Shown here in pieces: positions 1 to 64,000 of a DNA stretch of 64,000 nt. Location of the stretch: sequence record OQ689734.1; one strand, 5' to 3'. The position numbers and the translations under genes were made by a program. The number at the start of each line of letters is the position of its first letter. Positions within the stretch are counted from its first letter, which is position 1. Below the pieces are notes generated by a model. The model did not search any database, was not told the origin of the DNA, and was given only the letters and a program-made list of their open reading frames with translations. This DNA comes from Escherichia phage 4E8.

Positions 1-36
1 GGCCTCTCATACCCTCCCAATTAATGAGTGAAATAA

Positions 37-132
37 ACGGGGTGAAAGTAATGGGTACTATATTACACGGGGCATTATTAACACGGGATAGGACACGGGG
101 GAAGGTTAGGACGTTCAGGCATGTTCACGGGG
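37..132. repeat. five dispersed copies of (A)CACGGGG in the non-coding leader
   Basis: copies at about 37, 66, 82, 94 and 126. Confidence 0.5.
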
Positions 133-550
133 AAAGGAGGAAGTGAGGGAATAGCCACAATTTTAATGAGGACTCCCCCTTTTTAGGAAACGCGCGGCGA
201 GCACCTAGCCCCATTCGGTCAAATCAGAATTTTAAACAGATATATACATCTTTATTTTTTATAAATCTGTATTTTAAACTGTTATATATAAGGTTAAGAG
301 AGAACTTAATGAACCTAATTAAAGTATTTAGACGGATGAAATGTAAGCATGATTACTATCTTCTTCGTAAAGCTTACGGGGATGAAAGAATACACGGGTT
401 GTATTTGTCAACATGGAAGTGTAAGGAATGTGGTAAGTTAAAGTTTAGTGAATGGGTGGACAGACCGTAATGGAATGGATATTCTGGTTAGTAATAATCT
501 TCTCCTTATTCATATGCTTCTCTATAGCAAGATGTATCAAATATGACTAA

Positions 551-675
551 GCCTTAACATGATAGGGCCTTTATAGGTATGCCTTAATGTGGGGTAGCCT
601 TTATGAAGTCCCCTTTACTTCAGCGTACATGGGTTTATACATGGGTGGGCCTTTAGATGAGTACGCCTTTATGGG
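551..675. repeat. six copies of GCCTT(T/A)A in the non-coding leader before the first ORF
   Basis: copies at about 551, 567, 581, 597, 649 and 665. Confidence 0.5.
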
Positions 676-708
676 TTGATCACTCTCGTTTATCAGAGGA
701 GAACAAAT

Positions 709-975
709 ATGTTTCTAGACTTTTTATCAGAGGTACTTCCCTACTTCCGCACTGAGACATGTGCATTCAAAGTTGAAGAAGATGGAGACACTGAAGTAAT
801 AACTTGTTTGGGTAGATTAGTAGACCTAGACGATGATGAAGATTTTGATGTTACAATAGATTTGAGTTCATTGGGTTGGTTGTATATGCGTTGCTTTATA
901 ACCTACAAACCTGAGACTTATAAAGATTATCGCTATAGTGATAACGTAAATACTGAAGGAGAGAATGATGAATAA
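709..975 (+). CDS. hypothetical protein; start moved to the ATG at 709, which has a GAGGAG Shine-Dalgarno sequence upstream
   Basis: ORF track 676..975; internal ATG preceded by gaggag; acidic protein, first gene after the repeat-rich leader. Confidence 0.4.
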   Translation: MFLDFLSEVLPYFRTETCAFKVEEDGDTEVITCLGRLVDLDDDEDFDVTIDLSSLGWLYMRCFITYKPETYKDYRYSDNVNTEGENDE

Positions 976-1624
976 CAATATGACAGGAACTAATACACTG
1001 AATGCAATCTATGAGAACATGGGATGTAAAGGCGAGGTTGTTTACAATGGTAATCTCCGACCTTTATCAGAGGATATTCTCTATCTGAATAGTGTTCATG
1101 AAACTACTGGAGGTAAATCTCGAGTTGAGATGGTAAAACAACTGGCTCATGGTTCTGTGTATGGGTATGCTCCTTCAACCCGTGAAATATGGGAAGGTTT
1201 GATTCCTCGTACAGAAGCTAAAGATGTGAAAGACTATTTCACTGTAGCAAAAGAAGTTAAACGTAAGTGTCCATCCAATTTAGAAGTTGTTCCGTATGTA
1301 GCTGACAGACATGCACACCTACCGGACTATGCCCGTGAGATGATTGAGATGATTGAAGAAGCCGAGTATGAAGCTCTGAATAATTATTTAAATTCAAAAG
1401 ATCAATGGTCACGTAATGTAGTAGTTGATGAAGAAGGTAATGAAGTAGTTACGTGGGTGCATGTTAGTGAACAAGCTCTGGACCCCGAGCTTGAAGAATA
1501 CAAAAAATTTTTGGCGTCCTCTTCTTTTGATGTAGAGAATGACAAGTCCGTTCCAGTTGGCTGGGAAGGTGAAACTGTAGCTCTCCAGACTTTGTTCAAC
1601 CTACACGTAGGTGATGTAGATTAA
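965..1624 (+). CDS. hypothetical protein
   Basis: 219 aa ORF with ggagag SD before the ATG; followed by a terminator hairpin. Confidence 0.5.
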   Translation: MMNNNMTGTNTLNAIYENMGCKGEVVYNGNLRPLSEDILYLNSVHETTGGKSRVEMVKQLAHGSVYGYAPSTREIWEGLIPRTEAKDVKDYFTVAKEVKRKCPSNLEVVPYVADRHAHLPDYAREMIEMIEEAEYEALNNYLNSKDQWSRNVVVDEEGNEVVTWVHVSEQALDPELEEYKKFLASSSFDVENDKSVPVGWEGETVALQTLFNLHVGDVD

Positions 1625-1635
1625 TAAAAGGTGTT

Positions 1636-1660
1636 GCCTCCTCTCGTGGGAGGCTTTTTG
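1636..1660 (+). terminator. rho-independent terminator-like hairpin (gcctcc...ggaggc + TTTTT)
   Basis: GC stem followed by a T-tract immediately after the stop of 965..1624. Confidence 0.5.
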
Positions 1661-1689
1661 TTATAACGATAATGTAGAAGGAGTATAAG

Positions 1690-2163
1690 ATGTTTGGAGA
1701 AAAAGGAGAACTCACGCCTGCACAGGTAGCTGAGATTACAGGAAGACTGCCCGGAGTAACGGAAGAACTTGAATCCAAGGGCATGGAACCAAGCACAGGG
1801 AAGTTCACTAAAGGTAATAAATTTGGACGTCCCAAAGGTAGTAGAGGTAAATTGACACAGCTCATGCTCGATCGTGTTGCTGCTAGTCATCTGTCTCCTG
1901 ATGAAGTGTTGATTCAGATTTATGAAGATCCAAATATTCCACCCGATCTTAGATTCAAGGCTGCAAGTAAAGTCGCTGATCTGGTATATCCTAAGGCAGC
2001 TTCTGTTGAGGTTAAGATTGAGGAAGAGAATGTAATCAACGAAGAATCATTGAATGCACAAATCAAGGACTTCTTGACTGGAGCACTTGGTGTCGACGTT
2101 ATGCCTCCAGAAGAAGACAACTCTGAGGACGCTGAAAAGGGGGAGGAAGCGGACGAGAGTTAA
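1690..2163 (+). CDS. putative terminase small subunit (by position and a basic GRPKGS segment)
   Basis: 157 aa ORF directly upstream of the large terminase; basic DNA-binding-like N-terminal part, acidic C-terminus; aaggag SD. Confidence 0.4.
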   Translation: MFGEKGELTPAQVAEITGRLPGVTEELESKGMEPSTGKFTKGNKFGRPKGSRGKLTQLMLDRVAASHLSPDEVLIQIYEDPNIPPDLRFKAASKVADLVYPKAASVEVKIEEENVINEESLNAQIKDFLTGALGVDVMPPEEDNSEDAEKGEEADES

Positions 2164-2324
2164 TTAAAGGAAACAGGGAGCTGTCGAAGATCATCTGATT
2201 AGCAATCTAAGGGTTGTTATAATTTTATTGCCACGATGATCTTTTGCAGTGTACCCTTGTAGTGGAGAGGGGAGGTTCTTTGACGAAGGGACTTTCCCTT
2301 TTCTATTTTTAAACTGGAGGAAGT

Positions 2325-3866
2325 ATGTCATTAGATAAACAAATTTATGAAGCTCTAACTGGTAACAACCTTAGTGTAGACGAAAAGAAAGCACTATTGA
2401 ATATGTTGAAAGAGCGTGACCAATGGAGGAAGTATAATAGGATTTTGTCTTTCAAGGCGTATGACTTCCAAAAGAAATTTTATGCAGCAGGATTGAAGCA
2501 TCGCTTTAGATTCTTGTGTGCAGCGAACCGTGTTGGTAAATCTTATAGCGAGGCATACGAGTTTGCTTGTCATGTCACAGGTCGCTATCCAACTTGGTGG
2601 ACAGGATATAAATTTAAAAGACCTATCCTTGCATGGGCAGTTGGTATTACAGGGGATTCCACAAGGAAAGTATTGCAAAAGGAATTGTTTGGTACACCTA
2701 TCGGAAAGGATACAAATTTATTAGGGACAGGTGTCATTCCTCGTGATGCTATCGTCATTGACACGATAGAGCGAGATGGTAACAAACTTCAAATCGTACA
2801 AATCAAACATCAAAATGAAAGAGGAGAGTTTGACGGTTTAAGTACATTAGAATTCCGTTCAACCCAACAGGGTGAACACACATTGATGGGTGCAACAGTT
2901 GACTACATTTGGTTAGACGAAGAAGATCCATATGAATCTATGGCAATCTTCTCTCAGTGCGTAACACGTACACTTACAACTAAAGGTTTAGTTACTATTA
3001 CAGCTACACCAGAGAACGGTTTAACAGAGCTGGTGGATAAGTTTATGAAAGGTGAAGGAGATGAGAACACAGGTTCTCTGTATTTCCAGAATGCTTCTTG
3101 GTGGGATGCTCATGTAGATTTAGGTGGACATATCACTGACCAAGATATTAAAGACATGACTGAAGGTATCCCAACATGGCAGTTAGAGATGCGTTCAAAA
3201 GGTATGCCGTTGCTTGGTTCTGGTTTAATTTATGATGTATCAGATGACATGATTAAGTGTGATCCCTTTGAGATACCTGATACGTGGAAACGTGTTTGTG
3301 CTATTGATATTGGTATCGATCACCCGACAGCCGCTGTTTGGACAGCATATGATGCTAACACTGATACGATTTATGTTTATGACTGCTATAAAGAAGGTGG
3401 ATTTACTCCGGTGTATCATGCACCAGCTATTAATGGTCGTGGTCAGTGGATTCCAGTTATTCTTCCTCACGATGCCGATAATATTGAGAAGGGAAGTGGT
3501 TCGTCTGTTGCTCAATTCTATAAGAATGCAGGGGTTAATGTACAGAGTGAGACCTTCTACAACAAGATTGGAATGGATGGTAAGAAGAACTTCTTTGTAG
3601 AGCCGGGAATTACTGATATTCGTGAACGTATGATGTCAGGTCGTTTTAAAATCTTTAACATTGCTTCATGTGCTAAACTCTTTGAAGAGAAAGCTCGCTA
3701 TCACCGTAAGGTTGGCAAGATTGTTAAGGAACATGATGACTTGATGGATGCTATGCGATATTCAGCTTGTTCTGTAACACATCGTGGACGTAGTAAGCAT
3801 GATGCTAGTTATGGTAGTTCATCGCTTTATCAAGACAATATTAACAGATGGAATCAGACCTACTAA
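2325..3866 (+). CDS. terL: terminase large subunit
   Basis: 513 aa; Walker A-like FLCAANRVGKSY and Walker B-like IWLDEED in the N-terminal ATPase part; C-terminal nuclease-sized domain; located at the head of the morphogenesis module. Confidence 0.85.
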   Translation: MSLDKQIYEALTGNNLSVDEKKALLNMLKERDQWRKYNRILSFKAYDFQKKFYAAGLKHRFRFLCAANRVGKSYSEAYEFACHVTGRYPTWWTGYKFKRPILAWAVGITGDSTRKVLQKELFGTPIGKDTNLLGTGVIPRDAIVIDTIERDGNKLQIVQIKHQNERGEFDGLSTLEFRSTQQGEHTLMGATVDYIWLDEEDPYESMAIFSQCVTRTLTTKGLVTITATPENGLTELVDKFMKGEGDENTGSLYFQNASWWDAHVDLGGHITDQDIKDMTEGIPTWQLEMRSKGMPLLGSGLIYDVSDDMIKCDPFEIPDTWKRVCAIDIGIDHPTAAVWTAYDANTDTIYVYDCYKEGGFTPVYHAPAINGRGQWIPVILPHDADNIEKGSGSSVAQFYKNAGVNVQSETFYNKIGMDGKKNFFVEPGITDIRERMMSGRFKIFNIASCAKLFEEKARYHRKVGKIVKEHDDLMDAMRYSACSVTHRGRSKHDASYGSSSLYQDNINRWNQTY

Positions 3867-3871
3867 AAATA

Positions 3872-3895
3872 GGGGAGGCTTTATCCTCCCTTTAG
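3872..3895 (+). terminator. weak terminator-like hairpin (gggagg...cctccc + TTT)
   Basis: short GC stem with a short T-run after the terL stop. Confidence 0.3.
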
Positions 3896-3931
3896 TAGTT
3901 CCTTCCAAGCTATCACCGAGGGAGAGATTAG

Positions 3932-6175
3932 ATGGCTAAGAAGAAATTTAGTGAAGATGTTTTGGATGAATTACGCGTTGACCTTCAACGTCGATTCAAT
4001 TATGCTCAAGGTTATGTAGACTTAGCTGTAAAAGGCTATGCTCGTGAGGCTTGGGAATACTTCTATGGGAACCTTCCTGCTCCAGTTACTGCTGGTAGCT
4101 CTAGTTGGGTAGACCGTACGGTATGGGAATCAGTGAATGGTACGCTCCAAGATATCATTAACGTGTTCTGTTCTGGTGACGAAGCGGTAACTTTCGTAGC
4201 CGATAACCAAGAAGACAGTGATGCTGCTGACGTAGCCACTAAACTTGTCAACCAAATTTTGTTACGTGATAATCCGGGATACAATATTATCTCTTCAGCG
4301 GCACAAGAGTGTCTGGTTACACGTAACTCTTTTATTAAATATTATTGGGATGAACAGACTTCTACTCAAACAGAAGAAGCAGAGGGTGTTCCTCCGGAAG
4401 CTTTGGCTGCATATGTCCAAGGTTTAGAAGCTGGTGGGCTTCAAGATTTAGAAATCTTTACCACTGACAACGAAGATGGTACAGTGGATGTTAAAGTAAC
4501 TTACAAACAAACAGTAAAACGCGTTAAAGTAGAATATGTTCCTTCAGAACAGATTTTTGTTGACGAACATGCTACCTCTTTTGCAGATGCTCAGTATTTC
4601 TGTCATCGCACACGTAAATCTAAAGAAGATCTGGTTGCTATGGGCTTCCCTAAAGATGAAATTGAAGCTTTTAATGACTGGACTGATACAATGGACACCA
4701 CTCAATCTACTGTTGCATGGTCACGTACTGACTGGCGTCAGGATATAGATTCAGATATCGGTGTAGACACTGATGATATCGCTTCTATGGTTTGGGTTTA
4801 TGAACATTACATCCGTACTGGTGTACTGGATAAGAATAAAGAAGCAAAACTCTATCAGGTTATTCAAGCAGGCGAGCATATTCTCTCTTGTGAAGAAGTA
4901 ACTAGCATTCCTTTTGTAACATTCTGCCCTTATCCTATTCCGGGTTCATTCTATGGACAGTCGGTTTATGATATTACTAAAGATATTCAGGATTTGCGTA
5001 CCGCTTTGGTTCGTGGTTATATCGATAACGTAAACAATGCTAACTATGGTCGTTATAAGGCTCTTGTAGGTGCTTATGACCGTCGTTCTCTACTGGATAA
5101 CCGTCCGGGTGGTGTAGTAGAAATGGAGCGTCAGGATGCGATTGATCTCTTCCCTTACCACAATCTACCTCAGGGTATTGATGGCTTACTAGGAATGTCA
5201 GATGAGTTGAAAGAGACTCGTACTGGTGTTACTAAACTTGGTATGGGTATTAACCCTGATGTGTTTAAGAATGATAACGCATATGCAACTGTTGGATTGA
5301 TGATGAATGCTGCTCAGAACCGTCTCCGTATGGTCTGTCGTAACATTGCTCACAACGGTATGGTTGAATTGATGCGTGGTATTTATAATTTAGTCCGAGA
5401 AAATGGTGAGGTTCCTTTACAAGTACAAACCCCTCGTGGTATGGTTCAGGTTCATCCTAAACAACTGCCTGCTCGTCACAATCTACAAGTTGTTGTAGCT
5501 ATCTCTCCTAGCGAGAAATCAGAACGTGCACAGAAACTCATTAGTCTGAAGCAATTAATTGCTGCTGATGCTCAGTTAGCACCTCTGTTTACTCTGGAGC
5601 AAGATCGTTACATGACTGCACAGATCTTCGAGTTGATGGGAATTAAAGACACTCACAAATACTTAATGCCTCTGGAACAGTATCAACCGCCAGAACCTTC
5701 TCCGATGGAAATCCTCCAGCTTGAGATGACTAAAGCACAGGTTGAGAACGTACAGGCTTCTTCTCAGAAGATGATTGCTGATGCATTCGACCAGCGTGAA
5801 CGCACTACGTTTGAACAGCAGAAAGCTGCGGACGAGTTCAGCTTACGTCAAGAAGAACTGCAATTTAAGCAAGAGAATGCTGCTGATCAGATGACTTTGG
5901 AGAATCGTAAAGAAGACAACAGTGCTACACTTGAACAGGCTAAGCACAAGTTGGCTCTGCTCCAGCAACAGGTCCGTCAGTATGAATCTGTACTTAAAGA
6001 ATTGCAGATGACTCTTAATCATCAGGTCGATGTTGAGAAAGTTGCAAATCAGGCTAAGATTCAAGATAAGACTTTGGAACTCCAAAAGAAAGAAGCAAAT
6101 GAAACTAAGAAAGAACAGCAGAGTTCAATCAAAGATTCACGGATTCCTAACCGTCGTCTTGGTAGTAGAAAATAA
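3932..6175 (+). CDS. portal protein (positional call)
   Basis: 747 aa ORF immediately after terL, good SD; C-terminal coiled-coil/charged tail; no specific motif recognised. Confidence 0.55.
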   Translation: MAKKKFSEDVLDELRVDLQRRFNYAQGYVDLAVKGYAREAWEYFYGNLPAPVTAGSSSWVDRTVWESVNGTLQDIINVFCSGDEAVTFVADNQEDSDAADVATKLVNQILLRDNPGYNIISSAAQECLVTRNSFIKYYWDEQTSTQTEEAEGVPPEALAAYVQGLEAGGLQDLEIFTTDNEDGTVDVKVTYKQTVKRVKVEYVPSEQIFVDEHATSFADAQYFCHRTRKSKEDLVAMGFPKDEIEAFNDWTDTMDTTQSTVAWSRTDWRQDIDSDIGVDTDDIASMVWVYEHYIRTGVLDKNKEAKLYQVIQAGEHILSCEEVTSIPFVTFCPYPIPGSFYGQSVYDITKDIQDLRTALVRGYIDNVNNANYGRYKALVGAYDRRSLLDNRPGGVVEMERQDAIDLFPYHNLPQGIDGLLGMSDELKETRTGVTKLGMGINPDVFKNDNAYATVGLMMNAAQNRLRMVCRNIAHNGMVELMRGIYNLVRENGEVPLQVQTPRGMVQVHPKQLPARHNLQVVVAISPSEKSERAQKLISLKQLIAADAQLAPLFTLEQDRYMTAQIFELMGIKDTHKYLMPLEQYQPPEPSPMEILQLEMTKAQVENVQASSQKMIADAFDQRERTTFEQQKAADEFSLRQEELQFKQENAADQMTLENRKEDNSATLEQAKHKLALLQQQVRQYESVLKELQMTLNHQVDVEKVANQAKIQDKTLELQKKEANETKKEQQSSIKDSRIPNRRLGSRK

Positions 6176-6184
6176 GGATACTGA

Positions 6185-6421
6185 ATGAATACAAGACAGC
6201 AATTCAATAAAGAGCACGCCGCCGCTTTGGCGGCTCTCAATCACAACGGCATTCTTGACGCAGCATTAGAGGCATTAAAAGAAACCCTCATGAGAGATAT
6301 TGTATTAACCGAGGCTCATGAGAATAAGAAACGCGAAGAGTGTTATCAAAAGTATAAAATGGTTGGTAGCTTAAAAGAGGTCATAAAAGCTGCTATCAAT
6401 AATGCAGGAGATATTTCCTAA
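6185..6421 (+). CDS. hypothetical small protein
   Basis: 78 aa ORF between portal and scaffold, SD aagga. Confidence 0.4.
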   Translation: MNTRQQFNKEHAAALAALNHNGILDAALEALKETLMRDIVLTEAHENKKREECYQKYKMVGSLKEVIKAAINNAGDIS

Positions 6422-7503
6422 TGGCAAATGATTATATTGACCCGAACGATTTTAAATCTTTCCTCCAACTAGACGACTTAAAAGGCTCCTTCAAAGAAGA
6501 GCTTAGTCAATTAGAATCAGAACGTGAACCAGAAGTGAACATTGATGATGAATTCCCAGAACAGTCTGAGACTTTTGATCTTGATGCTTCCGACCTTCTC
6601 GGTGATGACGACACGTTAGCGTTCGAAGATGAAGATGGTTGGGAAGATCGTGAAGAGGAAGGCGAAGAAGAAGAGGAAGAGTCTGAGTTCTCTGATGAAG
6701 ACGATGAAGAAGATGATTCCGGTGAAGCAGATCACGATGAAGCTGCTAACAGTGATGAAGATGGCGAAGAAGGTGAAGTCTTTGACGTAGATTATGAAAC
6801 TGTTATCACCCTTCCTGATGGTCGTGAGATGACTATTGAAGAGTTGTCTAATGGCTATTTGACTGGTGCAGAAATGTCCGAACGTGAGACTACTTTGCAG
6901 CGTCATGTTGAAGCTTTTGAAGAACGTGTTGCTGGCTTGGGGGATGTATTAGAACTAGCTGCCCTAGAAGCAGACCGAGTAATTGAAGATTACAACGGTT
7001 TTGATTGGGACAAACTCGCACAAGAAGATCCTCAAGCTTATGTAGAAAATAAACGTTTCTTAGAAAAATATACAGCTCGTCGCCAACAGCTTGAACAAGC
7101 TCAGCTTAAAATCAAGCAAGAAGCACTAGCAAAAGAACAACAGCTCTTCCAAGCTAAATGTACTGAGTGTGTAAGCGTACTTAAACGTGAGATTCCTAAT
7201 TGGGATGACAACTTGTATCAGAACCTGATGCAGTATGCAATCGACTTAGGTGCTACAGAAGAAGAAGTGCTGAAAGAGAACCGTCCGTCAATCTTCCTAG
7301 CTCTACACAAAGCATACCAGTTTGATAAAGGTAAGCAGCAGGTGATGGCTAAGATTAAACGTCCCGGCTCTCCACGCAAGGTTGTGAAGTCCGATGCTTC
7401 TAAGTCTCGTTCTTCCAATACGCCAGACAACGCTAAGGTTGCCAAGGCATTCTCAGAGGGTCGTATTCGTCACGAAGACGCATTTAAGTATCTCGTAGAT
7501 TAA
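6421..7503 (+). CDS. putative head scaffolding protein
   Basis: 360 aa, extremely acidic D/E-rich N-terminal half and coiled-coil C-terminal half; sits between portal and major capsid. Confidence 0.5.
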   Translation: MANDYIDPNDFKSFLQLDDLKGSFKEELSQLESEREPEVNIDDEFPEQSETFDLDASDLLGDDDTLAFEDEDGWEDREEEGEEEEEESEFSDEDDEEDDSGEADHDEAANSDEDGEEGEVFDVDYETVITLPDGREMTIEELSNGYLTGAEMSERETTLQRHVEAFEERVAGLGDVLELAALEADRVIEDYNGFDWDKLAQEDPQAYVENKRFLEKYTARRQQLEQAQLKIKQEALAKEQQLFQAKCTECVSVLKREIPNWDDNLYQNLMQYAIDLGATEEEVLKENRPSIFLALHKAYQFDKGKQQVMAKIKRPGSPRKVVKSDASKSRSSNTPDNAKVAKAFSEGRIRHEDAFKYLVD

Positions 7504-7543
7504 TCGACAAATTTATTTTTAATAGTATAGGAGCTAATATAAC

Positions 7544-8599
7544 ATGGCAAATCCAACTTTATTTGTATCTTACGACCAGAATGGTAAAAAACTTTCTTTT
7601 GCTAACTGGATTTCTGTCCTGTCTCCGCAAGACACTCCGTTTGTGTCTATGACTGGTAAAGAGTCTATCAATCAGACTATTTTCAGCTGGCAAACCGATG
7701 CTCTGGCGAGCGTAGATGCTAACAACGCCCACGTCGAAGGCTCTCGTGCTGAAGACGGCGAAATGAAACCTACTGTAATCAAGTCCAACGTTACTCAGAT
7801 CCTGCGTAAAGTTGTTCGTGTTTCTGATACTGCTAACACCACCGCTAACTACGGTCGTGGTCGTGAACTGATGTATCAGCTGGAGAAGAAAGGTAAAGAG
7901 ATTAAACGTGACCTCGAGAAAATCCTGCTGTCCGGTCAGGCTCGTACCGATATTCTGGCAGACCAGTATCTGACCAACTCTGCAACTGATCCTGCTGTTG
8001 TAGGTAAGAATGATACATCAGCTGCTCGTAAGACTGGTGCTTTCCAGTTCCTGTGTGCACACAATGGTGTTGCTGGTGGTGTTGTTAAGAAAGAAGATGG
8101 TCCTGCTGACCCGGATACTGGTGCAGTAACTGTTAAAGTTGCACAGAATGCTTCTAACCCGACTACTAACATCGGTTTTGATGAAGCTGATATCTTTGAT
8201 ATGACTCTGCAATTGTATACCGCTGGTTCTGAAGCAGACATCATCATGATTAACCCTGCTCACGCTAGTATCTTTGCTAAGCTTCAGGAAAACTCTGTTG
8301 GTTCTCGTCAGCGTATCTTTGAGAACACCAAACAGTTCATCTATGAAGTTAACAGCATCACTGACCCGCTGGGCCAGAGCTATAAAATCATCGTTAACCG
8401 TTGGATGCCTGCTGATGCAGTTTACTTCTTCCGCAGCTCTGACTGGACTCAGATGGTTCTTCGTGCTCCGAAACGTACTGAACTGGCTAAAGATGGTTCT
8501 TACGAGAAGTGGATGATTGAAATGGAAGTTGGTCTGCGTCACCGCAACCCGTATGCTTCCGGCGTTCTGTTCACTGCTGCGGGAAAGGCGGCGGCGTAA
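7544..8599 (+). CDS. major capsid protein (zero-frame product)
   Basis: 351 aa after scaffold; highly biased, highly-expressed-like codon usage (ctg, cgt, ggt); strong terminator downstream; carries a frameshift site near its 3' end. Confidence 0.6.
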   Translation: MANPTLFVSYDQNGKKLSFANWISVLSPQDTPFVSMTGKESINQTIFSWQTDALASVDANNAHVEGSRAEDGEMKPTVIKSNVTQILRKVVRVSDTANTTANYGRGRELMYQLEKKGKEIKRDLEKILLSGQARTDILADQYLTNSATDPAVVGKNDTSAARKTGAFQFLCAHNGVAGGVVKKEDGPADPDTGAVTVKVAQNASNPTTNIGFDEADIFDMTLQLYTAGSEADIIMINPAHASIFAKLQENSVGSRQRIFENTKQFIYEVNSITDPLGQSYKIIVNRWMPADAVYFFRSSDWTQMVLRAPKRTELAKDGSYEKWMIEMEVGLRHRNPYASGVLFTAAGKAAA

Positions 8600-9123
8600 C
8601 AGTAGACAGTGTGACTGTTAGCCCTGCGTCTTTAGCAAGCCTAGAGACAGGGGCTACTCGGCAGTTCACTGCAAGCGCGGAGAAAAGTGATGGTTCTACC
8701 GAAACAACTGGCTTTACTTGGTCAGTGACAGGAGGTGGTTCTATCACTCAGTCGGGTTTGTATACTGCTCCGAGTGCGTCTCAATCCACTGATGTATCCA
8801 TTACTGCAACTTTAGAAGGTGTTTCTGGTACAGCAACCATTTCTGAAATTGTTGCTCCTGCTCCTACTATTGTAGCTAAGGGTCCAATTACGGGTAAAAC
8901 TGGTGGTTCTTCCACTAACTTCACTACCATGTTTACTGTAACTAATTCTACTGCTGCGGATTACACGTTTGTTGTAACCCCTACAGAAGCTGGTACAGTA
9001 AGCGCCGCTGGTGCGTTAACCTTAGATGCTGCTGCAAGTGGCGAAGTTACTGTTCAAGCAAGTTTGACAGCTGACCCATCCATCAATGCAACATGCACTT
9101 TTACTGGTGTAACACCTGCTTAA
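7544..9123 (+). CDS. predicted frameshift-extended capsid protein with C-terminal Big_2-type Ig-like domain(s), about 526 aa
   Basis: -1 frame after the slip reads GGGVTVDSVTVSPASLASLETGATRQFTAS..., a Big_2-like motif beginning exactly at the junction; the stand-alone ORF 8611..9123 starts with GTG and has no SD. Confidence 0.45.
8581..8587 (+). other. candidate -1 programmed ribosomal frameshift slippery heptamer G_GGA_AAG
   Basis: X_XXY_YYZ heptamer in the capsid zero frame 11 nt before the capsid stop; the -1 frame is open from 8521 to 9123. Confidence 0.5.
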
Positions 9124-9130
9124 AACTAGA

Positions 9131-9156
9131 CCCTGCCTTCGGGCGGGGTTTTTTCG
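9131..9156 (+). terminator. rho-independent terminator (ccctgcc TTCG ggcgggg + TTTTTT)
   Basis: GC stem with UUCG tetraloop and a 6-T run after the capsid/Ig ORF. Confidence 0.6.
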
Positions 9157-9224
9157 TTTTAAGACCTATACAAGCTAGTGTGTAATGTATATTCTTTGTC
9201 TACATACAACTAGGAGGACAATCT

Positions 9225-9971
9225 ATGGCGATGCCAGACGTTCAAAACCCAATTAATACCTACGGATGGCTTAAGAAGGCTGTGTCCCTCTGGGCTGACC
9301 GTGATGACCCTGAATTTGTTAATCAAATTCCAAACTTTATTAACTTTGCAGAAAAGGAAATCTACCGTAATTTACGTATTCCTCCTCTGGAAAAAGAAGT
9401 CTATTTAGATATTAAAGATGGTGTGGCTTTTATTCCACCAGATTACTTAGAAGCTCAGTGGATGATGAGATCTAAAGATGGTTTAATCTTCCGTGTAACC
9501 TCTCTCGAAGAAGTGGATTGGCTCAAACGTAATAACTCAGTCAACCCAACCAATTGGAATCAGGGAGAAGTTGTCTTTGCTCGTTTAGGTAGCCGGTTTA
9601 TTTTCTACCCTGCAATTGAAGCAGATACTCCAGTTTACCCTGATGATGGTAGCCCTGAGATTCCAGCAGAGAACTCAGTTATTCTCAGCTATTATGCTGA
9701 CCCACCGGAATTCTGGGAAGATTCAGATACAAGCGCTATTCTTACTATTGCCCCAGAACTTCTTCTGTACTTCACCCTACGTCATGCTTGTCTCTTTGTT
9801 CAAGATGATAATGGTGTTCAGAAATGGTCAGCATTAGGAAAAGCTATCCTTGATGAAATAGTAGAGCAGAATAAGAAACAAGAGTACTCAGGTTCACCTT
9901 TAGTTATTCCTAACACGATTAGCCGTCTACATAGCTCTCGTGAAGTATATGGGATTCGTCGTTTTAGATAA
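9225..9971 (+). CDS. virion structural protein (possibly head-tail connector or adaptor; positional)
   Basis: 248 aa, strong SD aggagg, between capsid and tail-fibre genes. Confidence 0.4.
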   Translation: MAMPDVQNPINTYGWLKKAVSLWADRDDPEFVNQIPNFINFAEKEIYRNLRIPPLEKEVYLDIKDGVAFIPPDYLEAQWMMRSKDGLIFRVTSLEEVDWLKRNNSVNPTNWNQGEVVFARLGSRFIFYPAIEADTPVYPDDGSPEIPAENSVILSYYADPPEFWEDSDTSAILTIAPELLLYFTLRHACLFVQDDNGVQKWSALGKAILDEIVEQNKKQEYSGSPLVIPNTISRLHSSREVYGIRRFR

Positions 9972-9980
9972 GGAGAGAAT

Positions 9981-12761
9981 ATGATCGTTTATAATAACCA
10001 AGCACCTTCGGCTGTTAACAACGTTGGTCAGTTTGGTGCAACAGAAGGCTCTATCGGAGCCTATAAACAAGCTGCTGAATACGCAGCTGATTCTAAATAT
10101 TGGGCACTTTTAGCTGAGTCTAAATTTGGTACAGTTGATGACTTGATTGCTCAGGTTGAAATTCTGTACAAACAAGGTGTTCTATTAAAAGAAGATATTG
10201 AAGACTTAAAACAAGACTTCATTGCACAAGATGCTCGTTTGATGAATCTTATTGCTCAAACTAACGCAGCTGTAGCTGATGCAAATAATGCAGTTGCTTT
10301 AATCAACCAGAAACTTGTAGAAGTTCAACGCCAGCTGGATATCCTATTAGGTATGACAGTCACTGTTACTACCCTCCCTCCGGGTTCTGAGGCCACAGGT
10401 TCATTTAACAACCAGACTGGTGAAATTAAACTTGGTATCCCTGAAGGTGAGAAAGGTGCAGATGGTTCTGTTACTGACCTATCTACTGCTCCTACCGGTA
10501 CACCAGAGCTGGGGGACATTGGTTTCTATGTTGACAAAGATGATAACACTGTTCACAAAACAACTCTCGAAGATATTGCCAACCTGATCCCATCTGTTCG
10601 TTCTATTTCTGTTAACGGAGGCCCTACCCTTGATGGCGAAGTTGCTCTTACACTCAACAAAGAGACAGTAGGTCTTGGGAACGTCCTCAACGTAGCTCAG
10701 TATAGTCGTCAAGAGATTAATGACAAGTTTGATAAAACAACTAAAACCTATCAGTCAAAAGCTGAAGCTGATGCAGATGCTCAATACCGACAAGTAGGGG
10801 AGAAGGTTTTGGTGTGGGACTCAACGAAGTATGAATTCTATACTGTTGCAGCGAATAAAACCCTTACTCCGGTTAAAACAGAAGGTCGAATTCTTACGGT
10901 TAACTCTCGTGCTCCTGATTCAACTGGTAACATCGACATTACCATTCCAACAGGAAACCCATCTTTATATCTAGGTGAGATAGTGATGTTCCCTTATGAC
11001 CCAGCTAAAACTGTTTCATATCCGGGAGTTCTTCCTGCGGACGGTCGTCTTGTTCCGAAAGCAAACGCAGCAGACCTTGGGCCCTCTTTAGTCAGTGGTC
11101 AATTGCCTGTAGTTTCTGAAACAGAGTGGCAAGCTGGTGCTCGTCAATATTTTTCTTGGGGTAAATTGGCTGATGGTATTACTGATGCTGATTCTTCTAA
11201 TTTTATTAACATAAGACTTCCTGATTGGACAGGTGGTGAGGCTATTCGCTCCCCTGACTCTGATAAAGATGCTAACTACAAAGGTCGTGTTTTGTCTCAG
11301 GTTCCTTATATTGTTACAGTTAACGGTAAAGCTCCTGATGATATTAATGGGAACGTAGTTCTAACAGCAGCTAATGTTGGGGCAGCATCTTCAGGCGCTA
11401 ACTCTGATATCACGTCTCTTAATGGACTGACTACTCCTCTTTCTGTTGCTCAGGGTGGTACAGGTGTCACCGATATTGGCTCGCTTCGTAGAGCGGCGTT
11501 GGTTCAGGGGGTTCTGTGTAATGATCAGGCTGGCCCTCAATCTTATAACAGTTATAGATCTCCTAACGGGGAGTATGCTTTCAAAGTGGATAACTCAGGT
11601 TTGGTTGCTTCGATTAATGCAGGTACTGAGGAAGTTGTACCTTTTGCAGTAGGGTCGGGTGGCACAGGAGCTACTTCTGCTGACCAAGCTAGGGAGAATC
11701 TAGGTGTTGGTGCTATAGGTACTTTTGGTGGATATTCTATGGTACAGTCCCCAAATAAAAACTACCGATTAGTTTTAGGTAATGATGGAACTTTTACATG
11801 GCAAACCTCCTCTGGTATAACGTCTCCTATCTCAATTGCATCCGGAGGAACTGGTGCTACATCTAGTACTGCTGCTAGAGTAAATCTTAGCGTTGATAAG
11901 CTTGTCCAAAGTTCAACTGACACTAAACTTTTAGATGGTTCAGGAGACCACACATTCTTTATAGCTGGGGATGATTGGGGATATTTCGCTAATTCTGATT
12001 CTTCTCGAATTGCTCTTCCGGTAATCAGTGGTGGTACAGGAGGGAAAACACCAGCAGAAGGCTGTGAAAAGTTAGCGGCAATGCATTATCAGTATGGACA
12101 ATCAACTTTTTATGGTAGTGAATATTTGCCAACAGGTATTGGCTTCTACAGTCAAGATGTTTCCCCATTCCCAGGAGGTAACGGAGCACCATACCCCTAT
12201 GCAGAAATCATGACAATATCAGAAGGAGGTCGTGGTGGCAATTGGTCTCAGATTGGTTTCTCTACTATTACCCACCAAGCTCCTCGGTATCGTCAAAGAA
12301 CTAATGACCCAGCTTTGATCACTAACTGGAGAGACTTCTTGGTCAGAGACTTAAACACAACTGTGGATGTTAACGGTTTTGTTAAAATAGCATCCCCTAT
12401 TGTCAAGCTTAAACCAGACGGCTCCTCTGAAGTTAATGATCAAGCACAAGGCGTAATCACAGAAAGATTAGATGTTGGTGTTTATAAGATCTCTGGAGTC
12501 TTAGGTTTTAACTCCGACCCTTCTTGGGGTGGTAATGGGGGTGGATTCTCTATTCCTCAAAACTCTAATGGACTTCCTTTACTGTGGGTGGATTATGAAG
12601 TGGATGAAGAAGGTGATATTACTCTGAAAACTTATCATCGAACTCACGAGGGAGTTCCTTCTTTTGCAAGTAATGTAATAGAAGGTGTGGTGGATGGAGA
12701 ACCTGTTGACATTCCAGAAGGACGTTGGGTAGATCTTCGTGTAGAGATGCCAACCGAGTAA
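9981..12761 (+). CDS. tail fibre protein
   Basis: 926 aa; four copies of the tail-fibre-type repeat xSGGTG(A/V)T..AR.NLG (LSVAQGGTGVT, FAVGSGGTGATSADQARENLG, ISIASGGTGATSSTAARVNL, VISGGTGGKT); N-terminal coiled coil. Confidence 0.6.
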   Translation: MIVYNNQAPSAVNNVGQFGATEGSIGAYKQAAEYAADSKYWALLAESKFGTVDDLIAQVEILYKQGVLLKEDIEDLKQDFIAQDARLMNLIAQTNAAVADANNAVALINQKLVEVQRQLDILLGMTVTVTTLPPGSEATGSFNNQTGEIKLGIPEGEKGADGSVTDLSTAPTGTPELGDIGFYVDKDDNTVHKTTLEDIANLIPSVRSISVNGGPTLDGEVALTLNKETVGLGNVLNVAQYSRQEINDKFDKTTKTYQSKAEADADAQYRQVGEKVLVWDSTKYEFYTVAANKTLTPVKTEGRILTVNSRAPDSTGNIDITIPTGNPSLYLGEIVMFPYDPAKTVSYPGVLPADGRLVPKANAADLGPSLVSGQLPVVSETEWQAGARQYFSWGKLADGITDADSSNFINIRLPDWTGGEAIRSPDSDKDANYKGRVLSQVPYIVTVNGKAPDDINGNVVLTAANVGAASSGANSDITSLNGLTTPLSVAQGGTGVTDIGSLRRAALVQGVLCNDQAGPQSYNSYRSPNGEYAFKVDNSGLVASINAGTEEVVPFAVGSGGTGATSADQARENLGVGAIGTFGGYSMVQSPNKNYRLVLGNDGTFTWQTSSGITSPISIASGGTGATSSTAARVNLSVDKLVQSSTDTKLLDGSGDHTFFIAGDDWGYFANSDSSRIALPVISGGTGGKTPAEGCEKLAAMHYQYGQSTFYGSEYLPTGIGFYSQDVSPFPGGNGAPYPYAEIMTISEGGRGGNWSQIGFSTITHQAPRYRQRTNDPALITNWRDFLVRDLNTTVDVNGFVKIASPIVKLKPDGSSEVNDQAQGVITERLDVGVYKISGVLGFNSDPSWGGNGGGFSIPQNSNGLPLLWVDYEVDEEGDITLKTYHRTHEGVPSFASNVIEGVVDGEPVDIPEGRWVDLRVEMPTE

Positions 12762-12770
12762 ATTAACAAT

Positions 12771-12790
12771 GCTCCCTTCGGGGAGCTTTA
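12771..12790 (+). terminator. terminator-like hairpin (gctccc TTCG gggagc + TTT)
   Basis: GC stem with UUCG loop after the stop. Confidence 0.4.
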
Positions 12791-12801
12791 AGGAGATTTA
12801 A

Positions 12802-14988
12802 ATGTCTAGAGAATTAATGCCCAAATCTGGGATAATGATGCCTCATGTTGTTATTAACCGAGATGCTGCAGTAGTGGGTGTATCTACTGTAGATGGGGCC
12901 GCTGGTGCTATCAACTTAACAGAAAAATACCTTCAGAAGTCTGACGCTGAAGCAACCTATCAAACGAAAGCAGAAGGGGCTACTAAGCAATATGTAACCG
13001 ACGCTATCAACCCCATTATGACAAATGCTCTTTTTAAAGATGACCCCTTTGTTAATAATGACACACCTATTCGCTCTGGCGGTGGTAATGGTGTTGAATC
13101 GGTAGATATGATTAAAGTCACCCCTGAGAACACCATCAAACTAGGGAGCTATGCTTCTTCTGTTCAGGGGGTTGAGATTCATTCTGCTGGTCGTCTTCAG
13201 GTTGTTGATCAGAACGATTCTGGAGTCGAAACTAAATATCCGGTATACTCCAAAAGATATCGCCCAGAAGTTGAGGATTTACCTTTCGCTTCAATTGGCT
13301 CCTATGTTAAAGACTCCAAAGGACGCACAATTGGTGTAACTCGTACTGGTATCAACTCTGATATCAAACAGTTTACGCAGAAGGTAACTTTCCAGCAACC
13401 TGTTACTATTCCTGATGCTGTAGGTGATTATGATGCAGTTACACTAAGACAGCTTCGTAACAGTGGTGGAGGTTCTGGTGGTCCTACCATGAGCGGTATC
13501 TCCAACTTTGGTATTGGTGATTTCCATCTTCGTGATAGTCGTGCTTTTATCCCAGCTTTTGAAGTGTTATCTGACGGTCAGCTTCTAAATCGTGCAGACT
13601 ATCCGGACCTGTGGGCTTATGCTCAACTGCTATCCCCAATAACTGATGAGGATTGGCGCTCTTCTATGTATAATAGAGGTAAATATTCCACTGGTGATGG
13701 TTCTACTACTTTCCGCGTTCCTGACAGGAATGGTATCCAAAGGAGTGGTGTTAATGGTTTTGTTGGGGAAGACTCTCTGGGAGCGCTGTATGGTCGAGGT
13801 GATGGTGGAGCTTCGGCTGCGAACGGTCTGGTATTTGATTCAGCTGCACCAAACATCTACGGCAACATTGGCGGCGTGGTAGCCTATGGGCAGACTGGTG
13901 CTATCGTCAGGGGGCAGGAAGAAATGGCTTTGGCACCACAACCCACAACAGGCAATGGTGTTTTAAGAGTAAGTTTGGATGCGTCAAAAGTAAGCCCAAT
14001 TTATGGTCGGTCAAACAGTGAAATCATGGGTCGTAACTTTGTTGGTGTTTGGACTATTCGCGCTCATGGTGGTTTTACTGCTGCTAATACTTCTTGGTCT
14101 GTTATTGATAGTGACTCGACAGAGCCTGCATCCGGAACAGTTGTCAGGGGCGGTAGTGTCAAATCTGAATACAAGATTGGTACAAGCCCAAAATATCAAG
14201 CATATCTTCAGGCATATGGGAAAATTGGTGGGTTAGCAATTGACCGAGGTGCAGTTCTATCAAACGGGGTACAGGAGTGGTTCTTTAATCAAGATGGGAC
14301 TTTGTATTTCCCAGACGCAGAGACGCAAATTGGTACATTAAGGTCTGATGGCGCGTTACATATTAGCGCATACGTCAGGCCAAAGGATATCGTTGTAAAT
14401 CCATTAAACTCTGTTGGGGTTGCAGCTTCAGAAAGAAACGCCATCAGAATGATCAACTACGCAAATGTACCAGAAGGGGGTTATATTAACTCAGTTGGTG
14501 GCGACTGGTACGACGGAACGTGGACCCTCGGTGGGGTTAGGAGTGGTTCAACCTTATTGGACCGTGCACAGCTTAACGTCTATGATGGGCTTAGTGGCAG
14601 TGCCTCGTATTTATTCGGTTCTGACGGCATAGCAAGGTGTCAGGAATGGCGAAGCACATCTGACGAACGGATTAAAAGCAATATTGAGCGTATCAGTGAT
14701 CCACTCTCCAAGATGAAAAACATCAAGGGGGTTACGTGGGTTCTGGAAACCAACGGCTCGGTAGGGTACGGATTCATCGCACAGGACGTAGAGAAGGATT
14801 TTCCTGAAGCTGTATCAGAAATAAAGGCTTCACCAGTCACTCTGCGAGACGGGTCTGTGTTGGACAATGTAAAGTCAGTTAACACCTCGGGAGTTGCTGC
14901 TGCGTTGCACCATGAAGCTATTCTTGAACTTATGAAGCAGGTTGAAGATCTTAAGAAAGAGGTGTCAGAGCTTAAGTCTAGTAAGTAA
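12802..14988 (+). CDS. tail fibre/tailspike with C-terminal intramolecular chaperone (peptidase S74-like) domain
   Basis: 728 aa; C-terminus SDERIKSNIERI...NIKGVTW...GFIAQDVEKDFPEAV matches the auto-cleaving chaperone domain signature (Ser-Lys dyad SDxRxK, GFIAQ). Confidence 0.65.
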   Translation: MSRELMPKSGIMMPHVVINRDAAVVGVSTVDGAAGAINLTEKYLQKSDAEATYQTKAEGATKQYVTDAINPIMTNALFKDDPFVNNDTPIRSGGGNGVESVDMIKVTPENTIKLGSYASSVQGVEIHSAGRLQVVDQNDSGVETKYPVYSKRYRPEVEDLPFASIGSYVKDSKGRTIGVTRTGINSDIKQFTQKVTFQQPVTIPDAVGDYDAVTLRQLRNSGGGSGGPTMSGISNFGIGDFHLRDSRAFIPAFEVLSDGQLLNRADYPDLWAYAQLLSPITDEDWRSSMYNRGKYSTGDGSTTFRVPDRNGIQRSGVNGFVGEDSLGALYGRGDGGASAANGLVFDSAAPNIYGNIGGVVAYGQTGAIVRGQEEMALAPQPTTGNGVLRVSLDASKVSPIYGRSNSEIMGRNFVGVWTIRAHGGFTAANTSWSVIDSDSTEPASGTVVRGGSVKSEYKIGTSPKYQAYLQAYGKIGGLAIDRGAVLSNGVQEWFFNQDGTLYFPDAETQIGTLRSDGALHISAYVRPKDIVVNPLNSVGVAASERNAIRMINYANVPEGGYINSVGGDWYDGTWTLGGVRSGSTLLDRAQLNVYDGLSGSASYLFGSDGIARCQEWRSTSDERIKSNIERISDPLSKMKNIKGVTWVLETNGSVGYGFIAQDVEKDFPEAVSEIKASPVTLRDGSVLDNVKSVNTSGVAAALHHEAILELMKQVEDLKKEVSELKSSK

Positions 14989-14994
14989 TCTAGT

Positions 14995-15013
14995 AGCCCC
15001 TTCGGGGGCTTTA
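14995..15013 (+). terminator. terminator-like hairpin (agcccc TTCG ggggct + TTT)
   Basis: GC stem with UUCG loop after the stop. Confidence 0.4.
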
Positions 15014-15082
15014 GTAGTAAGTATGTTCAAGAAGTAATGAAACTACTATATCACAAAAGGAATACACATAGGAGATACGAAG

Positions 15083-15301
15083 ATGAAAATGATGAAACAA
15101 ATTAGTTATGGGTTAGCTTGTGTTGCTACCGGTTTTGCTGTGTCAGTGGCTGTCCCTGTTAATGCAGTGCACCCCCTGGTCACGCAACCTGCACCAATCG
15201 AGAAGTTAAGTGCATCTTGTAAGCAGCGTACAATTCAGAATAACCTTGTGGTTATCTGTCCGGACTCTGATTCTAGTGCTCTGAGAAACATGCTTCAGTA
15301 A
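15083..15301 (+). CDS. small protein with N-terminal hydrophobic/signal-like segment (possible membrane or secreted lysis-associated protein)
   Basis: 72 aa; MKMMKQISYGLACVATGFAVSVAVPVNA hydrophobic N-terminus; immediately upstream of the lysozyme. Confidence 0.4.
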   Translation: MKMMKQISYGLACVATGFAVSVAVPVNAVHPLVTQPAPIEKLSASCKQRTIQNNLVVICPDSDSSALRNMLQ

Positions 15302-15331
15302 TTTAGGGCTGACTGGAAAGGGAGGTGAGAA

Positions 15332-15823
15332 ATGGATAATGTCGCATTGCCACCGATACAACTGAGCTTAAGCCCAGACGGGATGGAATTCATCATGAAG
15401 CATGAAGGTATGAGAACTCGTGCTTACCAAGATTCCGCAGGTATCTGGACGATATGTGTTGGGGCTACGCGCGATATGAATGGGTATCCAGTAAGACAAG
15501 GATTAACGTATTCTATAGAGGATTGTCTAGCTCTGCTAGATAGAGACACACAAGACTCTGTTCGTGCTACTCAGAAAAATATAAGAGTTCCTATGTTAGC
15601 TCACGAGTTTGATGCTGTCACTTCTTTCAATTTTAATGTTGGTGGTGGTGCTCTTTCAACCTCAAAACTTAGGAAAGTAATCAACGGGGACGTAAAGGGT
15701 GATGTTTATTCAGAGTTCTTACGTTGGGATAAGATAACTGTTAAGGGTGTAAAACAGCAGAGTCCGGGGCTTCACAATCGTAGGGTTGCAGAAGCAGACC
15801 TATACACCACAGGAAAATATTAA
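15332..15823 (+). CDS. GH24 phage lysozyme (endolysin or virion-associated muramidase)
   Basis: 163 aa; HEGMRTRAYQDSAGIWTICVG matches the E...D...T catalytic region of T4/lambda-type lysozymes. Confidence 0.75.
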   Translation: MDNVALPPIQLSLSPDGMEFIMKHEGMRTRAYQDSAGIWTICVGATRDMNGYPVRQGLTYSIEDCLALLDRDTQDSVRATQKNIRVPMLAHEFDAVTSFNFNVGGGALSTSKLRKVINGDVKGDVYSEFLRWDKITVKGVKQQSPGLHNRRVAEADLYTTGKY

Positions 15824-15835
15824 TGGAGGTGCCTT

Positions 15836-16639
15836 TTGGCTATCGAAACAACTGCGGTAGTTACTACCGATTTAAACCCTCTGTACCCACGGGACAGGGA
15901 TTATCTTTATGAAGGGGCTGCCCAGATACGACTGGTCAAACAAGTATTAATTAACACCTTTCCTAACATCACAGAGCCAGTTCAACTTGACTCAGATTCT
16001 TTCAACATCTTAGCAAACAAGGTTTCCTTTACTGGAGATTCTATGGATGTTGGAGGTTTGACGATCAAAAACTTAACTCCGGGAACTGGTGATAAAGATG
16101 CTGTAACCAAAGGTCAGATGGAAGCTTTCATGTTAAACTGGATGCAGAATAAACTCTATCGTATTGGGGCTTACTATATCACTGAAGAAGATATCAACCC
16201 CGGAGATTCTAGCTCTCTTGGTTTTGGTTCTTGGGCTAAAGTAACTGGTGTTGTTATGGGTACTGGTGTTGTTAACCCTGATGGCTCTGTTCCTAATGCT
16301 CAGCGTGTAGAGTTCCAAGCAGGTGGTACTGGTGGTCGTGTATTTAACACAATTCGTGCTGACAACATGCCTCTGACTACAATCAATGGTTCTAGTTTTC
16401 AAGTTAGTTCTTATTCTCACTCACATAATATCACAATGGGTCGTGGAGATGCTAGTGGTCACAACAGCAGTCCTAATTGGTATAGTCCGGGTGGTGGTTA
16501 TACTCAGGTAACTGACACTAACACCCACTCTCACTCAATTACAGGTTCTGTTAGTTTTGGACGTGATGATGTATCAAGACAACCTATTAACACTTTGCCG
16601 CCTTTCAGAGCAGCGCATATCTGGAGACGTATTAGCTAA
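15836..16639 (+). CDS. tail-associated structural protein (TTG start)
   Basis: 267 aa ORF starting at TTG 7 nt after ggagg; G/S/T-rich, inside the tail gene block. Confidence 0.4.
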   Translation: MAIETTAVVTTDLNPLYPRDRDYLYEGAAQIRLVKQVLINTFPNITEPVQLDSDSFNILANKVSFTGDSMDVGGLTIKNLTPGTGDKDAVTKGQMEAFMLNWMQNKLYRIGAYYITEEDINPGDSSSLGFGSWAKVTGVVMGTGVVNPDGSVPNAQRVEFQAGGTGGRVFNTIRADNMPLTTINGSSFQVSSYSHSHNITMGRGDASGHNSSPNWYSPGGGYTQVTDTNTHSHSITGSVSFGRDDVSRQPINTLPPFRAAHIWRRIS

Positions 16640-16648
16640 GGAGGAACT

Positions 16649-19600
16649 ATGGCGCTTTATCCAATAAAATCTTTAGGGGCTGTAGGGGTTATTGCTGACC
16701 AAGCTCCGACTGATTTAGCACCTAATGCTTTCACTAATGCTATCAATGCCCGCTTTGTAGAGCAAAGAGTTTTTAAGACGGGGGGCAATGCCCCTCTTTC
16801 TTATGTAGAAGAAGATAAAGAGATTACACCACTTTCTTTTATATCAATGCCTTTTGACTACTATAGTGCAGGTAATAGCTTTCTGATTGTTGGTACAGAC
16901 AAAAAGCTATACAAGCTAACAGATGAAAGTTTGACAGATATTAGCCGAAAGGTTGCTACTGTCACAAAAAGAGCTTCCGCTTCTATTAAGATATATCCGG
17001 TTGTTTCTCAGATTGTTCCTAAAGAAACTTCTATTTCAATGAATTTCAATCAAACTAAAACCTTGGAAGTTTCTATTCTTCCTGAAGATGCTAACAACAC
17101 AGCTTTAGTTTGGGAGGTTAGTAATTCTTCTTATGGTAAAGTAGAAGCTGATACCGAGAACCCTAAAACTGCAACCTTGACGTCTTATGAAAAAGAAGGG
17201 AATTTAGTAGTTACTGTATCAACAGCTGATAAATCTATTAGTGCTCAGATTGCAGTAAACATCATAGACGGTGATTCTGGTATCTTCTTAAGTCAGGATA
17301 CAATAACTGTCCGCAAAGGTGGTAACACAACGCTAACTGCTGTTACTGGAAAAACTCCTGTAACTTGGGTCTCTAGTAATGCTTCTGTTGTGTCTGTAAC
17401 ACCTAATGCTAATACACTGACAGCTACTTTGTCTGCTAATGGTGAGGGTACTGTAACAATAACTGCTGATAACGGAACTAAGAGTGCTTCTTGTCAAATT
17501 ACTGTTATACCTCAGATAGACAGTATCACTCTGAGTCAGACAAGCGTTCAAATGAGCAGGGGTACTCAGTATGTTTTAACTGCTACGATTAATCCTTCAG
17601 ATGCTCCCAATAAAAGCATAACTTGGACTTCCTCTAATCCTGCCATTGCCACAGTTTCTGGAAATAGTACAGAAGCGGTAATAACAGGGTTACTAGCTGG
17701 GTTTACTGAAATCACAGCTGTTACTCAAGAGGGTGATAGATCAGCAACCTGTACAGTGAGAGTTGATTTAGCTGGGAGAATGATGCGAACTTCTGCAATG
17801 GCTTTATCAGAACCTGTTGTAGATTCTATACAAGAAGAAGAAACCAATAATACTCCTACCGAATCAGAAGAGGTTTTATATTTTGTTAATGAGCCATCTG
17901 GAGTTGATACCTCAGGAATGTATGAAGGTAACAACTTCTATGATTACTCAAACGTCAATGATATGGAAGGTTTTGCACGAGCTGCACTTATGTCCAGCGA
18001 TACTCCGTTGCAATCTTTATCACTAGATATCATCGATGCCTCTCTTGATGTTGGGGAAGATATTGTAATTACAGCCAATGCTTTGCCTGAGGGAGAGTAT
18101 TTCTATCAGTGGACAGTGGACAAAGCAGGATATGTTTCAACCACATCTACTACCGGGAAATCTCTAAAACTGACAGCTATTCGTAAAGGTGAGATCAAAG
18201 TTACTTGTACTGCTAGTCAAATGACTCAGAAAGATTATGATGCTTTTGACGACTATCCTTGGTATCACACCATAATCTCTAACTGTGCAGTGGCTACCAC
18301 TCACTATGAAACACCACAGGTCAAAGAATTTGAATCTGAGTATTTCGTAGATCTTCCGGGATGGGGTGAGCAAACAGTCGTTGATAATGATGGCAACCCT
18401 TCTGTTAAGAAATTTAACTGGAAGTGTGAGCGTATTCGTGCATTCAACAACAGACTTTTTGCTCTGAATATGAGGGAATCTAATGCATCTGGTGTAACTA
18501 CTCACTACCCTCTAAGACTTCGGTGGTCGAATTTCGCTAACGAAAACAAAGCTCCATCTCTTTGGGATGATTATGCTTATGATCGTTTAACAACTTCAGA
18601 CCTATCAGCAAACATTGTTGGTCAAACTGAGGCTTTGGAAAATGGGTACGCTGGGTATATAGATTTAGCAGATTCTAACGGAAGCTTGATTGATGTACTT
18701 CCTCTGAAAGATTACCTTTTTGTTTACACGGAGTTCGAAACCTACATTGGTTCTCCAACCAATAACACATATCAGCCCCTTATGTTTAAGAAGCTGTTTA
18801 ATGACTCTGGCATACTTGCTCCTGAGTGTGCAGTTGAAGTCGAAGGTGGACACTTCGTAGTAACTCAAAATGATGTGATCTTACATAATGGTGCATCTAA
18901 AAAATCTATAGCATCTAACCGAGTCAAGAATCTTCTCATTAATGAGATCTGTCTAGTAAACCCTCTAGCTACTAGAGTTCACCTACACCAAGACAAGAAA
19001 GAGGTTTGGGTTTTATATGTAGGTCCGGGAGAGCCTAAAGAGAGTTTTGCTTGTAATAAAGCCGCTGTTTGGAATTATGAGTTTGACACTTGGTCTTTCC
19101 GTACAATACCATATGCTCAGTGTATTGGGTTAGTCGATCCACCAGTTCTTGAGAGAGGTCCAATCTGGGCAGATTTTCAAGAGATCACTTGGGATGATCC
19201 CTCTATTAACCAATTAGTCTGGAGAAAGGATGCTAATAACTTCCGTCAAAGGATTACAATAGTTGGCTCTTTCCTGAAGGGATTCTATCAAGTGGATGTT
19301 GGTGCTCTGGACTACATCTATGACAGAACCAATGATAGGATTATAGAAAAACCTTTAGAAATGAGGCTAGAAAGAACTGGTATTGATTTTGATAGTGTCA
19401 CTAACGAGTGGAATCAAAAACATATTAATAGATTTAGACCTCAAGTCACTGGTACGGGTACTTATACTTTTGAAGTCGGTGGAAGTCAATTCTCAAACGA
19501 GTATGGACACAATCACTCAACTAAAGAGTTTAAGGTAGGCTCAGACCGTCATGTATCTGTGAGGCTGAACCATCCATACCTATTCTATAATGTTATAGAT

Positions 19601-19669
19601 AATGATGTTAACAGTAATGCTTCTATGAATGGTTTAACCATAGAGTTTAATGTTGGCGGTCGAAGATAA
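16649..19669 (+). CDS. large tail protein with three Big_2-type Ig-like domains
   Basis: 1006 aa; three repeats of the pattern ...tLtatv.P...tn..vtW.Ssn..vAtV...g.vta...G.a.ita... between about residues 120 and 370. Confidence 0.6.
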   Translation: MALYPIKSLGAVGVIADQAPTDLAPNAFTNAINARFVEQRVFKTGGNAPLSYVEEDKEITPLSFISMPFDYYSAGNSFLIVGTDKKLYKLTDESLTDISRKVATVTKRASASIKIYPVVSQIVPKETSISMNFNQTKTLEVSILPEDANNTALVWEVSNSSYGKVEADTENPKTATLTSYEKEGNLVVTVSTADKSISAQIAVNIIDGDSGIFLSQDTITVRKGGNTTLTAVTGKTPVTWVSSNASVVSVTPNANTLTATLSANGEGTVTITADNGTKSASCQITVIPQIDSITLSQTSVQMSRGTQYVLTATINPSDAPNKSITWTSSNPAIATVSGNSTEAVITGLLAGFTEITAVTQEGDRSATCTVRVDLAGRMMRTSAMALSEPVVDSIQEEETNNTPTESEEVLYFVNEPSGVDTSGMYEGNNFYDYSNVNDMEGFARAALMSSDTPLQSLSLDIIDASLDVGEDIVITANALPEGEYFYQWTVDKAGYVSTTSTTGKSLKLTAIRKGEIKVTCTASQMTQKDYDAFDDYPWYHTIISNCAVATTHYETPQVKEFESEYFVDLPGWGEQTVVDNDGNPSVKKFNWKCERIRAFNNRLFALNMRESNASGVTTHYPLRLRWSNFANENKAPSLWDDYAYDRLTTSDLSANIVGQTEALENGYAGYIDLADSNGSLIDVLPLKDYLFVYTEFETYIGSPTNNTYQPLMFKKLFNDSGILAPECAVEVEGGHFVVTQNDVILHNGASKKSIASNRVKNLLINEICLVNPLATRVHLHQDKKEVWVLYVGPGEPKESFACNKAAVWNYEFDTWSFRTIPYAQCIGLVDPPVLERGPIWADFQEITWDDPSINQLVWRKDANNFRQRITIVGSFLKGFYQVDVGALDYIYDRTNDRIIEKPLEMRLERTGIDFDSVTNEWNQKHINRFRPQVTGTGTYTFEVGGSQFSNEYGHNHSTKEFKVGSDRHVSVRLNHPYLFYNVIDNDVNSNASMNGLTIEFNVGGRR

Positions 19670-19675
19670 CAAATA

Positions 19676-19705
19676 GGGGCTTCGGCCCCTTTTATTGTTT
19701 TTTTT
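19676..19705 (+). terminator. rho-independent terminator (ggggc TTCG gcccc + long T-run)
   Basis: perfect 5-bp GC stem, UUCG loop, ttttattgtttttttt. Confidence 0.6.
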
Positions 19706-19719
19706 AATTGGAGGTACTT

Positions 19720-20688
19720 ATGGGTGCTGGAGGTTTTCGAAAGAATACTGGTAGAAACAACACCACACTTCCGTACAATGTTGGTTTTCTAAACAATGTG
19801 CAGGATACAGAAACTTACAACGTTGCTGTCTATGATGAACTACAAAAAGTTAGTACAGCAACCAATCAAATGTTTCAAGCCATTGATGAAATACATGAAG
19901 AAATTGATGTTAGGATTAAAGCTCTTAATGCGATGAATCTTCAATTTGATGAACTTGAAAATAGAATTACTACAGAGATCGAAACAGCTATTGCTGATAT
20001 TCAAACACAGATGGGTAACCTATCCACTGAAGATATTTGGGATAATTCAGTACAACCGCCAGTTAAGCTAGAAAGTTCTATGGCAGGATTTAAGACCTCT
20101 ATAGAAGGTAATGAGGTTAAGATACAATCTGTTGAGGGAATCGTAAACCAGCAGGGAGAGGAAATTGGCTTAGTTCAAACAGAGATCTCTAATATCAACA
20201 GCAGCCTATCTTCTTATATGAAGCTATCTGACTACGAGGCTACGTGGGGGGTTAACTCAAATGTCAACGGTAGGTATGCTGGTGTCAAACTAACTAACAA
20301 TGGCACGAATAGTCAATTCCAAGTAACAGCTAACAAGTTTATTGTCGGTGATGGTAACTCTGGTAACACTCCTTTTGTTTTTGAAGGTGGTAGAGCTAGA
20401 ATGGAATTCGCTGATATCAAGAATGTCAACATTACAACTGCTCAGATTGCTAATGCTCGAATCCAATTTGCTCAGATTGATAACGTGTGGATTCAAGATG
20501 GACAGATTGCTAACCTTACTGCTAACAAGATTACTGCTGGCTCTATGTCCGGTTCTAACTGGAGACTTACAGTAGGTGGAGATTTTGTAATGGGTGGTAC
20601 AGGCGGTTCTCAGTTGTGGATGAACGGTAATAGAATAGATTTTTATGATGGGAGTGGAACTCTTCGCATAAGAATAGGGAGTTGGTAA
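19720..20688 (+). CDS. virion/tail protein; start moved to the ATG at 19720
   Basis: ORF track 19708..20688; ATG at 19720 has a ggagg SD; coiled-coil N-terminus, repeat-like C-terminus (IANARIQFAQIDNVWIQDGQIANLTANKI). Confidence 0.45.
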   Translation: MGAGGFRKNTGRNNTTLPYNVGFLNNVQDTETYNVAVYDELQKVSTATNQMFQAIDEIHEEIDVRIKALNAMNLQFDELENRITTEIETAIADIQTQMGNLSTEDIWDNSVQPPVKLESSMAGFKTSIEGNEVKIQSVEGIVNQQGEEIGLVQTEISNINSSLSSYMKLSDYEATWGVNSNVNGRYAGVKLTNNGTNSQFQVTANKFIVGDGNSGNTPFVFEGGRARMEFADIKNVNITTAQIANARIQFAQIDNVWIQDGQIANLTANKITAGSMSGSNWRLTVGGDFVMGGTGGSQLWMNGNRIDFYDGSGTLRIRIGSW

Positions 20689-20689
20689 T

Positions 20690-21724
20690 ATGGCATATGG
20701 AATATGGACAAGACCTGTTGGTCCGGGTCCGGCGGCACCTGCTGACATTTACATCGATAGTGGTAGCACGTTTCCTCAACTCAAGAATAGAGTTAGCGGT
20801 AACTTTGCATTTAGTGGAAACATTTGTGACCTCCCTATAAACGGGTGGGATGGAAGTGGTCAAATAGTTATTGTCCCAACAGGCTCTGTGGTATGGGAAA
20901 GATATATACCGCCTAATGTGACCTCTGACGTATACTGGATAAATAACATCTCAGTTATTAATAACTCTACTTTTCGAGTTACTATGGATTATAATGTTAA
21001 TGGGTGGATATTTGATATGGCTTTTAATGTGTATCAGATATGGCCTAGAGCTAATAGAAACTACGGAATTACTTTTTCTAACACAGCTGATTACTTCTCT
21101 ATTTCTGACTCTGGTACTGTTGGTCAGTGTATCTGGGCTTGGGAAGGTGACATAAACGGCTCTCTTCAGATACCAGATATTGGAGGTTTTGATATGAGCC
21201 GGGCAACTGTTTATGCAAACTGGAGTCACGGAGGGGCTGGGTTGTTATATAACCCGTCTAACAGGGTTGTTTATGTGTACCAAAACAGGTCTCACGATAA
21301 CAGTAACACAAACCAAACAGGCTATATTGGTGGTGTTAGGATTGCTGTTTTCTGCGATGGTTCTGGGGTACCAACTCACAACGGTGGCCTAAATATCTTT
21401 TCCCCAAATGGGTCTCAGTGCGTATTCTCTACCTACAGAACCCCTTTTAGTGTTGAGGGGTTTATGCCTATGAGTGGAGGTAATACATCTCTGGCCTATC
21501 CAATGATACCACTGTCTTATGGGGCTGGGGCTATACGAGGAAGTGCTAGTGGTTGGTACTTTCAACACACAAGATCTCATATGATGAATGGATCTTCTTT
21601 TGGGACAGGGTATGGAAGAATGATATACTCTTGGTCAAATCGGTATGATCTCGGTGGTGGGGGTGCTCTAGGATTAAGTATTCCGGTATTAGACGCCAAG
21701 AAGATTTTTAGAAGCATACAATAA
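20690..21724 (+). CDS. hypothetical virion protein
   Basis: 344 aa ORF, translationally coupled to the upstream gene. Confidence 0.4.
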   Translation: MAYGIWTRPVGPGPAAPADIYIDSGSTFPQLKNRVSGNFAFSGNICDLPINGWDGSGQIVIVPTGSVVWERYIPPNVTSDVYWINNISVINNSTFRVTMDYNVNGWIFDMAFNVYQIWPRANRNYGITFSNTADYFSISDSGTVGQCIWAWEGDINGSLQIPDIGGFDMSRATVYANWSHGGAGLLYNPSNRVVYVYQNRSHDNSNTNQTGYIGGVRIAVFCDGSGVPTHNGGLNIFSPNGSQCVFSTYRTPFSVEGFMPMSGGNTSLAYPMIPLSYGAGAIRGSASGWYFQHTRSHMMNGSSFGTGYGRMIYSWSNRYDLGGGGALGLSIPVLDAKKIFRSIQ

Positions 21725-21733
21725 GGAGAGGAT

Positions 21734-22531
21734 ATGGATAGGATTTTAGGAGTTTCAGAACTAGACCCACTGGTTCAACAAGCTGCTAAGAAGTATGGTA
21801 TTCCTGCTGCTCTTGTTCATGCGGTGATTCAGAGGGAGTCTAGTGGTAAACCCTCTGCCGCTTCAGGAACAGGGCCAGTAGGATTGATGCAGATTAGTAA
21901 AGGCTTGGCTAAAGATTATGGATATAAACTTGAAGATAGGTTAGACCCTGCAAAGAATATTGACATGGGTGCTAGATATTTAAGAGATAACCTGAAAGCT
22001 TTTGACGGCGATGTGAGGAAGGCTTTGGTGGGGTATTCAGAAGGGACTGGTGGTGCTAAGCAAATGTTTGCTGGTAAGAAAGGGTTTACACCTCAAGCTT
22101 TAGATTCAATGAATAATAAGCTGTTCCTACCATTCTTTGATAAGAATACAGCAGCGGCACAAGTGGCTAATCCTGTAGGTGCTTTGAAAGCAGTACAGCC
22201 TGTGGACCAGTTTGATTCTAATACGCTGACTAGAGAAGGTGCTGCAAACGCTCCTACTCAAGCAGAGATAGCTGCAAGCAAGGCTGGAGCTTTAGGTGGT
22301 CGTCCTGTAGAGTTTTACTCTGATGAACAATCTACTGGGGAAAATCAAAAACCTCAACAGAACTTTGGAAATGCTGTATTGGCAGCTGCTTCTATGCTTG
22401 CAGGAAAACAGCCTAACTCTCAAACCGTACAGAGAGCACATGCCCCTACTCAAGCAGGTTCTCGATACAGTCCACAAACACAAGCCGTGCTGAGACGTTT
22501 GTCTAGCATAGGTACTGATATTTACAGATAA
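21734..22531 (+). CDS. lytic transglycosylase (SLT domain) protein, probably a virion-internal peptidoglycan hydrolase
   Basis: 265 aa; HAVIQRESSGKPSAASGTGPVGLMQI matches the SLT catalytic motif (ES...GxxGLMQ). Confidence 0.7.
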   Translation: MDRILGVSELDPLVQQAAKKYGIPAALVHAVIQRESSGKPSAASGTGPVGLMQISKGLAKDYGYKLEDRLDPAKNIDMGARYLRDNLKAFDGDVRKALVGYSEGTGGAKQMFAGKKGFTPQALDSMNNKLFLPFFDKNTAAAQVANPVGALKAVQPVDQFDSNTLTREGAANAPTQAEIAASKAGALGGRPVEFYSDEQSTGENQKPQQNFGNAVLAAASMLAGKQPNSQTVQRAHAPTQAGSRYSPQTQAVLRRLSSIGTDIYR

Positions 22532-22540
22532 GGAGGACGT

Positions 22541-23593
22541 ATGTCTCTTTTCGGTTCTGCTCCTAAATCTAAGACTACGGTAGCTCCGTCTTCTCAGGTT
22601 GATGCTCTTCTGAAACAGATTGTAGCAAATGCTCAGGCTATGAATCAAAACGATCAAGGTTTTATTGGTCGTAACGTAGCGGGTTTTAATGAAAACCAAA
22701 CAGCAGCTCTTTCTAATTTAGCAAATTCTAACACACTCAACCAACTCAGTCAGATGTACACCCCTAGAACTCAACAAGGGTTGGACCAGATGAATGAGTT
22801 GGCTCAGAAATATCAAAACCTAGTTAATAAAGGTGGTATCACTGCTCAGGATGTTAATAATTTTAGCTCTGGATTGAATAGCTCTGCTTTAGCTAAGTCT
22901 ACAGGTAAAGCTGCTGCTAATGTATCTCTTGGTAATGGTTCTGATTCAGGTTCTCTTAGACGTGCTGCTGCTCAAGGTGCTGCTCTCTCTTCAGCGAATA
23001 CAAACCTTTCTCGTTCTATTCAAGGTAAAAACATGGGTGTTAGCAATCTTATGAATAACAACTCCTATCAGCAAGGTTTGCTCAATGCTCAATCGGGTCT
23101 AGCAAATCAGAATCTGAATCTAGGAGCTGCTGGGGTACAAGCTGGTCAACAGGCAATACAGAATCAGCTCACTGCTGGGAATCTTCAACAACAGCAAGAT
23201 CAACTCCAATCTAACAACAATTGGGAGAATGCTATTGGCAATCAGCAGTATGGTTGGAATCGGCTTAACAACCAGCTTAATGTATTAAACTCAGTAAGCC
23301 CAATGGCTGGGTACACCATTACTAACAAAGGTGCTGCCCCTAATGTTTCACAACAAATCCTTGGTGCTGGGGTTACTGGTCTTGGTATTGCTGGACGTCT
23401 AGGTGCTTTTACCCCTAATCAGCAAACTACTAATGCTTGGAACTCATACAATGCTTCTGGAGGTCAAGCTGGGATGGCTGGTCCTATGATTGGTGGCTCA
23501 AACCTGTCTCAACAGAATGGTCAGAGCAACTGGTTATCTACCGCAGGAAGTAATATCTTAGGTGGTGTTCTAGGAGCCTTTGGAGCAAATTAA
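22541..23593 (+). CDS. Q/N/G-rich internal virion protein (paralog 1)
   Basis: 350 aa low-complexity protein; N-terminus MSLFGSAP..KTT...NQNDQGFIGRNVAGFNENQTAALSNL is similar to the next gene. Confidence 0.4.
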   Translation: MSLFGSAPKSKTTVAPSSQVDALLKQIVANAQAMNQNDQGFIGRNVAGFNENQTAALSNLANSNTLNQLSQMYTPRTQQGLDQMNELAQKYQNLVNKGGITAQDVNNFSSGLNSSALAKSTGKAAANVSLGNGSDSGSLRRAAAQGAALSSANTNLSRSIQGKNMGVSNLMNNNSYQQGLLNAQSGLANQNLNLGAAGVQAGQQAIQNQLTAGNLQQQQDQLQSNNNWENAIGNQQYGWNRLNNQLNVLNSVSPMAGYTITNKGAAPNVSQQILGAGVTGLGIAGRLGAFTPNQQTTNAWNSYNASGGQAGMAGPMIGGSNLSQQNGQSNWLSTAGSNILGGVLGAFGAN

Positions 23594-23602
23594 GGAGGAG
23601 CT

Positions 23603-24571
23603 ATGGCTTTATTCGGTGGTGGGAGTAGCAAGACTACTTCTAAAATGACAAGACCTGACTACATTCAGTCCTATATTGATCAGTTGGTCAATCAGGTTAA
23701 TAACACTAGTTCAGGCGATTATGTGTATCGAGAAAATGTTGGACTTAATCAAAACCAGCAAGAAGCTCTGAACAATCTATCACAATCTGGTGCATTAGGT
23801 GCACTTTCTTCTCAGTATATGGATGCTGCTCAATCTGGCTTAGGTTATCTAGATAACGCATACTCTGGATATAACAACCTATCTAACTCTGGTCAAATCA
23901 CTGGAGAACAGATTGGTGCTCTTGCAGGCCAGCTCTATGACGACGAGGCTGTGCAAGCAGCTATTGCAGCGAATAATGAACAAACCCAACAGAGTTTGGC
24001 TAGGAATGCACTTCCTCAAATCTCTCAGCAGTTTGCTGGTCAGCAAGGTTCTGGTGCACGTATGGCTAAATCTTTTGCTCAGGGTGATGCTCTGAACCAG
24101 ATGCAGAACACAGCAACTAATATTACTAATAGTGCCTATGACTCCGCTCTAACCCAAGCACAGAACATTCTTTCTGGTAATAGACAAACACAAGCATCTG
24201 CTTTAGGTGGTTTATCTAACATTGGCTCCAATCTTGCTAATCTAGGAAACCAAGCTGGTCAGTTATCACAACAGCAAATGATGAATCAGTGGAATGCAGG
24301 ACTGCAACAGCAGCAACAACAGCAATCTGATTTGAACAATGCTTATGAGAATGCTCAGAATGCTGCTAATTGGGGTTGGCAGGATATTAACAATCAACTA
24401 GGTGCTGCCGGGGTTCTTAATGGGGCTTTAGGGACAACCACAACTACTAAAACATCTGGTGGTAGTGGAGGCTTCCTAGGTGGTGCTGCGAGTGGTGCTG
24501 CTGCTGGTTCAGCTTTTGGCCCTTGGGGTGCTTTAGCTGGCGGTGTTATCGGTGGATTAGCTAGCTCTTAA
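23603..24571 (+). CDS. Q/N/G-rich internal virion protein (paralog 2)
   Basis: 322 aa; N-terminus MALFGGGSSKTT...NVGLNQNQQEALNNL parallels the preceding gene. Confidence 0.4.
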   Translation: MALFGGGSSKTTSKMTRPDYIQSYIDQLVNQVNNTSSGDYVYRENVGLNQNQQEALNNLSQSGALGALSSQYMDAAQSGLGYLDNAYSGYNNLSNSGQITGEQIGALAGQLYDDEAVQAAIAANNEQTQQSLARNALPQISQQFAGQQGSGARMAKSFAQGDALNQMQNTATNITNSAYDSALTQAQNILSGNRQTQASALGGLSNIGSNLANLGNQAGQLSQQQMMNQWNAGLQQQQQQQSDLNNAYENAQNAANWGWQDINNQLGAAGVLNGALGTTTTTKTSGGSGGFLGGAASGAAAGSAFGPWGALAGGVIGGLASS

Positions 24572-24585
24572 TTAGGAGAATAATT

Positions 24586-26253
24586 ATGCAACAAACTTCT
24601 TATGCGTATCTTCGCAGTCAAGACCCAAGAAATCAGATTTATGGTGTTAAACAAGGGGCCGCTTCGGCCTCTCCATACATGGCAAGACCTGCTTATCCAG
24701 CTGCTGATGTTTCTATGTATAACCGGAGACCTCCTGCTTCTCCTGTAGGTTTGTCTTCTCTTGTTGCCAATGCTCAAGAAGACCAAGAAGCTATGTTAAA
24801 TCCGGGATTTAGACAGCGCCTTATGGAAGCAGAGAATCAAGGAACTCCTACAAGCCTTCAGGGTATTGATATTGGTGAACCAGCTCCTGCTATGAATAAC
24901 CCAGATCTATCCTCTGATGAGGGTCTACAAGCTGCTGGGTTGATGCCTAGTGACCCACTTCCTGTTACTCCTCCTCGTAAACCTCTGGAAGAAACAGATA
25001 AAGAGTTCTCTCCAGTTCAAGTGGAACAGGCTCAGAATGTTATTAACACTTTAGCTAATAGTAATCCAGCTCCTGAAGGTATGGCTGGTGCAACTCGTGC
25101 TAAAGACCAAGAACGTATTAATAATGATATTATGGAAGTAGCTAAAGCTAAAGACCCAGCACAAGCTTGGAATGAGCTTCAGAAGCAACCGTTCTATCAG
25201 AAGTCTAGTTTCTACACTGGCTTAATGGGTGTTGGTCTTTCTATCATGTCAGGTAAATCCCCTATTGAAGCTTTCCAGATTGGTTCTGGCTTAGCTGCTC
25301 AGGATGAAACTAAACAACAACTAGAAGCCAATCGCGATGCTCTGTTAGAACAAGGCTACTCTCAAGATTCAGTTGCTGCTGCAATTGCTTCGGGAGATCC
25401 TTCTCTTCTCAAGATGCGTCAGATGAGTCCTCAGGAGAAAATGGCTCTTGCTGCTCAGGATGAAGAACGTGCCAATCGTGAGTGGGATAGACGTCAACAG
25501 ATTCAAGAGAATTCGATGCGGGAACGTGCTGCTGAAACTCGTCGTGCTGCTGAAGAACGTGCTAATGCTCAGTTCGAGAAACAGAAAGAACTTATTGGAT
25601 ATCGTGATCAAGTTAAAGCAGAGCGTGCAGAGAAAGCTGCTCAGAGCTTTACTTTCAACCCTAAAGAAGTTCGTCTGGCTCAGAATACAGCAGAAGGTAC
25701 TGTTGCTAAACAGTGGGCAGAAAAAGCAGGTCTGTTTAATCAGTCTCACAAAGACTTGGATTTAGCTGACAAAGCTATTAAAGATAAGGATTATCAAACT
25801 GCTCGTTCTGCTTACATGCAGGCTATCATGAACTCCGCAAGGGCAGAAATTGGTGCTAACCGCTCTCTCCAAGCTGATGACTTGGCTCACTTTGCAGAAG
25901 ACCCGTCAATCTTTGTTAAGGTTGGTAATACTTGGTCCCTTAAAGCAGGTTATCGTCCTTCTGATGCTGCTCTATCATACGCTCGTAAGCAGGCAACTGT
26001 TGGTGCTACTTCCGCTGAGAAAGGTGTGAAGGATGCTAAGAAAGCAACGATCGAAGCGTATATCGGCTCTGGTATGGATAAGAAACGAGCGACAGCTCTT
26101 GTCAACCGTGCTATTCCTTCTGCTGGTTTCTATGACCCATTCGGTACGTTTGAGAGTGAAGCTGAAGCAGCTGTTGGTGGAGATGCTACAAATCCTCGAC
26201 TAACAGGTGCTCTTTCTTCTTCAGCGGCAGATACGAGTTGGATGTTCCAGTAA
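24586..26253 (+). CDS. internal virion protein (hypothetical)
   Basis: 555 aa, coiled-coil/charged central region, in the block between the SLT protein and the giant protein. Confidence 0.4.
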   Translation: MQQTSYAYLRSQDPRNQIYGVKQGAASASPYMARPAYPAADVSMYNRRPPASPVGLSSLVANAQEDQEAMLNPGFRQRLMEAENQGTPTSLQGIDIGEPAPAMNNPDLSSDEGLQAAGLMPSDPLPVTPPRKPLEETDKEFSPVQVEQAQNVINTLANSNPAPEGMAGATRAKDQERINNDIMEVAKAKDPAQAWNELQKQPFYQKSSFYTGLMGVGLSIMSGKSPIEAFQIGSGLAAQDETKQQLEANRDALLEQGYSQDSVAAAIASGDPSLLKMRQMSPQEKMALAAQDEERANREWDRRQQIQENSMRERAAETRRAAEERANAQFEKQKELIGYRDQVKAERAEKAAQSFTFNPKEVRLAQNTAEGTVAKQWAEKAGLFNQSHKDLDLADKAIKDKDYQTARSAYMQAIMNSARAEIGANRSLQADDLAHFAEDPSIFVKVGNTWSLKAGYRPSDAALSYARKQATVGATSAEKGVKDAKKATIEAYIGSGMDKKRATALVNRAIPSAGFYDPFGTFESEAEAAVGGDATNPRLTGALSSSAADTSWMFQ

Positions 26254-26323
26254 TCTAAGACCTAAGTCCTATCTCTTATAATGTATATAGGAGGTAGGAC
26301 ATTTTTATTTATAAGGAGACGTT

Positions 26324-29300
26324 ATGGCTAATTTAAAATCGTGGGAAGAAGCTTCCAAAGCTCCTGCGTATCTGAATGCCTCTCCAGAGCAACAGGCTCA
26401 AATGAGAGAACAATACAAGGCAGCAGGGGGCACTATTCCTGAGACTCAACCACAAGAGCAACCACAACAAGAAGAACGAGGTGTTATTGGGGAGTTTGCT
26501 CAAGGTGTGTCTAACGCTCTTCAATCAGGTGGTGCTAACATTGCAGCTAGTGCTGCTAAAGGTTTAGGTGGGCTGGTAGAGATTGGTGAAAACCTAACTG
26601 GTTCGGAAACAAGCTATGGTAAGCGCATTCAAGAGAACTCTAAGCAATTGCTGGAAGAACGCTTATCCAAGATAGAAGATGGTTTTGGTAAAACAGCTGG
26701 CCAGTATGCTGGTGTTGCTGCTGATATTGGTTTGACAGTTGCAAACCCTGCTGTTGCTGCTGCTGTTATCGCAGCTCGTGAAACAGGTCGTGCTTATGCT
26801 GATCAAACTCCTAAAGAAGATGAAGATAAGTCAATCTTAGATGCTGCTCTTGTTGGTGGTGCTAACTACGCTGCTCAGAAGATACTTCCGGGCATGACTG
26901 GTACAGCTTCTACTACTCTAGGTCGTGTAGGACAAAGCGTAGCCTCTAACGCGGTTGCTGGTGCTAAGGGTGGTGCTATTGTTGGTGCTGCTGAAGCTCA
27001 GAACAAATATGGAGATGATACTACTCTAGCTAATGTCTTGGAAGGGGCTATTGAAGAAGGTGCACTCGGTGCCGCTTATGGTGGGGCGATTGGTGGGGTT
27101 CATGGGTTAATAAGTCGTCCTAGTCCTCAAGTGTTTGATCGTACTCCTGAGCATGTTAAGACTGACATTGCTGCTGAAGATGAGGCTATTCGTAAAGCTG
27201 CTAACGCTGATGAACTTCGTGAAGCCTATGCTAAAGCTGAGAATGCTAATGCTGCCTCTGCTTTAAACCTTCTGGATGAAAATGGTTTCCGAATCACAGA
27301 TGCAGTTGCTATGGACTCTCCTGCTGTTCAGCGTATCTTAAATACAGACCAAAGTCGTGCAGAGAAGGCTGCTACGGTTCAGAAAGATAGCTCTAACGTT
27401 CCCGGTCTTAATCCTTTAGCTTCTCCTAAGAAGACTCAAGGTAAAGCTTTTGCTGACAATGAATACAACCAGAAACAAGCTGTGGCAATGAAAGATGCAA
27501 TGGCTGACTACACTAAAGATAACACCAAAGCCCTTACTGATGTTCTAGACAATCTAGACCGAGAGTTAGTAGCTCTGAGAGCAAGTGGTGATTTTACTGG
27601 TAGTGCTATTGACATTAAAAACCGTACTCAAGCTGATCGTGATTTTATTGATGCTTATAAAACTTTTTACAGTGAAGCTAATCGTTTCAAAGCTCGTGAT
27701 GGTGAAGACCTAAACAACTTCATTGATAAAGCTACTCAGTTGCAGAAGCTCTCTGAAAATGTTTCTCCAGAAATGAAGAAGGCCATTGGTGGATTAAAGA
27801 AACTAAAAGGTATGCCTGAAGGTTTTAACCCTATCCAAGATGCTTTCACTCTGAATAATACAGCTAAGTTCATGAGTAACCAAGACCGTGGTTGGACCTC
27901 TCTGACTGATGACGGTTTTCGTGAAGCTCCGGCTCCTGTGTTAGTTAAGAATCCTCTCGGTGCAGCCAAGTATGTACTTAACCGCTTTACTTCCGATCGT
28001 GCTCGTGCTCAACGTGAGAAGCAACAGTCAGCTAATAGTGAAGCTATCCGCTCTTTGGCTAGGGCTGATTTAGAAGTACAACGAGCTAGGACTCAGGCTG
28101 AAGAAGCAAGAGCAAAAATGGAAGAAGAACCAACCACAGAAGACATCAAATTCCGTACTCAAAATGATGCACCTTCCGAACCGGTTCGTGAGGAGCCTTC
28201 TGCTACTACTGTGACGGAAGAAATTCCTTCCTCTCCAGCTCCAACTGAAACACCTCTTACTGCGAGGGATTTGGTTGCTCAAAGACGTGCTCTCCAACAA
28301 GCAGAGCTTAGACGTCAAGAAGCTGAAGCTGCTCAGGCTCAAGAAAGTGCTACACCAGAACCTGAACCACAGCAAGAAGCTCTTACAGCTAGAGAATTAG
28401 TAGCTCAGCGTAGGGCTGTAGCAGAGGCTAAGAAACGTCAAGAGGCAGAAGAAGCAGAACGTGCTAAAGAAGCTCCTGAGGAAGCCGTAGAAGAGCCTAA
28501 AGAGAAACCTGAGCCATTACCTGCTCGTGCTCCTAAAGCTCCTGAGAAGGCTCCTGAGCCTGTTAAACCGTCACTTGGTGTAGAGCGTCTAGCTTCTATG
28601 TCAACTGCTGCTCGTCAAGCAACGAAAGACCGTGCTGATCGATTTGCTCGTTCTTTGTATTCGGCTGCTGCTAAAGCTAAAGCCACTGCGGAAAACTTCC
28701 TTTCTTACAAAGGAGATCCTAAAGAGCTTATGCGTCGTATCCGTCAGGAAGACCAAGCAAACAACACACAGCGTCATGAAGAGATGGCTAGAAATCAACT
28801 AGCTTCTCAGCAAGGCATTGCTTCTGCTAAATCTCAACATGTTCGTGCTTCTTTTGCTGATTGGGTGAAAGAACGTGGGTTGCCTTCTGATATCGCTACT
28901 AAAGCCTTACGGGCTGAAGAGAAAGGTTTAGGTGGGAACGTCACAAGTCTAGATTCACTGAAGCGAAGAGCTGAGCGTTTATATCAGAAACAAAGAGATG
29001 ATGAGTTTGACCGCCTCTATCGAGAGGCTCTGGAAGAGAATAAAGCTTTTGATAAGAGAGATGCTCCTAAACTGGTAGACCAGAAGAAAGAGCTTCAGGA
29101 TGAAATTGGTGCGTTGCTTGATGCTGAACCGTTACGTCCTGCTCAGAAAGATGCTATGCGTAGGATTATGGAAGACTTCGTGGAGAGTAAGTTTAAATCT
29201 TCAGAGAGAGCTGGAAGGGTTGAGGCTTTGGAAGTTGGTCAGATGAAGGATGTGTGGGATGGGTTTATTAATACCTATAACCGAGAAGTTAACATGTTCA

Positions 29301-30769
29301 ACAAGGCTAACAAGAATTCTCAATACGAAGCAGCAGCTAAACACTTGCAAGCACGTCAAGAACGTCTTGAGACGCTCCGTAACAGAGCTAAAGCTCGCAG
29401 TGATGCTAAGGCAGCCATGGAGGCTGAGAAGCAGTCCTTGGAGGCTATAGCGGCTCAGAAATCAGAGATAGAGAAGATGTTCAAAGAATTGCCTGAAAGT
29501 GTCAGAGAGGCTCAGGAAGGGCGTACTTTGAAACAGCTTGCTGCTCACCATGATAAGAACTCTCCAGTACCACCAGAGCGTTTCCGTAGTATCATTGAAC
29601 GTATTCACAACGCTGAGAGTGATTACCTCGATCGCAAACGTCGTTTGACCGAAGCAGAGGAAGATGCTCGTGAAGCTAAGTGGAATAGGATGTATGAACA
29701 GGCTGAGGAAATGAACCGTAAGTTTGATATCGACTCTAGAGTGAAGAGAGATAAGGCTCTGAAGGAAGCTCAAGAACGAGAGAATGACTTAATGGCAGTT
29801 CAACGTCAGCGTGATGACATTCATAAGCGTTTAGTCAATACTCTGGAAGAGAAGGGAGTTTCTAGGGAAGATGCTGAAGCGTATGCTGGGTCTTACATGG
29901 ATAATCGGTATGCTTTGTTAGAGAAACCAATGACTCCAGTGGAACATCAGAATGCTCGTGCTCGTATTGAATCTGACGTAGAGAAGTTTGTTAAGAAATA
30001 CGAAACAGCTACTCCAATCGAAAGAGAGATTGCTAAAGCAACTGGTGATGCAGATGGAAAACCTTCTGACTTAGATGCAGAAACATTAAAAGCTATTGAA
30101 GATGCTCGTAAAGTTGATTCCGATTTTAAGAAACTCTTAGATGAAGAGAAGGAAATGGAGAAGATTCGTTCAGCTCTACCTGAAGATGAAAGATCTCAGG
30201 CGAACTCTGATATTCTGGAAAGTATTAAGAAACAGGAAGATGATTTTGCTAGCAAAGCAGAGAAAGCTTTTATTGAAGGGAAAGATTTGCAGGAGTTAGC
30301 AAGTGTTGCAGAAGTTCTAGATAGGGTTCATGGTGCAGACAAGGCTGGTAACAACCGTCGATTTGTACGTGCTCTACAGACTGCTGCCGAGAACAAGAAA
30401 CGTTATGGGGATAATCCAGTGGCTTGGTTTAGTGCTGATGATTACTCTGCTATTGCGAAACTTGGTGCTGCTTCGGCAGGTGGTAACAAATCTCGAGCAC
30501 TTGAGAAAATCTTTGGTTCTACAGCAGAACAAGCTAAAGGGAAACTTTTAGGGCGGGATGATGTAGCTAAGATTAGACGTGTGATTGAAGCGAATCCCAA
30601 TGTTAAGATTCCTTCTTACAAGACAACTACTCGACAAGAGTACATGCAGTTCTTGGAGAAGTATAATGACGAGGGAGAGTTGAAAGTCAAACGTGGTTCT
30701 CTGTCTGACAAGTTGGAGAGAGGTAAGCGTCAAGCTAAACTCCGTGTTAGAGTTCGAGCTAAGGAGTAA
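26324..30769 (+). CDS. giant internal virion/ejection protein (tape-measure-like)
   Basis: 1481 aa, largely alpha-helical/coiled-coil, internal near-duplicate segment (LTARDLVAQRRALQQAE / LTARELVAQRRAVAEAK); last gene of the plus-strand block. Confidence 0.5.
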   Translation: MANLKSWEEASKAPAYLNASPEQQAQMREQYKAAGGTIPETQPQEQPQQEERGVIGEFAQGVSNALQSGGANIAASAAKGLGGLVEIGENLTGSETSYGKRIQENSKQLLEERLSKIEDGFGKTAGQYAGVAADIGLTVANPAVAAAVIAARETGRAYADQTPKEDEDKSILDAALVGGANYAAQKILPGMTGTASTTLGRVGQSVASNAVAGAKGGAIVGAAEAQNKYGDDTTLANVLEGAIEEGALGAAYGGAIGGVHGLISRPSPQVFDRTPEHVKTDIAAEDEAIRKAANADELREAYAKAENANAASALNLLDENGFRITDAVAMDSPAVQRILNTDQSRAEKAATVQKDSSNVPGLNPLASPKKTQGKAFADNEYNQKQAVAMKDAMADYTKDNTKALTDVLDNLDRELVALRASGDFTGSAIDIKNRTQADRDFIDAYKTFYSEANRFKARDGEDLNNFIDKATQLQKLSENVSPEMKKAIGGLKKLKGMPEGFNPIQDAFTLNNTAKFMSNQDRGWTSLTDDGFREAPAPVLVKNPLGAAKYVLNRFTSDRARAQREKQQSANSEAIRSLARADLEVQRARTQAEEARAKMEEEPTTEDIKFRTQNDAPSEPVREEPSATTVTEEIPSSPAPTETPLTARDLVAQRRALQQAELRRQEAEAAQAQESATPEPEPQQEALTARELVAQRRAVAEAKKRQEAEEAERAKEAPEEAVEEPKEKPEPLPARAPKAPEKAPEPVKPSLGVERLASMSTAARQATKDRADRFARSLYSAAAKAKATAENFLSYKGDPKELMRRIRQEDQANNTQRHEEMARNQLASQQGIASAKSQHVRASFADWVKERGLPSDIATKALRAEEKGLGGNVTSLDSLKRRAERLYQKQRDDEFDRLYREALEENKAFDKRDAPKLVDQKKELQDEIGALLDAEPLRPAQKDAMRRIMEDFVESKFKSSERAGRVEALEVGQMKDVWDGFINTYNREVNMFNKANKNSQYEAAAKHLQARQERLETLRNRAKARSDAKAAMEAEKQSLEAIAAQKSEIEKMFKELPESVREAQEGRTLKQLAAHHDKNSPVPPERFRSIIERIHNAESDYLDRKRRLTEAEEDAREAKWNRMYEQAEEMNRKFDIDSRVKRDKALKEAQERENDLMAVQRQRDDIHKRLVNTLEEKGVSREDAEAYAGSYMDNRYALLEKPMTPVEHQNARARIESDVEKFVKKYETATPIEREIAKATGDADGKPSDLDAETLKAIEDARKVDSDFKKLLDEEKEMEKIRSALPEDERSQANSDILESIKKQEDDFASKAEKAFIEGKDLQELASVAEVLDRVHGADKAGNNRRFVRALQTAAENKKRYGDNPVAWFSADDYSAIAKLGAASAGGNKSRALEKIFGSTAEQAKGKLLGRDDVAKIRRVIEANPNVKIPSYKTTTRQEYMQFLEKYNDEGELKVKRGSLSDKLERGKRQAKLRVRVRAKE

Positions 30770-30775
30770 ACAAGA

Positions 30776-30817
30776 GAAGCCCCCTTCCTGTAAAAAGGAA
30801 GGGGGCTTCTTTATTTC
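30776..30817. terminator. bidirectional terminator between the convergent gene blocks
   Basis: 13-bp perfect inverted repeat gaagcccccttcc...ggaagggggcttc followed by tttattt; flanked by T-rich sequence on the other strand. Confidence 0.6.
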
Positions 30818-30886
30818 TAGATGTTAGAATCCATCAAATTCATCATACATCCCAATTTTCTTCTTCAAAGTCAATCATAAAACCTC

Positions 30887-31246
30887 CTAGATTAAATCGT
30901 AATACTTAATAATATCAGAGAGCTTAAACTCTCTAATGTCATTCTTGTCATTATCCCAAGCGGTCATTATCCAACAAGGTTTGCCCCCATTATGATAACG
31001 GGAAGAAGCAACTGAGGTTCGTATAGGAATAACGGAGCGGTCTGCAATCTCGCCTCTCCAGTTACGATAGCTAAAGCGAAGAGTTTGTTTCGTAGATACT
31101 TGATCATTTGTGCTTTCCTTGTTCATGGATTCAAAGACTTCCTTTTCTTCAGGAGTCTCTAGATTTTTTAAATTCGCGTCTTGCATCGTTTTCTTCCTTA
31201 GTTTTAATCTTATGGCAGGGTTCTTTACACAAGACTTGAAAGCCAT
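30887..31246 (-). CDS. hypothetical protein
   Basis: 119 aa ORF, last gene of the minus-strand block. Confidence 0.4.
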   Translation of the reverse strand: MAFKSCVKNPAIRLKLRKKTMQDANLKNLETPEEKEVFESMNKESTNDQVSTKQTLRFSYRNWRGEIADRSVIPIRTSVASSRYHNGGKPCWIMTAWDNDKNDIREFKLSDIIKYYDLI

Positions 31247-31553
31247 CTACTTCAACCAAAGCTCTTTCGATGATTTCATCCCAAGATGCTTCATGGTCCA
31301 CTGGAACAATGGGATTGATGTGGTCAACAGCTACTTCCTTAAGAGGGTAGTCATTACCACACATGGCACACTTATAGTGCATTGCCAGCTTACCAGTCTT
31401 AGGGTTGATCTTGCGTTCTGTCTGAGCTTCTTTAAGAGAGTCAAACATAGGCTTCCACTTTCTAGTCAGAGAACGAATCCCTGACTTGATGAAGGAATTG
31501 TAACGTGCTTCAGTCCATGTCCCAGAGCACCTAGTCTTCTCAGCCTTCGCCAT
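31149..31553 (-). CDS. HNH endonuclease (free-standing, homing-endonuclease-like); start set to internal Met (MAKAEK)
   Basis: C-terminal CAMCGNDYPLKEVAVDHINPIVPVDH...LCKEPCH: Cys pairs plus the DH...N...H core; the N-terminal 56 aa of the track ORF look non-coding. Confidence 0.6.
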   Translation of the reverse strand: MAKAEKTRCSGTWTEARYNSFIKSGIRSLTRKWKPMFDSLKEAQTERKINPKTGKLAMHYKCAMCGNDYPLKEVAVDHINPIVPVDHEASWDEIIERALVEVDGFQVLCKEPCHKIKTKEENDARREFKKSRDS

Positions 31554-31731
31554 AACCAACATCCATATCAGCATCTTCCCAAATACGTTTGTTAATACGA
31601 TGTGATTCTTTTTCAGCACGAGGGATACGTCCAGTACGACGATCAAATGCTTGATGTTTAATCTTCTGGTCTTTGCGAGACTCACGATTAGAGGAATTTT
31701 CATCATACGAACGATAATCAAACTTACCCAT
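31540..31731 (-). CDS. small basic hypothetical protein
   Basis: 63 aa charged ORF with protein-like composition. Confidence 0.3.
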   Translation of the reverse strand: MGKFDYRSYDENSSNRESRKDQKIKHQAFDRRTGRIPRAEKESHRINKRIWEDADMDVGYGEG

Positions 31732-32261
31732 TATTCAGTTCCTTCTGTTTTTAAGTAATCACGATCCATATAGTAGGTTTTAACGGAATCTTGAGATGGT
31801 GTTGGGTCAAAAACTACCAACATACTCCCTTTTGTGTTTCCGTTAACAGGGACTCTAGTATCAGCTCTTACAAAACTAATACGTCCTCCTGTTATAAACA
31901 TTATACTATTAGCATTTATCCTACACTTATCAAACCATCGAACTGAAGTATCCGCTGGAATAAGTAGAACTGTTCCAACATTGTGGTCCTGTTGATTTCT
32001 AATTGCCAAGTCAACCCACGGTCCAATATCTGAATATGGTGGATTACACCAAACATAACTACCTCTAAACACTTCAAAGTCATAAGTCAGAGCATTATCT
32101 TCCTCTGATATGAAAGTGCTAACTAGGTGATTGTCTTGACTTGCTGCAATATCACATACGAAGTGTTTATTCTTATTAACATAATTAAACAACCACTGAG
32201 GTGTTTGCCACAAATCTCTTATATCTACCGGAGTGTGTGAGCTTCTATAATCTGTTACCAT
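31731..32261 (-). CDS. DNA N6-adenine methyltransferase (phage Dam-like)
   Basis: 176 aa; WCNPPYS catalytic motif (NPPY) typical of N6-adenine methyltransferases. Confidence 0.65.
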   Translation of the reverse strand: MVTDYRSSHTPVDIRDLWQTPQWLFNYVNKNKHFVCDIAASQDNHLVSTFISEEDNALTYDFEVFRGSYVWCNPPYSDIGPWVDLAIRNQQDHNVGTVLLIPADTSVRWFDKCRINANSIMFITGGRISFVRADTRVPVNGNTKGSMLVVFDPTPSQDSVKTYYMDRDYLKTEGTE

Positions 32262-33100
32262 GTTTTATCCAACCAAGTCCATTCGAATAAGTCACCTTCA
32301 GCTTGTCCAACGAATAGCAATCGAGCATTTTCTAACATCTTAGCTTCTGCTTCTTCCTCGAACCTCTTATAGTATTCCATTCGTATAATATGATAAAGAG
32401 TCCACTTATCGAATACCTTCTCAATAAGTTTGATAGCAGCTTTGCTACCAATACCCTTACGACGCATAACTAAATTACCGCCCCACATCATTTCAACTTT
32501 CTCACCACACCCGGGGATGTTATCTGTACTATCCCCAATCAACATCTGATAGAAGAAGTTCTGCCATGCTACTTCCTCTGATACATAATGAGGGGGTACT
32601 TCTTTCTGTCGTTCACCACAAGCCCAGCGATAATGCCATCCGGGAGTGATTAACAAATCCTTATCACGAGTACAGATGATTGTGTTCTTTTCTATACGCT
32701 GTCGTTCAGCGAGTGCATCATCTGCTTCTCTGCCAAACACTTCAACATACTGGTAATGTTCTTTGATATAATCACTAACGTTCTGCCAGTGATGAGGTCT
32801 TTCTCCCGGTGGTCGATTAGCTTTATAACCTTGCTGCTTAGCAATATCAAACCGAAAATTACCACCTTCGCTGAAATAGAAGACAGTTTTCTCACAACCT
32901 GACCTTGCAATGATTACGTCAATTTTGTGTTGAAGGCGTTCGATCAAGAATCCATAATCAACTGGAACACGACCTGTGTCTAGGAAAGGATGCTCTTGTG
33001 TAAGAGCACCAACCTCATACCGTAGAACATCTGCATCCACAATTGCTACTTCAGGATAGATTACATCAGACATAGAGATCTCTCCGTGTCCTTTCAACAA
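32255..33100 (-). CDS. 5'-3' exonuclease / flap endonuclease
   Basis: 281 aa; acidic metal-binding clusters (DADVLRYEVG, EADD) and a helix-hairpin-helix-like GDSTDNIPGCGEKV...GIGSKAA segment. Confidence 0.7.
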   Translation of the reverse strand: MLKGHGEISMSDVIYPEVAIVDADVLRYEVGALTQEHPFLDTGRVPVDYGFLIERLQHKIDVIIARSGCEKTVFYFSEGGNFRFDIAKQQGYKANRPPGERPHHWQNVSDYIKEHYQYVEVFGREADDALAERQRIEKNTIICTRDKDLLITPGWHYRWACGERQKEVPPHYVSEEVAWQNFFYQMLIGDSTDNIPGCGEKVEMMWGGNLVMRRKGIGSKAAIKLIEKVFDKWTLYHIIRMEYYKRFEEEAEAKMLENARLLFVGQAEGDLFEWTWLDKTW

Positions 33101-33662
33101 TCCAATTTAAATAATCTACTGCATCTTCTACGGTAGAGTCGTTTACTAAATAGTATGTGTTTCTCTGACTGCCTTCGATGTAAGAACGAGAGTCTCCTTC
33201 AAATGAGCAGTCATCACGAAGAATCTGAACTACCTGAACATGGAAATGCTCTTCCAGTTCTGAAACCTCTGCTTTGAATCCACCGTCAGAGAAGACGATA
33301 ACATCTTTCTGCCCTAACAACTGTTGCTTGATACTACTAACAGCCAACTTACCCATACAGGTATCACCAAACATTGGCTTCAAGTAGCTCTCACTAGTTG
33401 CAATCATCAAATCTCGAACTGACTTACCGCCCCACTCAGGACGGCTTCGTTCTTTCCATTCTCGGTCGTTGTACAGCTCCATGAACCCATAAAGAGGGAG
33501 ACCTAATGCAGCAGCAGCCACTCGATACATAGGCTCCTTAAAAGCCTTTACATGCGGTCTAAACTCATCATTACCAGTGGTCTTCTCTAACCAAGCATTA
33601 GCGATTGTATCTTTACCACAACCCGGAGGTCCATTCAGAATTACTACTAATGGTTTACTCAT
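33066..33662 (-). CDS. P-loop nucleotide kinase (dNMP kinase-like)
   Basis: 198 aa; Walker A VILNGPPGCGKDT at the N-terminus. Confidence 0.55.
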   Translation of the reverse strand: MSKPLVVILNGPPGCGKDTIANAWLEKTTGNDEFRPHVKAFKEPMYRVAAAALGLPLYGFMELYNDREWKERSRPEWGGKSVRDLMIATSESYLKPMFGDTCMGKLAVSSIKQQLLGQKDVIVFSDGGFKAEVSELEEHFHVQVVQILRDDCSFEGDSRSYIEGSQRNTYYLVNDSTVEDAVDYLNWIVERTRRDLYV

Positions 33663-34312
33663 TATTGAATCATCCCTTGAAGATCTTCTTTATCAAAGTG
33701 CTTCTCTACTACAGCTTCATACAGATCACGATTCTCTGCATAACGGCGATAGAAGGTTCCGTGTGAAATTCCCAGCTCCTGCTGGATGTGATCATGTGGG
33801 ATACCGAGAAAGAGCATTGAGAACATGCTTGCCATCTTACGGTTTTCCATAATATCACTCAAGTCTTGGAAGAAGAAAAAGATTCTAGATTCCAAGAACG
33901 GGTCTCCAGTAGAATCATGCTTATCCATCGCAATCTCTAAAGGACTTTCCCATGAATTCATCTCAGGAGGTCTAAACATATCAGCCTCTGGAATAGAGTA
34001 GATACGTCGGTCTCCAACTGTCTGACGATTAGAACGAATCGACCAGATGATATTCTTGACACGATAAGTCATGTGCTCAATATCTTTTTCATCAGTGAGC
34101 AGAAGTTCTTCTTGCTTTGCAAATACAAAACGCCAAGCGTTCAGTAACACTTCCTGAGCAACATCCTCTGCCTCGTGATAATCTTTAATGTCATACATAA
34201 AATACTTATGCACAACTTTCCAGTTCTCTCGATAAAATTCATCGAAGGTTGGATAATACTTAATAGGAATGCCATGAATACGATAGCGTGTAGGTGTTGT
34301 CTTTTTCTTCAT
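33662..34312 (-). CDS. putative phage sigma factor (ECF-like sigma-70 family)
   Basis: 216 aa; region-2-like [19 protein letters not shown] and C-terminal HTH-like [16 protein letters not shown]; no phage RNAP gene in the window. Confidence 0.5.
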
Positions 34313-34336
34313 AAGTCATCCTTAACTTACTTTACA

Positions 34337-34561
34337 TTAAACTACACAGAACAAATACATTGCTGTGTCAGGACAAGGGATGTGATCACTAGGTTGCCTA
34401 ATTCTATCCCATTCATCATCTTCTGCTATATAATAAGCCCAATAAGACTCACCATCGTTGATGAAGAATTTGAATGTTCGTCCCCAAATCTGATTATTAT
34501 GTTCCCATACTGCATGAAACTGAGTAACACCTTCTGGTATTGTAAGTTCCGCTCTGATCAT
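34337..34561 (-). CDS. hypothetical small protein
   Basis: 74 aa ORF. Confidence 0.3.
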   Translation of the reverse strand: MIRAELTIPEGVTQFHAVWEHNNQIWGRTFKFFINDGESYWAYYIAEDDEWDRIRQPSDHIPCPDTAMYLFCVV

Positions 34562-34818
34562 TGTATCCCTCTCTCCTTGAGAGCTTTAAGCAAACCATTG
34601 TGGTTAGCGGCACAGGTTGTATAATTATCCTGATACCACTCAAGTGTTGTTGCAAATGCCACTCCCTGTGCACTCTGAAGTAAAGGGAGGTCTACATCAC
34701 ACTCAGCTTTTAGGTTTGTTGGTAAGGGCACTAGCTGCCTGCTGTTGTCGCTCATTGAACAAGCTGACATACTCATCGCTAGCACACACATTGTAAAAAA
34801 CTGGCTTAGTCTTTTCAT
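34558..34818 (-). CDS. outer-membrane spanin lipoprotein (Rz1-like o-spanin)
   Basis: 86 aa; signal peptide with lipobox MSAC; gene overlaps the 3' part of the upstream i-spanin-like gene in another frame. Confidence 0.55.
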   Translation of the reverse strand: MKRLSQFFTMCVLAMSMSACSMSDNSRQLVPLPTNLKAECDVDLPLLQSAQGVAFATTLEWYQDNYTTCAANHNGLLKALKERGIQ

Positions 34819-35050
34819 AATGCATCTCTTTGTAAACAGTTTCCGTGTTCTTCTTCCAGTTTGATAAACCAGTTAGAACTTTCTGAGCCACTTCATCAGC
34901 AGCCTTAGCTCTCTCAATCTCAATCTCTTGCTGTTTCTTCTCTTGGTCAAGAGCATTGCTGTCATTTCGATATTGCTCAAACTTGACACCACCAAAGAAA
35001 ACCAGAGCTGTGAAGATTAAAAAACCTATATTGTTTTGAAGCTTTTCCAT
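34703..35050 (-). CDS. inner-membrane spanin (Rz-like i-spanin); start set to MEKLQNN with GGAG SD
   Basis: N-terminal TM segment IGFLIFTALVFFGGV followed by a charged coiled coil; the o-spanin gene is embedded at its 3' end. Confidence 0.5.
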   Translation of the reverse strand: MEKLQNNIGFLIFTALVFFGGVKFEQYRNDSNALDQEKKQQEIEIERAKAADEVAQKVLTGLSNWKKNTETVYKEMHYEKTKPVFYNVCASDEYVSLFNERQQQAASALTNKPKS

Positions 35051-35061
35051 TTTAACTCCAA

Positions 35062-35086
35062 CGAAAAAAGCCACCCGAAGGTGGCT
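35062..35086 (-). terminator. minus-strand terminator (agccacc UUCG ggtggc + U-run)
   Basis: inverted repeat gccacc cgaa ggtggc preceded on the plus strand by AAAAAA; downstream of the 35109..35849 gene. Confidence 0.5.
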
Positions 35087-35108
35087 AAGCTATTACAAGG
35101 AGAGATTC

Positions 35109-35849
35109 TTAGAATGGGCTATCATCTTCTTCAAAGGTTGATTGCGGCTCTTCATTAATGGTAGGGATGCTTGGAGTAGCATCTTTCTGTTCAGTATCAG
35201 AAGCTTTAGTAACTTCACGACCAGCCAGAGGGATATTCTTAGCATCGTTAGCTTGAGTCAAGAGGTTACGTTGGAATGGGAAGATTGCTTGATAAGCAGC
35301 TAAGTTAGCATCAGTCTCAGCATACGGTTCGAAGAAGATCAACTCACTACGAGGAGCACCTACCGCGTCACGATATTTAGTCGGGATTGGAGTGATGCTT
35401 TTAATGGAGTTTTTCTTCTCACCAGCTTTATTGGTGTAAGAGTTAACCAGAATGTTAACAGGCTGACCTAACAGCATATCTTTAAACCAACCCAAATCAC
35501 CTTTCAGTGCTTGAACACTTGGGTCGATCATTTTAATCAGATTTAGAATACCAGAGTTCTTAGCTCGTGGGTTTACATCGAAAGATTTAAACTGGCAAGC
35601 AGGACGAGGGTCCAGAGATTTGCCTTCATTATCAGTCCCTGTTGCATCTACGCCAATCAGCTCAAAAGCTAAGTCCATACGGAAAGCTGGGTTCTTAGGG
35701 GTAACTGCTTTGGTCTTAGGGTCAATCCAAGGGTCACGATTGTGAACACCTAAACCTACAACACGAACAATACGTGCTTCGTACTCACCATCAGGGATTA
35801 CATCGTAGTTGGATTTACGGGATACAGACAGTTCAGGGATCATAGACAT
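35109..35849 (-). CDS. putative single-stranded DNA-binding protein
   Basis: 246 aa; acidic C-terminal tail ending ...FEEDDSPF, like the acidic C-terminal Phe tails of bacterial and T7-type SSBs; sits in the replication region. Confidence 0.45.
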   Translation of the reverse strand: MSMIPELSVSRKSNYDVIPDGEYEARIVRVVGLGVHNRDPWIDPKTKAVTPKNPAFRMDLAFELIGVDATGTDNEGKSLDPRPACQFKSFDVNPRAKNSGILNLIKMIDPSVQALKGDLGWFKDMLLGQPVNILVNSYTNKAGEKKNSIKSITPIPTKYRDAVGAPRSELIFFEPYAETDANLAAYQAIFPFQRNLLTQANDAKNIPLAGREVTKASDTEQKDATPSIPTINEEPQSTFEEDDSPF

Positions 35850-36394
35850 ATTAATATTTCCTTATATAAATTTAAGATTGTTGCTCTCTTTGAGCGGTTT
35901 GTATACTATATACATTACACTTATACAGATAAGGTTCTATTATACTATAACCTTTTTGGTAGTAGATAATAACAAATAGTAATGTATATATGGTATAGCT
36001 AGTAAAGCTATTGCAGGCTTGTATATTGGGCAATTCATAGAATCCCTTGCAAGTACCGAAGGGCAGGAGCCACCTGCGAGATAAAAATAGAGAATTAAGG
36101 AATCCTTGATTTAGGTTGTAGGGACTCCTAGGGACTTTGATTCTCTATTTAAAAGAATATTAATTACTTACTACCTAAATAATTAACTAACTTACTTAAA
36201 CCAAATTCAAGAATAATAGATAAAAAGATTATTCCTAAGAAAGCTAAAAAGTAAAGGATATAAGTTACCATTCAAGTAAACCTTTAAAGTTAGTTTGTTC
36301 TACTATCCTCTGATAACGAAGATTAGAATCAGCTTGTTTCTTTAACATCTCATTATATTTATCTCTGATAGAGTCTTTATAAACTACAGGTTCT

Positions 36395-36898
36395 TTAAAT
36401 AACGAGATCTTGTTCTTTTCTTCTTTCATCGAAAACCTTCCTAATCTCTTGCAGAGAAACAGCTTTATAATTAATTTGCTCCATTGATGTACAGAAATAT
36501 CTCCAATCATCAATTACATGATTATGGGTATGAGCATAAATATTAAACTTCCCTCTCATTTCATCAGTGTGAATAGGAATATGAGTTACCCAAAACTCTT
36601 TGTACTTATAATCACCACTGATGTGTCTAAAGACTTTCATCATATCAGGGAGAAGTTCTAATCTGTCATGATTTCCTAAGACAAGATGTTTCTCTCCTTT
36701 TACTTCAGCGATAATATCAAGTGCATATTTCTCAAACACCCAATCACCTGTAAAGAAAGTTTTATCACGTTTAGTAACATGATCAAACGCTGCTAAGATA
36801 GCTTTGTCGTGTTCTTCAATACTACTAAACTTCTTCCTAAAGTTACAGATGTTACGATGGCCTAGGTGACCATCACCTGCAAAATAAACTTCAGCCAT
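36395..36898 (-). CDS. calcineurin-like metallophosphoesterase
   Basis: motifs FAGDGHLGH, FFTGDWV, LGNHDR, AHTHNH match the metallophosphatase signature (GDxHG ... GDxxDRG ... GNH[DE]). Confidence 0.6.
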   Translation of the reverse strand: MAEVYFAGDGHLGHRNICNFRKKFSSIEEHDKAILAAFDHVTKRDKTFFTGDWVFEKYALDIIAEVKGEKHLVLGNHDRLELLPDMMKVFRHISGDYKYKEFWVTHIPIHTDEMRGKFNIYAHTHNHVIDDWRYFCTSMEQINYKAVSLQEIRKVFDERRKEQDLVI

Positions 36899-37041
36899 TC
36901 TCGTATGTATCCTCATAATATGAGTAGTTGAAGGATTCAGCTTTCGTTTCAGCCTCCTCCATGTCGTCTGTTTCCAGAATCACTTTCCAGCCAGAACCAT
37001 CAGGATACTCAGCTCCTTCGTCTAGCCAGACTTTATATCGT

Positions 37042-37245
37042 TTAGATAGTGCAACCATCGCAGATGTAATCTCCGCTTAGAGACTCTTGCAAGAGCCGGG
37101 ATTGTTCATCTGATACTAACTTGTCAACCTCTTCTTTCAGAGCCATAAGGTCAACAAAGGTTAGTAGCTCGTGTCGGTCAGCAATCACTTGGTATTTGTA
37201 GTCATTAATATGTGGTGCGCTTTGTACGACGTAAATATTAGACAT
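37042..37245 (-). CDS. hypothetical small protein
   Basis: 67 aa ORF in an operon-like tight array. Confidence 0.3.
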   Translation of the reverse strand: MSNIYVVQSAPHINDYKYQVIADRHELLTFVDLMALKEEVDKLVSDEQSRLLQESLSGDYICDGCTI

Positions 37246-37469
37246 TATAAGATCTCCCTTTGTTTAGCGTTAATGACTGACATTGCTGTGATTGGGTTGT
37301 TTGTTCCAAGATACTCTAGAACAGGTGGACTACTAACTGGTTTACCAGCCTCCACGTAATTCTTAACCTTTCCACCAAGAACTGCTAGAGAAGCCTGAGC
37401 TTCTGCTTCATCAGTATGAACTCGGTCAACTACTTTCTTTCCAATCTTATAAGTGTGAACCCAAATCAT
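37245..37469 (-). CDS. hypothetical small protein
   Basis: 74 aa ORF, start/stop overlaps with neighbours. Confidence 0.3.
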   Translation of the reverse strand: MIWVHTYKIGKKVVDRVHTDEAEAQASLAVLGGKVKNYVEAGKPVSSPPVLEYLGTNNPITAMSVINAKQREIL

Positions 37470-37702
37470 TTAACTTCCTCAATATCAACTAATTCAAAAC
37501 TCCCTATTTCTTCACGCTGGATAATCTCTTTAACCTTCTCAACAGCTTTAATAGGGTTCTCTTCTTCTACAACTTTACACCCCGATACGACGAGACTTCC
37601 TTGCCCACGGAGAAGCATTCTTAACTTATAAATCACTTTGTAATATTTCACCTTGATAAAACCCTTCCCCATTCCTTGATGTAACAGCGACCATCGACCC
37701 AC
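37466..37702 (-). CDS. hypothetical small protein
   Basis: 78 aa ORF, 4-nt overlap with the downstream gene. Confidence 0.3.
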   Translation of the reverse strand: MGRWSLLHQGMGKGFIKVKYYKVIYKLRMLLRGQGSLVVSGCKVVEEENPIKAVEKVKEIIQREEIGSFELVDIEEVK

Positions 37703-37823
37703 TTGGTCTCTGATTTAAACTCTTGAGAGATTCTTGTTTCACAGTCTTCTTTGCTAGCATCCCCAAGAGCATCCATCACCCAAAGAAACAGAGCAATTAC
37801 AATAGACCAGATTAGAAACTTCT

Positions 37824-38216
37824 TCATCGTATCACCAGAGGCTCTTCAGAGTACACAGGAGAGGCTATTTCTACCGGAGGTGCTGCTCTAAGGTCATTAA
37901 GCCTTACGCCCTTCAGCATACCATCTAGGTGGTCCATTTTAGGGATACCTACAGGGAAGTCATCAATCCAAACATCCACAAAGAAACCCAAGCTCTGAGT
38001 GACGGAATCCTTCTGAACACCATTGCAAAAGATAACAGGAATATCTAGACTTGCTGCATCTGCTAGAAGCTCCTCATTTGAATACCCATTAGGTTGAGCA
38101 AAACGATAGGTGACAATACGAACATCATGTCCACGAGATTTCATAAGACCTACAATGTGGGTCCACATCTCTTTGTCCACTGTAAAAGTATCATCATAAT
38201 CTAAACCAATATTCAT
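37824..38216 (-). CDS. putative HAD-superfamily phosphatase-like protein
   Basis: N-terminal GLDYDDT (DxDxT-type motif); 130 aa; aagagg SD. Confidence 0.4.
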   Translation of the reverse strand: MNIGLDYDDTFTVDKEMWTHIVGLMKSRGHDVRIVTYRFAQPNGYSNEELLADAASLDIPVIFCNGVQKDSVTQSLGFFVDVWIDDFPVGIPKMDHLDGMLKGVRLNDLRAAPPVEIASPVYSEEPLVIR

Positions 38217-38232
38217 ATTAGCCTCTTAGACA

Positions 38233-38256
38233 AGAAAAGCCACCCGAAGGTAGCTT
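38233..38256 (-). terminator. minus-strand terminator-like hairpin (agctacc UUCG ggtggct + U-run)
   Basis: same hairpin family as 35062..35086, with one wobble pair. Confidence 0.4.
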
Positions 38257-38500
38257 ATTTATCCTGTGTTTCCAGTTCGCTGATACGAACTTTCAAACCA
38301 TTAATCTCAGCCTGAGCAGCTTCTAGTTTAATTAGAGCTTCTTCAGCGTCAGCTTCTGTTTGAAGAACCGCAGTGGTTAGTTCGTATAAAGCTTGGCGGA
38401 GAGAATCTTTGCCCATAGCATGAATCTGTGCAACAAAGAATTGCTTACCTTCCGTGGTTTCCAAAGTCTCTTTTAATTCTTTAGATGTTAAAGTCATCAT
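38255..38500 (-). CDS. hypothetical coiled-coil protein
   Basis: 81 aa ORF. Confidence 0.35.
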   Translation of the reverse strand: MMTLTSKELKETLETTEGKQFFVAQIHAMGKDSLRQALYELTTAVLQTEADAEEALIKLEAAQAEINGLKVRISELETQDK

Positions 38501-38855
38501 TACTCCCTTTCATAAATTTTAAGAACTGTACCGCCATCTGCTTCAATCTGAGCAACTACTTCATCGCGCTCTTCATCAGAATAAACCAGTTGGTTGTGAA
38601 ATTTGCCTGTACTATCTTGGAAATATACATTCCATTTTGGAGCAGGTTTACGAATCAAATCCATCATTGATCTTTCTCCTCTCGTTCAACCCATGTACGG
38701 AAAAGCTCCCCATACACTTTGGCATCATCAAAACGTCCTTCTTCCTGTGCGAGTTTTTGTTGCTTCAAGCACCATTCAGAACTTTTTACTTCTTCCACTT
38801 CCTTGTCTCCTTAAAAAGAACTAATCAATAAGACTAGTTCATTTCGTAATACGAT

Positions 38856-39047
38856 TCAGCTCTTCCACGGGAGGTTGATGGTTAAATTCTTAATGGAGAA
38901 ATCTTTATCAGGAAACTCTTCCATTAACTCAGCCGCTTCTTGAATAGCTTTTCTTTCTGTGTTATAGATGCAGAAATGTCCATTACAGCAAACAATTGCA
39001 TCTTTTGCTCCCGTAATGGCCCATGTTTCATGTACATGTCTAGTCAT
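38856..39047 (-). CDS. hypothetical small protein
   Basis: 63 aa ORF immediately downstream of the polymerase gene. Confidence 0.3.
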   Translation of the reverse strand: MTRHVHETWAITGAKDAIVCCNGHFCIYNTERKAIQEAAELMEEFPDKDFSIKNLTINLPWKS

Positions 39048-39064
39048 TATTCCTCCACTACAAA

Positions 39065-40912
39065 TTAGTGAGTGTGATTCCAGTTTAACCCAATCTTACA
39101 GTCAGATGCCAGAGGGCATTCCATTTTGAGATACTCACCTGCTTTACGAACACACTCTTCAGTGAGGGTACGAAGTTTGTTAACATCGTCACGATGTACA
39201 GTGAACTGGCCTTCATCATGCATGTCAATAACCTTCGCACAACGAACACCATCACGCTCAATCCATTTATTGAGGAATAGCATTGCATACTTCATAACAA
39301 TCGCCCCAGCGCTCTGTAAGAGTGTATTTAAGGCTTTATGGACCATAACCTTTCCAGTTGCATCTCTTCTCATTGTAATACGACGTCCATCCACACCGTA
39401 GATATATCCACTTTGTGCTTTCTCTGTCATACGTTCAATAAGGATTGCAATACAAGGATTCTCTGCTAAGAATCTTGCTCTCATGATAGCCCCTTCGTCA
39501 GAGCCTCCACCAACGATAGAACCGAGCTTAGCATCACCTGCACCATAGTTAAAGGCATATATAAACGTCTTAGCGTTATCACGAGTAGGAAGACCAGCAA
39601 GTTTTTGGTTATGTGAGTGAATGTCTCCTTCTAAAAGAATATCTCTGTACATAACAGCAGAAGCTAGACCGCGTTCAGCTTCTCGTTTCTTAGCTGGGTT
39701 GTTTTCTCGCTCTGCTTCAGCGAGCATCTCACGACATTCTTTAATAAGGTAGTGAGCTAGCATCCTCAGCTCAAGACCAGAGCCATCGTAACCTAAGAAG
39801 ATTTCACGACCAGCAGGTACATAGAACTTATAGGCACCTACAGGTTTGTCTTTCTTGCCCGGTTTTCCCACTTCGTAGATAATGTTAGTACCTTTTCGTA
39901 CGTAACACCCATCAGGGATATGGTTGGTAATGATGAAAGGATGGTTATGACTGTCGTCTGAGGAATAGTCAGATTGAAAAAGACTGCGGCACTCGTGACC
40001 AAACAAACCGCGAGAAGGAATATTAACAACAATGCGATGTTTAAAACGAAATGTCGGAGTAGCGCAGCTATTAGCTTCGGCGGACAACTTACCATCTTTA
40101 CGTTCCTTGTCGATAAGCCCGCTAATCAAACCTAGCCTGTGAGCCGCTACAACACGTCTCTTAAGCAAGCTTCCTACACCCCCTAGCTCACCCCCAAGCC
40201 CCTCTTCAAGAGTCTCCTCAAGGTTTGTAGGGGCTGTGGGCCACTTGTTTGATGTAGCCAAAGCTTTTTTGATTTCATCAAAGGTTACAGGTTTCTTCCT
40301 ATTCGGATTAAGACCTAAACCACTGACGTAGGCTTTCATGTAGTTGACAGTGTGATAACGGAAATGTTTATCCAAAAATCTTCGGATATCAGCATCTATC
40401 ATCTCCGCTATCTGTTTCTCTTTAGCATTACCTCGAATCCAAGCAGAATACCATGCAGAGTATGTACCATACTTCTTCATAGCTTTACGAATTTCAAAAG
40501 TATTCCAAGGTTTCTTAGAATAATTCCACTCTGGAGGTATAAAACCTTCATCCATCAAGGCTTCTTTAATACGTGCATCTTTTGATGGGTCAAAATCTAC
40601 ATACTCAACGCAAGTAAACGCCCCACCGATATCTTCTCTTTTAAGACCAACCCTATCGCAATAGAGCTGAGGCCACTTCTGTAAAGCACCTGATTTCTTA
40701 AAAGGCTTAGCATAAGTTGAACCGTCCACCCGCATTTTGGGGAGGAGAGGAATCAGTTCTTTATCAATATTGACAATAATCTCTTTGAGAAGGTGAACAA
40801 ACCACCGAGCGTTTCTTCTGTTGAAGTTGACTCCATGCTTCGCCTGTTTTGAGATTATATCAGCGACTGTCATCTCCGTTATGAAAGGTAACTTATCAGG
40901 GTTATCCATCAC
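39065..40912 (-). CDS. DNA polymerase, family A, polymerase domain only
   Basis: 615 aa; motif A FLGYDGSGLELR, motif B RDNAKTFIYAFNYGAGDAKLG (RxxxKxxxFxxxYG), motif C MHDEGQF; no 3'-5' exonuclease motifs in this ORF. Confidence 0.85.
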   Translation of the reverse strand: MMDNPDKLPFITEMTVADIISKQAKHGVNFNRRNARWFVHLLKEIIVNIDKELIPLLPKMRVDGSTYAKPFKKSGALQKWPQLYCDRVGLKREDIGGAFTCVEYVDFDPSKDARIKEALMDEGFIPPEWNYSKKPWNTFEIRKAMKKYGTYSAWYSAWIRGNAKEKQIAEMIDADIRRFLDKHFRYHTVNYMKAYVSGLGLNPNRKKPVTFDEIKKALATSNKWPTAPTNLEETLEEGLGGELGGVGSLLKRRVVAAHRLGLISGLIDKERKDGKLSAEANSCATPTFRFKHRIVVNIPSRGLFGHECRSLFQSDYSSDDSHNHPFIITNHIPDGCYVRKGTNIIYEVGKPGKKDKPVGAYKFYVPAGREIFLGYDGSGLELRMLAHYLIKECREMLAEAERENNPAKKREAERGLASAVMYRDILLEGDIHSHNQKLAGLPTRDNAKTFIYAFNYGAGDAKLGSIVGGGSDEGAIMRARFLAENPCIAILIERMTEKAQSGYIYGVDGRRITMRRDATGKVMVHKALNTLLQSAGAIVMKYAMLFLNKWIERDGVRCAKVIDMHDEGQFTVHRDDVNKLRTLTEECVRKAGEYLKMECPLASDCKIGLNWNHTH

Positions 40913-40925
40913 CCACTCCTTATAA

Positions 40926-41279
40926 TTATTGGTATATTAAATCTGTGAATGCTTGGTTGTCTTCAACAATATCTAAAGCTTCATATGAATCAGCCAATTC
41001 ATCCACATAAAAGACTGCTGGAACATCTTCTGCTCGCTGTCTACGAGCTTCTCTCCGTTCGTTGCTGTTTCTCTGAACCTGTGCAAGTTTCATACCCCAC
41101 ACCTGCTCATATAACTCTGGATACTTGTCACTAACCACTACATAGTTTCGAGCTGGTTGGTTTCTATTAATCTTCGCTGTCAACTCAATAAACTGGCGAA
41201 ACTCTTGAATAGAGAGGTTATCATGAATATTATCCCACTTGAGAACGCAGTGACGTTCTAGGCGTTGAGGTACTGGCAT
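40926..41279 (-). CDS. hypothetical protein
   Basis: 117 aa ORF. Confidence 0.4.
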   Translation of the reverse strand: MPVPQRLERHCVLKWDNIHDNLSIQEFRQFIELTAKINRNQPARNYVVVSDKYPELYEQVWGMKLAQVQRNSNERREARRQRAEDVPAVFYVDELADSYEALDIVEDNQAFTDLIYQ

Positions 41280-41282
41280 AAC

Positions 41283-41552
41283 TTACTCCAATGTAGGGAA
41301 TGGTTTTAGGTTGTTCATGGCTGTACGAACATCAGCACAGATTTCAGGGTCACGATAAGAGAGGAATTTACCATCCTTACCACGAATCATTACATTAGTC
41401 CGTGCTGTTTTATTAGGCAATAAAGAAATCCCTCCAATAAGATGGTTGGTAGGGTGTTGTCCTTGATTAACTTTGTAATCATGAGTCTGAGCGTCACCGT
41501 TAAAGAGATGATCACGAATTTGGATTAAACTAATCTTCATATTATGCACCAA
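41283..41552 (-). CDS. small hypothetical protein (member of a tandem paralog pair)
   Basis: 89 aa; C-terminal TNVMIRGKDGKFLSYRD...NLKPFP matches the neighbour. Confidence 0.4.
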   Translation of the reverse strand: MVHNMKISLIQIRDHLFNGDAQTHDYKVNQGQHPTNHLIGGISLLPNKTARTNVMIRGKDGKFLSYRDPEICADVRTAMNNLKPFPTLE

Positions 41553-41793
41553 AGTTAGGGAAAGGTTTCAGGTTTTCAATAGACTTAGCAATACGCTTAG
41601 GAACACTGCTATCACGGAAGGAGATAAACTTTCCATCAGCACCACGAAGAGCTACGTTAGTGCGAGCTGATGTTTGGTTAAACTGAATCATCTCAACAGC
41701 ACCTGTAACGTTTTCTACAGGGAAGGTGTAGCTTTCGGTTGCATTCTGAGAGGGGAGAAAATCAGTTACAGTGATATAAGTTACTTTAGACAT
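41542..41793 (-). CDS. small hypothetical protein (member of a tandem paralog pair)
   Basis: 83 aa; C-terminal TNVALRGADGKFISFRD...NLKPFP. Confidence 0.4.
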   Translation of the reverse strand: MSKVTYITVTDFLPSQNATESYTFPVENVTGAVEMIQFNQTSARTNVALRGADGKFISFRDSSVPKRIAKSIENLKPFPNFGA

Positions 41794-41811
41794 ATTTATT
41801 ACCTTAGGTTA

Positions 41812-41846
41812 TATAAAAGAAAAGGCCACCCGAAATGGGTAGCCTT
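41812..41846 (-). terminator. minus-strand terminator (ggctaccc auuuc gggtggcc + U-run)
   Basis: 8-bp stem with one wobble followed by a T-rich run in transcript sense; directly after the HNH gene. Confidence 0.5.
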
Positions 41847-41849
41847 ATA

Positions 41850-42344
41850 TTAACTTGAGCTTAAAGCGTGTCTGATAGCTGTATGGCTTACACCAAACAT
41901 TCTACCTAAAGCTCTTGTTCCAAACTGAGCAGAACCTTTGACATAAAGATTTTTAACTCTTTTAACATCCTCTGTATTAAGTTTCATTCTAGGGTTTATG
42001 TTCCTGTGATGGCCTACATTAAGACCTGTATCAAAAGAATGTTGAACATTCTCAGAAGCATCTGCCCACTCTAGATTCTCAATACGATTATCACTTTTTA
42101 CACCATTCTTATGATTTATCTGAGGTTTGTTTTCAGGGTTAGGTATGAAAAAGGTTGCTATCAACCTATGAGCTTTCCATGACCTCCCTTCAAAATAAAC
42201 CCTAATATAACCTTTAGTGTCTAAGTGGCCAGCCTCTTTACCCGGATGGCTCTTATTCCACTTAAGACCTTTTGAAGACGACTCTGTGTAAAACAGACGA
42301 CCAGAATCTCTATCATAAGAGAGGTAGTCGGATATAGGAATCAC
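41850..42344 (-). CDS. HNH endonuclease (homing-endonuclease-like) with C-terminal HTH
   Basis: 164 aa; HRLIATFF...INHKNGVKSDNRIENLEW...ASEN matches the HNH_3 core (H...N...N), C-terminal helix-turn-helix-like segment. Confidence 0.6.
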   Translation of the reverse strand: MIPISDYLSYDRDSGRLFYTESSSKGLKWNKSHPGKEAGHLDTKGYIRVYFEGRSWKAHRLIATFFIPNPENKPQINHKNGVKSDNRIENLEWADASENVQHSFDTGLNVGHHRNINPRMKLNTEDVKRVKNLYVKGSAQFGTRALGRMFGVSHTAIRHALSSS

Positions 42345-42655
42345 TGACTCAGCGCCCCCTTCCTTCCACCATTTGATTTTCCAGCACGATCTCCACTTTT
42401 GCCGCCGTTCGAGCGATTTCGAGAGACTGATTCAACACGTAAGTTACTTGACGCATTAGAACCTCCCGACTTGATTGATCGTTTGTGTCCAACATCTTTA
42501 CCTCGGACAGCAGCTTTTCCATCGCGCTTTTCAACGATGCGACGTGCACGGTGGCGCTGAGCATCTCCGCTCTTGCTACCAACACCTGTCTCACCCCTTG
42601 CGATTGCAGTTCTTCGTTCTTGTGCATAATCACGTTTCGCCTTATCGGTCATCAT
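42341..42655 (-). CDS. small basic protein with a possible HNH-like motif (frame choice uncertain)
   Basis: 104 aa; VGHKRSIKSGGSNASSNL...RNRSNGGK resembles H..GG..N..N spacing; an alternative 94-aa ORF (42349..42633) overlaps in another frame. Confidence 0.3.
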   Translation of the reverse strand: MMTDKAKRDYAQERRTAIARGETGVGSKSGDAQRHRARRIVEKRDGKAAVRGKDVGHKRSIKSGGSNASSNLRVESVSRNRSNGGKSGDRAGKSNGGRKGALSQ

Positions 42656-42699
42656 AACTCCTTAATATATCAGTGTACACTAAGGAGTATACATTATAT

Positions 42700-43437
42700 T
42701 TATGATTTTTCAGATTCCATTGCTTTAACAATAGCTTTACAGAAACCTGAACGAACAATATCATCCGATTCGCCATCTACTAGAGCGGCAAATTCAAATA
42801 ACTGGTGACGGTAGATGAAATCAGTAGCCCAATCAAGACCGCTCTCACCACGCATGTCGTGCTGGTTAGTGTCCCCCATGCAGAACATCTGAGAGGTTTC
42901 ACCAAGACGTGTCATGATTGAATATGCTTCATCAGGAGTAGTGTTCTGGAACTCATCAACAATCACGATAGCATCGTTGAACGAGCGACCACGTAGATAT
43001 TCCAGAGGTACGAACTCAATATTACCATTACCTACTTGACATTCGTAGAAACCTTTACCGTAGCGCTGAGTAATAACATCAACGATTGGCATTAGGTATG
43101 GTTCAAACTTCTCACGAAGCCCACCGGGAAGTAATCCAAGACTATTACCCATACCAACAGCAGGTCGGCTTAGGATAATCTTCTCAATCTTCCCACTCTT
43201 CAGAGCATCAATCACTGTAGAAGTGATTACGAAGGTCTTACCACAACCAGCAGGAGCATCTGTGAATACAACCTGTTTGGTTTTAATTGCATCAAGCAGC
43301 TCACTCTGGAATTGGTTCTGAGGTACTACCGGCTTAGCAAGAACTACTTCTTCAAATTCCCGCTTTCCTTTCTTGGTGACGAGAGCTTCACGACGTAATT
43401 CTCTCCGTGATGCTTTCCGAGATTCTCTACGACTCAT
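42700..43437 (-). CDS. phoH: PhoH-like ATPase
   Basis: 245 aa; Walker A DAPAGCGKTFVITS and overall PhoH-like arrangement. Confidence 0.75.
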   Translation of the reverse strand: MSRRESRKASRRELRREALVTKKGKREFEEVVLAKPVVPQNQFQSELLDAIKTKQVVFTDAPAGCGKTFVITSTVIDALKSGKIEKIILSRPAVGMGNSLGLLPGGLREKFEPYLMPIVDVITQRYGKGFYECQVGNGNIEFVPLEYLRGRSFNDAIVIVDEFQNTTPDEAYSIMTRLGETSQMFCMGDTNQHDMRGESGLDWATDFIYRHQLFEFAALVDGESDDIVRSGFCKAIVKAMESEKS

Positions 43438-43615
43438 TTCCTACCTCCGTGTTCTTCATATAAGAAGCTACAGGATTTACACTCTGAGCAATGGATACCT
43501 ATAACCTTAATTTCGACAAACTTCTTATTCTTCCCTTTAGTCGGGGAGCCTTTGGCAAGCTCCCGTATTACTTTCGAGTCCAAATGGAGAAGAGTTGATT
43601 CACATTTAAAACATT

Positions 43616-43936
43616 TCAGATTGATTTGTCCTTATGTAAACGGTATACTTCAGTAGCCATACAAGCTATACGCTCGTCATGTGGGAGATGCATACCAGTA
43701 GAGCCGTTCCATCCTTCGAACTCTGAATCAAAGAATCCAATAGGCTCGGGATACATCTCTTGCAAGGTGGTTAAGTCATCAGCCACTTGTTGCCACTTAT
43801 CGTCAGACCAGATTGGGTCATCCAACCAATAATACAAATAGGAGTGGATAAGCATCTGTGTTCTATGTCGTTTAATCACTTCAGCAGGACTAATCTCGTT
43901 TCCGTTACCAGTCCTAAATGTATTATCATTGATCAT
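43616..43936 (-). CDS. small protein resembling the N-terminal domain Ia of NAD-dependent DNA ligase
   Basis: 106 aa; IHSYLYYWLDDPIWSDDKWQQVADDLTTLQEMYPE parallels the LigA Ia signature (YxYYxxDxPxxSDxxYDxLxxxLxxLExxxPE). Confidence 0.4.
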   Translation of the reverse strand: MINDNTFRTGNGNEISPAEVIKRHRTQMLIHSYLYYWLDDPIWSDDKWQQVADDLTTLQEMYPEPIGFFDSEFEGWNGSTGMHLPHDERIACMATEVYRLHKDKSI

Positions 43937-44146
43937 TTATTTAACCTCAACAATCCCAAGTTTCCAAACATATCCGGGAGCAGAGTCCTGTACGGCTCCA
44001 TATTGAAGAACAGTATCACAAGCATCACTATCTATACCATCAAGCATCAGCTGACCACGAGTAGGACGTTCTTTGTAATAGGTTACTTTGACTTCTGTGT
44101 CATGAGTCCGTTCACTAAAGCATAGACTTAATTTGTAGATTCTCAT
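43937..44146 (-). CDS. hypothetical small protein
   Basis: 69 aa ORF. Confidence 0.35.
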   Translation of the reverse strand: MRIYKLSLCFSERTHDTEVKVTYYKERPTRGQLMLDGIDSDACDTVLQYGAVQDSAPGYVWKLGIVEVK

Positions 44147-44622
44147 TCTAAAACCCTTTCCTCTAAATCATAAAAGATTTGATTTGTCCCATTGTTTTCA
44201 ACAAGCACTGTCCCGTTATCTAACAGGGTAGTAACTTGTGAATAAGGAATGTTCTTTAACATCAGAGCATTGATGGTTGGCTTATTTTTGAAGTAAGCGA
44301 CCGGCTCAACGTAGAAGGAAATCCCACGACTTCCTTTGATTGGTGTGCTTGAAGACAGAACCCAAATCGTTTCTGGCTTGTCTACTTCCTTTTCAACACC
44401 AACCTCAACAAGCGAGTCAGCAGCGAAACCTACAGGACGACTAGAAGAGCCAAGCGCCCGAATAAATCCCGGTAATTTCGACATATTAGACCAACTACCA
44501 GTGTTTTCATTAAACACAGGTCTTACATCACCATATGCCCAAACCAGATTATCACAGTCACGGGCTATGTATTTGGTCCAATCAGGAACATCATACTCTC
44601 TTCCTTCAAAAATAGCTTTCAT
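44143..44622 (-). CDS. hypothetical protein
   Basis: 159 aa ORF. Confidence 0.4.
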   Translation of the reverse strand: MKAIFEGREYDVPDWTKYIARDCDNLVWAYGDVRPVFNENTGSWSNMSKLPGFIRALGSSSRPVGFAADSLVEVGVEKEVDKPETIWVLSSSTPIKGSRGISFYVEPVAYFKNKPTINALMLKNIPYSQVTTLLDNGTVLVENNGTNQIFYDLEERVLE

Positions 44623-44931
44623 TTAGATAACCTTGTGCTTGTAGATGCTAGGGTTGAAGTAATGCAACCAGTTTATGTATTGTTTCTGTTCAAGGTAGTG
44701 TCTGCAATCATGACAAAAAGCATGACCCAAACCTGTTTCCTCGTTCAGCTTGAAGTTGATAAGAAGCTTCTGCTTTTGACAGAAGCTACATGCTTTAGTG
44801 GGCTTCACGTAGTGCATCCCATGAGATTGGGAAAAGTTTACGAAGCTCTTCATCAACAGTTGATGCGAACACTCGTACTTCATACTGAGCATGGTCGGAC
44901 AGTCGCTGACGACATAACTCTGACCAGCCAT
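44623..44931 (-). CDS. hypothetical Cys-rich (zinc-binding-like) protein
   Basis: 102 aa; CSFCQK...CHDCRH; 5' end overlaps the thyX 3' end in another frame. Confidence 0.35.
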   Translation of the reverse strand: MAGQSYVVSDCPTMLSMKYECSHQLLMKSFVNFSQSHGMHYVKPTKACSFCQKQKLLINFKLNEETGLGHAFCHDCRHYLEQKQYINWLHYFNPSIYKHKVI

Positions 44932-45445
44932 ATAAAGAACCTGTCCACACCCACTCAGTGATCATACCTTGAGGTAGAACGAATCGGGCTTGCTCTGGAG
45001 CAATAAACTTAATCAACTCATCATATGACTCAAGAGCTGTTTCATATGCCCGATTAATCAGAACTAGTGCAGAGTTTTGCGCTCCTGTGGTGAGGAGATT
45101 CCCCGCACCTGCATGGAGGTCCGAAGGTCTTTCAAAAATCTCTTTAGGGATGAAGAGTTCAACTGCTCCATCTTTATACCGCCGGGACATTTCGTTCCAC
45201 GAGAATCCAACTTGATGCTTGCCCAGCTGTCTCGCAATTGCGATTGGCGCTTTGCATCGGAAGCTAATTGTCGGATGGCGGAATGGTGTGACATGCTTTT
45301 CTCTGGCAAGGAACTTGATAAGGCGTTCATCTCGTTCATTTAACTCTCCTTCACGAGTAACCCCAAAGGAAACTCGAGCTGCATTAACAACAGATTTATC
45401 AGAACCCATTGCTTCAATTAGTGTTGCTTGTAATTGTTCGTTCAT
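44795..45445 (-). CDS. thyX: flavin-dependent thymidylate synthase (ThyX) homolog with divergent signature motif
   Basis: 216 aa; AARVSFGV...HVTPFRHPTISFRCKAPIAIARQL...FSWNEMSRRY and SDHAQYEV are ThyX-like, but the canonical RHR of the RHRx7S motif reads KHQ. Confidence 0.7.
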   Translation of the reverse strand: MNEQLQATLIEAMGSDKSVVNAARVSFGVTREGELNERDERLIKFLAREKHVTPFRHPTISFRCKAPIAIARQLGKHQVGFSWNEMSRRYKDGAVELFIPKEIFERPSDLHAGAGNLLTTGAQNSALVLINRAYETALESYDELIKFIAPEQARFVLPQGMITEWVWTGSLYGWSELCRQRLSDHAQYEVRVFASTVDEELRKLFPISWDALREAH

Positions 45446-45459
45446 CCTTGAATTCTTCC

Positions 45460-45675
45460 TTAGTAATGAATCTTTTTATAAACCATGTTGCTTCCACTTT
45501 CTGTTTCAATCCCTTTCTGGATTGTAATCTTAGAAGCACCAGTGTTAACAATTTTTAAAGCTCGCTTAAAGCGGCGAGCCTCTTTCCGTGTGGAGTATGT
45601 TGAGAAGCTAGGGATTGTGCTATCAAAATTAAACCACTTAACTACCCAAAAAGTAATCCAAGGTTTCTTTTCCAT
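45460..45675 (-). CDS. small protein, member of a 4-copy paralog family
   Basis: 71 aa; shares W..V...TRKEAR..K..LK and C-terminal ...HY with 47542..48163 genes. Confidence 0.4.
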   Translation of the reverse strand: MEKKPWITFWVVKWFNFDSTIPSFSTYSTRKEARRFKRALKIVNTGASKITIQKGIETESGSNMVYKKIHY

Positions 45676-45676
45676 A

Positions 45677-45949
45677 TTAAATACCTTTCAGAGCCGTGTC
45701 TAAAAATGCACGGAGATTAGATTCAGTTTGCATACCTGATAAACTATAATGAGCACCACTATTCTTATCAGGTACGACAAAGGCTGGGATACTGCGAACA
45801 CCATATTCAATGGCTCGCTCTCGACCATCACCTTCAGAGATATTTACTTCTTCAACTTCTACACTGTAGTCAGCCACAACCTTCTTAAACACAGGAGCCA
45901 TAGCTGCACATGGAGCACAGGAATTACTATAAAACTTAATTACTTTACT
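45677..45949 (-). CDS. thioredoxin/glutaredoxin-like protein (CxxC); start set to MSKVIKFY
   Basis: FYSNSCAPCAAMAPVFKKV resembles the thioredoxin WCGPC active-site region. Confidence 0.55.
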   Translation of the reverse strand, partial: SKVIKFYSNSCAPCAAMAPVFKKVVADYSVEVEEVNISEGDGRERAIEYGVRSIPAFVVPDKNSGAHYSLSGMQTESNLRAFLDTALKGI

Positions 45950-46142
45950 CATTCTATTCCTTGTTAATAAACAGATTGATATGACGCTGGGTAGCAGGAA
46001 CAACAATAAAAGATTTATACTGACCTTTTGCTAAGTCATGAGCAATCTTCTTTGTCTGACCAAGACCCATCACACAGCCACTAACGATAATGGCATGTGC
46101 TTGTAATTCTTCAGGTAGGTTTAGTTTCACTCTTTGGGTTCC

Positions 46143-46328
46143 TTATAGCATACAAAGAATAATAACAAGAGGTAGTGTTATAGCAAAATGTACCAGAACA
46201 ACACTACCAAGCTTGATAGCTTTAACATCCTCTTCTGCTGGGTTTTCTTTAATTGCTAAATTTCGAGCTTTATATATAACAGTACCAACTATTAATGACC
46301 ACACGGCCCACACAATCAGTGAAATCAT
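46143..46328 (-). CDS. small two-TM membrane protein (paralog 1)
   Basis: 61 aa; two hydrophobic segments; similar to the upstream gene (AIVWSVWAILVGGIVY / LIVWAVWSLIVGTVIY, KENP). Confidence 0.4.
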   Translation of the reverse strand: MISLIVWAVWSLIVGTVIYKARNLAIKENPAEEDVKAIKLGSVVLVHFAITLPLVIILCML

Positions 46329-46337
46329 ATCAAACCC

Positions 46338-46559
46338 TTATGCAGTCAACAGGTGGAGAAGGAAAGGAATGACAACAGAGAAAACTACCAGAGCAATGCT
46401 ACCATGTTTAATAGGTTTAGCATCATTCGGATTCTCTTTAAGCATCTGTTTCTGAGCCAGATAAACGATACCACCAACAAGAATTGCCCACACAGACCAT
46501 ACGATTGCTGAAAACATATTCATATCCTTATAAAGAAGTTCGCCCCACCTCTTAAACAA
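46338..46559 (-). CDS. small two-TM membrane protein (paralog 2)
   Basis: 73 aa; see paralog 1. Confidence 0.4.
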   Translation of the reverse strand: MFKRWGELLYKDMNMFSAIVWSVWAILVGGIVYLAQKQMLKENPNDAKPIKHGSIALVVFSVVIPFLLHLLTA

Positions 46560-46580
46560 AGAGACAGGGCGGAGGTTTGA

Positions 46581-47156
46581 TTAGTAAGACACATCACCAC
46601 TGGAGTGGGACATGTTGCTCTTGACGAAGTAACAGAACTTGCCAAGACCTTCATTGATTTCTTGAAGCATACTCTGATCAACTGGATAGGTGCACAAGTC
46701 TGAATCAAACTCGTCCATCTTCTCAATGATACACATAAGAGTCATGCACATGTCGGAAAGCATGCCGTCCATGTCGAGATCAGCGTTACCTTCTCGGAAC
46801 CAAGCATGACCTAAATAATTACTAGCAGTAGCATCCACTTTAACACAATGAAAGCGCATACGCTCTGCTATTCGGTCGCCTGCCTCACGAGCATAATCTT
46901 CTAGTTCATCGAACATACCATGAACACCTTGGAAACCAGCTCCAGAGACGTTCCAGTGGTAGTTCTTTGCTTTGATGTGTAGAAGTTCAAGATTAGCTTG
47001 CACACCACACAAGATGTGTTCTAAGCTGTTACCGCTAATCAGTTTATTCATTCCCTCAAGACGAGAGATAGAAGAGTCAGCAGTAGAGAATGGGTTGCTA
47101 GAACCCACTCGTGTTAGTTCTGGTAAGTCGAAGACATTATTATGCATTAGGTGCAT
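46581..47156 (-). CDS. Dps/ferritin-like protein
   Basis: 191 aa; YHWNVSGAGFQGVHGMFDELEDYAREAGDRIAERM closely parallels the Dps ferroxidase-site region (HWN..G..F...H......D..AER). Confidence 0.65.
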   Translation of the reverse strand: MHLMHNNVFDLPELTRVGSSNPFSTADSSISRLEGMNKLISGNSLEHILCGVQANLELLHIKAKNYHWNVSGAGFQGVHGMFDELEDYAREAGDRIAERMRFHCVKVDATASNYLGHAWFREGNADLDMDGMLSDMCMTLMCIIEKMDEFDSDLCTYPVDQSMLQEINEGLGKFCYFVKSNMSHSSGDVSY

Positions 47157-47469
47157 CCCCTTCTAAGTTAGTTGAATTAGCTACATTACGAGCAATGTTA
47201 TCCATGACCTGTTGTGTGATAACAATGCAATTCTGAGGGTCTACTGATTTAGAACGCCCCATTTCAGGGTCATAGACTTTGACTCGCTTGGCTGTTGAGC
47301 CAGTAACTTGCAACACTTTGAGAAGATAACCTTGATTTCCAATAGACCATGCAACAACATCACGATTCTTGATATAACGACCAAGCATATCACGATGATA
47401 GAACTGCTGCATAACTTTAGCTTTGCTAATCTCTTCGGCTGGCGGAGCCACTTTACTCAAATCTAACAT
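47140..47469 (-). CDS. hypothetical protein
   Basis: 109 aa ORF. Confidence 0.4.
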   Translation of the reverse strand: MLDLSKVAPPAEEISKAKVMQQFYHRDMLGRYIKNRDVVAWSIGNQGYLLKVLQVTGSTAKRVKVYDPEMGRSKSVDPQNCIVITQQVMDNIARNVANSTNLEGDAPNA

Positions 47470-47541
47470 TTCACTCTCTCCTGTTCAATACAATATTCTT
47501 ATACTGTATATACATTTGAGAGTGATCATATCTACTACCAA

Positions 47542-47751
47542 TCAGTAGTAAATTACTTTAGACATAAAAGAACCAGTGTTAGGGTCTTCATACCAGCGAT
47601 GTATGTCAGCGCTTTTTACTATTGTGCCCAGAATCTTCAACTGTTTCTTAGCAATACGAGCCTCTTTGCGAGTGTCAAACAATTTGATGCTATCTTTTCT
47701 CGTGTGTTGATCAAGATCCCAAACAACACGAATCGCCCACATCTTTTTCAT
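47542..47751 (-). CDS. small protein, paralog family member
   Basis: 69 aa; W.IRVVW...TRKEARIAKKQLK...YY. Confidence 0.4.
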   Translation of the reverse strand: MKKMWAIRVVWDLDQHTRKDSIKLFDTRKEARIAKKQLKILGTIVKSADIHRWYEDPNTGSFMSKVIYY

Positions 47752-47966
47752 TAGTAGTGCACCTTTCCGCTGATATAAATACGGCCTGAGGTATACTCAT
47801 AGCCCTTGAGAATCTTAACAGAGGTAGTGGAGCCATCGTTTAGTGCACAGATTGACTTCTTAAGATTGCGTGCATCTTCTCGTGTCTTCTGGTAGGTCAT
47901 GGTCACACCCCCACTCTTCCACTCTGTTTTAACTAACCAAACTATTTTCATAAGACCTGCTCTCAT
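47751..47966 (-). CDS. small protein, paralog family member
   Basis: 71 aa; IVWLVK...TREDARNLKK...HY; 1-nt stop/start overlap with neighbours. Confidence 0.4.
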   Translation of the reverse strand: MRAGLMKIVWLVKTEWKSGGVTMTYQKTREDARNLKKSICALNDGSTTSVKILKGYEYTSGRIYISGKVHY

Positions 47967-48163
47967 TAGTAGTACACCTTGCTTCCAGCCATGAACGCCC
48001 CTGTCGAGCTTATCATGGCTTTGCTGATAGTAACTTTCTTACACCGTAAACATACCTTCCAATTCTTTTTACAGATTCGAGCTTCTTGTCGAGTGTTACA
48101 AAAAATAGCCGAAGATATTTCTTGAGTGTTGTTGTCATAAACACGAACACACCACTTTTTCAT
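47966..48163 (-). CDS. small protein, paralog family member
   Basis: 65 aa; W.VRVY...TRQEARICKK...YY. Confidence 0.4.
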   Translation of the reverse strand: MKKWCVRVYDNNTQEISSAIFCNTRQEARICKKNWKVCLRCKKVTISKAMISSTGAFMAGSKVYY

Positions 48164-48366
48164 TTTACTAAACCCTTCATGTAATCGTAGAGGTTGTTAG
48201 AAGCTTTGCCCCATTCGACATGCTTCTTATCCATGTAATCCTTAAAGATTTCTCTATTATTTTCGACACACGTATCATACTGCTGACACGCTCTGCCAAA
48301 TGTCATAGCTGTTAACTGAACCTCAGTAGTTAAACCTTTAAGTTCTTGAAACTCTTCTTCAGTCAT
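48160..48366 (-). CDS. hypothetical small protein
   Basis: 68 aa ORF. Confidence 0.35.
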   Translation of the reverse strand: MTEEEFQELKGLTTEVQLTAMTFGRACQQYDTCVENNREIFKDYMDKKHVEWGKASNNLYDYMKGLVK

Positions 48367-48900
48367 TTAGACACCCTTAGAAGCAACTACACCCTCGCTA
48401 CCATTATAGCGACCCTTAACTGCATAGGAATGTTCACCGGCATGTGAATGCTCAAACATTACCATCTGACCGACACGCATACCAGCACGAACACGTAAGC
48501 TGTGGTGCTTGGTTACGTTGTGGAATTCGAACGTCAGCTTGCTATTATTAAACCCAGCGTCTGCCCACCCGGCGTGAAGGTGGTTCAAGCCACAACGAGC
48601 CATTGAGGAGCGGAGTACAAACAGACTTGAGAGGTTATCTGGAAGGTTAAATTCTTCCATTGAGTGAGCTAAGAAGAACTGTCCCGGAGTGATGACAATA
48701 CCATCTTCAGGGATTTTCACCTCTTTCCACTTGAGGTTTTCTTTAGCATCAATATCAACAATGCCGTCAGCCTGTTCTTCAACAAGGATAGTATCACCAA
48801 TACGGATATCCACACTAGCAGCGTTAACATATTTATGCTCCGCATCTAAAAAGCCATTATCAATAACGCTGTGTAATTCTTGAGAACCTAAAAGACTCAT
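48367..48900 (-). CDS. dCTP deaminase family (Dcd/dUTPase-fold) protein
   Basis: 177 aa; AASVDIRIG, LRSSMARCGL, HAGWADAG and GRYNGSEGVVASKG parallel conserved Dcd segments. Confidence 0.65.
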   Translation of the reverse strand: MSLLGSQELHSVIDNGFLDAEHKYVNAASVDIRIGDTILVEEQADGIVDIDAKENLKWKEVKIPEDGIVITPGQFFLAHSMEEFNLPDNLSSLFVLRSSMARCGLNHLHAGWADAGFNNSKLTFEFHNVTKHHSLRVRAGMRVGQMVMFEHSHAGEHSYAVKGRYNGSEGVVASKGV

Positions 48901-50315
48901 GAGTTTCTGTTTCCTTGTACAGATGATGCCAAATTGTTAATCATGTTACGAGCTGTTTCACGAGACAGTGTAACACCTGCTAAGTTACTATCAAGTTCAC
49001 CAACCATTTCACGAGCAGCAGATCGTAGTTCTGCACCAAGTGCAGTATTAGAGTGAGCCAAACCATTACGACGACTATAAGGGCGAGGGGCTTCGTTAGC
49101 GTCATTAGCTAAAGATGCAAAGCCAGTACGAGCAGCTTCACGAGCCGCTATCGCTGCTACTTGATCTTCCATATGGGTTGGCACATCACCAACTTCTACA
49201 CGTTCTATATCACTAGCACGTAGACCCTGAACAACAGAGCTTACTGTTTCCCATGAACGACGAGAACGCTGTAAATCTCCCATTGACGGAGAAGAAGCAG
49301 GACGAATAGTTACCCCACCTGTGTCATGAGTTACATGCCATGTATGGTTGTGGGTGTCCGTCCCAGAAGATCGTGCACTACCAAAACTGCCAGTGAAAGT
49401 GTCACGTCTGTTAGTTCCTGGAGTCCAAGGTTGTGTGATTGCTTCAGCACCGATAGTAACTAACCCACTAGACCATTCTGTCTGTAGGTTAACTTCTTCA
49501 TCCAGATAAATATGACCTACTTCCGGAGGAATATTTAATGCAACCTCCATCATCTTCAAGGTATAATGACGACGTTGATTCTGATACAAGTTTACACCAG
49601 CCATAGGTCCAACTAGATCACTGATAAGATGAACTTCTGGCTCACCAAAAGCACCCATCGCAAGGTGCATGTATTCAGTAGAACTGCTATAAACTGCAAC
49701 AGTTGCTTCAGGCCACTTTTTGTGAACATATTTCATTTCACGACTTGATACTACAGGAATGTCACGAGTATACGACATTGCAAACAAACCTTCATCTGAC
49801 ACATACATGTCATCAAGAGTCATGAAACCCTGACAGATCATAGGGAAGCGACCACATAGAGTGTTCATATCCAGAGGAAGGTTAATCATCATCTGAATCT
49901 TCACTTCATCAATCTCAATTTCCAGAATCTCTTGGAAAATGAAAAGTGCATCAGCGTAAGTTGCTCCGGTGATAGGCTGAGCTAAGCGAGATGTAACTTG
50001 AAGCCCCTTACTCTCTGTCCAAGACAAGAAGTTGTCAAGGAACAGTGCAGCATTACTTACGTTAGCAGGGCTGTTTTCCTGACGAGTGTTCCAACGTAAT
50101 CCTCCTTGAACTAGGAAGATATCAACATCATTCGGAGTTCGGTTTTGGAAGAACGTATCACGAATAGCACCACCTGCAATAACAGGGTAGATACCATCAG
50201 GAACTACGTTGTCTCTGATCAGATTGCGAATCAGATCAAGCCCTACGCTGAGGGCTTCTCCTTCTTGAAGGTTTAATTCAGACAATGGAATCTTAATCAT
50301 TTCTACATTTTCCAA
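48897..50315 (-). CDS. nucleotidyltransferase (Pol-beta superfamily) domain protein with long C-terminal extension
   Basis: 472 aa; [23 protein letters not shown] fits hG[GS]x(9-13)DxD of minimal nucleotidyltransferases (CCA-adding/poly(A) polymerase head); C-terminal ~250 aa unassigned. Confidence 0.45.
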
Positions 50316-50851
50316 TTTAGAGATGGGGGATTCTTATAATCAAATCCAGCCATTTGACAAAGACACATGTAAACTTTAACTGTCAAGTTAACGTCTTGCT
50401 CACAATAGGTGAACATGTCTTCAGTGAATGCGTCCCATGCCTCCTCCTGTTCTCCATAATCTCCTTTCAGCTCCCCAAGAAACTCGCCCCATTGTCTGAG
50501 GCCGTGACCACGAGGGCCATGTCTAGGGTCGCCTTTGGGGTATTCTGGACTATCACCAATACGGTCAGGCTTGAGATATCTACTCAGGCACAAAGTATCG
50601 AAGACGTTAAAGCGAAAAGGTATCACATGAGAATAAAACTTAAACAAAGCAGGAAGGTCAAAATCAATAATATTGTGACCTATTACTACATCAGCCTCTT
50701 TCAGTTTGTGTAGTGCTTCTTCAATTTGGTGAGGGCGATACCCCCACCGCTCTCCAGATAATACATCAAATATCCAGATACACCAGACATTCTGAATACC
50801 ATCATAGAGATTATCCCCCTCAATATCAAACGCATACAGTTTCTTTACCAC
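50303..50851 (-). CDS. DnaQ-like 3'-5' exonuclease (stand-alone)
   Basis: 182 aa; Exo [12 protein letters not shown], Exo II-like [14 protein letters not shown]; overlaps the primase-helicase stop. Confidence 0.65.
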
Positions 50852-52635
50852 GGACGTGCCTCCCCTTCTTGTGCAAGTAAGGAAGCTGCATCCTCTCCAT
50901 TGGTAACGGTAAAAGGATGCTCTTCATCAACTTCATGATCTTCTCGTTCTACAAGACGACCTGTTTCATTGATGTATTTGGTATAGCAAACCCCTGTCTG
51001 TCCATAGTTACGCTCTTTGAGCAGTCGTATGATTGACAAGTTTTTACCTAACCCATCCGCTTGTTTGTTACGTTCAAAACCAATAATACACTGACACCAG
51101 CGCATCAATGAACGTGAACCAGTAAACTGTACTTCTTTAACCTGACCACCTTCTTCGTGAGGTGCACCACCTGCCGGAGCGTTCAAGTGAGATAATACAA
51201 AAGCAGTGAAGTCTAATTCCTTACACATACCAGCAAGCTCTGAAGCAATCTTGCTGATTTCTGTGTTTACCTCAGATGGGGTTAAGTGAGATACCAATGC
51301 AGTGATGTTATCAAGAATGATAAATTTACACTGATTCTCAACTACCCAAAAGCGAATACACTGCTTAATGTCTTCCCACTCGTTCTGCCCAAAATTGTCA
51401 TACAAGAAAAACTTATCAGCGTATCGAAGTGCTTCATCTCGTAGCTGGCTTTCTTCGTACTCAACATCTGGTCGGTGGAATGGAATAGATGCAGATTTAC
51501 CTGCAATGTTCTTAACAGACATGCCTACCTTCTCTTCCAAGAAGAAGCCACCACCATTAAAACCATGCTCAAGGCAAAGCCATGCTACTAGTTCGTGTGC
51601 GATTAAGGTTTTACCTGAACCAACACCACCGCCGATTGCAACCATCTCTCCCCAACGAATACCAAAGGTCATGTCGTTAAGAGTTTTCCACGGATAAGGA
51701 ATACCCCATTCCGCTTTCTTCAGAGCATCTTCGAGGCAATCAAAAACTGTAACAGCGCCGGCAGGAGATTCCCGCTTAGCTGAATATTTCAGATTGTTGA
51801 AAAGCTCTTGACCTCTCCCTGCAAGTAACATGTCGTTTGCATCTTTGATTTCCTTTTCTTGTCCGTTATAAGTGAACGTACCTTTTGGAATCCTTGCAAA
51901 CTTAACATGCGGGTACAGAGAACGACCCTTAGTTAAAGCAATCTCACCTGCATCATCATTGTCCATGCAGAGTACAATCTCCTCGAAACCATTAATAAAA
52001 TCACGGTTTCTTGATAATACAGAAGAGATTGAACCTGCACCGAACGGAAGAGAGACGCAAGCAGGTTTGATGTTAGTTGCGTTTGTAAACGCGGTAAGTA
52101 CGTGGAACCCAGACATACAAGAGAGAGGATCTTCAAAGATGAAGAGTTTCTTGTTGTATACGTCACCACGTTGTGCTTGAGCCATACCAAACAAGTCGGC
52201 TTCTTTCACATTACCTACATAATAGAACTTCTTGCTGTCTAGAAGTTTTACTTCATATCCAACAATGTTCCCATCACGTTCACGAGGGAAGAAGTAGCTG
52301 TCAGGAGTTTGACCATCTGTTTGGCTTAAACCGATACGGCATCCATAACGTTCAGATACAGCTTTAGGAATTAAGCGACGAGTCAACTCTCCCTGAGGAA
52401 GCTCTAAGCAATCGTCTAAGACTTCTCGGAGTTCTTCAGGGGACAGCTCTTTCTTTTCATTAGGAGTGGGCGTCGTTCCTTTCTCGAAGATTTCATACGC
52501 ACCACATCTGTTACATGAACCCCACTCCTCACCGGACTCTTCATTTCGGAAGAGAATCATGTGATTGCGGGTCTTATCACGACCATGAGAGATACACTCT
52601 TTACAGCCTGTGTCTCCCAAAATGATCTTTGACAT
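50845..52635 (-). CDS. primase-helicase (T7 gp4-like architecture)
   Basis: 596 aa; N-terminal Cys4 zinc-binding element (CKEC...CNRC), central TOPRIM-like region, C-terminal helicase with Walker [10 protein letters not shown]. Confidence 0.8.
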
Positions 52636-52670
52636 GCTCTATCCTCCTTGGAATTCCTTGAGCAATCTTC

Positions 52671-52877
52671 TTAGTAAAACGATCGTATTTCTTCCCACAC
52701 ATCATCTTGCAAGTTTCTAAAACCCTGCAAGGTTTGCTTTGTTCTGTGAATAAATTCTTCAGAGTGCTTGTCGGGTGTGAGCATACTGACAAACTTTTCA
52801 TAGCGATTAATCTTCCACCGCATCTTCAAGTAGTCAGATTCCAGCTTTCTTAACTTCTGCCTGTCAGTTACTGTCAT
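52671..52877 (-). CDS. hypothetical small protein
   Basis: internal Met of ORF 52671..52973 chosen to limit overlap with the upstream gene. Confidence 0.3.
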   Translation of the reverse strand: MTVTDRQKLRKLESDYLKMRWKINRYEKFVSMLTPDKHSEEFIHRTKQTLQGFRNLQDDVWEEIRSFY

Positions 52878-53295
52878 CCTTCTCACCTGCCAGATATGCT
52901 GTCCAGTCACCAGATTCAACCAGAACATCTTGTTCTTCGTCGATGTGATAAATCCACGCTTCCACAGTTTCACCGCTGTCCAATAATACTGGAATCAGTG
53001 TACGCTTGTAAAAGGTGTATGGGTTATCATTACCACGATGACCTTCCAGACCGTCATACGGACCTTCCAGACCAGCTTGGGTTGTTTCAAAGACTTCTAC
53101 ACGAACAGGCTTACCATTGCTGTCATGCTCCAAAGATACACTTGGGAAGTATGCTGTGCAATACTGATACAGGTTACAGTTGTTTACTGTCCACCCTTCA
53201 CCAATAGACACACCACCTGCACGAGCATTGATAGCGTGGTTGTGTTGACCTTTACGAAGAGAACCATACGTTGCAACTAATACTTTATCAGACAT
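52864..53295 (-). CDS. gamma-glutamyl cyclotransferase-like (GGCT/AIG2 fold) protein
   Basis: 143 aa; N-terminal VATYGSLRKG (YGSL motif) and VRVEVFETT...LEGPYDGLEG resembling the GGCT catalytic-Glu region. Confidence 0.6.
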   Translation of the reverse strand: MSDKVLVATYGSLRKGQHNHAINARAGGVSIGEGWTVNNCNLYQYCTAYFPSVSLEHDSNGKPVRVEVFETTQAGLEGPYDGLEGHRGNDNPYTFYKRTLIPVLLDSGETVEAWIYHIDEEQDVLVESGDWTAYLAGEKDDSN

Positions 53296-53299
53296 TACA

Positions 53300-53497
53300 T
53301 TACCTTTTGTTTAAAATTTCTTTTGTACAAGAAGTCCCGTTACACACGAGAACTGTTTGAGTTATAGAATCGACAACTGTTACATGGCTGCCGCATTGAG
53401 TTATGATTTGACCTCTCCCTGAATCTTTAGAGATGCATTCATCAGCGGCGATCGCTGACACACTGAATAAGGAGAGGAAAAATAGAATCTTTTTCAT
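53300..53497 (-). CDS. small secreted Cys-rich protein
   Basis: 65 aa; signal peptide MKKILFFLSLFSVSAIAA, four Cys in the mature part. Confidence 0.4.
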   Translation of the reverse strand: MKKILFFLSLFSVSAIAADECISKDSGRGQIITQCGSHVTVVDSITQTVLVCNGTSCTKEILNKR

Positions 53498-53503
53498 GGC
53501 TGC

Positions 53504-53920
53504 TTACCAATCATGTTGGAAACCAGAATATCCAGAGAAGATGATTGATCGGATTGGCTTTTCAGGGAATTCTTCAAAACATCCCTTAATGGCTTTCTTG
53601 GTTTCATCAGAAATTGACTCTTTTTCACCAAACCAGTATTCTTCAAAAATATCAGAGAAGATATAAGTTCGGTATCTTTCCAAGTCATAAAAACCTTCCA
53701 CTGCACTTGTAACAGCTCTACTAATTACACTTGAAGCTACAGGAAATAAGTCACCGTGTTCCAGAAACAAGCACCAACGATCAAAGAGAGGAATCTCTTC
53801 ATCTTTCAGAAGACTTTCTAACTCTTCCTTTGCCTCTTTCTTGTGCTTATCAAAGAGGTTTTTGGAATACTCTACATCTAAGATACGACTTTTAAACATA
53901 TCCAGTTTATTATTAACCAT
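53504..53920 (-). CDS. hypothetical protein
   Basis: 138 aa ORF inside the accessory cluster. Confidence 0.4.
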   Translation of the reverse strand: MVNNKLDMFKSRILDVEYSKNLFDKHKKEAKEELESLLKDEEIPLFDRWCLFLEHGDLFPVASSVISRAVTSAVEGFYDLERYRTYIFSDIFEEYWFGEKESISDETKKAIKGCFEEFPEKPIRSIIFSGYSGFQHDW

Positions 53921-53977
53921 TTTACAACCTCTAGTTAAATTCGAACTAGCCTCCTCTTTCGAAGAGGCTAAAGCAAA

Positions 53978-54163
53978 TTATTCTACTTCGAAGTGTTTGA
54001 TCACACCAGTCAGTACATCAGATTGGAACGTACCTACTAGCTCTGTGCCTCGGAAAAAGTTAACACTTGTTCCAAGTGATTCAAAGCGATCTGCTTGAAT
54101 GTCCAGAGATTGAATATTTCCTTCTGCTGACATTGTACGAAACATGATTGTGTATTTATTCAC
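53978..54163 (-). CDS. hypothetical small protein
   Basis: 61 aa ORF. Confidence 0.3.
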   Translation of the reverse strand: MNKYTIMFRTMSAEGNIQSLDIQADRFESLGTSVNFFRGTELVGTFQSDVLTGVIKHFEVE

Positions 54164-54402
54164 AGACTTGTTACTCCCTTATCTGCTTGTGCAATTGCGA
54201 TGATACGCTCAGCACATTCCATTGAATATTTATCACCTCGTTTGAGGAAGGTGATGATTGCAGAGAACTGATTACCAATCATTCTCTTATTTGTGATACC
54301 AAACTCTTCACAGAGTTGGTTGATAGCTTTACGAGAGCCTACAATCAGAGGCTCTTTTTCTTCGGTCATTCCACGGCTGATCAAATCTTCGATAGACAAC
54401 AT
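54160..54402 (-). CDS. hypothetical small protein
   Basis: 80 aa ORF, 4-nt overlap with the downstream gene. Confidence 0.3.
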   Translation of the reverse strand: MLSIEDLISRGMTEEKEPLIVGSRKAINQLCEEFGITNKRMIGNQFSAIITFLKRGDKYSMECAERIIAIAQADKGVTSL

Positions 54403-54428
54403 TACAAATTCCTTTTTGTTTAATTTAA

Positions 54429-55664
54429 TTACAGAGTTACTGCTACTTCGCTACCTTCAACACTGACAGACTCTAACTTGCGAGGGTTATGAATCTGGAC
54501 TGGATTGACCGGAACGTTCCAACCACTGCGGTAGAAGTTACGACCATCACAGAACAGGATGACATTGGCAGACATTGCATTCGGTTGCAGGTTGTTGTGG
54601 ACATGACGGATATTTGCAATCCAGTAGCCACGAGACAAAGTGTAGCCAGTAGGTGCATTACGAATAGTTTGAGTATTCATCTGACCTTCCAGTTGCATTT
54701 CTTCAGGAACCACATCAACTGAATCAATCGGCTGTGCTACTTGTCCTTCCAGTGCAAAGTTTTCATCATCAGCACTTTCAATATCATCCACCAACTCACC
54801 GTCTCCATCTTCAATCGGAGTCTGGTAAACCACTTTATACTGAGGAGTATAGAGAGGGTTCTGAGCTTTAACAAACTCAAGAATGTTATGACGGTAGGTA
54901 TCCAGAGTTGTACCAGTCAGGCCCGGTGCTGTATTAACTTCCAGTACCCACGCTTCTTGACCTTTGGTGATAATATCAACTGCACCGAAATCCAGACCCA
55001 TTGATTCAACAGCTTTCACCGCATTGATCAGAGAGGCGTCATTCGGAGCATCTGTGAAGGAGCTTGAGTAAACCCAGCCAGTGTGGTGATTACGAATATC
55101 TTCACGATAGTTAGGGTCTTCTCGATAACCGTTGCGACGAATCTTCTTCTGAACATAGGTGATTACACCTTTGAACACATGGACACGCCACTCACGACGT
55201 GGGCCTTGAATGCCTTTAGTGTACAGTTCAGCTCGACCAAGACCATCACCCGGTTCTACAACAACAATGCCCGAACCAGAGTGACCAGTCAGCTCATGGC
55301 GCTCATACACAATATTACCAGTGTTTGACCACTCTTGAGCAGTCTCTTGAACATCTGTGTATTCCACAGTTTTAACACCTGCTTGGTCCATCACGCTGAA
55401 AGCACGACGTTTGTTCGCTGCCATATGTAAGGCTGCGGTACGGTTAAGGACGGTTGCAGAACCAAAGAATGATTCAGGATAGCGACGGTTCCCGTAGTTA
55501 ACAACCACATCACCTTCACGAGAACGCCAGCGGCTATTCTCTGAAAGAAGACCCATCACGTTAGCATTGATGCGTTCATCACGGATAGTATCACTGATAG
55601 CAGATACTAGAGCGTTAACAGAATCAGACGGGCCATACGGAAGAACACGGATACGAGTAGTCAT
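54429..55664 (-). CDS. ATP-grasp family ligase
   Basis: 411 aa; MGLDFGAVDIITKGQEAWVLEVNTAPGL matches the C-terminal ATP-grasp signature (D....g...vlEvN..Pg) of RimK/glutathione-synthetase-type enzymes. Confidence 0.55.
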   Translation of the reverse strand: MTTRIRVLPYGPSDSVNALVSAISDTIRDERINANVMGLLSENSRWRSREGDVVVNYGNRRYPESFFGSATVLNRTAALHMAANKRRAFSVMDQAGVKTVEYTDVQETAQEWSNTGNIVYERHELTGHSGSGIVVVEPGDGLGRAELYTKGIQGPRREWRVHVFKGVITYVQKKIRRNGYREDPNYREDIRNHHTGWVYSSSFTDAPNDASLINAVKAVESMGLDFGAVDIITKGQEAWVLEVNTAPGLTGTTLDTYRHNILEFVKAQNPLYTPQYKVVYQTPIEDGDGELVDDIESADDENFALEGQVAQPIDSVDVVPEEMQLEGQMNTQTIRNAPTGYTLSRGYWIANIRHVHNNLQPNAMSANVILFCDGRNFYRSGWNVPVNPVQIHNPRKLESVSVEGSEVAVTL

Positions 55665-55666
55665 TT

Positions 55667-55897
55667 TTAGATACCTTTTAGTTTAAGGATTTCGTTACGA
55701 CAGGATTGAATTTTAGCTTCGATTGCCCAATACTCAGCGAACATTTCGTCTTCTTGGGCATCGCTTGGAGAGTCGATTAAGTTAAAAGCAAACGGATACA
55801 GCTTTCGCTGCTCCGTTACCAGTTGTTGAAGTCGGAGTTGTTGATACTCCAGCATTGTCAGGTGAGGCTTAGCTCCCTTGCTTGACATGAGGCTCAA
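55667..55897 (-). CDS. hypothetical small protein
   Basis: 76 aa ORF. Confidence 0.3.
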   Translation of the reverse strand: MSLMSSKGAKPHLTMLEYQQLRLQQLVTEQRKLYPFAFNLIDSPSDAQEDEMFAEYWAIEAKIQSCRNEILKLKGI

Positions 55898-56102
55898 CTT
55901 TAATCCCCTTCATTTTAACATAGTCAGCCAACACGTTATTGATAACGGTTGGAAAAGGGATTTCTACTGGAGAGTCAACCAGCTTCCCAATACCTTCTTG
56001 CATCCACTTCTGGATTGCTCGGAGGTTATCACATCCTGTGCTTGTCATCGGAATACGGCGGGTAGTTACCACGTTATCCAACATCAGTTTACGAACTTCC
56101 AT
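55869..56102 (-). CDS. hypothetical small protein
   Basis: 77 aa ORF. Confidence 0.3.
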   Translation of the reverse strand: MEVRKLMLDNVVTTRRIPMTSTGCDNLRAIQKWMQEGIGKLVDSPVEIPFPTVINNVLADYVKMKGIKVEPHVKQGS

Positions 56103-56113
56103 AACTATACCTC

Positions 56114-58147
56114 TTAGTGTTTACCTTTACAGTAATCTGAATTACAGATCACCCTGTTTTCTTTGTTCAGTGAGCAAGTTTCTGCATCACGCCACGGAAT
56201 TTGTTTATAACAGACTGCACAAAACCCAATTGAAGTCCAGAGGGCTTTTGTAAACTCAGCTGTTCGTTGTCCATCGTAACTGACAACTGTTTTTCGGAGA
56301 GAGGTTGACTTTTCTGGAAATGTCTCCGCTTTCTCAGCGGGTACCTCCTTTGGGGCATTCTTTGGACCATAAACAGAGATGGCATAAGTATCACCACCAC
56401 GTTTTTCCAAATACGAATTAGGAACATCTGCAAGTGTGATGTCCCCTGAACGTTTTGCTGAGCTGACCATTACAATCATACGGCTAAGCATACGTTCATC
56501 AACACGAACAGCTACTTCAGGACGACGTGGGTTGGTTGTGTCTACTGCTTTAGTCCAAATATAACCTTCAGATAGAGTAACATTCTTTACTTTATCTTTG
56601 ATTTCTTTGGAGCAGATATAACAAACGTCTTCACCACGAAGTTTACTCATTTCATTGTCAAACTCGAAATCAGTCTTGACTTCACCACAGATAGCACATA
56701 CACCCAAAGGCACATCTTCTTCCTCTTCAGAGGTTTTAGATAACGCTTCGAAGCATTCTGGATGCCAGTATGCCTGATAAGCAAACACAGCCTTACGAGC
56801 ATCTTTCCAGTCAATGTGCTTATCACAACCACCACAGTCACCATGAGAGTGAGATTCCCAGAACTTACGAGTGACTTCTACACCATTCTTAGTGATGAAG
56901 GAGTCCTCTGCATCAAAAGGGATATCATCATCAAAATCAGCAGTAGTGCTTTGAGGCTCCTTATCTGTAGCATCAACAAACAGCCCTGAAGTTAGTACGA
57001 GGCGAATCATACTGTCCACTTCGGAGATACAAGCAATCGTCCCGCGATATACTACCTTTGGGTTTTCAAGAGCCTTAAGATATTCATCTTTGGCTACGTT
57101 GTGAACATCCCCTTCGACATACTCTTGAGCTTTATCATCGTAGATGTAACCAACCATCTTACCACGATCTGTGTTGTTATAAGCATGGAACTCGTGAGGA
57201 ATAATATCCACACGACCATCACGACGATAAGGAAGACCACGATCGGCAGCCAGTTTGTTCTGGTCTTCAATCGCTTTACGACGACGAATGTCTCCGCTTG
57301 TCACGCCGGGCTTGTCGTCTTTGTTTCCGTAAATGTCGCTTGTGCTGCTGCTTGATTTGTTTGTCTGTTGGTTCTGATAAAGAGAGGAGTTCGAGTAATA
57401 GCCGCCCCAGCGACTCGTTACCGTAAAAACCGGAAGCGTGTGCTCCACCTCTTGAACCAGAGTCATACGACTGTTAGACACATCAAAGATATACTCAGTT
57501 CCCACTTTACATTCGAAGTGGTCATTGATACGGTTCTTATGGGACTTAGAACGCTCTAAAATCCACATAAGCATAGCTTCTTCAGAAGCTCCAAACCAAT
57601 CCAAACCACAGCGGGCTAGGTGGAAAGGACGCTCATCATTACGGATAATGTGAAGTGTGTTGTCTTTAGCATCATGCCAAATCAAAGTGAATGCACCATC
57701 CAGTTTTTGGATAGTCTCTGCTGCTCCAATGGTGTTAATTGAGTGGCAGATGTTTTCACTATCAACTTCGAAACGCTTACTGTCAGGAAGGAGATCTTGA
57801 TCTAACAGGGTTCCATTATGAACCAGAGTAATATCCCCGTAAGTAAATGGGTGAGCATTTCGAGCATTGACAGCCCCACGAGTGGCATGTCGGCTGTGAC
57901 CAACAATCCACGAAGGAGGAACTACGTAGTTCGTAAGCCCTTTGGTAATATTTGTATATTCTGTCTGGAGCATAAAAGCATAAGAAGGAAGAGCTTCTTT
58001 ATAAGAGAAGACTTGCTTTTCACCTTTACGCTGACCAAACACACCAGTTGAGTGCTGTCCACGGAAAACACCAGCATACAGAAGTTGGTTGAAAATGTCC
58101 AAATCTGCTGAGGTCATGTTGCCGCCAGCTAATACGATACCACAAAT
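56114..58147 (-). CDS. class-II (Ntn) glutamine amidotransferase domain protein with Cys-rich C-terminal region; predicted AUU start
   Basis: reading upstream of the annotated ATG gives K-I-C-G-I-V-L-A-G-G-N-M...FRGQHSTGVF, the PurF/GlmS-type N-terminus (CGIVG...RGQDxxG) plus GHSRHATRG...NAHPF; ATT at 58145..58147 lies 8 nt after AGGTGG. Confidence 0.65.
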   Translation of the reverse strand: MCGIVLAGGNMTSADLDIFNQLLYAGVFRGQHSTGVFGQRKGEKQVFSYKEALPSYAFMLQTEYTNITKGLTNYVVPPSWIVGHSRHATRGAVNARNAHPFTYGDITLVHNGTLLDQDLLPDSKRFEVDSENICHSINTIGAAETIQKLDGAFTLIWHDAKDNTLHIIRNDERPFHLARCGLDWFGASEEAMLMWILERSKSHKNRINDHFECKVGTEYIFDVSNSRMTLVQEVEHTLPVFTVTSRWGGYYSNSSLYQNQQTNKSSSSTSDIYGNKDDKPGVTSGDIRRRKAIEDQNKLAADRGLPYRRDGRVDIIPHEFHAYNNTDRGKMVGYIYDDKAQEYVEGDVHNVAKDEYLKALENPKVVYRGTIACISEVDSMIRLVLTSGLFVDATDKEPQSTTADFDDDIPFDAEDSFITKNGVEVTRKFWESHSHGDCGGCDKHIDWKDARKAVFAYQAYWHPECFEALSKTSEEEEDVPLGVCAICGEVKTDFEFDNEMSKLRGEDVCYICSKEIKDKVKNVTLSEGYIWTKAVDTTNPRRPEVAVRVDERMLSRMIVMVSSAKRSGDITLADVPNSYLEKRGGDTYAISVYGPKNAPKEVPAEKAETFPEKSTSLRKTVVSYDGQRTAEFTKALWTSIGFCAVCYKQIPWRDAETCSLNKENRVICNSDYCKGKH

Positions 58148-58224
58148 TTTCTAATCCACCTGAAGGGTAAACCCTTTCATCTAATTAACCTTTAAATGCG
58201 CCCTGTATAAGAGCGCCCGTTGTG

Positions 58225-59325
58225 TTACAGCAGTCGTTCTAATTGCATTTCCAGATGGTCTGGAATATAACCAGTGACGTTATCATCACTGCTACCTGAT
58301 TCACGCATCAATGCAAACATGTGACGAATTTCACGAACCGTTGCGATTCGAGTGCTTTCAATCTGAGGGGTGTAGTAGGTCATGATCTCTTCGTAGACAC
58401 TGTTGGCATTACCGCGCACATATCCCAAGAAACCATAGAAGTCATTCATATCACGTAAGTTGATAAGGACTTCACCATCAGGGCCAGTCTGTTGCACACG
58501 AACACGACCAACCAAAGTTACAGATTGCTCACGACAGAAGAGAATATCACGAGCAAGACGATACCCTTCAGTGAGATCACTGTCTCTTGGAGTATAGTCT
58601 AGGGGTAGATGTTGAATCATAGGAGCGAAGCGCAGCTCATTCAACTTCTCAACATAAGCTTCATTGTCTAAATCTGCATATTCAACAGCCAGTTTCTTGA
58701 GAACCAAGAAGCGGTTGACCAGATTCAGAAGTTGGCTCTTTTTCCACTTCGGCTCTGAGATACGGAACTCAACAGAACCAAATTGAGATAGAGGCAAAAG
58801 ATTAAGGGAGGTATATTTATCCCAGCTATTAACAAGAGAGTGGAAGAAAGCTTCCCCGTCTCGGTTGAACGCTGACGAAGCATTCATAACTTGTGCTTGA
58901 ACGACAGCAAAAGCTGGACAGAAGTTGCTACGATAGCGATGGTATCCAGAACATTTGAACATCATCTTTTCATAGAACGTCCATCCAAGAATAACTTTCT
59001 TAAGGATATTACTATCAGCGTCACGCATATCCATATGAACGTGAGTGGAGCAGCGCCAAGTTCCCTCGGCTCCAGAATCCTGTACTGCTTCACTCAGATT
59101 GTTAATAGCACGAAGTAATTCTTCACCGTTGTAAGGTCGTGCACATACTAATTCACAACCATCACGAAGAGAGCCATCTTCAGTACAAACCCACATATCA
59201 GCGTCAATGTCAGTTGTACCTTCGACTTCTAACTCAATACCAACACCACACTGAAAAGCAATACTTGGATGCGGTTCAGATAAGCGAGGGTTACGGTATC
59301 CAAAAACTTGTGCTACGGTTGTCAT
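58225..59325 (-). CDS. amidoligase-like (glutamine-synthetase-fold carboxylate-amine ligase) protein
   Basis: 366 aa; GIELEVEG, EDGSLRDGCELV and CSTHVHMD resemble conserved E-x-E / DGS / HxH elements of GS-like amidoligases. Confidence 0.45.
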   Translation of the reverse strand: MTTVAQVFGYRNPRLSEPHPSIAFQCGVGIELEVEGTTDIDADMWVCTEDGSLRDGCELVCARPYNGEELLRAINNLSEAVQDSGAEGTWRCSTHVHMDMRDADSNILKKVILGWTFYEKMMFKCSGYHRYRSNFCPAFAVVQAQVMNASSAFNRDGEAFFHSLVNSWDKYTSLNLLPLSQFGSVEFRISEPKWKKSQLLNLVNRFLVLKKLAVEYADLDNEAYVEKLNELRFAPMIQHLPLDYTPRDSDLTEGYRLARDILFCREQSVTLVGRVRVQQTGPDGEVLINLRDMNDFYGFLGYVRGNANSVYEEIMTYYTPQIESTRIATVREIRHMFALMRESGSSDDNVTGYIPDHLEMQLERLL

Positions 59326-59948
59326 AATGATTCCACCAACTCTACATTATATGATGACAGGTCTGAAGAAATATGCTTGAACTTCTCCAGAAGGTTTAAA
59401 GATTGACGACCATTGTCGCCATAACCAGCTTCAAGAAGCACGTTTCCAACGTAAGCCCCTTTGTAATAAACTTTTCCATCGACAGGATTGATATAGATGA
59501 AACGAGTAACCAACCCTTCAAACTCTGGATTAAACAGGTTGTACACCAAATCACCCGGAATCGAACGTCCGAGAGAAGGTGGAGTACCACGAAGTTTATT
59601 CCCCATCAAGCCTTTAGCTCGCTGACGAACAGGGTTGATATGGGTCCAGCTCACCATGTTATTGCCATGCTGAAGGTATCCTACATCTGGAGACTCCAGA
59701 ATGAGGCTGTGATCAAACACTGGGATATTACTAACAATCTGACGTTCAAACTGACCTTCGGAGTTTTTAGTCCAGCGCTCCGCCTCAAACACTAAAGACA
59801 TTTCAGCGTCGTGTGAGTAGTCGTCGATATCAAAGTTACCTTGCTGACGAACATCAAGCACATATAGAGGGAGGTTTTTACCATCAGGTGATCGCTGAGC
59901 AATCCATGTTCCACAATAATAGTGTTGAAAATCTCTTAACAAGCTCAC
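59322..59948 (-). CDS. hypothetical protein
   Basis: 208 aa ORF, 4-nt overlap with the downstream gene. Confidence 0.4.
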   Translation of the reverse strand: MSLLRDFQHYYCGTWIAQRSPDGKNLPLYVLDVRQQGNFDIDDYSHDAEMSLVFEAERWTKNSEGQFERQIVSNIPVFDHSLILESPDVGYLQHGNNMVSWTHINPVRQRAKGLMGNKLRGTPPSLGRSIPGDLVYNLFNPEFEGLVTRFIYINPVDGKVYYKGAYVGNVLLEAGYGDNGRQSLNLLEKFKHISSDLSSYNVELVESL

Positions 59949-59957
59949 AATATCACC

Positions 59958-60764
59958 TTATACAATCTGGAGTTTAGAGGAGAATTTATCCGCTTCTTTA
60001 ACATCGTTACTGTTGATGATGTTGTGAAGCTTTTCAATTGGAAGGCGAGAGTGAAGTGACATCAATACTTCCATATCACAGCCTTGAACAACCTTATCAA
60101 CTTGCTCATAAACAAACTTGCGGGTTGACTTCTCGCCAATCCAGAAGTTAGAAAGAGAACGATATTCAATACCGTAATCTTTGTAGCGAATGGCAGAAGC
60201 CTTTCCGTACAACTCTTTACGACGAGTGTCTTTATCCATGATCACAGCTGGCAAGGACAGGAAGTAATCACACAACACACCCAACATCATTTGAGTCTGA
60301 CGACTAATTTCCAGCGTACCAGTGACGCCAAGGTGAACATGACCGCCAGCAGTACGCAGACCTTTGTCTGTCGCTACTGGTGAAGGGTTCTTTTGTCCAG
60401 TGAAGGCATTGAAATCAGGAGTACAACCAAATACAAAGGCTGACGGATGGAAAGATTCCAGCTCTTCTGAAGTGAACACATGAGAGCTAATCCCAAGTGC
60501 TGCCTCCATGCCACGTTCATTGAGAACTTTGTTAGTCAGATCAATACCGCGCTGAATGTTATCATCAAACGCTTCAAACCCTTTCTGTGGGTTAATATCA
60601 AACTCGGCCAGAACGTTATCTTCTTGAAGACGAACATCAGGAGCCAGATCAATTTTATTATCTTTAGAACAGCCCAGCTTACCAGCCACAGAGGTGATAA
60701 TACCGGAAGCAGTACGAACAAACATTTCAGGGTCAGAGCCAATAAGGAAAGCGCGCTTAGTCAT
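59958..60764 (-). CDS. hypothetical protein, possibly a second amidoligase-like enzyme
   Basis: start set to MTKRAFLIGSDPEMF; contains GSDPEMFV, QEDNVLAEF and AGGHVHLGV (weak E/HxH-type resemblance). Confidence 0.3.
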   Translation of the reverse strand: MTKRAFLIGSDPEMFVRTASGIITSVAGKLGCSKDNKIDLAPDVRLQEDNVLAEFDINPQKGFEAFDDNIQRGIDLTNKVLNERGMEAALGISSHVFTSEELESFHPSAFVFGCTPDFNAFTGQKNPSPVATDKGLRTAGGHVHLGVTGTLEISRQTQMMLGVLCDYFLSLPAVIMDKDTRRKELYGKASAIRYKDYGIEYRSLSNFWIGEKSTRKFVYEQVDKVVQGCDMEVLMSLHSRLPIEKLHNIINSNDVKEADKFSSKLQIV

Positions 60765-61707
60765 TGTAATACTCCACGAGTTCATCAAAAAGGGAAACAA
60801 CACGAGCACCAGCTTCTTCTGGTGTCATTGAGGAAGGTACTGCTTGCATCAGACGTTCGATAAAACTTCGAACAGTAATCCTGTCCATACGCTGATCTAA
60901 TACTTCTCGCTTGTGACCTGCACAAGTTGACCAGAGACGTAACCACTCACTCATACTCTCATAATGGTCAGGGTCTTGGTCACGACGACGTGCCATACGA
61001 CGGAGAACTCCATCATTATGGTTTCGTACATAACCATCTCGGTTGTCATCAACACCGAATACATTCTGAACCCATACGTTTTCAGAAAATTCATCAGTGG
61101 TGCAAATTAATGGCAGAAATGCAATTGCACTCATGTCGCCATCAAAATAAGTCGCTGCTGACTCATCGGTTGAGTCTACGTCATTACTATAACACCAGCG
61201 ACCAAAGAAGTTACGACTTAAACCAGCTAAGCGTAGAGCTAAACCGATTCGTTGTCGCTTAAGCAACTCTTCCTTGTCTTGTACGCCTTCCTGAAGGAAC
61301 TCCATTCCATTAAAATCACCATCCAAATAGCTACGGATGGTCATTAGTCCAGTAAACACCTTGTCTGCTGGATGGTTTCGAAGGTTCACGGCAATGGAGT
61401 TCACCGAAGTGACAGAGAACATATCTTTATAGCAAGACATTGAGTTAAAAATGTCTGTTGCTTCAACTAAAGCTCTTTCGATATCTTTAGCTGGCACGCC
61501 ATAAAAATTGTGAGGCCAGAAGTTAATAACTTCAATTTCTGAAGTTCTATCACGAAGGTTTGTTCGGTTACGACTTTCACCGTTAATGTCTGTAACAGAG
61601 TACATGTGCATACAGTTAAAAGTACCAAAGCAAGCTCTTCCTTTGAACACTGACTCACCGAAATCCTCTGCCGGTGTTACCGGAGCAATCGATGCGGAGA
61701 TTGACAT
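60757..61707 (-). CDS. hypothetical protein
   Basis: 316 aa ORF in the accessory cluster. Confidence 0.4.
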   Translation of the reverse strand: MSISASIAPVTPAEDFGESVFKGRACFGTFNCMHMYSVTDINGESRNRTNLRDRTSEIEVINFWPHNFYGVPAKDIERALVEATDIFNSMSCYKDMFSVTSVNSIAVNLRNHPADKVFTGLMTIRSYLDGDFNGMEFLQEGVQDKEELLKRQRIGLALRLAGLSRNFFGRWCYSNDVDSTDESAATYFDGDMSAIAFLPLICTTDEFSENVWVQNVFGVDDNRDGYVRNHNDGVLRRMARRRDQDPDHYESMSEWLRLWSTCAGHKREVLDQRMDRITVRSFIERLMQAVPSSMTPEEAGARVVSLFDELVEYYND

Positions 61708-61715
61708 ATTCGCCT

Positions 61716-62933
61716 CTATTTATTAAAGAATAATTTTTCCATAATGGTTTCCCACTCTTCTGAGGGGAGAGTTGAGAACCCGTTTCCGTGAAGCCTGTTT
61801 GTCATGCAACTAATAATATTGTACATGTTGTAGCTTCGGGTGGATTCTGTTCCATTGTTCCAATTATAACCGAAAACAATTTTATCAAAGGAGGTTTTAT
61901 CCGTAGTTACTTCTCGGATGAATTCTACTAACAGAGATTTCTCCGTAATAATCGGACGTTCCCCATCTGGCAGATTGCAATACTGAGGAAGAAGAATTGG
62001 CAAGAACATCGAATTATTCACTCGACAATCACGAACACCTTCACTGCGATAGATTAGGCTTGAGAAGTCTTCATCACGCAGGTGTCCTTCACCTTCAGTG
62101 TATTCACACTGTCGCCACTTGGTCTGGCGAGGCTCAATCATTGTACTACCAACGCCTACTGTATACAGAGACGCTTGGAAAATACATGAATCGTAATCAT
62201 TCCCTGTTAAAGCAACTTGCTCGTTGCCGAACACATCCACTGAAGAGTTAATCAGTCGGCTGAATGCAAGAGAGGCTAAAGGGGACCAACCTTTCTTATA
62301 CATCTTGTTCAACATTTCATACACAGCAGATTTTTCATCATCTGTATAGAATGTACGATTCAGCATCAGATAGAACAGAGCGCGATCAGCAGGACAACCA
62401 TCAGTACAAACACCCATGAATCCTACTTCATGCCATACCAGACATGAGTCAGAATCCTTATCCATGAATGCTTCAAAGGCTTCCATTACAGCCCTGTCAG
62501 TAACATCAGGACGGTTGTTTTCTTCTGCCCATGTTTCTACATGAGAAGGAGGACGAGGGTCTCCATTCTCCACCCCTTCGCGGAAATATTGAGTGGTAAT
62601 AGGCTTTTTATCACCATAACGTTTTACACCATAAGCGGGAAGGTGTGTACCAGAGTTCCAGATGTACTTAATTTCGGACATAGGCATCATGTTTTCGAGA
62701 ACGTTCTCTTCAGCAGTGCCTTGACGAACCATCATATTTTCACTCCACACCTTAATGCGGATATTCCAGCCGTAGTTGCTGTCATACGTGTTATAATAAT
62801 CAGGATCACCATCTTCATCTTCATCATAATCACCACCCTGATAGTAACCTGCTTTCAGGAAACCATAACAAGGAGGCCAGACGGTTACAACATCATCTGA
62901 TTCTTTCCAGCTTTGAAGTGTTACAGGGAACAT
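61716..62933 (-). CDS. hypothetical protein
   Basis: 405 aa ORF, first large gene of the accessory cluster. Confidence 0.4.
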   Translation of the reverse strand: MFPVTLQSWKESDDVVTVWPPCYGFLKAGYYQGGDYDEDEDGDPDYYNTYDSNYGWNIRIKVWSENMMVRQGTAEENVLENMMPMSEIKYIWNSGTHLPAYGVKRYGDKKPITTQYFREGVENGDPRPPSHVETWAEENNRPDVTDRAVMEAFEAFMDKDSDSCLVWHEVGFMGVCTDGCPADRALFYLMLNRTFYTDDEKSAVYEMLNKMYKKGWSPLASLAFSRLINSSVDVFGNEQVALTGNDYDSCIFQASLYTVGVGSTMIEPRQTKWRQCEYTEGEGHLRDEDFSSLIYRSEGVRDCRVNNSMFLPILLPQYCNLPDGERPIITEKSLLVEFIREVTTDKTSFDKIVFGYNWNNGTESTRSYNMYNIISCMTNRLHGNGFSTLPSEEWETIMEKLFFNK

Positions 62934-62944
62934 CTTTTACCTCT

Positions 62945-63307
62945 TTACTCTGCTACCAAAAGGCTCAGAGATTTGCGAATGTAGTCAATACTACGGAAGT
63001 TTCGATAATTCTCTTGGAAGCGCATCTTTTCAAACTCTGCTTCCTGAAGCTCTACCTCTGCTGCTTTATATCCTGATAAAGCTAAACTTACCACATCCTG
63101 AGGTAAGGTATTACGGCGGCGAATAAGATATTTATTCGCTTTTAGTTTACCTTGTGCACGAGCCATTTTGGCCTTTGCCGCCTTGATACCATGAGAAATC
63201 CAAAGCAGTTGCTGTTTCAGATCTTCCTCATCCATACCGCCTAAATCATTTGCTACTTTATGAAGCGTAGACAGGTTCACATGGCCTTTAATGGGGCGTA
63301 GGTTCAT
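62945..63307 (-). CDS. hypothetical protein
   Basis: 120 aa ORF downstream of a 400-bp intergenic region. Confidence 0.4.
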   Translation of the reverse strand: MNLRPIKGHVNLSTLHKVANDLGGMDEEDLKQQLLWISHGIKAAKAKMARAQGKLKANKYLIRRRNTLPQDVVSLALSGYKAAEVELQEAEFEKMRFQENYRNFRSIDYIRKSLSLLVAE

Positions 63308-63712
63308 AACTTCTCCTGTTTGTCACATTGATTGGTTAGCCAGTTGTAAGACCCTCTGTTATTCTTGCTTAACTCGCAAGATGCAAAAGAGTACATCCTG
63401 ACAAACCCCACAGTGGCTAAGCAAATAAAGATTGCTGCCAATAAGAATTTAGCTTTCAACTTATTATCCATACAACCTCTTCTTTGAACTTAAAAAAGGA
63501 CTCTCATAAGAGAGCCAAGCTTTAAGGCCAATTAAATAGATATCACCCAATATCTGTGGATAACCTGCTCTTAAAATATTCTATCCGACGGATGTTCGAG
63601 GATTATTCCTCTCCCTAGCATCGGCCCCATACGGGAAATATTAAATTAAGATTAGGTTAGTTGAGCCAGAATAGCTCACATAGCCCTCTGATACTCACGA
63701 GGGCTATAGATG

Positions 63713-63964
63713 TTACTCTGTGTCTCCGTCGAAGCGGAGGATTGCTGTCGGAACAGGAATAGCTGCCATGTCAAGCTCTAAACGGAAGAGATGACCTGTG
63801 CTCAACTGAACTGCTGTTACCGGCTTAGTGACACCATCAATAGAGGCAGAAGGGATTCGGATAAAGAATTCCCCCGGATATTCAACCGAACGAAACACAT
63901 CTCCCGGTGTCATATCTTTTACTTGAACAGTAGGCTCAGGAGGTGTTTTATTGGAAATTTGCAT
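63713..63964 (-). CDS. hypothetical small protein
   Basis: 83 aa ORF near the window edge. Confidence 0.35.
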   Translation of the reverse strand: MQISNKTPPEPTVQVKDMTPGDVFRSVEYPGEFFIRIPSASIDGVTKPVTAVQLSTGHLFRLELDMAAIPVPTAILRFDGDTE

Positions 63965-64000
63965 TACAAACCTTTCTTAGCACGATCTTTGGCAGTCTTG

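Follow-up and report, generated by a model that had tools for sequence, protein, structure and literature searches.

Does the reading frame at 33662-34312 of Escherichia phage 4E8 encode a sigma factor, and is the RNA polymerase (RNAP) of the host redirected by it? A sequence-only reading had made both claims from a region-2-like segment and a C-terminal helix-turn-helix (HTH)-like segment, and had seen no phage RNAP gene. The window, that is the whole stretch of DNA that was analysed, comprises 64,000 nt of the phage genome (OQ689734.1), approximately its first 64 kb. It is related to the phages MLP3, UKE3, IME267 and SU7 at 92-97% nucleotide identity. Judged by its sequence, the source phage is a phiEco32-like coliphage of the Gordonclarkvirinae, with Suseptimavirus as the nearest genus. 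The phiEco32-type arrangement that had been suggested was borne out by this taxonomy and by synteny with phiEco32-like phages, and the TerL, separate exonuclease and ThyX genes named along with it were all located by Pfam/PHROG matches:

2325-3866, TerL, with Terminase_6N/6C matches, followed by the portal, scaffold and major capsid protein genes
32255-33100, 5'-3' exonuclease
44804-45463, ThyX (Thy1, E=1.2e-42)

The gene that raises the question is the following:

33662-34312, minus strand, sigma-factor gene, counterpart of phiEco32 gene 36 (ATG start, 216 aa)

Its product is 80.5% identical to phiEco32 gp36 across 215/216 aa; the differences affect 43 of the 216 aligned positions and include a 2-residue insertion in the linker. 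Using phmmer, PDB entry 9m7y_F was matched with E=3.5e-118, and the match to phrog_1740 ("RNA polymerase sigma factor") has an E value of 1e-43. It shares 99.5% identity with proteins that carry the annotation "RNA polymerase sigma factor" in phages like Bas87. Orthology to gp36, the match to 9m7y_F and the fold comparison described below confirm that the protein is sigma-factor-like, and we conclude with high confidence that the gene encodes a phage sigma factor, the gp36 counterpart, which acts as in the phiEco32 scheme. The system is already known, phiEco32 gp36 having been studied biochemically and by cryo-EM, and the sequence-only reading was right. Studies of phiEco32 gp36 and gp79 were reportedly made by Savalia in 2008 and Pavlova in 2012, as cited in the literature.

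The absence of a phage RNAP gene from the window was upheld by a Pfam/PHROG scan, in which none of the 13 ORFs of at least 400 aa had an RNA-polymerase match. The remaining ORFs of 250-400 aa lie in stretches that are collinear with phiEco32 tail, ejection and amidoligase genes. An RNAP gene in the unseen remainder of the genome had been named as a finding that would speak against the proposal. In the counterpart region of UKE3, the closest complete relative, no CDS above 300 aa is present in the approximately 13 kb beyond the window, the largest being 300 aa. It is nevertheless conceivable that the phage also has an unrecognised RNAP, for example a virion-delivered one, encoded in the 1481-aa ORF at 26324-30769 or in the portion of the genome beyond the window, and that the sigma factor is only part of its strategy. 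Phage RNAPs of high divergence, those of the N4 and crAss types, are missed by Pfam, the 555-aa, 1481-aa and 405-aa ORFs have no Pfam match and fall into PHROGs of unknown function, and the 1481-aa protein is without a PDB match. However, DxDGD/DxDxD motifs are absent from the 1481-aa and 555-aa ORFs, and the former contains none of the simple T7-type patterns that were tried and is rich in Ala, Glu and Lys, as expected of an internal or ejection protein. With no catalytic motifs, no PDB match and no Pfam match, a hidden RNAP in this ORF was rejected. The UKE3 region also argues against such a polymerase, as does the literature: phiEco32-like phages are described as lacking an RNAP of their own (PMC4281155), and phiEco32 uses the sigma70-RNAP for early genes and the gp36-RNAP for middle and late genes (PMC12276001, PMC8948821). 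The phiEco32 RefSeq ORFs called "RNA polymerase" and "polymerase" have 42 and 87 aa and are too short for polymerases. An additional phage RNAP is thus very unlikely.

Profile searches with the sigma ORF gave matches below threshold, so that the assignment as a sigma factor is carried by orthology to a solved structure and by fold comparison, not by Pfam. Pfam Sigma70_r2 (PF04542) matched residues 26-61 with E=1.1e-3 and 19.2 bits (gathering score 24), about 17 sigma-70/ECF models of NCBIfam matched residues ~22-63 (best E=3.8e-6), all under their cut-offs, and TIGR02937 (sigma70-ECF) reached 20.5 bits vs a cut-off of 42.9. Within the family, 14 of the 18 members matched Sigma70_r2 at E<=0.01 (best 1.9e-5). 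The Pfam profile search of the sigma ORF gave no match to Sigma70_r4, and Sigma70_r4_2 was matched by one of 18 relatives (E=0.0036). The proposed profile check for sigma70 regions 2 and 4 was in this way answered weakly and below threshold for region 2, whereas region 4 went undetected.

The AF2 model of the protein consists of two helical domains, a sigma2-like N-terminal domain (~residues 8-99) and a sigma4-like C-terminal domain (~124-215), which are connected by a disordered linker (99-122). Foldseek searches with this model returned 9m7y_F first, and ranks 2-25 were all sigma-factor entries, nearly all of them ECF chains. The ECF sigma matches were aligned over ~185 columns covering both domains with probabilities of up to 1.00; as the two domains are free in their orientation, TM-scores were low (0.23-0.30). 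Model and Foldseek comparison agree on the two-domain sigma2/sigma4 fold of the sigma-70 family. Two segments are of particular relevance here:

34133-34168, minus strand, region-2.2-like helix (residues 49-60), contacting the RNAP clamp helices according to its gp36 equivalents (PMC12276001)
33698-33796, minus strand, HTH-like part of the C-terminal domain (~residues 173-205), including Y188 and R189

Residues 49-60 are the region-2-like segment that had been noticed before, and the sub-threshold profiles of sigma region 2 overlap them. The C-terminal HTH-like segment gave weak Pfam matches (DUF1492 at 148-191, E=0.027; TetR_N at 176-201, E=0.12), and the corresponding part of the solved phiEco32 gp36 forms a sigma4-like domain (PMC12276001).

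Comparison with the published gp36 contact residues showed that all 20 are kept in the sigma ORF, 19 of them identical and one replaced (M138 to L). Identity extends to all five acidic clamp-helix residues (D44, E47, E49, D50, E54), of which E49, D50 and E54 are described as acidic clamp contacts of gp36 (PMC12276001), and to all eight -10 recognition and melting residues (E79, H80, Y83, R84, W90, S91, S94, N95). The flap-tip-helix contacts (M138, I142, F166, L167, F204) and -35 contacts (Y186, R187) are identical in six of seven cases, M138 being the exception. Y186 and R187 of gp36 read the -35 region (PMC12276001); they correspond to Y188 and R189 of the 4E8 protein, which are invariant in the family. 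In the alignment of 18 members, with identities down to 43%, most contact residues are invariant, among them D44, E47 and D50.

These residues also bear on the reading of the ORF as an ordinary HTH transcription regulator (TetR- or XRE-like) that works with the sigma70 holoenzyme and is no sigma subunit. The weak HTH-type matches of the C-terminus would suit such a protein (besides TetR_N, PDB 2eh3 "Transcriptional regulator" with E=0.017 for the family profile), as would the sigma profiles staying under curated cut-offs and the name "YerC" that JGI gives to one homolog. However, W90 and Y83, which act in -10 melting, and the clamp-helix residues are conserved, the structural neighbours over both domains are ECF sigma factors and not TetR proteins, and the 80%-identical gp36 holds the sigma position in the solved open complex and drives transcription with core RNAP alone (PMC12276001). 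The solved structure with gp36 in this position contradicts an ordinary HTH regulator, an identity that is highly improbable.

A phage sigma factor of the gp36 type should have its promoters in the same genome. The gp36 promoter element TAATGTATA is present in five exact copies in the window vs 0.64 expected, and five copies were reached in 0/100 shuffles. Together with AAATGTATA at 47509 and TAATGTAGA at 1670 they make up seven sites that are one-to-one syntenic with phiEco32 sites. Six of these candidates are equivalent to published phiEco32 promoters (the list was reconstructed from PMC4281155, PMC8948821 and PMC12276001); they lie in intergenic gaps, each facing its downstream gene:

1670-1678, plus strand, TAATGTAGA, late promoter candidate, P6 equivalent, directly 3' of a terminator hairpin and 12 nt before ATG 1690
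9183-9191, plus strand, TAATGTATA, late promoter candidate, P13 equivalent, flanked by ORFs 8611-9123 and 9225-9971
26279-26287, plus strand, TAATGTATA, late promoter candidate, P26 equivalent, located in a terminator-like hairpin's loop, with the 1481-aa ORF downstream
35909-35917, minus strand, TAATGTATA, middle promoter candidate, P40 equivalent, with ORF 35109-35849 downstream
42688-42696, minus strand, TAATGTATA, middle promoter candidate, P58 equivalent, in the gap 42656-42699
47509-47517, minus strand, AAATGTATA, middle promoter candidate, P68 equivalent, in the gap 47470-47541, with TGGTAGTAGATA upstream

Since one-mismatch matches to TAATGTATA occur at chance frequency (20 vs 18.9 expected), it is synteny that carries the weaker sites. 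Sequence and context of the 1670 site are as in phiEco32 at 1677; a late promoter was placed between CDS 3 and 4 of SU10 (PMC4281155), and SU10_04 is equivalent to phi32_6 (PMC8948821 Table S2). The 9183 site matches phiEco32 site 9101, and both have TAAGACCTA upstream. At 26279, the arms of the hairpin are changed on both sides in L014 and L015. The phiEco32 promoter P26 is gp36-dependent and gp79-stimulated in vitro, and P68 is the promoter present in the cryo-EM open complex (PMC12276001).

The 35909 site is invariant in 10 phages of three genera, and the sigma gene follows further downstream on the same strand, which makes a positive feedback loop likely. The loop is not assured, since a hairpin is located between this promoter candidate and the sigma gene:

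35069-35086, minus strand, terminator-like CTTCGG hairpin with a T-run after it, separating the gene 40 homolog from the spanin/sigma genes

Nothing pointed to a promoter of its own immediately upstream of the sigma gene. The sequence TAATGTAAA at 34331-34339 (minus strand) was discarded as a sigma-gene promoter, being a one-mismatch match and hence of the class that occurs at chance frequency, and scans for sigma70-type promoters and terminators at 33-37.5 kb stayed at shuffle level.

In phiEco32, gp79 is an inhibitor of the sigma70 and sigmaS holoenzymes and a co-activator of the gp36 holoenzyme (PMC12276001). A counterpart is encoded in the window:

54160-54402, minus strand, phiEco32 gp79 counterpart, 80 aa (tblastn 76% identity, E=2e-40)

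The protein matches PDB 9m7y_G with E=3.6e-37. Contact residues were taken from PMC12276001 and compared by alignment; those that touch gp36 and RNAP are identical or conservatively replaced (L6I, V10I, L29I, W36F). The alternative that the sigma gene is decaying or has lost its function, with other factors setting the timing of transcription, is practically negligible. Its surroundings are unlike those in phiEco32: gene 36 of that phage is flanked by gene 35 (with a GTP-binding domain) and gene 37 (with a macro domain), both of them absent around the 4E8 ORF, which has a Dam methylase and a 74-aa ORF nearby. However, the frame is full-length with all functional residues kept, identity of the protein to its equivalents in the 12 closest among the phage records listed amounts to 97.7-99.5%, and gp79 and the cognate promoter set are conserved.

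The steps by which an active sigma factor would take over transcription come from phiEco32 experiments and were applied to 4E8 by orthology; core binding, promoter use, timing and feedback are those expected from that phage. The gp36 protein forms a holoenzyme with E. coli core RNAP that transcribes middle and late genes (PMC12276001, PMC8948821), and by orthology this supports the claim that the host RNAP is redirected by the 4E8 protein. The early genes, most of which lie beyond the window at the distal end of the minus-strand block, would be transcribed by the host sigma70-RNAP. In the middle phase the phage would make the sigma factor and the gp79 counterpart. The latter is expected to sit on the clamp of RNAP, its N-terminal end reaching into the RNA exit channel, thereby displacing region 4 of sigma70 or sigmaS, and this displacement would shut off host and early phage transcription. 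Core RNAP would then be bound by the phage sigma factor, with the acidic region-2-like helix (EDVAQEV...) on the clamp helices and the compact sigma4-like C-terminal domain binding the flap-tip helix and helix 1 of gp79. The N-terminal domain would read and melt one strong element only, tAATGTAtA, whose centre lies at about -11.5, and the C-terminal domain would touch the -35 region (G-37 and A-34 in P68). Transcription would start from the middle promoter candidates at 47509, 42688 and 35909 (all minus strand) and from the late structural ones at 1670, 9183 and 26279 (all plus strand), with positive feedback on the sigma gene probable through the candidate at 35909.

The AT-rich region at 35.85-36.26 kb had also been considered a promoter location. 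GC contents are 25-28% at 35830-36010 and 20-23% at 36130-36280. Exact gp36 elements at 35909-35917 (minus strand) and 35980-35988 (plus strand) support this part of the claim; on the minus strand, however, 36164-36271 is an ORF for a hydrophobic peptide of 35 aa, and therefore only 35850-36163 of the AT-rich region is non-coding. The plus-strand element and its neighbourhood contain two features:

35957-35988, plus strand, bipartite gp36-type promoter candidate, TGGTAGT at 35957-35963 and AATGTA 24 nt on, in the exact TAATGTATA at 35980-35988
36058-36150, no strand assigned, near-invariant non-coding core of ~95 nt downstream of this candidate

The -35-like element and the -35/-10 register of the plus-strand candidate are the same as in P68. 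The candidate is antisense to the flanking genes, is invariant in 10 phages, with variants kept in metagenomic relatives, and has a phiEco32 counterpart at 36704; a published equivalent was not found in the literature. The core at 36058-36150 is nearly invariant even in metagenomic relatives with a sigma factor only 70-76% identical. We tentatively suggest that a seventh gp36-type promoter at 35957-35988 directs transcription through this core, giving a non-coding RNA that is antisense to genes 41-42, and that the RNA or the DNA element might regulate the middle-to-late switch or the start of replication. Compared with shuffles, both strands of the element fold only moderately better (z about -2.2 and -2.4), and one compensatory pair was seen among 29 predicted pairs, in a covariation analysis with almost no power. 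Rfam gave no match in the whole window at gathering thresholds nor in 35800-36400 at E<=1, ARAGORN predicted no tRNA, and nothing relevant was found in the literature on antisense RNA, origins or RNA-Seq in phiEco32-like phages. A replication origin is made less plausible by the frequency of ACTTACTTAA, which is not enriched (90 vs 94 expected), and by the 35-aa ORF that occupies the AT-rich 36164-36271.

Re-identifying a known takeover system, gp36 plus the sigma-displacing gp79, in another phiEco32-like phage matters little in itself. It has value for annotation because the gene is still labelled "hypothetical protein" in many relatives. What is added is that the Suseptimavirus branch has kept the whole set of promoters and every contact defined by the structure, and that a conserved, apparently undescribed plus-strand promoter candidate adjoins a hyper-conserved non-coding element.

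The closest known system is that of phiEco32, a Kuravirus and thus of another genus than the Suseptimavirus-like 4E8. The structures of gp36 and gp79 are available as PDB 9M7Y and 9M7Z, with gp36 as chain F of the E. coli RNAP open complex (PMC12276001). Both phages have the late genes rightward and the middle and early genes leftward, the same promoter element is found at syntenic positions, and both proteins have counterparts in 4E8, the gp79 counterpart being 2 residues shorter at the N-terminus. Salmonella phage 7-11, likewise a phiEco32-like podophage of C3 morphotype, has a phage sigma factor, gp47; late genes are driven by it from promoters whose positions in the genome are equivalent. 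However, gp47 and gp36 share only about 15% identity, gp47 was probably acquired independently and acts on a bipartite promoter (GTAAtg-N16-aCTA), and phage 7-11 has neither a gp79 partner nor a middle gene class (PMC8948821).

Group IV (ECF) sigma factors such as SigE, SigH and SigL of M. tuberculosis and sigmaE of E. coli have the sigma2-linker-sigma4 architecture in common with the 4E8 protein. They are its best structural neighbours after gp36 and share the region 2.2-like motif (weak profile matches), with sequence similarity staying under curated family thresholds. Compared with them, gp36 has its N-terminal helix 1 rotated by about 70 degrees, a short recognition helix is found in its more compact sigma4-like domain, and binding of the flap-tip helix takes another orientation (PMC12276001). 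ECF promoters consist of a -35/-10 pair, whereas the main gp36 element is an extended -10-like 9-mer. An analogy has also been drawn to AsiA/MotA of T4, where one small phage protein disables sigma70 region 4 and a second one provides promoter specificity, likewise giving a fast early-to-middle switch (PMC12276001). T4 keeps sigma70 in the holoenzyme, whereas the gp36-type system replaces it with a phage sigma factor.

The open reading frame (ORF) at 33662..34312 named in the sequence-only reading exists; it is on the minus strand, starts with ATG and encodes 216 amino acids. Pfam Sigma70_r2 was aligned to residues 26-61 (E=1.1e-3), the region-2-like segment named earlier being residues 49-60, but the score of 19.2 bits is below the 24-bit gathering score. 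About 17 NCBIfam sigma-70/ECF models were found on residues ~22-63 (best E=3.8e-6), all under their own cut-offs, and TIGR02937 covers residues 23-191 with 20.5 bits versus a cut-off of 42.9. The profile evidence on this segment is a weak, coherent sigma signal. The proposed C-terminal HTH-like segment gave faint HTH-type matches to DUF1492 and TetR_N (Pfam) and nothing stronger by profile. Across 18 family members, Sigma70_r2 was matched by 14 at E<=0.01, and region 4 was essentially undetectable by sequence in the profile search; of the expected sigma-70 domains, region 2 was recovered in this protein below threshold and region 4 was not.

In PHROGs the protein belongs to phrog_1740 'RNA polymerase sigma factor' (E=1e-43), and tblastn detected it in 98 phage records, several of them 99.5% identical, which are labelled in some cases 'RNA polymerase sigma factor' and in many 'hypothetical protein'. 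Identity to gene 36 of phiEco32, which encodes the sigma factor gp36, is 80.5% (tblastn). In the Protein Data Bank it matches chain F of 9M7Y (E=3.5e-118), the 'gp79-dependent RNAP promoter open complex'. Among 5.8 billion proteins searched, only 20 clusters were recovered, the lowest at 45% identity.

In gp36, the clamp helices are bound by D44, E47, E49, D50 and E54, the -10-like element is read and melted by E79, H80, Y83, R84, W90, S91, S94 and N95, the flap-tip helix is contacted by M138, I142, F166, L167 and F204, and the -35 region is touched by Y186 and R187 (PMC12276001). Pairwise alignment showed that 19 of these 20 residues are identical in the window protein, M138 being replaced by L, and that in length the two proteins differ only by two extra residues in the linker of the window protein. 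Most contact residues are invariant across an alignment of 18 of the 20 clusters. The AlphaFold model, built from the 18-member family alignment, predicts helical domains at 8-99 and 124-215 separated by a disordered linker (mean pLDDT 72.7). Foldseek against the PDB returned 9m7y_F as top match (E=7.5e-20); each of the 24 rows that follow is a sigma-factor entry, almost always an ECF sigma chain, with both domains aligned. Taken together, the ORF product is established as a two-domain, highly divergent sigma-70 superfamily protein, because of structure and experiment on its counterpart gp36 and not because of curated profile thresholds.

The gp36 partner protein gp79 has a counterpart as well:
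54160-54402 (-), gp79 counterpart, 80 aa, 76% identical; 9m7y_G, E=3.6e-37
In alignments against the contacts described in PMC12276001, each hydrophobic residue gripping gp36 (L6, L9, V10, M14) or the beta' N-terminus, and each salt-bridge arginine (R26, R68), is either unchanged or conservatively substituted.

The likeness to phiEco32 drawn in the earlier reading holds. Megablast with three parts of the window matched about 100 podophages of E. coli and Shigella, all from the subfamily Gordonclarkvirinae; MLP3, vB_EcoP-101114UKE3 (UKE3), IME267, SU7 (genus Suseptimavirus) and HC-25922 are the best matches (92-97% identical). The genes are arranged collinearly with those of phiEco32:
2325-3866, TerL; next come portal, scaffold and major capsid protein (SU10-type Pfam families)
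32255-33100, 5'-3' exonuclease
44804-45463, ThyX
In the alignment to UKE3 (75747 nt), window 161 corresponds to 202 and window 64000 to 62516; the window therefore covers approximately the initial 64 kb of a genome of ~76 kb. Directly downstream of the exonuclease gene lies a Dam-type N6-adenine DNA methyltransferase (31731-32261(-); Pfam Dam, E=1.2e-49), whereas phiEco32 has HNH endonuclease genes there. Dam is found at the same place in some metagenomic relatives (L014, L015, L017, L019).

The published gp36 promoter element is tAATGTAtA (PMC8948821, PMC12276001). Five exact copies are present in the window versus 0.64 expected, and none of 100 shuffles reached five; one-mismatch matches in the window were at chance level without excess. 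The five exact copies and two further sites pair one-to-one with phiEco32 sites.

Promoter candidates in the window and phiEco32 counterparts (P6, P13, P26, late; P40, P58, P68, middle)
1670-1678 (+), P6-type, TAATGTAGA; phiEco32 1677 (+)
9183 (+), late P13 site; phiEco32 9101 (+)
26279-26287 (+), TAATGTATA; phiEco32 26014 (+), P26
35909 (-), exact copy, P40; phiEco32 36632 (-)
35980 (+), exact TAATGTATA, plus-strand site; phiEco32 36704 (+)
42688 (-), P58; phiEco32 42937 (-)
47509 (-), AAATGTATA; phiEco32 46861 (-), P68

Six of the seven lie in short intergenic gaps and are oriented toward the downstream gene; they correspond to the promoters summarised in PMC4281155, three of them late and three middle. 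The AT-rich region that had been flagged as a candidate promoter site contains two of the exact copies, 35909(-) and 35980(+), which supports this part of the interpretation. By their -35 region, the sites at 9183, 26279, 35909, 35980, 42688 and 47509 divide into two classes that share one register. Class one, TGGTAGT or TGGAATC (T-38 G-37 G-36 n A-34), is shared by the P68, P58 and plus-strand sites; it puts G at -37 and A at -34, the two bases for which the structure shows contacts. Class two, TAAGACCTA (-38 to -30), belongs to the late sites P13 and P26, with P40 similar to it. The classes may be tied to middle versus late timing, or to gp79 dependence.

The P26-equivalent element sits in a hairpin loop (GTCCTATCTCTTA / TAGGAGGTAGGAC, then ATTTTTAT; 26262-26310(+)), an arrangement in which the terminator of one gene seems to overlap the promoter of the gene after it. 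Its arms are altered on both sides in L014 and L015 (GTCCTA...TAGGAC versus GCCCT...AGGGC). Within 1637-1692(+), the P6-type site follows a strong terminator hairpin, GCCTCCTCTCGTGGGAGGCTTTTT, and its end is 12 nt from the ATG at 1690; if transcription started 6-8 nt past the motif, the mRNA would be almost leaderless, beginning within the AGGAG ribosome-binding site.

The plus-strand candidate (TGGTAGT from 35957, AATGTA 24 nt on) runs antisense to the flanking genes and does not appear in the set of six published promoters, so far as PMC4281155, PMC8948821 and PMC12276001 allow that set to be reconstructed. Ten phages from three genera carry it without change, and metagenomic relatives retain its bipartite form; 35957-36160(+) corresponds to phiEco32 NC_010324 36681-36884. 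The site is directed into a ~95-nt non-coding core (36058-36150), near-invariant across three genera. Identity to phiEco32 at 36001-36400 is 94-99%, versus 73-84% in most flanking coding DNA, and the core is 90-92% identical even in metagenomic contigs with a sigma only 70-76% identical. Variation is limited to a compensatory pair in a 5-bp hairpin (GCAGG/CCTGC to GCTGG/CCAGC), a loop base and a coordinated direct-repeat change, both AGGGACT copies losing one G together in some phages. Rfam gave no match to the core. The core might encode a gp36-dependent antisense or non-coding RNA, serve as a bidirectional terminator, bind a protein or take part in replication. A strongly hydrophobic 35-aa ORF makes up part of the 'AT-rich region' (36164-36271(-), MVTYILYFLAFLGIIFLSIILEFGLSKLVNYLGSK, gene 41 homolog); this ORF is deleted in phages ECBP2 and Paul.

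As in the earlier reading, no phage RNA polymerase (RNAP) was found in the window: among the ORFs of >=400 aa, 13 in number, an RNAP domain was detected in none. The longest ORF left unassigned (1481 aa, phrog_14629) lacks catalytic-type motifs. Located at 26324-30769(+), it is Ala/Glu/Lys-rich, without Pfam or PDB match, and the counterpart of phiEco32 gp26; relatives' versions are 1349 to 1754 aa long, and a role as internal or ejection protein is probable. The genome part beyond the window, read in UKE3 as closest complete relative, holds only small ORFs (<=300 aa), and phiEco32-like phages are described as being without RNAP (PMC4281155). The phiEco32 RefSeq entry labels a 42-aa ORF 'RNA polymerase' and an 87-aa ORF 'polymerase' (NC_010324 38784-38912 and 75656-75919). 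Both are too short for polymerases and look like annotation artefacts, which could mislead automated phage-RNAP checks.

By orthology to phiEco32, early genes would be transcribed by host sigma70-RNAP; gp79 would next push sigma region 4 off the RNA exit channel, turning off sigma70- and sigmaS-dependent initiation. Core RNAP would be bound by the phage sigma and initiate at tAATGTAtA promoters, with gp79 helix 1 stabilising this initiation. The sigma gene is located downstream of the 35909(-) candidate, but a terminator-like hairpin with a CTTCGG loop and T-run (AGCCACCTTCGGGTGGCT, 35069-35086(-), after the gene 40 homolog) falls between this promoter and the spanin and sigma genes, making positive feedback on the sigma gene plausible but unproven. 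Similar hairpins, of the CUUCGG type, have been discussed for phage 7-11 (PMC8948821). The sigma-factor finding is correct. This system has already been described in detail, with a cryo-EM structure from 2025, and GenBank contains near-identical proteins.

Follow-up and report, generated by a model that had tools for sequence, protein, structure and literature searches.

A family A polymerase of the T7-like branch is expected to have its 3'-5' exonuclease domain on the polymerase chain itself, but the polymerase gene studied here lacks this domain. The window, i.e. the whole 64,000-nucleotide stretch analysed from Escherichia phage 4E8 (OQ689734.1), derives from a podophage of E. coli that is phiEco32-like (Kuravirus group) and has approximately 97% nucleotide identity to IME267, MLP3 and SU7. 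Across the comparisons with these three phages the identity was 97-99.5%, with the same genes in the same order. The window also contains, at 33662..34312, the gene of the phage's own sigma factor, which is typical of this phage group. The T7-type DNA polymerase of the phage is encoded by two genes that are 9.4 kb apart, one for the copying part and one for the proofreading part. This feature has already been described for the phiEco32-like phages and is not new. The two ORFs, 39065..40912 for the polymerase and 50303..50851 for the exonuclease, were both found at the coordinates given in the first-pass annotation, on the minus strand.

The polymerase ORF matched the Pfam family DNA_pol_A over residues 363-612 (E 4.5e-24, 85.5 bits against a cut-off of 34.3), and no exonuclease family was detected in it at E<=0.1 in the same search. 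T7 gp5 was its closest match among PDB sequences with phmmer (E 6.4e-33), and the family profile of the polymerase aligned from residue 3 to 614 with gp5 residues 205-704 (hhalign, probability 100%, E 2.7e-52). All three polymerase motifs that had been proposed from the sequence were located: motif A (GYDGSGLELR, with D375 and E380 in the pattern DxxxLE), motif B (RDNAKTFIYAFNYG, with R443, K447 and Y451 in the pattern RxxxKxxxY) and motif C (HDE, H564-D565-E566). Their residues were invariant or almost invariant among 56 homologues. By these motifs and by its closest relative in sequence and fold, the protein is a member of the T7-like subfamily of family A. The AF2 model (pLDDT 89.9), for which T7 gp5 provided the top 27 Foldseek matches, consists of thumb, palm and fingers and opens with two long thumb helices. 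No RNase-H-like sheet or exonuclease remnant was found in the N-terminus with the AF2 model, hhalign or Pfam. The earlier reading that Exo motifs are lacking was thus borne out, as no exonuclease family matched, the ORF starts at the gp5-equivalent residue 205 and its N-terminus is the helical thumb. Among the best 120 homologues an annotated exonuclease domain was absent in almost all. The 615-aa frame reported earlier does exist, but its length needed correction: translation likely starts at the ATG at 40909, which is preceded by AAGGAG 6 nt upstream and gives 614 aa (39065..40909), and less likely at the GTG at 40912. The annotation of phage Bas87 also gives 614 aa, in agreement with the ATG. 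In comparison with Bas87 the dN/dS of the polymerase was 0.034.

The 182-aa ORF at 50303..50851 was found to be a stand-alone 3'-5' exonuclease subunit equivalent to T7 gp5 residues 2-198. The gp5 N-terminus was its sole match among PDB sequences with phmmer, residues 6-180 aligned with gp5 2-198 (hhalign, E 3.5e-22), and gp5 made up the top 27 Foldseek matches of the AF2 model (pLDDT 92.3). The ORF also matched phrog_38876 (E 7.9e-67) and phrog_403 (E 9.1e-37), both named 'DNA polymerase exonuclease subunit'. PHROGs, phmmer, Foldseek and hhalign thus identified it specifically as a proofreading domain of the T7 gp5 type and not as an unrelated protein with an RNase H fold. Its best Pfam family was DNA_pol_A_exo1 (PF01612), with 22.6 bits just under the gathering score of 23.6, and a precomputed PF01612 match is present for many of its close homologues. 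The DEDDy exonucleases of PolA type are defined by Exo I DxE, Exo II Nx2-3[FY]D and Exo III YxxxD. The ORF carries all of these, namely D9/E11, N60/D65 and Y149-x3-D153 (YCEQD), so that Exo III could be added to the Exo I and Exo II-like motifs already recognised. The first-pass annotation had called the protein DnaQ-like. This holds at the level of the superfamily but not of the type, which is DEDDy as in polymerases of families A and B; a DEDDh identity as in DnaQ/epsilon was ruled out because Exo III has a tyrosine and not Hx4D, and PF00929 (RNase_T) gave no match at E<=0.1 in Pfam. All 36 of the 36 homologues inspected were stand-alone proteins (105-208 aa, including one partial sequence of 105 aa), and the identity to the phiEco32 exonuclease gene product was 79.7% at the amino-acid level.

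The six catalytic residues (D9, E11, N60, D65, Y149 and D153) were intact and invariant in 35 sequences, down to 35% identity. Between the window and Bas87 the exonuclease gene had 42 synonymous changes and 1 non-synonymous change (dN/dS 0.004). These data speak against a decaying pseudogene remnant, and more than 20 phage genomes sequenced independently of one another show the same arrangement, which contradicts an assembly or sequencing artefact. With no point found in favour of either, this reading is already refuted and its probability is negligible.

On the basis of their gp5 alignments, the two ORFs tile gp5 end to end, exonuclease residues 6-180 covering gp5 2-198 and polymerase residues 3-614 covering gp5 205-704, with no part missing or duplicated and with the break in the interdomain linker. 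The polymerase profile phrog_17 was likewise matched in two stretches, positions 670-826 by the exonuclease and 837-1233 by the polymerase. The exonuclease ends in a conserved GFDxxNPP tail, in which NPP lines up with FPPEIDF in the linker of gp5.

We also considered whether the two products end up in a single chain, through a split intein, through trans-splicing or through a frameshift that creates a fusion with the primase-helicase. Split-intein polymerases do exist, as in the cyanobacterial DnaE, and the GTG start of the exonuclease gene, with GGGGAGG upstream, overlaps the stop of the primase-helicase gene by 7 nt (GTGGTAA), which confirms the overlap seen earlier. Both ORFs, however, hold gp5-equivalent residues only in the hhalign alignments and therefore leave no room for intein halves, and no Hint or intein domain was matched in Pfam; splicing was rejected on these grounds. 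A helicase-exonuclease frameshift was rejected as well, since the overlap contains no slippery heptamer and in the related sequence L006 the exonuclease gene begins past the helicase stop, without overlap. In addition, the proteomics of phage SU10 lists the polymerase at 69.1 kDa. Taken with these data, any rejoining is extremely unlikely.

The synteny of the locus was conserved in distant relatives: in these and the window the order primase-helicase, exonuclease, gap and polymerase was kept, with gaps of 2.0, 3.2, 9.4 (the window) and 10.8 kb. A stand-alone exonuclease gene directly downstream of the primase-helicase gene, with an exonuclease-less polymerase further on along the same strand, was found in the window, Bas87, NV1, L006 and L007/L008; the primase-helicase and exonuclease genes are adjacent also in NV1, L006 and L007. 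Exonuclease and polymerase were present on one contig in L006 and in the Logan contig SRR23468768_1375.

The phiEco32/Kuravirus group (Gordonclarkvirinae) has the same split, without substantive difference from the window. RefSeq and PHROGs use the name 'DNA polymerase exonuclease subunit' for this group, and the RefSeq annotations of phiEco32 and ECBP2 carry the exonuclease-subunit gene. The separation has been stated in two papers (PMC9965538, 2023; PMC3517423, 2012), covering phiEco32, Kuravirus and LUZ24-like phages; for it PMC3517423 cites the 2008 phiEco32 paper. In SU7, ECBP2, PAS59 and Bas89 an HNH gene is inserted inside the polymerase gene, whereas in the window the polymerase gene is uninterrupted and an HNH gene stands free at 41850..42344. 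The latter was rejected as the same element as the HNH that interrupts the SU7 polymerase, as the two share 29% identity over 69 aa, confined to the HNH core.

In LUZ24-like and related Pseudomonas phages (PaP3, tf, NV1) the two genes are annotated as 'DNA polymerase part I / part II', and the polymerase subunit is approximately 42% identical to that of the window. The LUZ24-like group has the same order of primase-helicase, overlapping exonuclease, small genes, polymerase and 5'-3' exonuclease, shares the amidoligase, GATase and ATP-grasp genes upstream and has its linker interrupted at the same point. Its gap measures only about 2 kb and holds 7 small genes, in comparison to 9.4 kb and 25 genes in the window.

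A T7-like PolA with separate exonuclease and polymerase genes has also been described for S-SBP1-like cyanopodoviruses (Czernecki et al., NAR 2023, PMC10201439). There the thioredoxin-binding element is about half its T7 length, and the window element seems from hhalign to be shortened too: polymerase residues ~56-105 align with the thioredoxin-binding region at gp5 ~258-338, at roughly half the length (phmmer, hhalign). However, the cyanophage genes are adjacent and overlapping and arose from a recent 1-nt frameshift (PMC10201439), in contrast to the gap of 9,390 nt in the window. The break in WH11-B and the S-SBP1-like phages is at about gp5 residue 188 with FPP on the polymerase side, whereas in the window it is at about residue 200 with NPP on the exonuclease side. 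Because the break points differ, the Kuravirus/LUZ24 fission appears, as far as the sequences tell, to be independent of the S-SBP1-like one. The Kuravirus/LUZ24-clade fission is the older of the two.

The unsplit T7 gp5 was the best sequence and structure match of both halves, and gene 5 of T7 is placed after the primase-helicase gene, as is the exonuclease gene in the window. T7 gp5 is a single chain of 704 aa, in comparison to two chains here, and in the hhalign alignment the window polymerase has extra segments at ~147-209, 322-368 and 391-415, while its thumb insertion is shorter. Polymerase and proofreader are separate subunits also in E. coli Pol III (alpha and epsilon, i.e. DnaQ) and in family D (DP1/DP2), but these polymerase families are unrelated to that of the window, and epsilon is DEDDh whereas the window exonuclease is DEDDy.

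That polymerase and proofreader are distinct polypeptides encoded far apart was correctly seen in the first-pass annotation, but its estimate of about 20 intervening genes was too low. The block between them (40913..50302, minus strand) spans 9,390 nt, of which 24 ORFs tile 96%; one further gene with a shorter start brings the number to 25 (ORF tiling, with PHROGs and Pfam family assignments). Among these are genes for the HNH endonuclease, PhoH, an Nlig-Ia domain protein, thymidylate synthase, thioredoxin, a ferritin/Dps-like DNA-binding protein, dCTP deaminase and a nucleotidyltransferase. A terminator-like hairpin at 41822..41846 (minus strand), in which TTCTTTTATA comes after a stem of 10 bp, was found by consensus scan as a pattern match only, and the SU7 annotation has a terminator at the corresponding place. 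A scan for sigma-70 promoters gave 26 sites, fewer than in shuffled sequence (32±5.8). Equal or simultaneous expression of the exonuclease and the polymerase is not guaranteed, since their genes have 25 others and one or more terminator-like hairpins in between.

We consider it probable that the two ORFs are halves of one T7 gp5-type replicase that were split by gene fission and most likely re-associate as a proofreading enzyme. An ancient fission would have cut the gene of a gp5-type family A replicase in the exonuclease/polymerase linker, around gp5 residues 199-204. The exonuclease half would have remained just downstream of the primase-helicase gene, the position of gene 5 in T7, while nucleotide-metabolism and small genes gathered between the halves as a variable cassette and moved the polymerase half away, to its present place 9.4 kb downstream on that strand. 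The halves are separate polypeptides of ~21 and ~69 kDa, and it is most likely that they come together non-covalently as an enzyme like gp5, in which the 614-aa subunit would synthesise DNA and the 182-aa DEDDy subunit remove misincorporated 3' nucleotides. We infer both the physical association and the proofreading across subunits. In the related case of the adjacent split cyanophage PolAs, an AF2 model of the complex superposes on an unsplit relative (PMC10201439).

The exonuclease could instead descend from the gp5 domain and now be a free nuclease that is independent of the polymerase, with possible roles in degradation of host DNA or primers, recombination or processing of short oligonucleotides, so that the phage polymerase replicates without proofreading. 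Its encoding as a separate polypeptide far from the polymerase, with terminator-like hairpins in between, fits this, as do NrnC and diDNase, free DEDDy nucleases of about the same size, which matched the exonuclease model structurally at E ~1e-5 to 1e-4. T7 gp5, however, matched better by about 5 orders of magnitude in Foldseek, and the gp5 linker motif is kept at the exonuclease C-terminus. Wherever examined, the gene was on the same contig as an exonuclease-less polymerase and stayed in the replication module beside the primase-helicase gene. It has also been noted that PolAs structurally need the exonuclease domain for stability, and that 3'-5' exonuclease activity is seemingly preserved in all phage PolAs (PMC10201439). 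We therefore regard a free nuclease as unlikely and a re-associating replicase as the preferred explanation.

The separation could also be functional and not neutral. The exonuclease gene may be translationally coupled to the primase-helicase gene, with which it shares an overlap of 7 nt, and with hairpins between the exonuclease and polymerase genes such coupling would make it possible that the exonuclease:polymerase ratio is set independently or that the exonuclease is delivered through the helicase. If true, replication fidelity would be tunable during infection, or one proofreader would be shared by leading- and lagging-strand polymerases. We think this very doubtful.

Given its annotation in RefSeq and PHROGs and its description in phage genome papers, the split carries little weight as a discovery. 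It retains some value as a case in which nature has made a family A replicase of two subunits. In the Kuravirus/LUZ24 clade the halves have moved 2-11 kb away from each other, yet strong purifying selection holds on both.

The re-associated enzyme would act together with the primase-helicase, which is of the gp4 type, and possibly also with a thioredoxin that the phage itself encodes. Thioredoxin (45677..46006, minus strand; Pfam Thioredoxin, E 1.3e-12) is phage-encoded here, whereas in T7 it comes from the host. As host thioredoxin does for T7 gp5, it may serve the window polymerase as a processivity partner, a hypothesis also stated for the related phage Privateer (PMC7881722). A 5'-3' exonuclease of the T7 gp6/FEN-like type (32255..33100, minus strand; phrog_107, E 1e-60) gave weak Pfam matches to 5_3_exonuc_N and 5_3_exonuc under the gathering cut-off, and is a third nuclease or polymerase activity on its own gene. 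Its homologue in phage YF01 is listed as gp27 (PMC9965538). The primase-helicase gene itself is located at 50845..52635 on the minus strand (phrog_239, E 5.9e-175; Pfam DnaB_C). The T7 primase-helicase has an acidic C-terminal tail that ends in an aromatic residue, and the C-terminus of the window protein is likewise acidic, with W as its last residue.

Both open reading frames described in the first-pass annotation, one for a family A DNA polymerase and one for a separate exonuclease, were found on the window. The polymerase ORF (39065..40909, minus strand) contains the Pfam domain DNA_pol_A at residues 363-612 (E 4.5e-24). It had been described as lacking an exonuclease domain, and this was upheld, as no exonuclease family matched the 39065..40912 (-) ORF in Pfam at E<=0.1 and no RNase-H-like sheet was found in the AF2 model (pLDDT 89.9). 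Instead, the N-terminus of the model consists of two long helices and hairpins that correspond to the thumb. T7 DNA polymerase, the single-chain gp5 of 704 aa, was the best match among PDB sequences (E 6.4e-33), collinear from approximately gp5 residue 296 to 702, and all of the top 27 Foldseek PDB matches. With a homologue profile, residues 3-614 aligned to gp5 205-704 (probability 100%, E 2.7e-52). D375, E380, R443, K447, Y451 and H564 were invariant in 56 polymerase sequences, D565 and E566 nearly so, and dN/dS was 0.034 in comparison to phage Bas87. Since the gene is preceded by AAGGAG-tgggtg-ATG, the most likely start is the ATG at 40909, one codon inside the GTG chosen in the first pass; this predicts a protein of 614 aa, in agreement with the Bas87 annotation.

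Three polymerase segments lack an equivalent in T7 gp5. Residues ~147-209, following the thumb, are helical; residues ~322-368, immediately ahead of motif A, are beta-rich and show partial conservation across the clade; and residues ~391-415, past motif A, form a helix. The T7 thioredoxin-binding element appears to have a shortened equivalent in the profile alignment. The phage has its own thioredoxin gene, and pairing of polymerase and thioredoxin has been put forward for Privateer, a related phage (PMC7881722).

The exonuclease ORF (50303..50851, minus strand, 182 aa) starts with a GTG preceded by GGGGAGG, and this start overlaps the stop of the primase-helicase gene by 7 nt (GTGGTAA). T7 gp5 was its only match among PDB sequences (residues 8-135 on gp5 4-142), and the homologue profile aligned residues 6-180 to gp5 2-198 (probability 99.5%, E 3.5e-22). 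D9, E11, N60, D65, Y149 and D153 were invariant in 35 aligned sequences with identity down to 35%, so all three Exo motifs are present; H116 and much of the C-terminal GFDxxNPP tail were also invariant. A separate exonuclease with Exo motifs thus stands as first described, but the DnaQ-like label holds only at the superfamily level: because the Exo III residue is a tyrosine, the protein is classed from its sequence as a polymerase-associated DEDDy enzyme, and not as the DEDDh type of DnaQ/epsilon. Only 1 of the differences from Bas87 was non-synonymous, against 42 synonymous ones (dN/dS 0.004). A free nuclease acting apart from the polymerase is disfavoured, as the gene lies in a replication module and its product was much more similar to gp5 than to NrnC or diDNase in Foldseek, where all top 27 PDB matches of the AF2 model (pLDDT 92.3) were T7 gp5.

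Taken on gp5 2-198 and 205-704, respectively, the two predicted proteins tile gp5 end to end, with the break in the linker between the exonuclease and polymerase domains. Both also fall on one PHROG polymerase profile, phrog_17 (exonuclease at positions 670-826, polymerase at 837-1233). Alongside the directly observed homology, tiling, intact active sites, strong constraint, conserved synteny and presence of both genes on the same contig in relatives, a non-covalent two-subunit replicase is the best-supported reading. The subunits would re-associate via the old interdomain interface, with the small subunit proofreading for the large one. In support of this, the conserved NPP tail of the exonuclease aligns with the gp5 linker FPPEIDF, and for cyanophage S-SBP1, whose split PolA genes are adjacent, a published AF2 model of the complex can be superposed on that of an unsplit relative (PMC10201439). 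Rejoining into one chain was excluded in practice, both by an intein (no spare residues, no Hint domain) and by frameshifting (no slippery site, and exonuclease and helicase genes without overlap in a metagenomic contig, L006). The polymerase is listed at 69.1 kDa in SU10 proteomics, which also counts against rejoining. An assembly artefact or pseudogene was excluded by the dN/dS values and by conservation in many genomes.

The primase-helicase (50845-52635, minus strand) has an acidic C-terminal tail with a terminal aromatic residue. This recalls T7 gp4, whose acidic, Phe-terminated tail binds gp5.

The split polymerase is therefore a confirmed observation with a supported interpretation, and a feature already known (PMC9965538, PMC3517423), to which the predicted DEDDy type and the ATG start are refinements. 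Separation of the two genes has been extended to phages 7-11, Privateer, Vp_R1 and BUCT695 (PMC9965538), and both RefSeq, for phiEco32 and ECBP2, and PHROGs families use the name "DNA polymerase exonuclease subunit". Our modest addition is a comparison of breakpoints. In a five-sequence alignment the break of the Kuravirus/LUZ24 clade lies at approximately gp5 residues 199-204, with NPP on the exonuclease side, whereas in S-SBP1-like cyanophages, split recently by a frameshift, it lies at approximately residue 188, with FPP on the polymerase side. On this alignment, the same linker was apparently split in at least two independent events.

In a search of 5.8 billion proteins all 36 exonuclease homologues were stand-alone (35 of 163-208 aa and one 105-aa partial). 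Most of the best 120 polymerase homologues were 490-620 aa with no exonuclease domain annotated; among these, LUZ24-like Pseudomonas phages were represented by their 'DNA polymerase part II' (~42% identity). With tblastn the exonuclease ORF matched 1,973 phage records; at one end of the range are N-termini of fused T7-type gp5 (32% identity), at the other stand-alone genes annotated 'part I' or 'DnaQ-like exonuclease'. The order primase-helicase, exonuclease, gap, polymerase was recurrent with varying gap size: 2.0 kb with 7 small genes in Pseudomonas phage NV1, 3.2 kb in L006, 9.4 kb in the window and 10.8 kb, nrdD included, in a 100.9-kb contig. T7 has its gene 5 undivided, ~1.1 kb downstream of gene 4 with a few small genes between them, and thus the exonuclease half appears to have kept the ancestral position beside the primase-helicase and the polymerase half to have been displaced.

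The genes are indeed far apart in the window (9,390 nt, 96% tiled by minus-strand ORFs), but the gap holds 25 genes rather than the approximately 20 first reported, counting one that overlaps thyA if the longest start is used. It is a variable nucleotide-metabolism cassette, encoding an HNH endonuclease, PhoH, an Nlig-Ia protein, ThyA, thioredoxin, a ferritin-like DNA-binding protein, dCTP deaminase and a nucleotidyltransferase. The predicted nucleotidyltransferase (48897-50300, minus strand, ~467 aa; phrog_12715, E 5e-151) has its ATG directly after the exonuclease stop. It gave no Pfam match; a pol-beta-type GG..RD…DVD motif is seen at its N-terminus, and its Ser/Gly/Thr/Arg-rich C-terminal half is probably disordered. 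The stand-alone Nlig-Ia protein (43616-43936, minus strand; Pfam E 8e-34) consists of LigA's NAD+-binding Ia domain and lacks the other parts of the ligase, although relatives carry it under the annotation 'DNA ligase'; in L006 its gene (11151-11450) is directly upstream of the polymerase. Three minus-strand pairs of small paralogues also lie in the block: phrog_6814 (41283-41552 and 41542-41793, tandem), phrog_9296 (46143-46328 and 46338-46559, tandem) and phrog_4939 (45460-45675 and 47542-47751).

The polymerase gene of the window is uninterrupted. In several close relatives (SU7, L005 1501-3952; ECBP2; PAS59; Bas89) it is interrupted near motif C by ~600 nt with an HNH homing endonuclease, leaving ORFs of 570 aa and 51 aa. 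A group I intron match adjoining this HNH gene was sub-threshold (Rfam 26.3 bits against a 50-bit gathering score, E 1.9e-4). Fragments of 437-457 aa (P0050-P0053 and others), covering ~73% of the query, were among the best 120 polymerase homologues and hint at a possible second insertion site near motif B. Free-standing HNH genes lie on the minus strand at 31149-31721 and at 41850-42344, ~1 kb upstream of the polymerase; the latter shares only weak similarity with the HNH gene that interrupts the SU7 polymerase gene, and no such gene is at the corresponding position in Bas87.

Nucleotide identity to Escherichia phages IME267, MLP3, vB_EcoP-101114UKE3, SU7 and others was 96-97.5% for the polymerase ORF and reached 99.5% for the exonuclease ORF, placing the closest relatives, by sequence, among the phiEco32-like C3 podophages (Gordonclarkvirinae, Kuravirus group). 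The nearly four-fold difference in dS from Bas87 (exonuclease 0.53, polymerase 0.14) indicates mosaic recombination among Kuravirus-group genomes. Structural genes occupy the plus strand to ~30.8 kb, and genes for replication and metabolism are oriented leftward on the minus strand. A further cluster (54429-62933, minus strand) lies upstream of the replication genes; the corresponding Bas87 genes are annotated as amidoligase, glutamine amidotransferase, COOH-NH2 ligase and RimK-like ribosomal protein S6 glutaminyl transferase. A gamma-glutamyl cyclotransferase (52864-53295) and the RimK-like ORF (54429-55664) were confirmed in the window itself, and NV1, L006 and L007 (the 100.9-kb contig) have a similar cluster ahead of the primase-helicase. 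The 5'-3' exonuclease has its own gene (32255..33100, minus strand), as does T7, where gene 6 is likewise separate.

Follow-up and report, generated by a model that had tools for sequence, protein, structure and literature searches.

A stand-alone protein of Escherichia phage 4E8 related to domain Ia of NAD+-dependent DNA ligase, a candidate NAD+/NMN-binding module

Introduction

In bacterial NAD+-dependent DNA ligase (LigA), domain Ia and the adenylation domain jointly build the NAD+ pocket; Ia touches the NMN moiety, the adenosine being held by another domain, and the nicotinamide is stacked between two tyrosines, with the NMN leaving group oriented by Ia (PMC7470946). NAD+ is also at the center of the conflict between bacteria and phages: it is destroyed by many defenses, and phages rebuild it via NARP1, NARP2 and NARP3.

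The solo form of domain Ia found in phages, Nlig-Ia, is already described and named, being covered by a curated Pfam family and by a 2022 paper that includes a protein near-identical to the one analyzed here. In section 3.5.1 of that paper, Iyer, Burroughs, Anantharaman and Aravind (Viruses 14:1977, PMC9503650) reported Nlig-Ia ‘as a solo protein in 81 phages’, with ECBP2_0056 as an example. According to the same section, all but one of these solo carriers are devoid of any NAD+- or ATP-dependent ligase module, and the solo proteins conserve the ligand-binding residues; they were proposed to act either as NAD+ sensors that signal when host NADase effectors are deployed or as shields of NAD+ from these effectors (PMC9503650). 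The question of what a free Ia domain does in a phage is testable, and was not first raised here. No experimental study of the family was found in the literature, nor any published measurement of NAD+ or NMN binding, and the Nlig-Ia protein is not involved in the NARP3 paper.

Here, the Nlig-Ia gene of Escherichia phage 4E8 was analyzed in a 64,000-nucleotide stretch of the phage DNA (OQ689734.1), hereafter called the window. Three of the claims in section 3.5.1, namely the solo occurrence, the lack of a ligase and the conserved residues, are independently reproduced for 4E8 and two distant genomes, and several details are added to those in the available part of that paper: the limitation of Ia to residues 16-67, a second conserved block and a C-terminal helix that are family-specific, a clade with a Trp-Gln pair in the pocket, and rare fusions.

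Results

The Nlig-Ia gene and its genomic neighborhood

The window covers the greater part of the genome of an E. coli podophage that is phiEco32-like (Kuravirus-like, Gordonclarkvirinae), and the 4-kb piece around the Nlig-Ia gene is 90-98% identical to MLP3, vB_EcoP-101114UKE3, IME267, ECBP2, Bas87/88 and others. A first-pass annotation of the window, made from the sequence alone, had placed an open reading frame of 106 amino acids at 43616-43936; the position and the length were indeed exact, and the frame lies on the (-) strand, starts with ATG and has an end coordinate that includes the stop codon (Table 1). This is a real gene, as judged from a ribosome-binding site 8 nucleotides 5' of the ATG, from the TAA (43937-43939) of the upstream ORF (43937-44146) that directly adjoins the ATG, and from a low dN/dS of 0.03-0.12 against the Bas88 and SU7 orthologs, the synonymous divergence being near saturation in the SU7 comparison. 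The abutting stop and start codons suggest translational coupling, and a sigma-70 scan of the local region for a dedicated promoter returned sites no more than expected by chance. The encoded protein is acidic (pI 4.8, net charge -9), and direct binding of nucleic acid by the protein itself is therefore unlikely.

The gene is part of a long (-)-strand run that also encodes DNA polymerase, a PhoH-like ATPase, ThyX, thioredoxin, dCTP deaminase and a primase-helicase. The same theme recurs around distant members of the family, where ThyX, ribonucleotide reductase (RNR), dCMP deaminase, PhoH, RNase H, gp32, gp59, DNA polymerase and primase are encoded nearby, and this context of replication and nucleotide metabolism was seen in the examined phages of Proteobacteria, Actinobacteria and Firmicutes. 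In Arthrobacter phage Adolin, a 96-residue member comes right after DNA polymerase I, and in Clostridium phage CS06, a 127-residue member is located between NrdD and NrdG/primase. No single partner gene was conserved beside Nlig-Ia across phages in the neighborhoods of the distant members. Adolin, which has the solo protein, also encodes a capsid maturation protease (gp4) that, by its annotation, is joined to a VIP2-like ADP-ribosyltransferase toxin, an enzyme that consumes NAD+.

A few other genes deserve mention. The 43-residue SU7_99 of phage SU7, two genes upstream of Nlig-Ia, is annotated as ‘NAD+ diphosphatase’, an annotation that is unsupported, as this ORF and the Cys-rich ORF of the window (44623-44931, (-) strand) gave generic zinc-ribbon matches only, with no NudC signal. 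A 164-residue ORF resembling HNH_3 homing endonucleases (41850-42344, (-) strand; Pfam E=4.6e-11) is apparently a variable insertion shared by only some relatives (TH42, TH34, E20-1), since the alignment with most close relatives begins at about 42374. A 191-residue ferritin/Dps-like protein (46581-47156, (-) strand; PF00210, E=7e-8), named ‘DNA binding protein’ in Bas88, is unusual for a podophage. Finally, the (-)-strand region 54429-62933 carries an amidoligase-type gene cluster that looks like a phiEco32-type system for peptide or metabolite modification, and a gamma-glutamyl cyclotransferase is annotated in Bas88 at a position matching about 52864-53295.

Table 1 Features of the Nlig-Ia gene and of other genes in the window
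Feature	Position	Strand	Evidence
Solo Nlig-Ia protein, coding sequence	43616..43936	(-)	106 aa plus stop; ORF list and sequence; Pfam PF22745; PHROG 6466; dN/dS
Segment homologous to LigA domain Ia, residues 16-67	43736..43891	(-)	hhalign; PDB LigA profile matches; secondary structure of model; conservation (n=241)
Block 2, residues 73-85, FEGWNGSTGMHLP	43682..43720	(-)	Invariant in alignment; consensus F..W.G.TG.HLP
C-terminal helix 88-105, residues 86-106	43619..43681	(-)	AlphaFold secondary structure; BFVD matches
Ribosome-binding site, GAGG	43945..43948	(-)	8 nt 5' of Nlig-Ia ATG; from sequence
PhoH-like ATPase	42700-43437	(-)	Pfam PhoH, E=8e-56
472-aa ‘nucleotidyltransferase’	48897-50315	(-)	phrog_12715, E=5e-151; no Pfam match
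RimK-like ATP-grasp	54429-55664	(-)	
667-aa ORF, glutamine-fructose-6-phosphate aminotransferase	56114-58117	(-)	Bas88 annotation
Amidoligase_2	58225-59325	(-)	
phiEco32-like COOH.NH2 ligase	59958-60809	(-)	
Pfam-orphan ORFs of 208, 316 and 405 aa	within 54429-62933	(-)	

Homology to domain Ia of LigA

The phage protein resembles LigA domain Ia far more closely than chance would allow. The protein matched the Pfam family PF22745 (Nlig-Ia) with E=8e-34 and 116.6 bits, against a cut-off of 27, over positions 1-91 of the 92 in the model, and it matched PHROG 6466 with E=2.7e-38. The first-pass annotation had noted the likeness to the N-terminal Ia region of LigA in the peptide YLYYWLDDPIWSDDKWQQVADDLTTLQEMYPE, which corresponds to residues 33-64, and the likeness was borne out by these matches as well as by the profile search against Ia that it had suggested: in hhalign, the family profile aligned with LigA N-termini at 96.5% probability and E=7.9e-10, query residues 16-67 pairing with LigA residues 2-54. 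When the family profile was run by hmmsearch against LigA chains in the PDB, E-values of 0.001-0.09 were obtained, and identity to E. coli LigA was 33% over 42 residues.

Structural modeling, likewise suggested in that annotation, also arrived at the fold of Ia and not at a different one. The confident AlphaFold model is alpha-helical, in agreement with LigA domain Ia, and its best match in the PDB was LigA by two methods. Within residues 16-67, the model has two long helices, at 17-36 and 45-61.

Conservation of the putative ligand pocket

The residues essential in E. coli LigA, as determined by Sriskanda and Shuman in 2002, are reportedly Y22, H23, D32, Y35 and D36; the review PMC7470946, in which that study is cited, agrees with this in general outline. 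With the register taken from the tblastn, hmmsearch and hhalign alignments to LigA, we take Y35, Y36, D45, W48 and Q49 of the phage protein to be their respective equivalents. At Y35, Y36 and D45 the phage protein shares the residue of the LigA consensus, a Tyr at LigA position 23 being found in the T. filiformis enzyme; W48 is an aromatic residue in place of Tyr, and Q49 takes the place of Asp. In the alignment of 241 family members, position 35 is Tyr in all but one (240/241), as is position 36 (240/241), and position 45 is Asp throughout (241/241). Position 48 is invariably aromatic (241/241; Trp in 219, Phe in 18 and Tyr in 4), and position 49 is Gln in 186 and Asp in 32 members. Thus, the 4E8 clade has a Trp-Gln pair where LigA and distant members have Tyr-Asp; the exact pair of LigA is kept in the Arthrobacter (Adolin gp43) and Clostridium (CS06) proteins.

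That the pocket is near-invariant over a very diverse family is our main argument for ligand binding as the selected function. The replacement of the residue equivalent to LigA D36 by Gln in the 4E8 clade suggests that the ligand specificity of the putative pocket may have shifted there. Position 49 also covaried with positions 76 and 83 of block 2 at Fisher significance, but it shared more mutual information with several other columns, so that this signal is confounded by clade structure.

The family-specific C-terminal half

Block 2, C-terminal to the Ia segment, is conserved as strongly as the latter. Its conserved residues are F73, W76, G78, T80, G81, H83, L84 and P85; among the 241 sequences, F73 is present in all (241/241), W76 in 221, T80 in 208, L84 in 229 and P85 in 206, and G81 in 239 of 240. 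The Arthrobacter and Clostridium phage members retain block 2 in a reduced form. By neither hmmsearch nor hhalign could a LigA alignment be extended into block 2 or the C-terminal helix, both ending at about residue 65-67 even under permissive settings. A derivation of block 2 from the segment that follows Ia in LigA (DSPTQRVG...H..PMLSL) was considered, since MAFFT gave a possible alignment, but it was rejected for want of support from hmmsearch and hhalign.

Structural comparison placed the boundary similarly. In BFVD, the whole length of the model was matched by other phage solo proteins (TMq 0.75-0.90), including some of only 24-28% identity, whereas the full-length LigAs of phages aligned over 45-66 columns only. 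Considering that the LigA alignments stop early and the solo proteins match throughout, about one half of the phage protein is Ia and the other half (residues 68-106) is a family-specific extension. Block 2 is a candidate for a pocket lid or a partner-binding surface.

Distribution and domain architectures

The family is large and mostly of a single design. All 92 close homologs are 73-167 residues long, of the approximately 100-residue type, and contain Nlig-Ia only. An exhaustive profile search returned 1068 representatives at E<=0.001, of which 606 were at E<=1e-10, and the best 150 of the 1068 were nearly all about 100 residues long with Nlig-Ia as the only domain; more than 600 clusters at 50% sequence identity were obtained. 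By tblastn, 227 phage records were retrieved, which included 87 of Escherichia, 59 of Arthrobacter, 37 of Clostridium, 16 of Erwinia jumbo phages and 10 of Rhodococcus, in addition to Streptococcus Dp-1, Lactobacillus and others, and many of these carried the label ‘DNA ligase’. The many ‘short’ members of 73-83 residues are probably miscalls of the start codon. On the metagenomic contigs L003 and L004 (7827-8228), the 76-residue calls (8001-8231) start at an internal Met (MLVHSYLYY...), and the open frame and the match to the family HMM reach about 170 nucleotides further upstream.

A few members depart from this design. In gp102 of Rhodococcus phage ReqiPepy6 (GU580941.1, 70167-71795; 542 amino acids), annotated as ‘DNA ligase’, an intact Nlig-Ia (E=1.6e-32) is located N-terminal to a superfamily 2 (SF2) helicase core with the motifs GVGTGKT (Walker A), ILDEQ (DExx), SAT and QGRIDR. 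This fusion is rare, as the gp102 query is covered to 80% or more by about nine phage records, consistent with the full fusion, and the same helicase without Nlig-Ia is common in actinophages; in neither OhMyWard nor Darby was Nlig-Ia found within 2.5 kb of the unfused helicase. The fusion was not found in the available part of the 2022 paper (PMC9503650). Two metagenomic proteins, P0172 (290 amino acids) and P0186 (315 amino acids), combine Nlig-Ia with a shared C-terminal domain of about 190 residues, which matched phrog_13900 (‘minor head protein’) with E=3e-24 and gave a sub-threshold hint of a Mu Gam/Sipho_Gp157-like domain (E=0.013). A third one, P0174 (321 amino acids), contains three tandem Ia-like repeats, of which the first and the third keep the YY...D..FD and block-2-like motifs, whereas the second is degenerate. 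The rare joining of Nlig-Ia to an SF2 helicase and to the phrog_13900 domain is what one would expect of a module that regulates nucleic-acid enzymes or serves them as an adaptor.

Lack of a detectable ligase

The ‘DNA ligase’ or ‘NAD-dependent DNA ligase’ label is found in many GenBank records and in a comparative Kuravirus paper, where the gp57 ortholog of phage YF01 is listed as the NAD-dependent DNA ligase of the phage (PMC9965538). Taken at face value, it would make the protein a ligase, or else the smaller partner in a split ligase with its catalytic part elsewhere in the phage. However, the only Pfam domain in its 106 residues is Nlig-Ia; the adenylation domain with the lysine motif KxDG is lacking, as are the OB, Zn finger, HhH and BRCT domains, and the protein cannot ligate DNA. 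The first-pass annotation had stated that no catalytic domain follows, and this holds: when E. coli LigA was used as the tblastn query for the window and the complete Bas88 genome, LigA residues 12-53 alone were matched, in the Nlig-Ia gene only, and nothing in the window matched LigA beyond residue 53. OB, Zn finger, HhH and BRCT were found neither by this search nor by Pfam on the other large ORFs, and no ligase domain was recognized in the other sizeable or orphan ORFs of the window or in the rest of the Bas88 genome, with ten further ORFs of at least 200 residues included; several ORFs, e.g., 61716-62933 and 60757-61707, are Pfam orphans, among which a very divergent ligase could have escaped detection. 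The sole Bas88 product annotated as ‘DNA ligase’ is the 106-residue ortholog itself, and the complete Adolin and CS06 genomes bear no ligase annotation beyond Nlig-Ia.

One candidate for the missing part of a split ligase, the 472-residue ‘nucleotidyltransferase’ (Table 1), was rejected. It has an N-terminal GGAIRD..DVD motif and a long C-terminal half rich in Ser, Thr, Arg and Ala, and it matched no ligase in the PDB; we take its motif to be of the Pol-beta/CCA-adding type rather than the ligase type. By the account in section 3.5.1, moreover, a ligase module is missing from 80 of 81 carrier phages (PMC9503650). The ligase reading is effectively refuted and deserves almost no credence, and the label on the approximately 100-residue Nlig-Ia proteins is an over-annotation. 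It gives no basis for inferring that these phages seal their own DNA, and it could mislead on their replication autonomy.

Discussion

The homology, the fold, the conservation of the pocket, the lack of a detectable ligase module, and the location among genes of replication and nucleotide metabolism are established for the 4E8 protein. As to function, we infer that it would bind a ligand, that the ligand would be NAD+ or NMN, and that its output would go to a partner protein. The protein may thus be a non-catalytic, stand-alone module for nicotinamide nucleotides, in which the two Ia-type helices would hold the aromatic and acidic pocket with which LigA grasps the NMN half of NAD+, and the family-specific loop and helix (residues 68-106) would stand in place of the ligase adenylation domain. 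The NAD+/NMN state would be relayed by protein-protein contacts to the replication or repair machinery on which the phage depends, so that the protein would serve as an NAD-status sensor or as a regulatory subunit in trans. We favor this sensor or regulatory role in DNA replication and repair tentatively, as a possibility not yet to be relied upon; a sensor or shield of NAD+ is also what has been proposed in print (PMC9503650). Counted against it are the absence of a conserved partner gene, the rarity of the helicase fusion, and the change of D36 to Gln in the 4E8 clade. Since Ia supplies only half of the NAD+ site in LigA, binding by the solo domain may also be weak if neither block 2 nor a partner makes up for the missing half.

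A further reading, which is rather unlikely as it stands, would have the protein act as a ligand-gated adaptor that couples nicotinamide-nucleotide status to DNA transactions in phages without a detected ligase. It would keep host LigA charged or recruited when immunity drains NAD+, or would regulate a helicase-type motor of phage or host, as in ReqiPepy6, with F..W.G.TG.HLP as the partner-binding or pocket-closing element. If true, this would be a new class of phage factor that links NAD+ immunity to replication.

Other roles were weighed against the sensor or regulatory module. The protein could act in trans on host LigA, either by docking on it or by capturing NMN, so that LigA remains in its adenylylated form and is recruited to phage DNA, e.g., under scarce NAD+, or so that the NMN-driven reversal of LigA-AMP is prevented. 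Apart from LigA, no cellular protein is known to have domain Ia, the gene resides in replication modules beside DNA polymerase or primase, and a ligase was neither found in the window and Bas88 nor annotated in Adolin and CS06, in line with the 80 of 81 carriers in section 3.5.1 (PMC9503650); carriers with their own replisome and no detected ligase would therefore depend on host LigA. Nonetheless, a free copy would compete poorly with the tethered Ia of LigA itself, block 2 and the last helix lack equivalents in LigA that would point to docking in the manner of native Ia, the three-copy tandem of P0174 and the helicase fusion are unlike 1:1 docking, and Iyer et al., in the same section, argue for ligase-independent action (PMC9503650). 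On balance, we regard a modulator of LigA as unlikely.

An abundant protein could also sequester NAD+ or an NAD-derived molecule as a sponge or shield against Thoeris, SIR2, DSR or similar defenses. This would suit a small, acidic (pI 4.8), stand-alone protein that has a conserved putative pocket, is spread over 227 phage records and occurs in the tandem three-copy variant P0174; NAD+ is contested between phage and host in E. coli, and the shielding of NAD+ is one of the two proposals published in section 3.5.1 (PMC9503650). However, Tad1, Tad2 and Acb2 were absent from the structural matches, among which no likeness in fold or sequence to a known sponge family of this type was found, and the gene belongs to a block of replication and nucleotide metabolism, not to a typical early accessory region. 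Cellular NAD+ is millimolar, which makes stoichiometric shielding implausible, and the known NAD-derived immune signals (gcADPR and similar ones) lack, to our knowledge, the nicotinamide that the pocket is built to hold. Such a role appears quite improbable. A reader of NAD-capped RNA, in which the solo Ia would bind the exposed NMN cap at the 5' end and affect the stability or use of the RNA, has in its favor that one fusion partner is an SF2 helicase, a class that includes RNA helicases. By extrapolation, it may also draw on the contact of LigA Ia with the NMN moiety, the adenosine being held elsewhere (PMC7470946). A net charge of -9 disfavors RNA binding, the zinc-ribbon ORF of SU7 named ‘NAD+ diphosphatase’ shows no NudC signal, and we consider cap reading very improbable.

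The breadth of Nlig-Ia, from phages of E. coli to those of Arthrobacter and Clostridium hosts, implies that it is probably part of the conflict over NAD+ or of the way in which phages that lack a ligase exploit the essential one of the host. Candidate residues for mutation are now defined, namely Y35, Y36, D45, W48, Q49 and those of block 2.

Comparison with known systems

The closest described protein is of the ECBP2_0056 type, which belongs to the same family and is essentially the same protein: the ECBP2 copy is 98% identical to that of 4E8, in a genome about 95% identical over the region, and it is likewise stand-alone, about 100 residues long, with the pocket kept and no ligase found. With domain Ia of LigA itself (E. 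coli LigA 1-69; PDB 5TT5, 2OWO, 1TAE and 1V9P), the phage protein has in common the helical hairpin and the pocket positions (Tyr, Tyr/His, Asp, aromatic, Asp/Gln). Unlike LigA, it has no adenylation domain, and hence neither the AMP half of the NAD+ site nor the catalytic lysine; where LigA has its DSPTQRVG linker region, the phage protein has the F..W.G.TG.HLP loop and a helix. A further parallel is offered by engineered NAD+ biosensors based on LigA, in which the NAD+-binding apparatus of the ligase serves as a sensor without ligation; one of these, PDB 8JYD (‘a genetically encoded sensor based on a bacterial DNA ligase’), was indeed among the structural matches to the Nlig-Ia model. Such biosensors use Ia together with the adenylation domain, whereas the phage protein joins Ia to an unrelated extension.

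Follow-up and report, generated by a model that had tools for sequence, protein, structure and literature searches.

Introduction

What are the four small, look-alike genes of Escherichia phage 4E8, and what might they do for the phage? Phage 4E8 is a phiEco32-like E. coli podophage (Gordonclarkvirinae), and the window analysed here is a 64,000-nucleotide stretch of its DNA (OQ689734.1). Phages of this group are reported to be unusually resistant to restriction-modification and to most of the defence systems against which they were tested, without a known mechanism (PMC11990801). They are also common, broad-host-range candidates for therapy. An earlier note on the window, made from its letters alone, had singled out four ORFs of 65-71 aa as paralogs that share a short motif, three of them in an overlapping tandem, and had pointed out that multi-copy small genes in early or middle regions of phages are often host-takeover or anti-defence factors. 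We asked whether these ORFs truly form a family, how they are arranged and inherited among related phages, and which function their features would best fit.

Results

All four ORFs are present on the minus strand, and we named them A, B, C and D. Copy A (45460..45675; 71 aa, pI 10.2) stands alone between a thioredoxin gene (45677-46006) and thyX (44795-45445). The other three follow one another: D (47966..48163; 65 aa, pI 9.8, five Cys) is the first gene of the array, C (47751..47966; 71 aa) comes next and B (47542..47751; 69 aa) is the last, and they fill the ortholog slots of phiEco32 gp71, gp70 and gp69, respectively. Two start codons are possible for copy C, the ATG at 47966 (71 aa) or a second in-frame ATG at 47951 (MKIVW...), which yields 66 aa and is the point from which the other family members align. 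No fifth copy was found when a profile of the four proteins was run against the six-frame translation of the window. A helical-looking gene of 68 aa between dcd and D (48160..48366, minus strand) is not a family member, as it has no match to the family HMM. Its TGA overlaps the start ATG of D by 4 nt (ATGA), and the gene is present in NJ01, WFI101126 and IMEP8 and absent from phiEco32, SGF2 and EP335. The window matches no RNA family in Rfam, and a promoter and terminator scan of positions 45000-49000 gave counts at chance level.

The kinship of the four ORFs was measured by comparing pairwise Smith-Waterman scores with those of 2000 shuffles. For A-B, A-C, A-D and B-D, z was 10.6-12.8 and none of the shuffles reached the observed score; z was 5.4 for B-C (2/2000) and 3.2 for C-D (19/2000). 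Scores that lie 3-13 SD above the shuffles exclude a similarity due to composition alone, the outcome that had been named beforehand as the one that would overturn the claim of paralogy. In addition, each protein matches the same family, PHROG 4939 (E = 8.7e-23 for A, 5.5e-28 for B, 1.3e-22 for C and 8.6e-26 for D), over profile positions 1-67 or 2-67 of 67, as do all 31 members of a diverse family alignment. Shuffle scores and profile matches together establish the four ORFs as diverged paralogs (~30% identity) of one lineage-restricted family.

Pfam-A gave no match at threshold (the best, Ribosomal_L13e, scored 14.1 bits against a cut-off of 24.9 and was hit by one member only), and no Pfam family recurred among the 31 diverse members. 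NCBIfam matches fell far under their cut-offs and PADLOC returned none. Profile searches of PDB sequences hit Sec3, CELF RRMs and ribosomal proteins, all at E >= 0.3, and we rejected these as chance. When 1.84 billion representatives were searched exhaustively with a profile, only 31 clusters were found at E<=1e-3, nearly all of them 64-79 aa long; at 90% identity the family forms 48 clusters, one of which (P0003, named for Escherichia phage 4E8) is identical to D. A search for related loci with B alone retrieved only NJ01, KBNP1711 and phiEco32. The family is confined to phiEco32-like podophages.

What do its members have in common? The elements that the earlier note had recognised, namely a Trp-bearing strand, a TR..AR..KK stretch and a C-terminal Tyr, are real in both the four-way and the family alignments. 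Among the four copies W10, T29, R30, A33, R34, K37 and the C-terminal Tyr are invariant. Across 122 unique family sequences W5, T27, R28 and R32 are conserved in 100%, K35 in 99%, the terminal Tyr (Y69) in 97% and A31 in 95%, and a basic residue is found at position 52 in 98%, at position 8 in 93% and at position 36 in 91%. The four proteins, of ~8 kDa, are strongly basic (pI 9.8-10.2, net charge +7 to +9). AlphaFold models built from independent alignments for A (pLDDT 83.9) and B (pLDDT 86.8) both show the order beta-beta-alpha-beta-beta, from which we infer that each copy would adopt an alpha/beta fold of one helix and an antiparallel sheet of four strands; the conserved Tyr tail is modelled with low confidence. 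The order beta-alpha-beta-beta-alpha-beta of RRM or ferredoxin-like domains, with aromatic RNP1/RNP2 motifs on the sheet, was not found. Nothing informative appeared among the best 50-60 structural neighbours in PDB or BFVD. The models do resemble some two-layer alpha/beta folds built on a four-stranded antiparallel sheet, namely the PsaD core, ERH (enhancer of rudimentary) and the palm/RRM-like half-domains of nucleotidyl cyclases and reverse transcriptases, at generic scores, with 3-13% identity and no shared motif, a likeness that justifies no functional inference. We also considered a zinc site in D, whose five Cys residues include a CLRC, and rejected it because other D alleles do not share these residues.

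The three clustered copies are tied together at their ends. As had been noted, successive genes overlap by a single nucleotide: the junctions read TAATG, with base 47966 shared by D and C and base 47751 shared by C and B. In this head-to-tail array the last codons of each copy hold the Shine-Dalgarno sequence of the next. That of C (AAGGTG, 47975..47980, minus strand) lies in the C-terminal K-V codons of D and that of B (GGAAAGGTG, 47760..47768, minus strand) in the C-terminal G-K-V codons of C, each 8 nt before the ATG. The arrangement is general, since a T[AG]ATG overlap is found at every internal array junction in all 16 sources (the window, 13 phage genomes and two metagenomic contigs), and AAGGT or GAGGT precedes all of these junctions except that of phiEco32 D (AAGAT). 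With the Shine-Dalgarno inside the upstream copy and a one-base overlap, D-C-B would be read as one translationally coupled unit. The coupling suspected earlier thus gains support from the conservation of both elements in all allelic types, and the cluster bears the sequence hallmarks of what is likely a coupled tandem gene array.

When would this unit be expressed? The array lies between dcd, which encodes dCTP deaminase, and the equivalent of P68, a promoter for the phage sigma factor. In phiEco32 the gp36-sigma promoter upstream of gene 68 has been mapped experimentally and its consensus is known, and genes 69 onward belong to the early class in both phiEco32 and SU10 (PMC8948821, PMC4281155). 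A match to this consensus, AATGTATATA (47507..47516, minus strand), sits directly downstream of B and, judged by its sequence, marks the early/middle boundary right after that gene. B, C and D are upstream of this first gp36-dependent promoter, matching the early-class position in phiEco32, and by synteny with that phage (D-C-B = gp71-70-69) they would occupy the distal end of the early transcript. The early or middle placement first suggested for these genes is therefore supported by synteny. Copy A is an insertion of its own within the middle cluster, in a slot that in relatives is empty or holds an HNH endonuclease or a different allele. The array comes directly after dcd in every one of the Gordonclarkvirinae examined, and the solitary copy, where there is one, lies between the thioredoxin gene and thyX; diverged metagenomic relatives keep the order dcd, array, gp68 homolog, Dps-like gene. 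No other multi-copy gene set occupies a conserved early locus in Gordonclarkvirinae.

The locus is constant and its content is not. Array copy number ranges from 1 to 4 among relatives: one metagenomic contig (L010) carries four tandem copies, and another (L013) and Salmonella phage 7-11 carry one. D is absent from UKE3, Bas88, NC-B, SU7, PAS59 and EcoN5, A is absent from phiEco32, SGF2, IMEP8, EP335, SU7 and PAS59, and B is truncated in myPSH2311, which makes A, B and D individually dispensable. B and C occur together in 15 of 16 Gordonclarkvirinae sources (the window and 15 phage genomes), B being truncated in the sixteenth. The single homolog of phage 7-11 is distant, lacks the C-terminal Tyr and has a different neighbourhood: it lies ~10 kb from the cluster of dcd, the thioredoxin gene and thyX, which contains no family member, and is close to Sir2 and methyltransferase genes.

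Identity profiles per 100 nt against UKE3, Bas88, NC-B, NJ01 and phiEco32 delimit a hypervariable or recombinant block at 47500..48400, which also contains the 68-aa gene; against the closest relatives, identity drops to 0-84% here, compared with 95-100% on both flanks. UKE3, Bas88 and NC-B match the window at 95-100% on the flanks of the array and not within it; conversely, B shares 92-98% of its nucleotides with NJ01 and phiEco32, whose flanks reach only 62-85%. At the amino-acid level B is 97-99% identical to its counterparts in NJ01 and SGF2, D differs from the KBNP1711 copy by one residue and C, from MKIVW to its end, matches that of KBNP1711 exactly. Allele types are also reassorted, B1 being found with C1 or C2, and C1 with D1, with D2 or with no D. 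From such mosaics, whole alleles have evidently been swapped between phages by recombination, and the array grows and shrinks. For the individual copies, dN/dS was 0.05-0.5 in 57 of 58 comparable pairs, which is purifying selection; gene-wide positive selection was not seen.

Discussion

Which activity would suit such proteins? We tentatively favour the view, possible though still short of probable, that they are individually dispensable accessory proteins that bind polyanions or nucleic acids. The T-R-x-x-A-R-x-x-K-K stripe of the helix, the basic residues of beta1 and beta3, the Trp and the C-terminal Tyr would form a common polyanion-binding surface, and helical periodicity is what suggests that the conserved residues share one face. 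Its most likely ligand would be nucleic acid, and the variable beta1-beta2 hairpin and helix-beta3 loop could endow the paralogs or alleles with distinct specificities. From early infection onward the proteins might then, in an accessory role, modulate nucleic-acid transactions of the host or of the phage. An acidic protein or a small anionic ligand would suit such a conserved basic surface just as well, and it counts against this view that the distant homolog of phage 7-11 has no C-terminal Tyr and other neighbours.

Could they instead be inhibitors that bind proteins, each paralog or allele hitting a different host immunity or housekeeping protein, so that the array is an anti-defence island? 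We consider this rather unlikely, even though the locus behaves as a hotspot for accessory genes, with copy gain and loss, recombinational allele replacement and HNH insertions nearby. Expression is probably early, as synteny with phiEco32 indicates (PMC8948821, PMC4281155), the reported broad resistance of Gordonclarkvirinae (PMC11990801) would be explained, and the low-confidence Tyr tail could be a partner-binding peptide. Against it, PADLOC, Pfam and PDB gave no match, the family is not homologous to any known anti-defence protein, gene-wide positive selection is lacking, and a basic stripe common to all paralogs is easier to reconcile with a single kind of ligand than with many unrelated protein targets. 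DNA-mimic restriction inhibitors such as Ocr and ArdA are strongly acidic. The four proteins, with their pI of ~10, do not have the strongly acidic surface of Ocr, ArdA, Ugi or p56, and the sole structural hint of a mimic, a Foldseek match to p56, is not significant (E 1.2). That match, together with the suggestion of dU-DNA in the BASEL paper, had brought an inhibitor of uracil-DNA glycosylase to mind; we rejected this candidate on three counts: the match lacks significance, the proteins are basic, and ThyX is encoded by the phage. A role as sponges for nucleotide-derived immune signals, in which oligomers would sequester cyclic nucleotides through the conserved Arg/Lys and aromatic residues, is very improbable: small size, invariant Arg/Lys and Trp/Tyr and accessory-locus behaviour are generic features, the best 50-60 structural neighbours in PDB or BFVD offer no informative match, and the idea is purely speculative.

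Neighbourhood and gene order invite two further explanations, both of which we regard as improbable. The proteins might be accessory subunits or regulators of the adjacent enzymes of nucleotide metabolism or replication (dCTP deaminase, nucleotidyltransferase, thioredoxin, ThyX), given the constant positions of the array directly after dcd and of the solitary copy between the thioredoxin gene and thyX, and an order around the array that is kept even in diverged metagenomic relatives. Phage 7-11, however, clusters dcd, the thioredoxin gene and thyX without a family member, and the copies are dispensable and reassort freely whereas the enzymes are highly conserved. Alternatively, B, C and D could be obligate subunits of one hetero-oligomer, held at fixed stoichiometry by translational coupling. 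Overlapping, coupled genes in a conserved order and the near-constant pairing of B with C would agree with this, as would the predicted secondary structure, in which one face of the sheet is left uncovered by the single helix and may need a partner. Yet the free reassortment of alleles, the absence of D from at least six genomes and the existence of one-copy and four-copy arrays all speak against fixed partners. Finally, the chance that the likeness is compositional or that the ORFs are not genes is negligible, in view of the shuffle tests, the full-length PHROG match of each ORF, dN/dS <1 in the annotated frame, conserved start contexts and Shine-Dalgarno sequences, and confident AlphaFold models.

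Arrays of small, fast-evolving early accessory genes are familiar from the class I genes of T7, the host-takeover module of SPO1 and anti-CRISPR loci. The locus described here resembles them in that its ORFs are small, probably early, individually dispensable, variable in copy number and mosaic between related phages. It differs in that its genes are mutual paralogs with an invariant basic motif and a regular coupled junction, whereas those loci mostly hold unrelated neighbours. Nearer at hand, phiEco32 gp69-71 and their orthologs in NJ01, KBNP1711, SU10 and ECBP2 have the same locus, order and 1-nt overlaps and are annotated as hypothetical; B is 91% identical to phiEco32 gp69, and phiEco32 has no A copy and carries C and D alleles that differ from those of the window. 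The A-slot copy NJ01_076 is labelled 'putative ABC transporter', a label that nothing here supports. The family is already catalogued, in a PHROG 4939 record that has no function, structure or description and from which the array, its slots and alleles and the motif are absent. It seems to have escaped attention in print: the literature searched contains no discussion of phiEco32 gp69-71, of their paralogs or of the variable regions.

Our analysis defines four ortholog slots, their allele types, natural knock-outs and a motif for mutagenesis (W5, T27, R28, R32, K35 and the C-terminal Tyr), which make the family directly testable in the BASEL isolates that infect K-12. At its boldest, and this we think quite unlikely, the family would be a novel class of small basic proteins that bind nucleic acids or neutralise defences, with an array that underlies the broad resistance of Gordonclarkvirinae to defence systems and restriction-modification and with paralogs and alleles of different specificities shuffled as cassettes by recombination. 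If the proteins are ordinary nucleic-acid-binding accessory proteins, the gain would be one of routine annotation; if they are defence antagonists, they would constitute a new family of inhibitors.

Four homologous genes at two loci

When positions 45000-49000 of the window were compared with a phage collection by megablast, 98 records matched, nearly all of them phiEco32-group Escherichia and Shigella phages, the best being NC-B, vB_EcoP-101114UKE3, IME267 and Bas88 at ~95% identity. RefSeq taxonomy places the matching phages in the Gordonclarkvirinae, genera Kuravirus, Suseptimavirus and Nieuwekanaalvirus. The minus strand carries every gene in the half of the window that holds the family. 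There, an earlier note had described four small paralogous ORFs with shared motifs, a description that is real and accurate: A (45460-45675, 71 aa), B (47542-47751, 69 aa), C (47751-47966, 71 aa) and D (47966-48163, 65 aa) all lie exactly where it had placed them. At the array locus, a nucleotidyltransferase gene and dcd (48367-48900) precede a non-family gene of 68 aa (48160-48366), which is followed by D, C and B; a spacer of 72 nt then separates B from a homolog of phiEco32 gp68 (47140-47469) and a Dps-like gene (46581-47156). Farther downstream come a thioredoxin gene (45677-46006), the solitary copy A and thyX (44795-45445). The Dps/ferritin-like gene 3' of gp68 is named 'integrase' in UKE3 (6609-7175), IME267, EcoN5, IMEP8 and other records, likely a mis-annotation.

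The shared motifs stand up in a four-way alignment, which is invariant at M1, W10, T29, R30, A33, R34, K37, I52 and the C-terminal Tyr, with 29-30% identity to A. Against 2000 shuffles of one partner, Smith-Waterman z-scores are 10.6-12.8 for A-B, A-C, A-D and B-D, and 5.4 and 3.2 for the weakest pairs, B-C and C-D. Each protein also matches PHROG 4939 separately, over the whole profile (E 1e-22 to 1e-28). Because the weakest pairs are joined via the other copies and each protein matches this independent profile, the similarity reflects homology, not composition. When the 64-kb window was translated in all six frames, a four-sequence profile found no fifth copy, the next best match having E 0.039.

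Other local likenesses are found nearby on the minus strand. Two adjoining small predicted membrane proteins (46143-46328 and 46338-46520) are mutual paralogs (45% identity over 58 residues, E 2e-17), a second tandem duplication within the same middle-gene region as copy A. A 69-aa ORF (43937-44146) resembles residues 108-139 of an adjoining 159-aa ORF (44143-44622; 41% over 32 residues, E 5e-6), perhaps as the product of a third local duplication or as a copied domain.

The family is already catalogued, without characterisation, as PHROG 4939 and is thus not new to databases. An indexed search returned 48 clusters (90% identity) whose proteins are 48-73 aa long; the contigs among the matches reach ~77 kb, and the named matches are all Escherichia phages of the phiEco32 group. 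With a 37-sequence profile, HMMER was run exhaustively over 1.84 billion representatives and gave 31 proteins at E <= 1e-3, all of 65-79 aa save two long ones (2348 and 1518 aa). Pfam, NCBIfam and PADLOC scans of the family gave no match near threshold, and a profile search of PDB sequences reached only E 0.3.

Copy gain, copy loss and allele exchange

We applied a family HMM to 15 Gordonclarkvirinae genomes, three metagenomic contigs and Salmonella phage 7-11. Copy number varies among relatives, from one to four copies, with A and D absent from some. The B and C slots are both filled in the window and in all but one of the 15 Gordonclarkvirinae genomes. The one is myPSH2311 (68.7-kb Kuravirus clade), where a deletion at 3447-3750 cuts B short after ~20 codons and takes out the gp68 homolog; this phage is a natural knock-out in which B and gp68 are dispensable. 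The D slot is empty in UKE3, Bas88, NC-B, SU7, PAS59 and EcoN5, NC-B having a clean deletion of D together with the 68-aa gene. For each of A, B and D there is at least one relative in which the gene is absent or truncated, while C is present in every Gordonclarkvirinae genome examined.

Slot A holds an A1 allele in the window, UKE3, Bas88 and NC-B, an unrelated-looking A2 allele in NJ01, WFI101126, KBNP1711 and EcoN5, and nothing in phiEco32, SGF2 and IMEP8. In EP335 (7852-8334), SU7 and PAS59 (both 5586-6077) an HNH homing endonuclease occupies this trx-thyX position, and EcoN5 carries an HNH gene (2315-2824) between dcd and the array, so that each of the two family loci coincides with an insertion hotspot. 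The A-slot member of NJ01 (NJ01_076, 8070-8273) is named 'putative ABC transporter', likely another mis-annotation. Among the contigs, L010 has a tandem array of four, in which a novel type lies between C and B; L011 has three diverged copies after dcd, and L013 has one. Phage 7-11 has a single weak homolog (E ~7e-6), which keeps K-T-R-A-E-A-R-A-H-K-K but ends in KKVR.

Alleles have also moved between backbones. Per 100 nt, the window flanks are mostly 92-100% identical to UKE3, Bas88 and NC-B, but across 47500-48400 identity falls to 0-84%. B is 92-98% identical in nucleotides to its counterparts in the Kuravirus phages NJ01 and phiEco32; the flanks of these two phages share only 62-85% identity with the window. 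D and C differ from those of KBNP1711 by one and zero amino acids, respectively. The window is thus a mosaic of a Suseptimavirus/NC-B-like backbone at 95-100% identity, a Kuravirus-type B and KBNP1711-type C and D. Allele B1 is paired with C1 (window, KBNP1711) or C2 (phiEco32, NJ01, SGF2), and C1 with D2 (window, KBNP1711), D1 (EP335) or no D (NC-B), a reassortment that reflects cassette exchange by recombination. The D allele common to the window and KBNP1711 contains five cysteines, with a CLRC motif among them; it is unlikely to bind metal, since other D alleles lack Cys at these positions.

Within slots, Nei-Gojobori dN/dS lies at 0.04-0.50 in 57 of the 58 pairs that have dS < 1.2; the one outlier, window B vs phiEco32 B, has 1 synonymous and 6 non-synonymous changes behind it. 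This marks the ORFs as real genes whose constraint is purifying and moderately relaxed, and at the whole-gene level no arms-race signature appears within slots.

A probably coupled repeat unit and its predicted timing

The 1-nt overlaps reported previously are present: the D stop and C start have base 47966 in common, and the C stop and B start base 47751 (both TAATG). The D start and the 68-aa gene's stop have 4 nt in common (ATGA). At 8 nt before each downstream ATG, the Shine-Dalgarno sequence is embedded in the K-V codons of the preceding copy: AAGGTG for C (47975-47980, minus, in the end of D) and GGAAAGGTG for B (47760-47768, minus, in the end of C). In 16 sources (the window, 13 phage genomes and two metagenomic contigs), every internal junction has a T[AG]ATG overlap, and all but one are preceded by AAGGT or GAGGT, phiEco32 D having AAGAT. 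In B, which comes last, and in the solitary A, the (K)V/I-x-Y protein end is retained but written with other codons (AAAGTA, AATGTT, AAGATT); the motif is therefore constrained at the protein level, with the ribosome-binding site superimposed on it in internal copies. This repeat unit also explains how copies can be cleanly gained and lost by unequal exchange.

The spacer after B contains AATGTATATA (47507-47516, minus), which agrees with the single-element consensus tAATGTAtA of promoters recognised by the phiEco32 sigma factor gp36; one such promoter, P68, was mapped experimentally upstream of gene 68 (PMC8948821; PMC4281155). The exact core AATGTATA occurs seven times in the window vs 2.7 expected from shuffles, the other sites being 9184, 26280, 35909, 35981, 38624 and 42688. 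The copy after B is the predicted counterpart of P68, and a sigma-70-like TTTACT-16-TATGAT (47552-47525) lies just upstream of it. The tandem genes of phiEco32 are gp71, gp70 and gp69, and in SU10 CDS 69-125 are classed early "like phiEco32", with read-through into middle genes. By synteny with phiEco32, D-C-B would be the last early genes and A a middle gene. Small variable early genes are a familiar theme in phages.

Predicted fold and possible functions

All four proteins are strongly basic (pI 9.8-10.2, net charge +7 to +9). Across 122 unique family sequences (B numbering), W5, T27, R28 and R32 are 100% conserved, K35 99%, the C-terminal Y69 97%, A31 95% and H51 68%, and a basic residue is found at position 52 in 98%, 8 in 93% and 36 in 91%. 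AlphaFold2 models built with family alignments are confident and concordant for A (pLDDT 83.9; strands 6-16 and 23-27, helix 30-43, strands 47-58 and 63-65) and B (pLDDT 86.8; strands 2-11 and 21-25, helix 28-40, strands 45-56 and 60-63). The most variable, gap-rich parts are the beta1-beta2 hairpin (12-20) and the helix-beta3 loop (40-47). T27 is the predicted helix N-cap; the spacing of R28, R32, K35/K36 and K39 (i, i+4, i+7/8, i+11) puts them on one helix stripe, and A31 is in register with positions 34, 38 and 41, which are hydrophobic and face the sheet. Helical periodicity, rather than model coordinates, suggests that the conserved residues form one surface. The predicted fold is a generic two-layer alpha/beta sandwich that carries no functional label; the matches listed from a BFVD structure search are confined to the family itself and to uncharacterised proteins from related phages (SE131, GAP52, Aeromonas LAh_8, Morganella MP2).

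What the genomes show is an array, duplicated, recombining and probably coupled, whose small basic proteins have an invariant motif in common. We tentatively favour, at somewhat less than even odds, a common polyanion-binding surface with nucleic acid as the most likely ligand, given the high net charge, the four-turn Arg/Lys stripe beginning at the helix N-terminus, and the conserved basic residues on beta1 and beta3 beside two invariant aromatics. The variable loops would tune the specificity of each copy. The main rival, in which they would inhibit host proteins of defence or housekeeping, agrees with the hotspot-like behaviour of the array locus, and we consider it possible but on balance unlikely.

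An action with the adjacent nucleotide-metabolism enzymes is improbable, being weakened by phage 7-11, whose homolog has Sir2 and methyltransferase genes, not dcd, for neighbours. We give little credence to an obligate B-C-D complex: alleles reassort freely, copies are lost, and cassette exchange argues against tightly co-evolving heteromeric interfaces. A sponge for nucleotide signals is pure speculation and very improbable. The family offers a well-defined, experimentally tractable set of candidates in a phage group reported to evade bacterial immunity.
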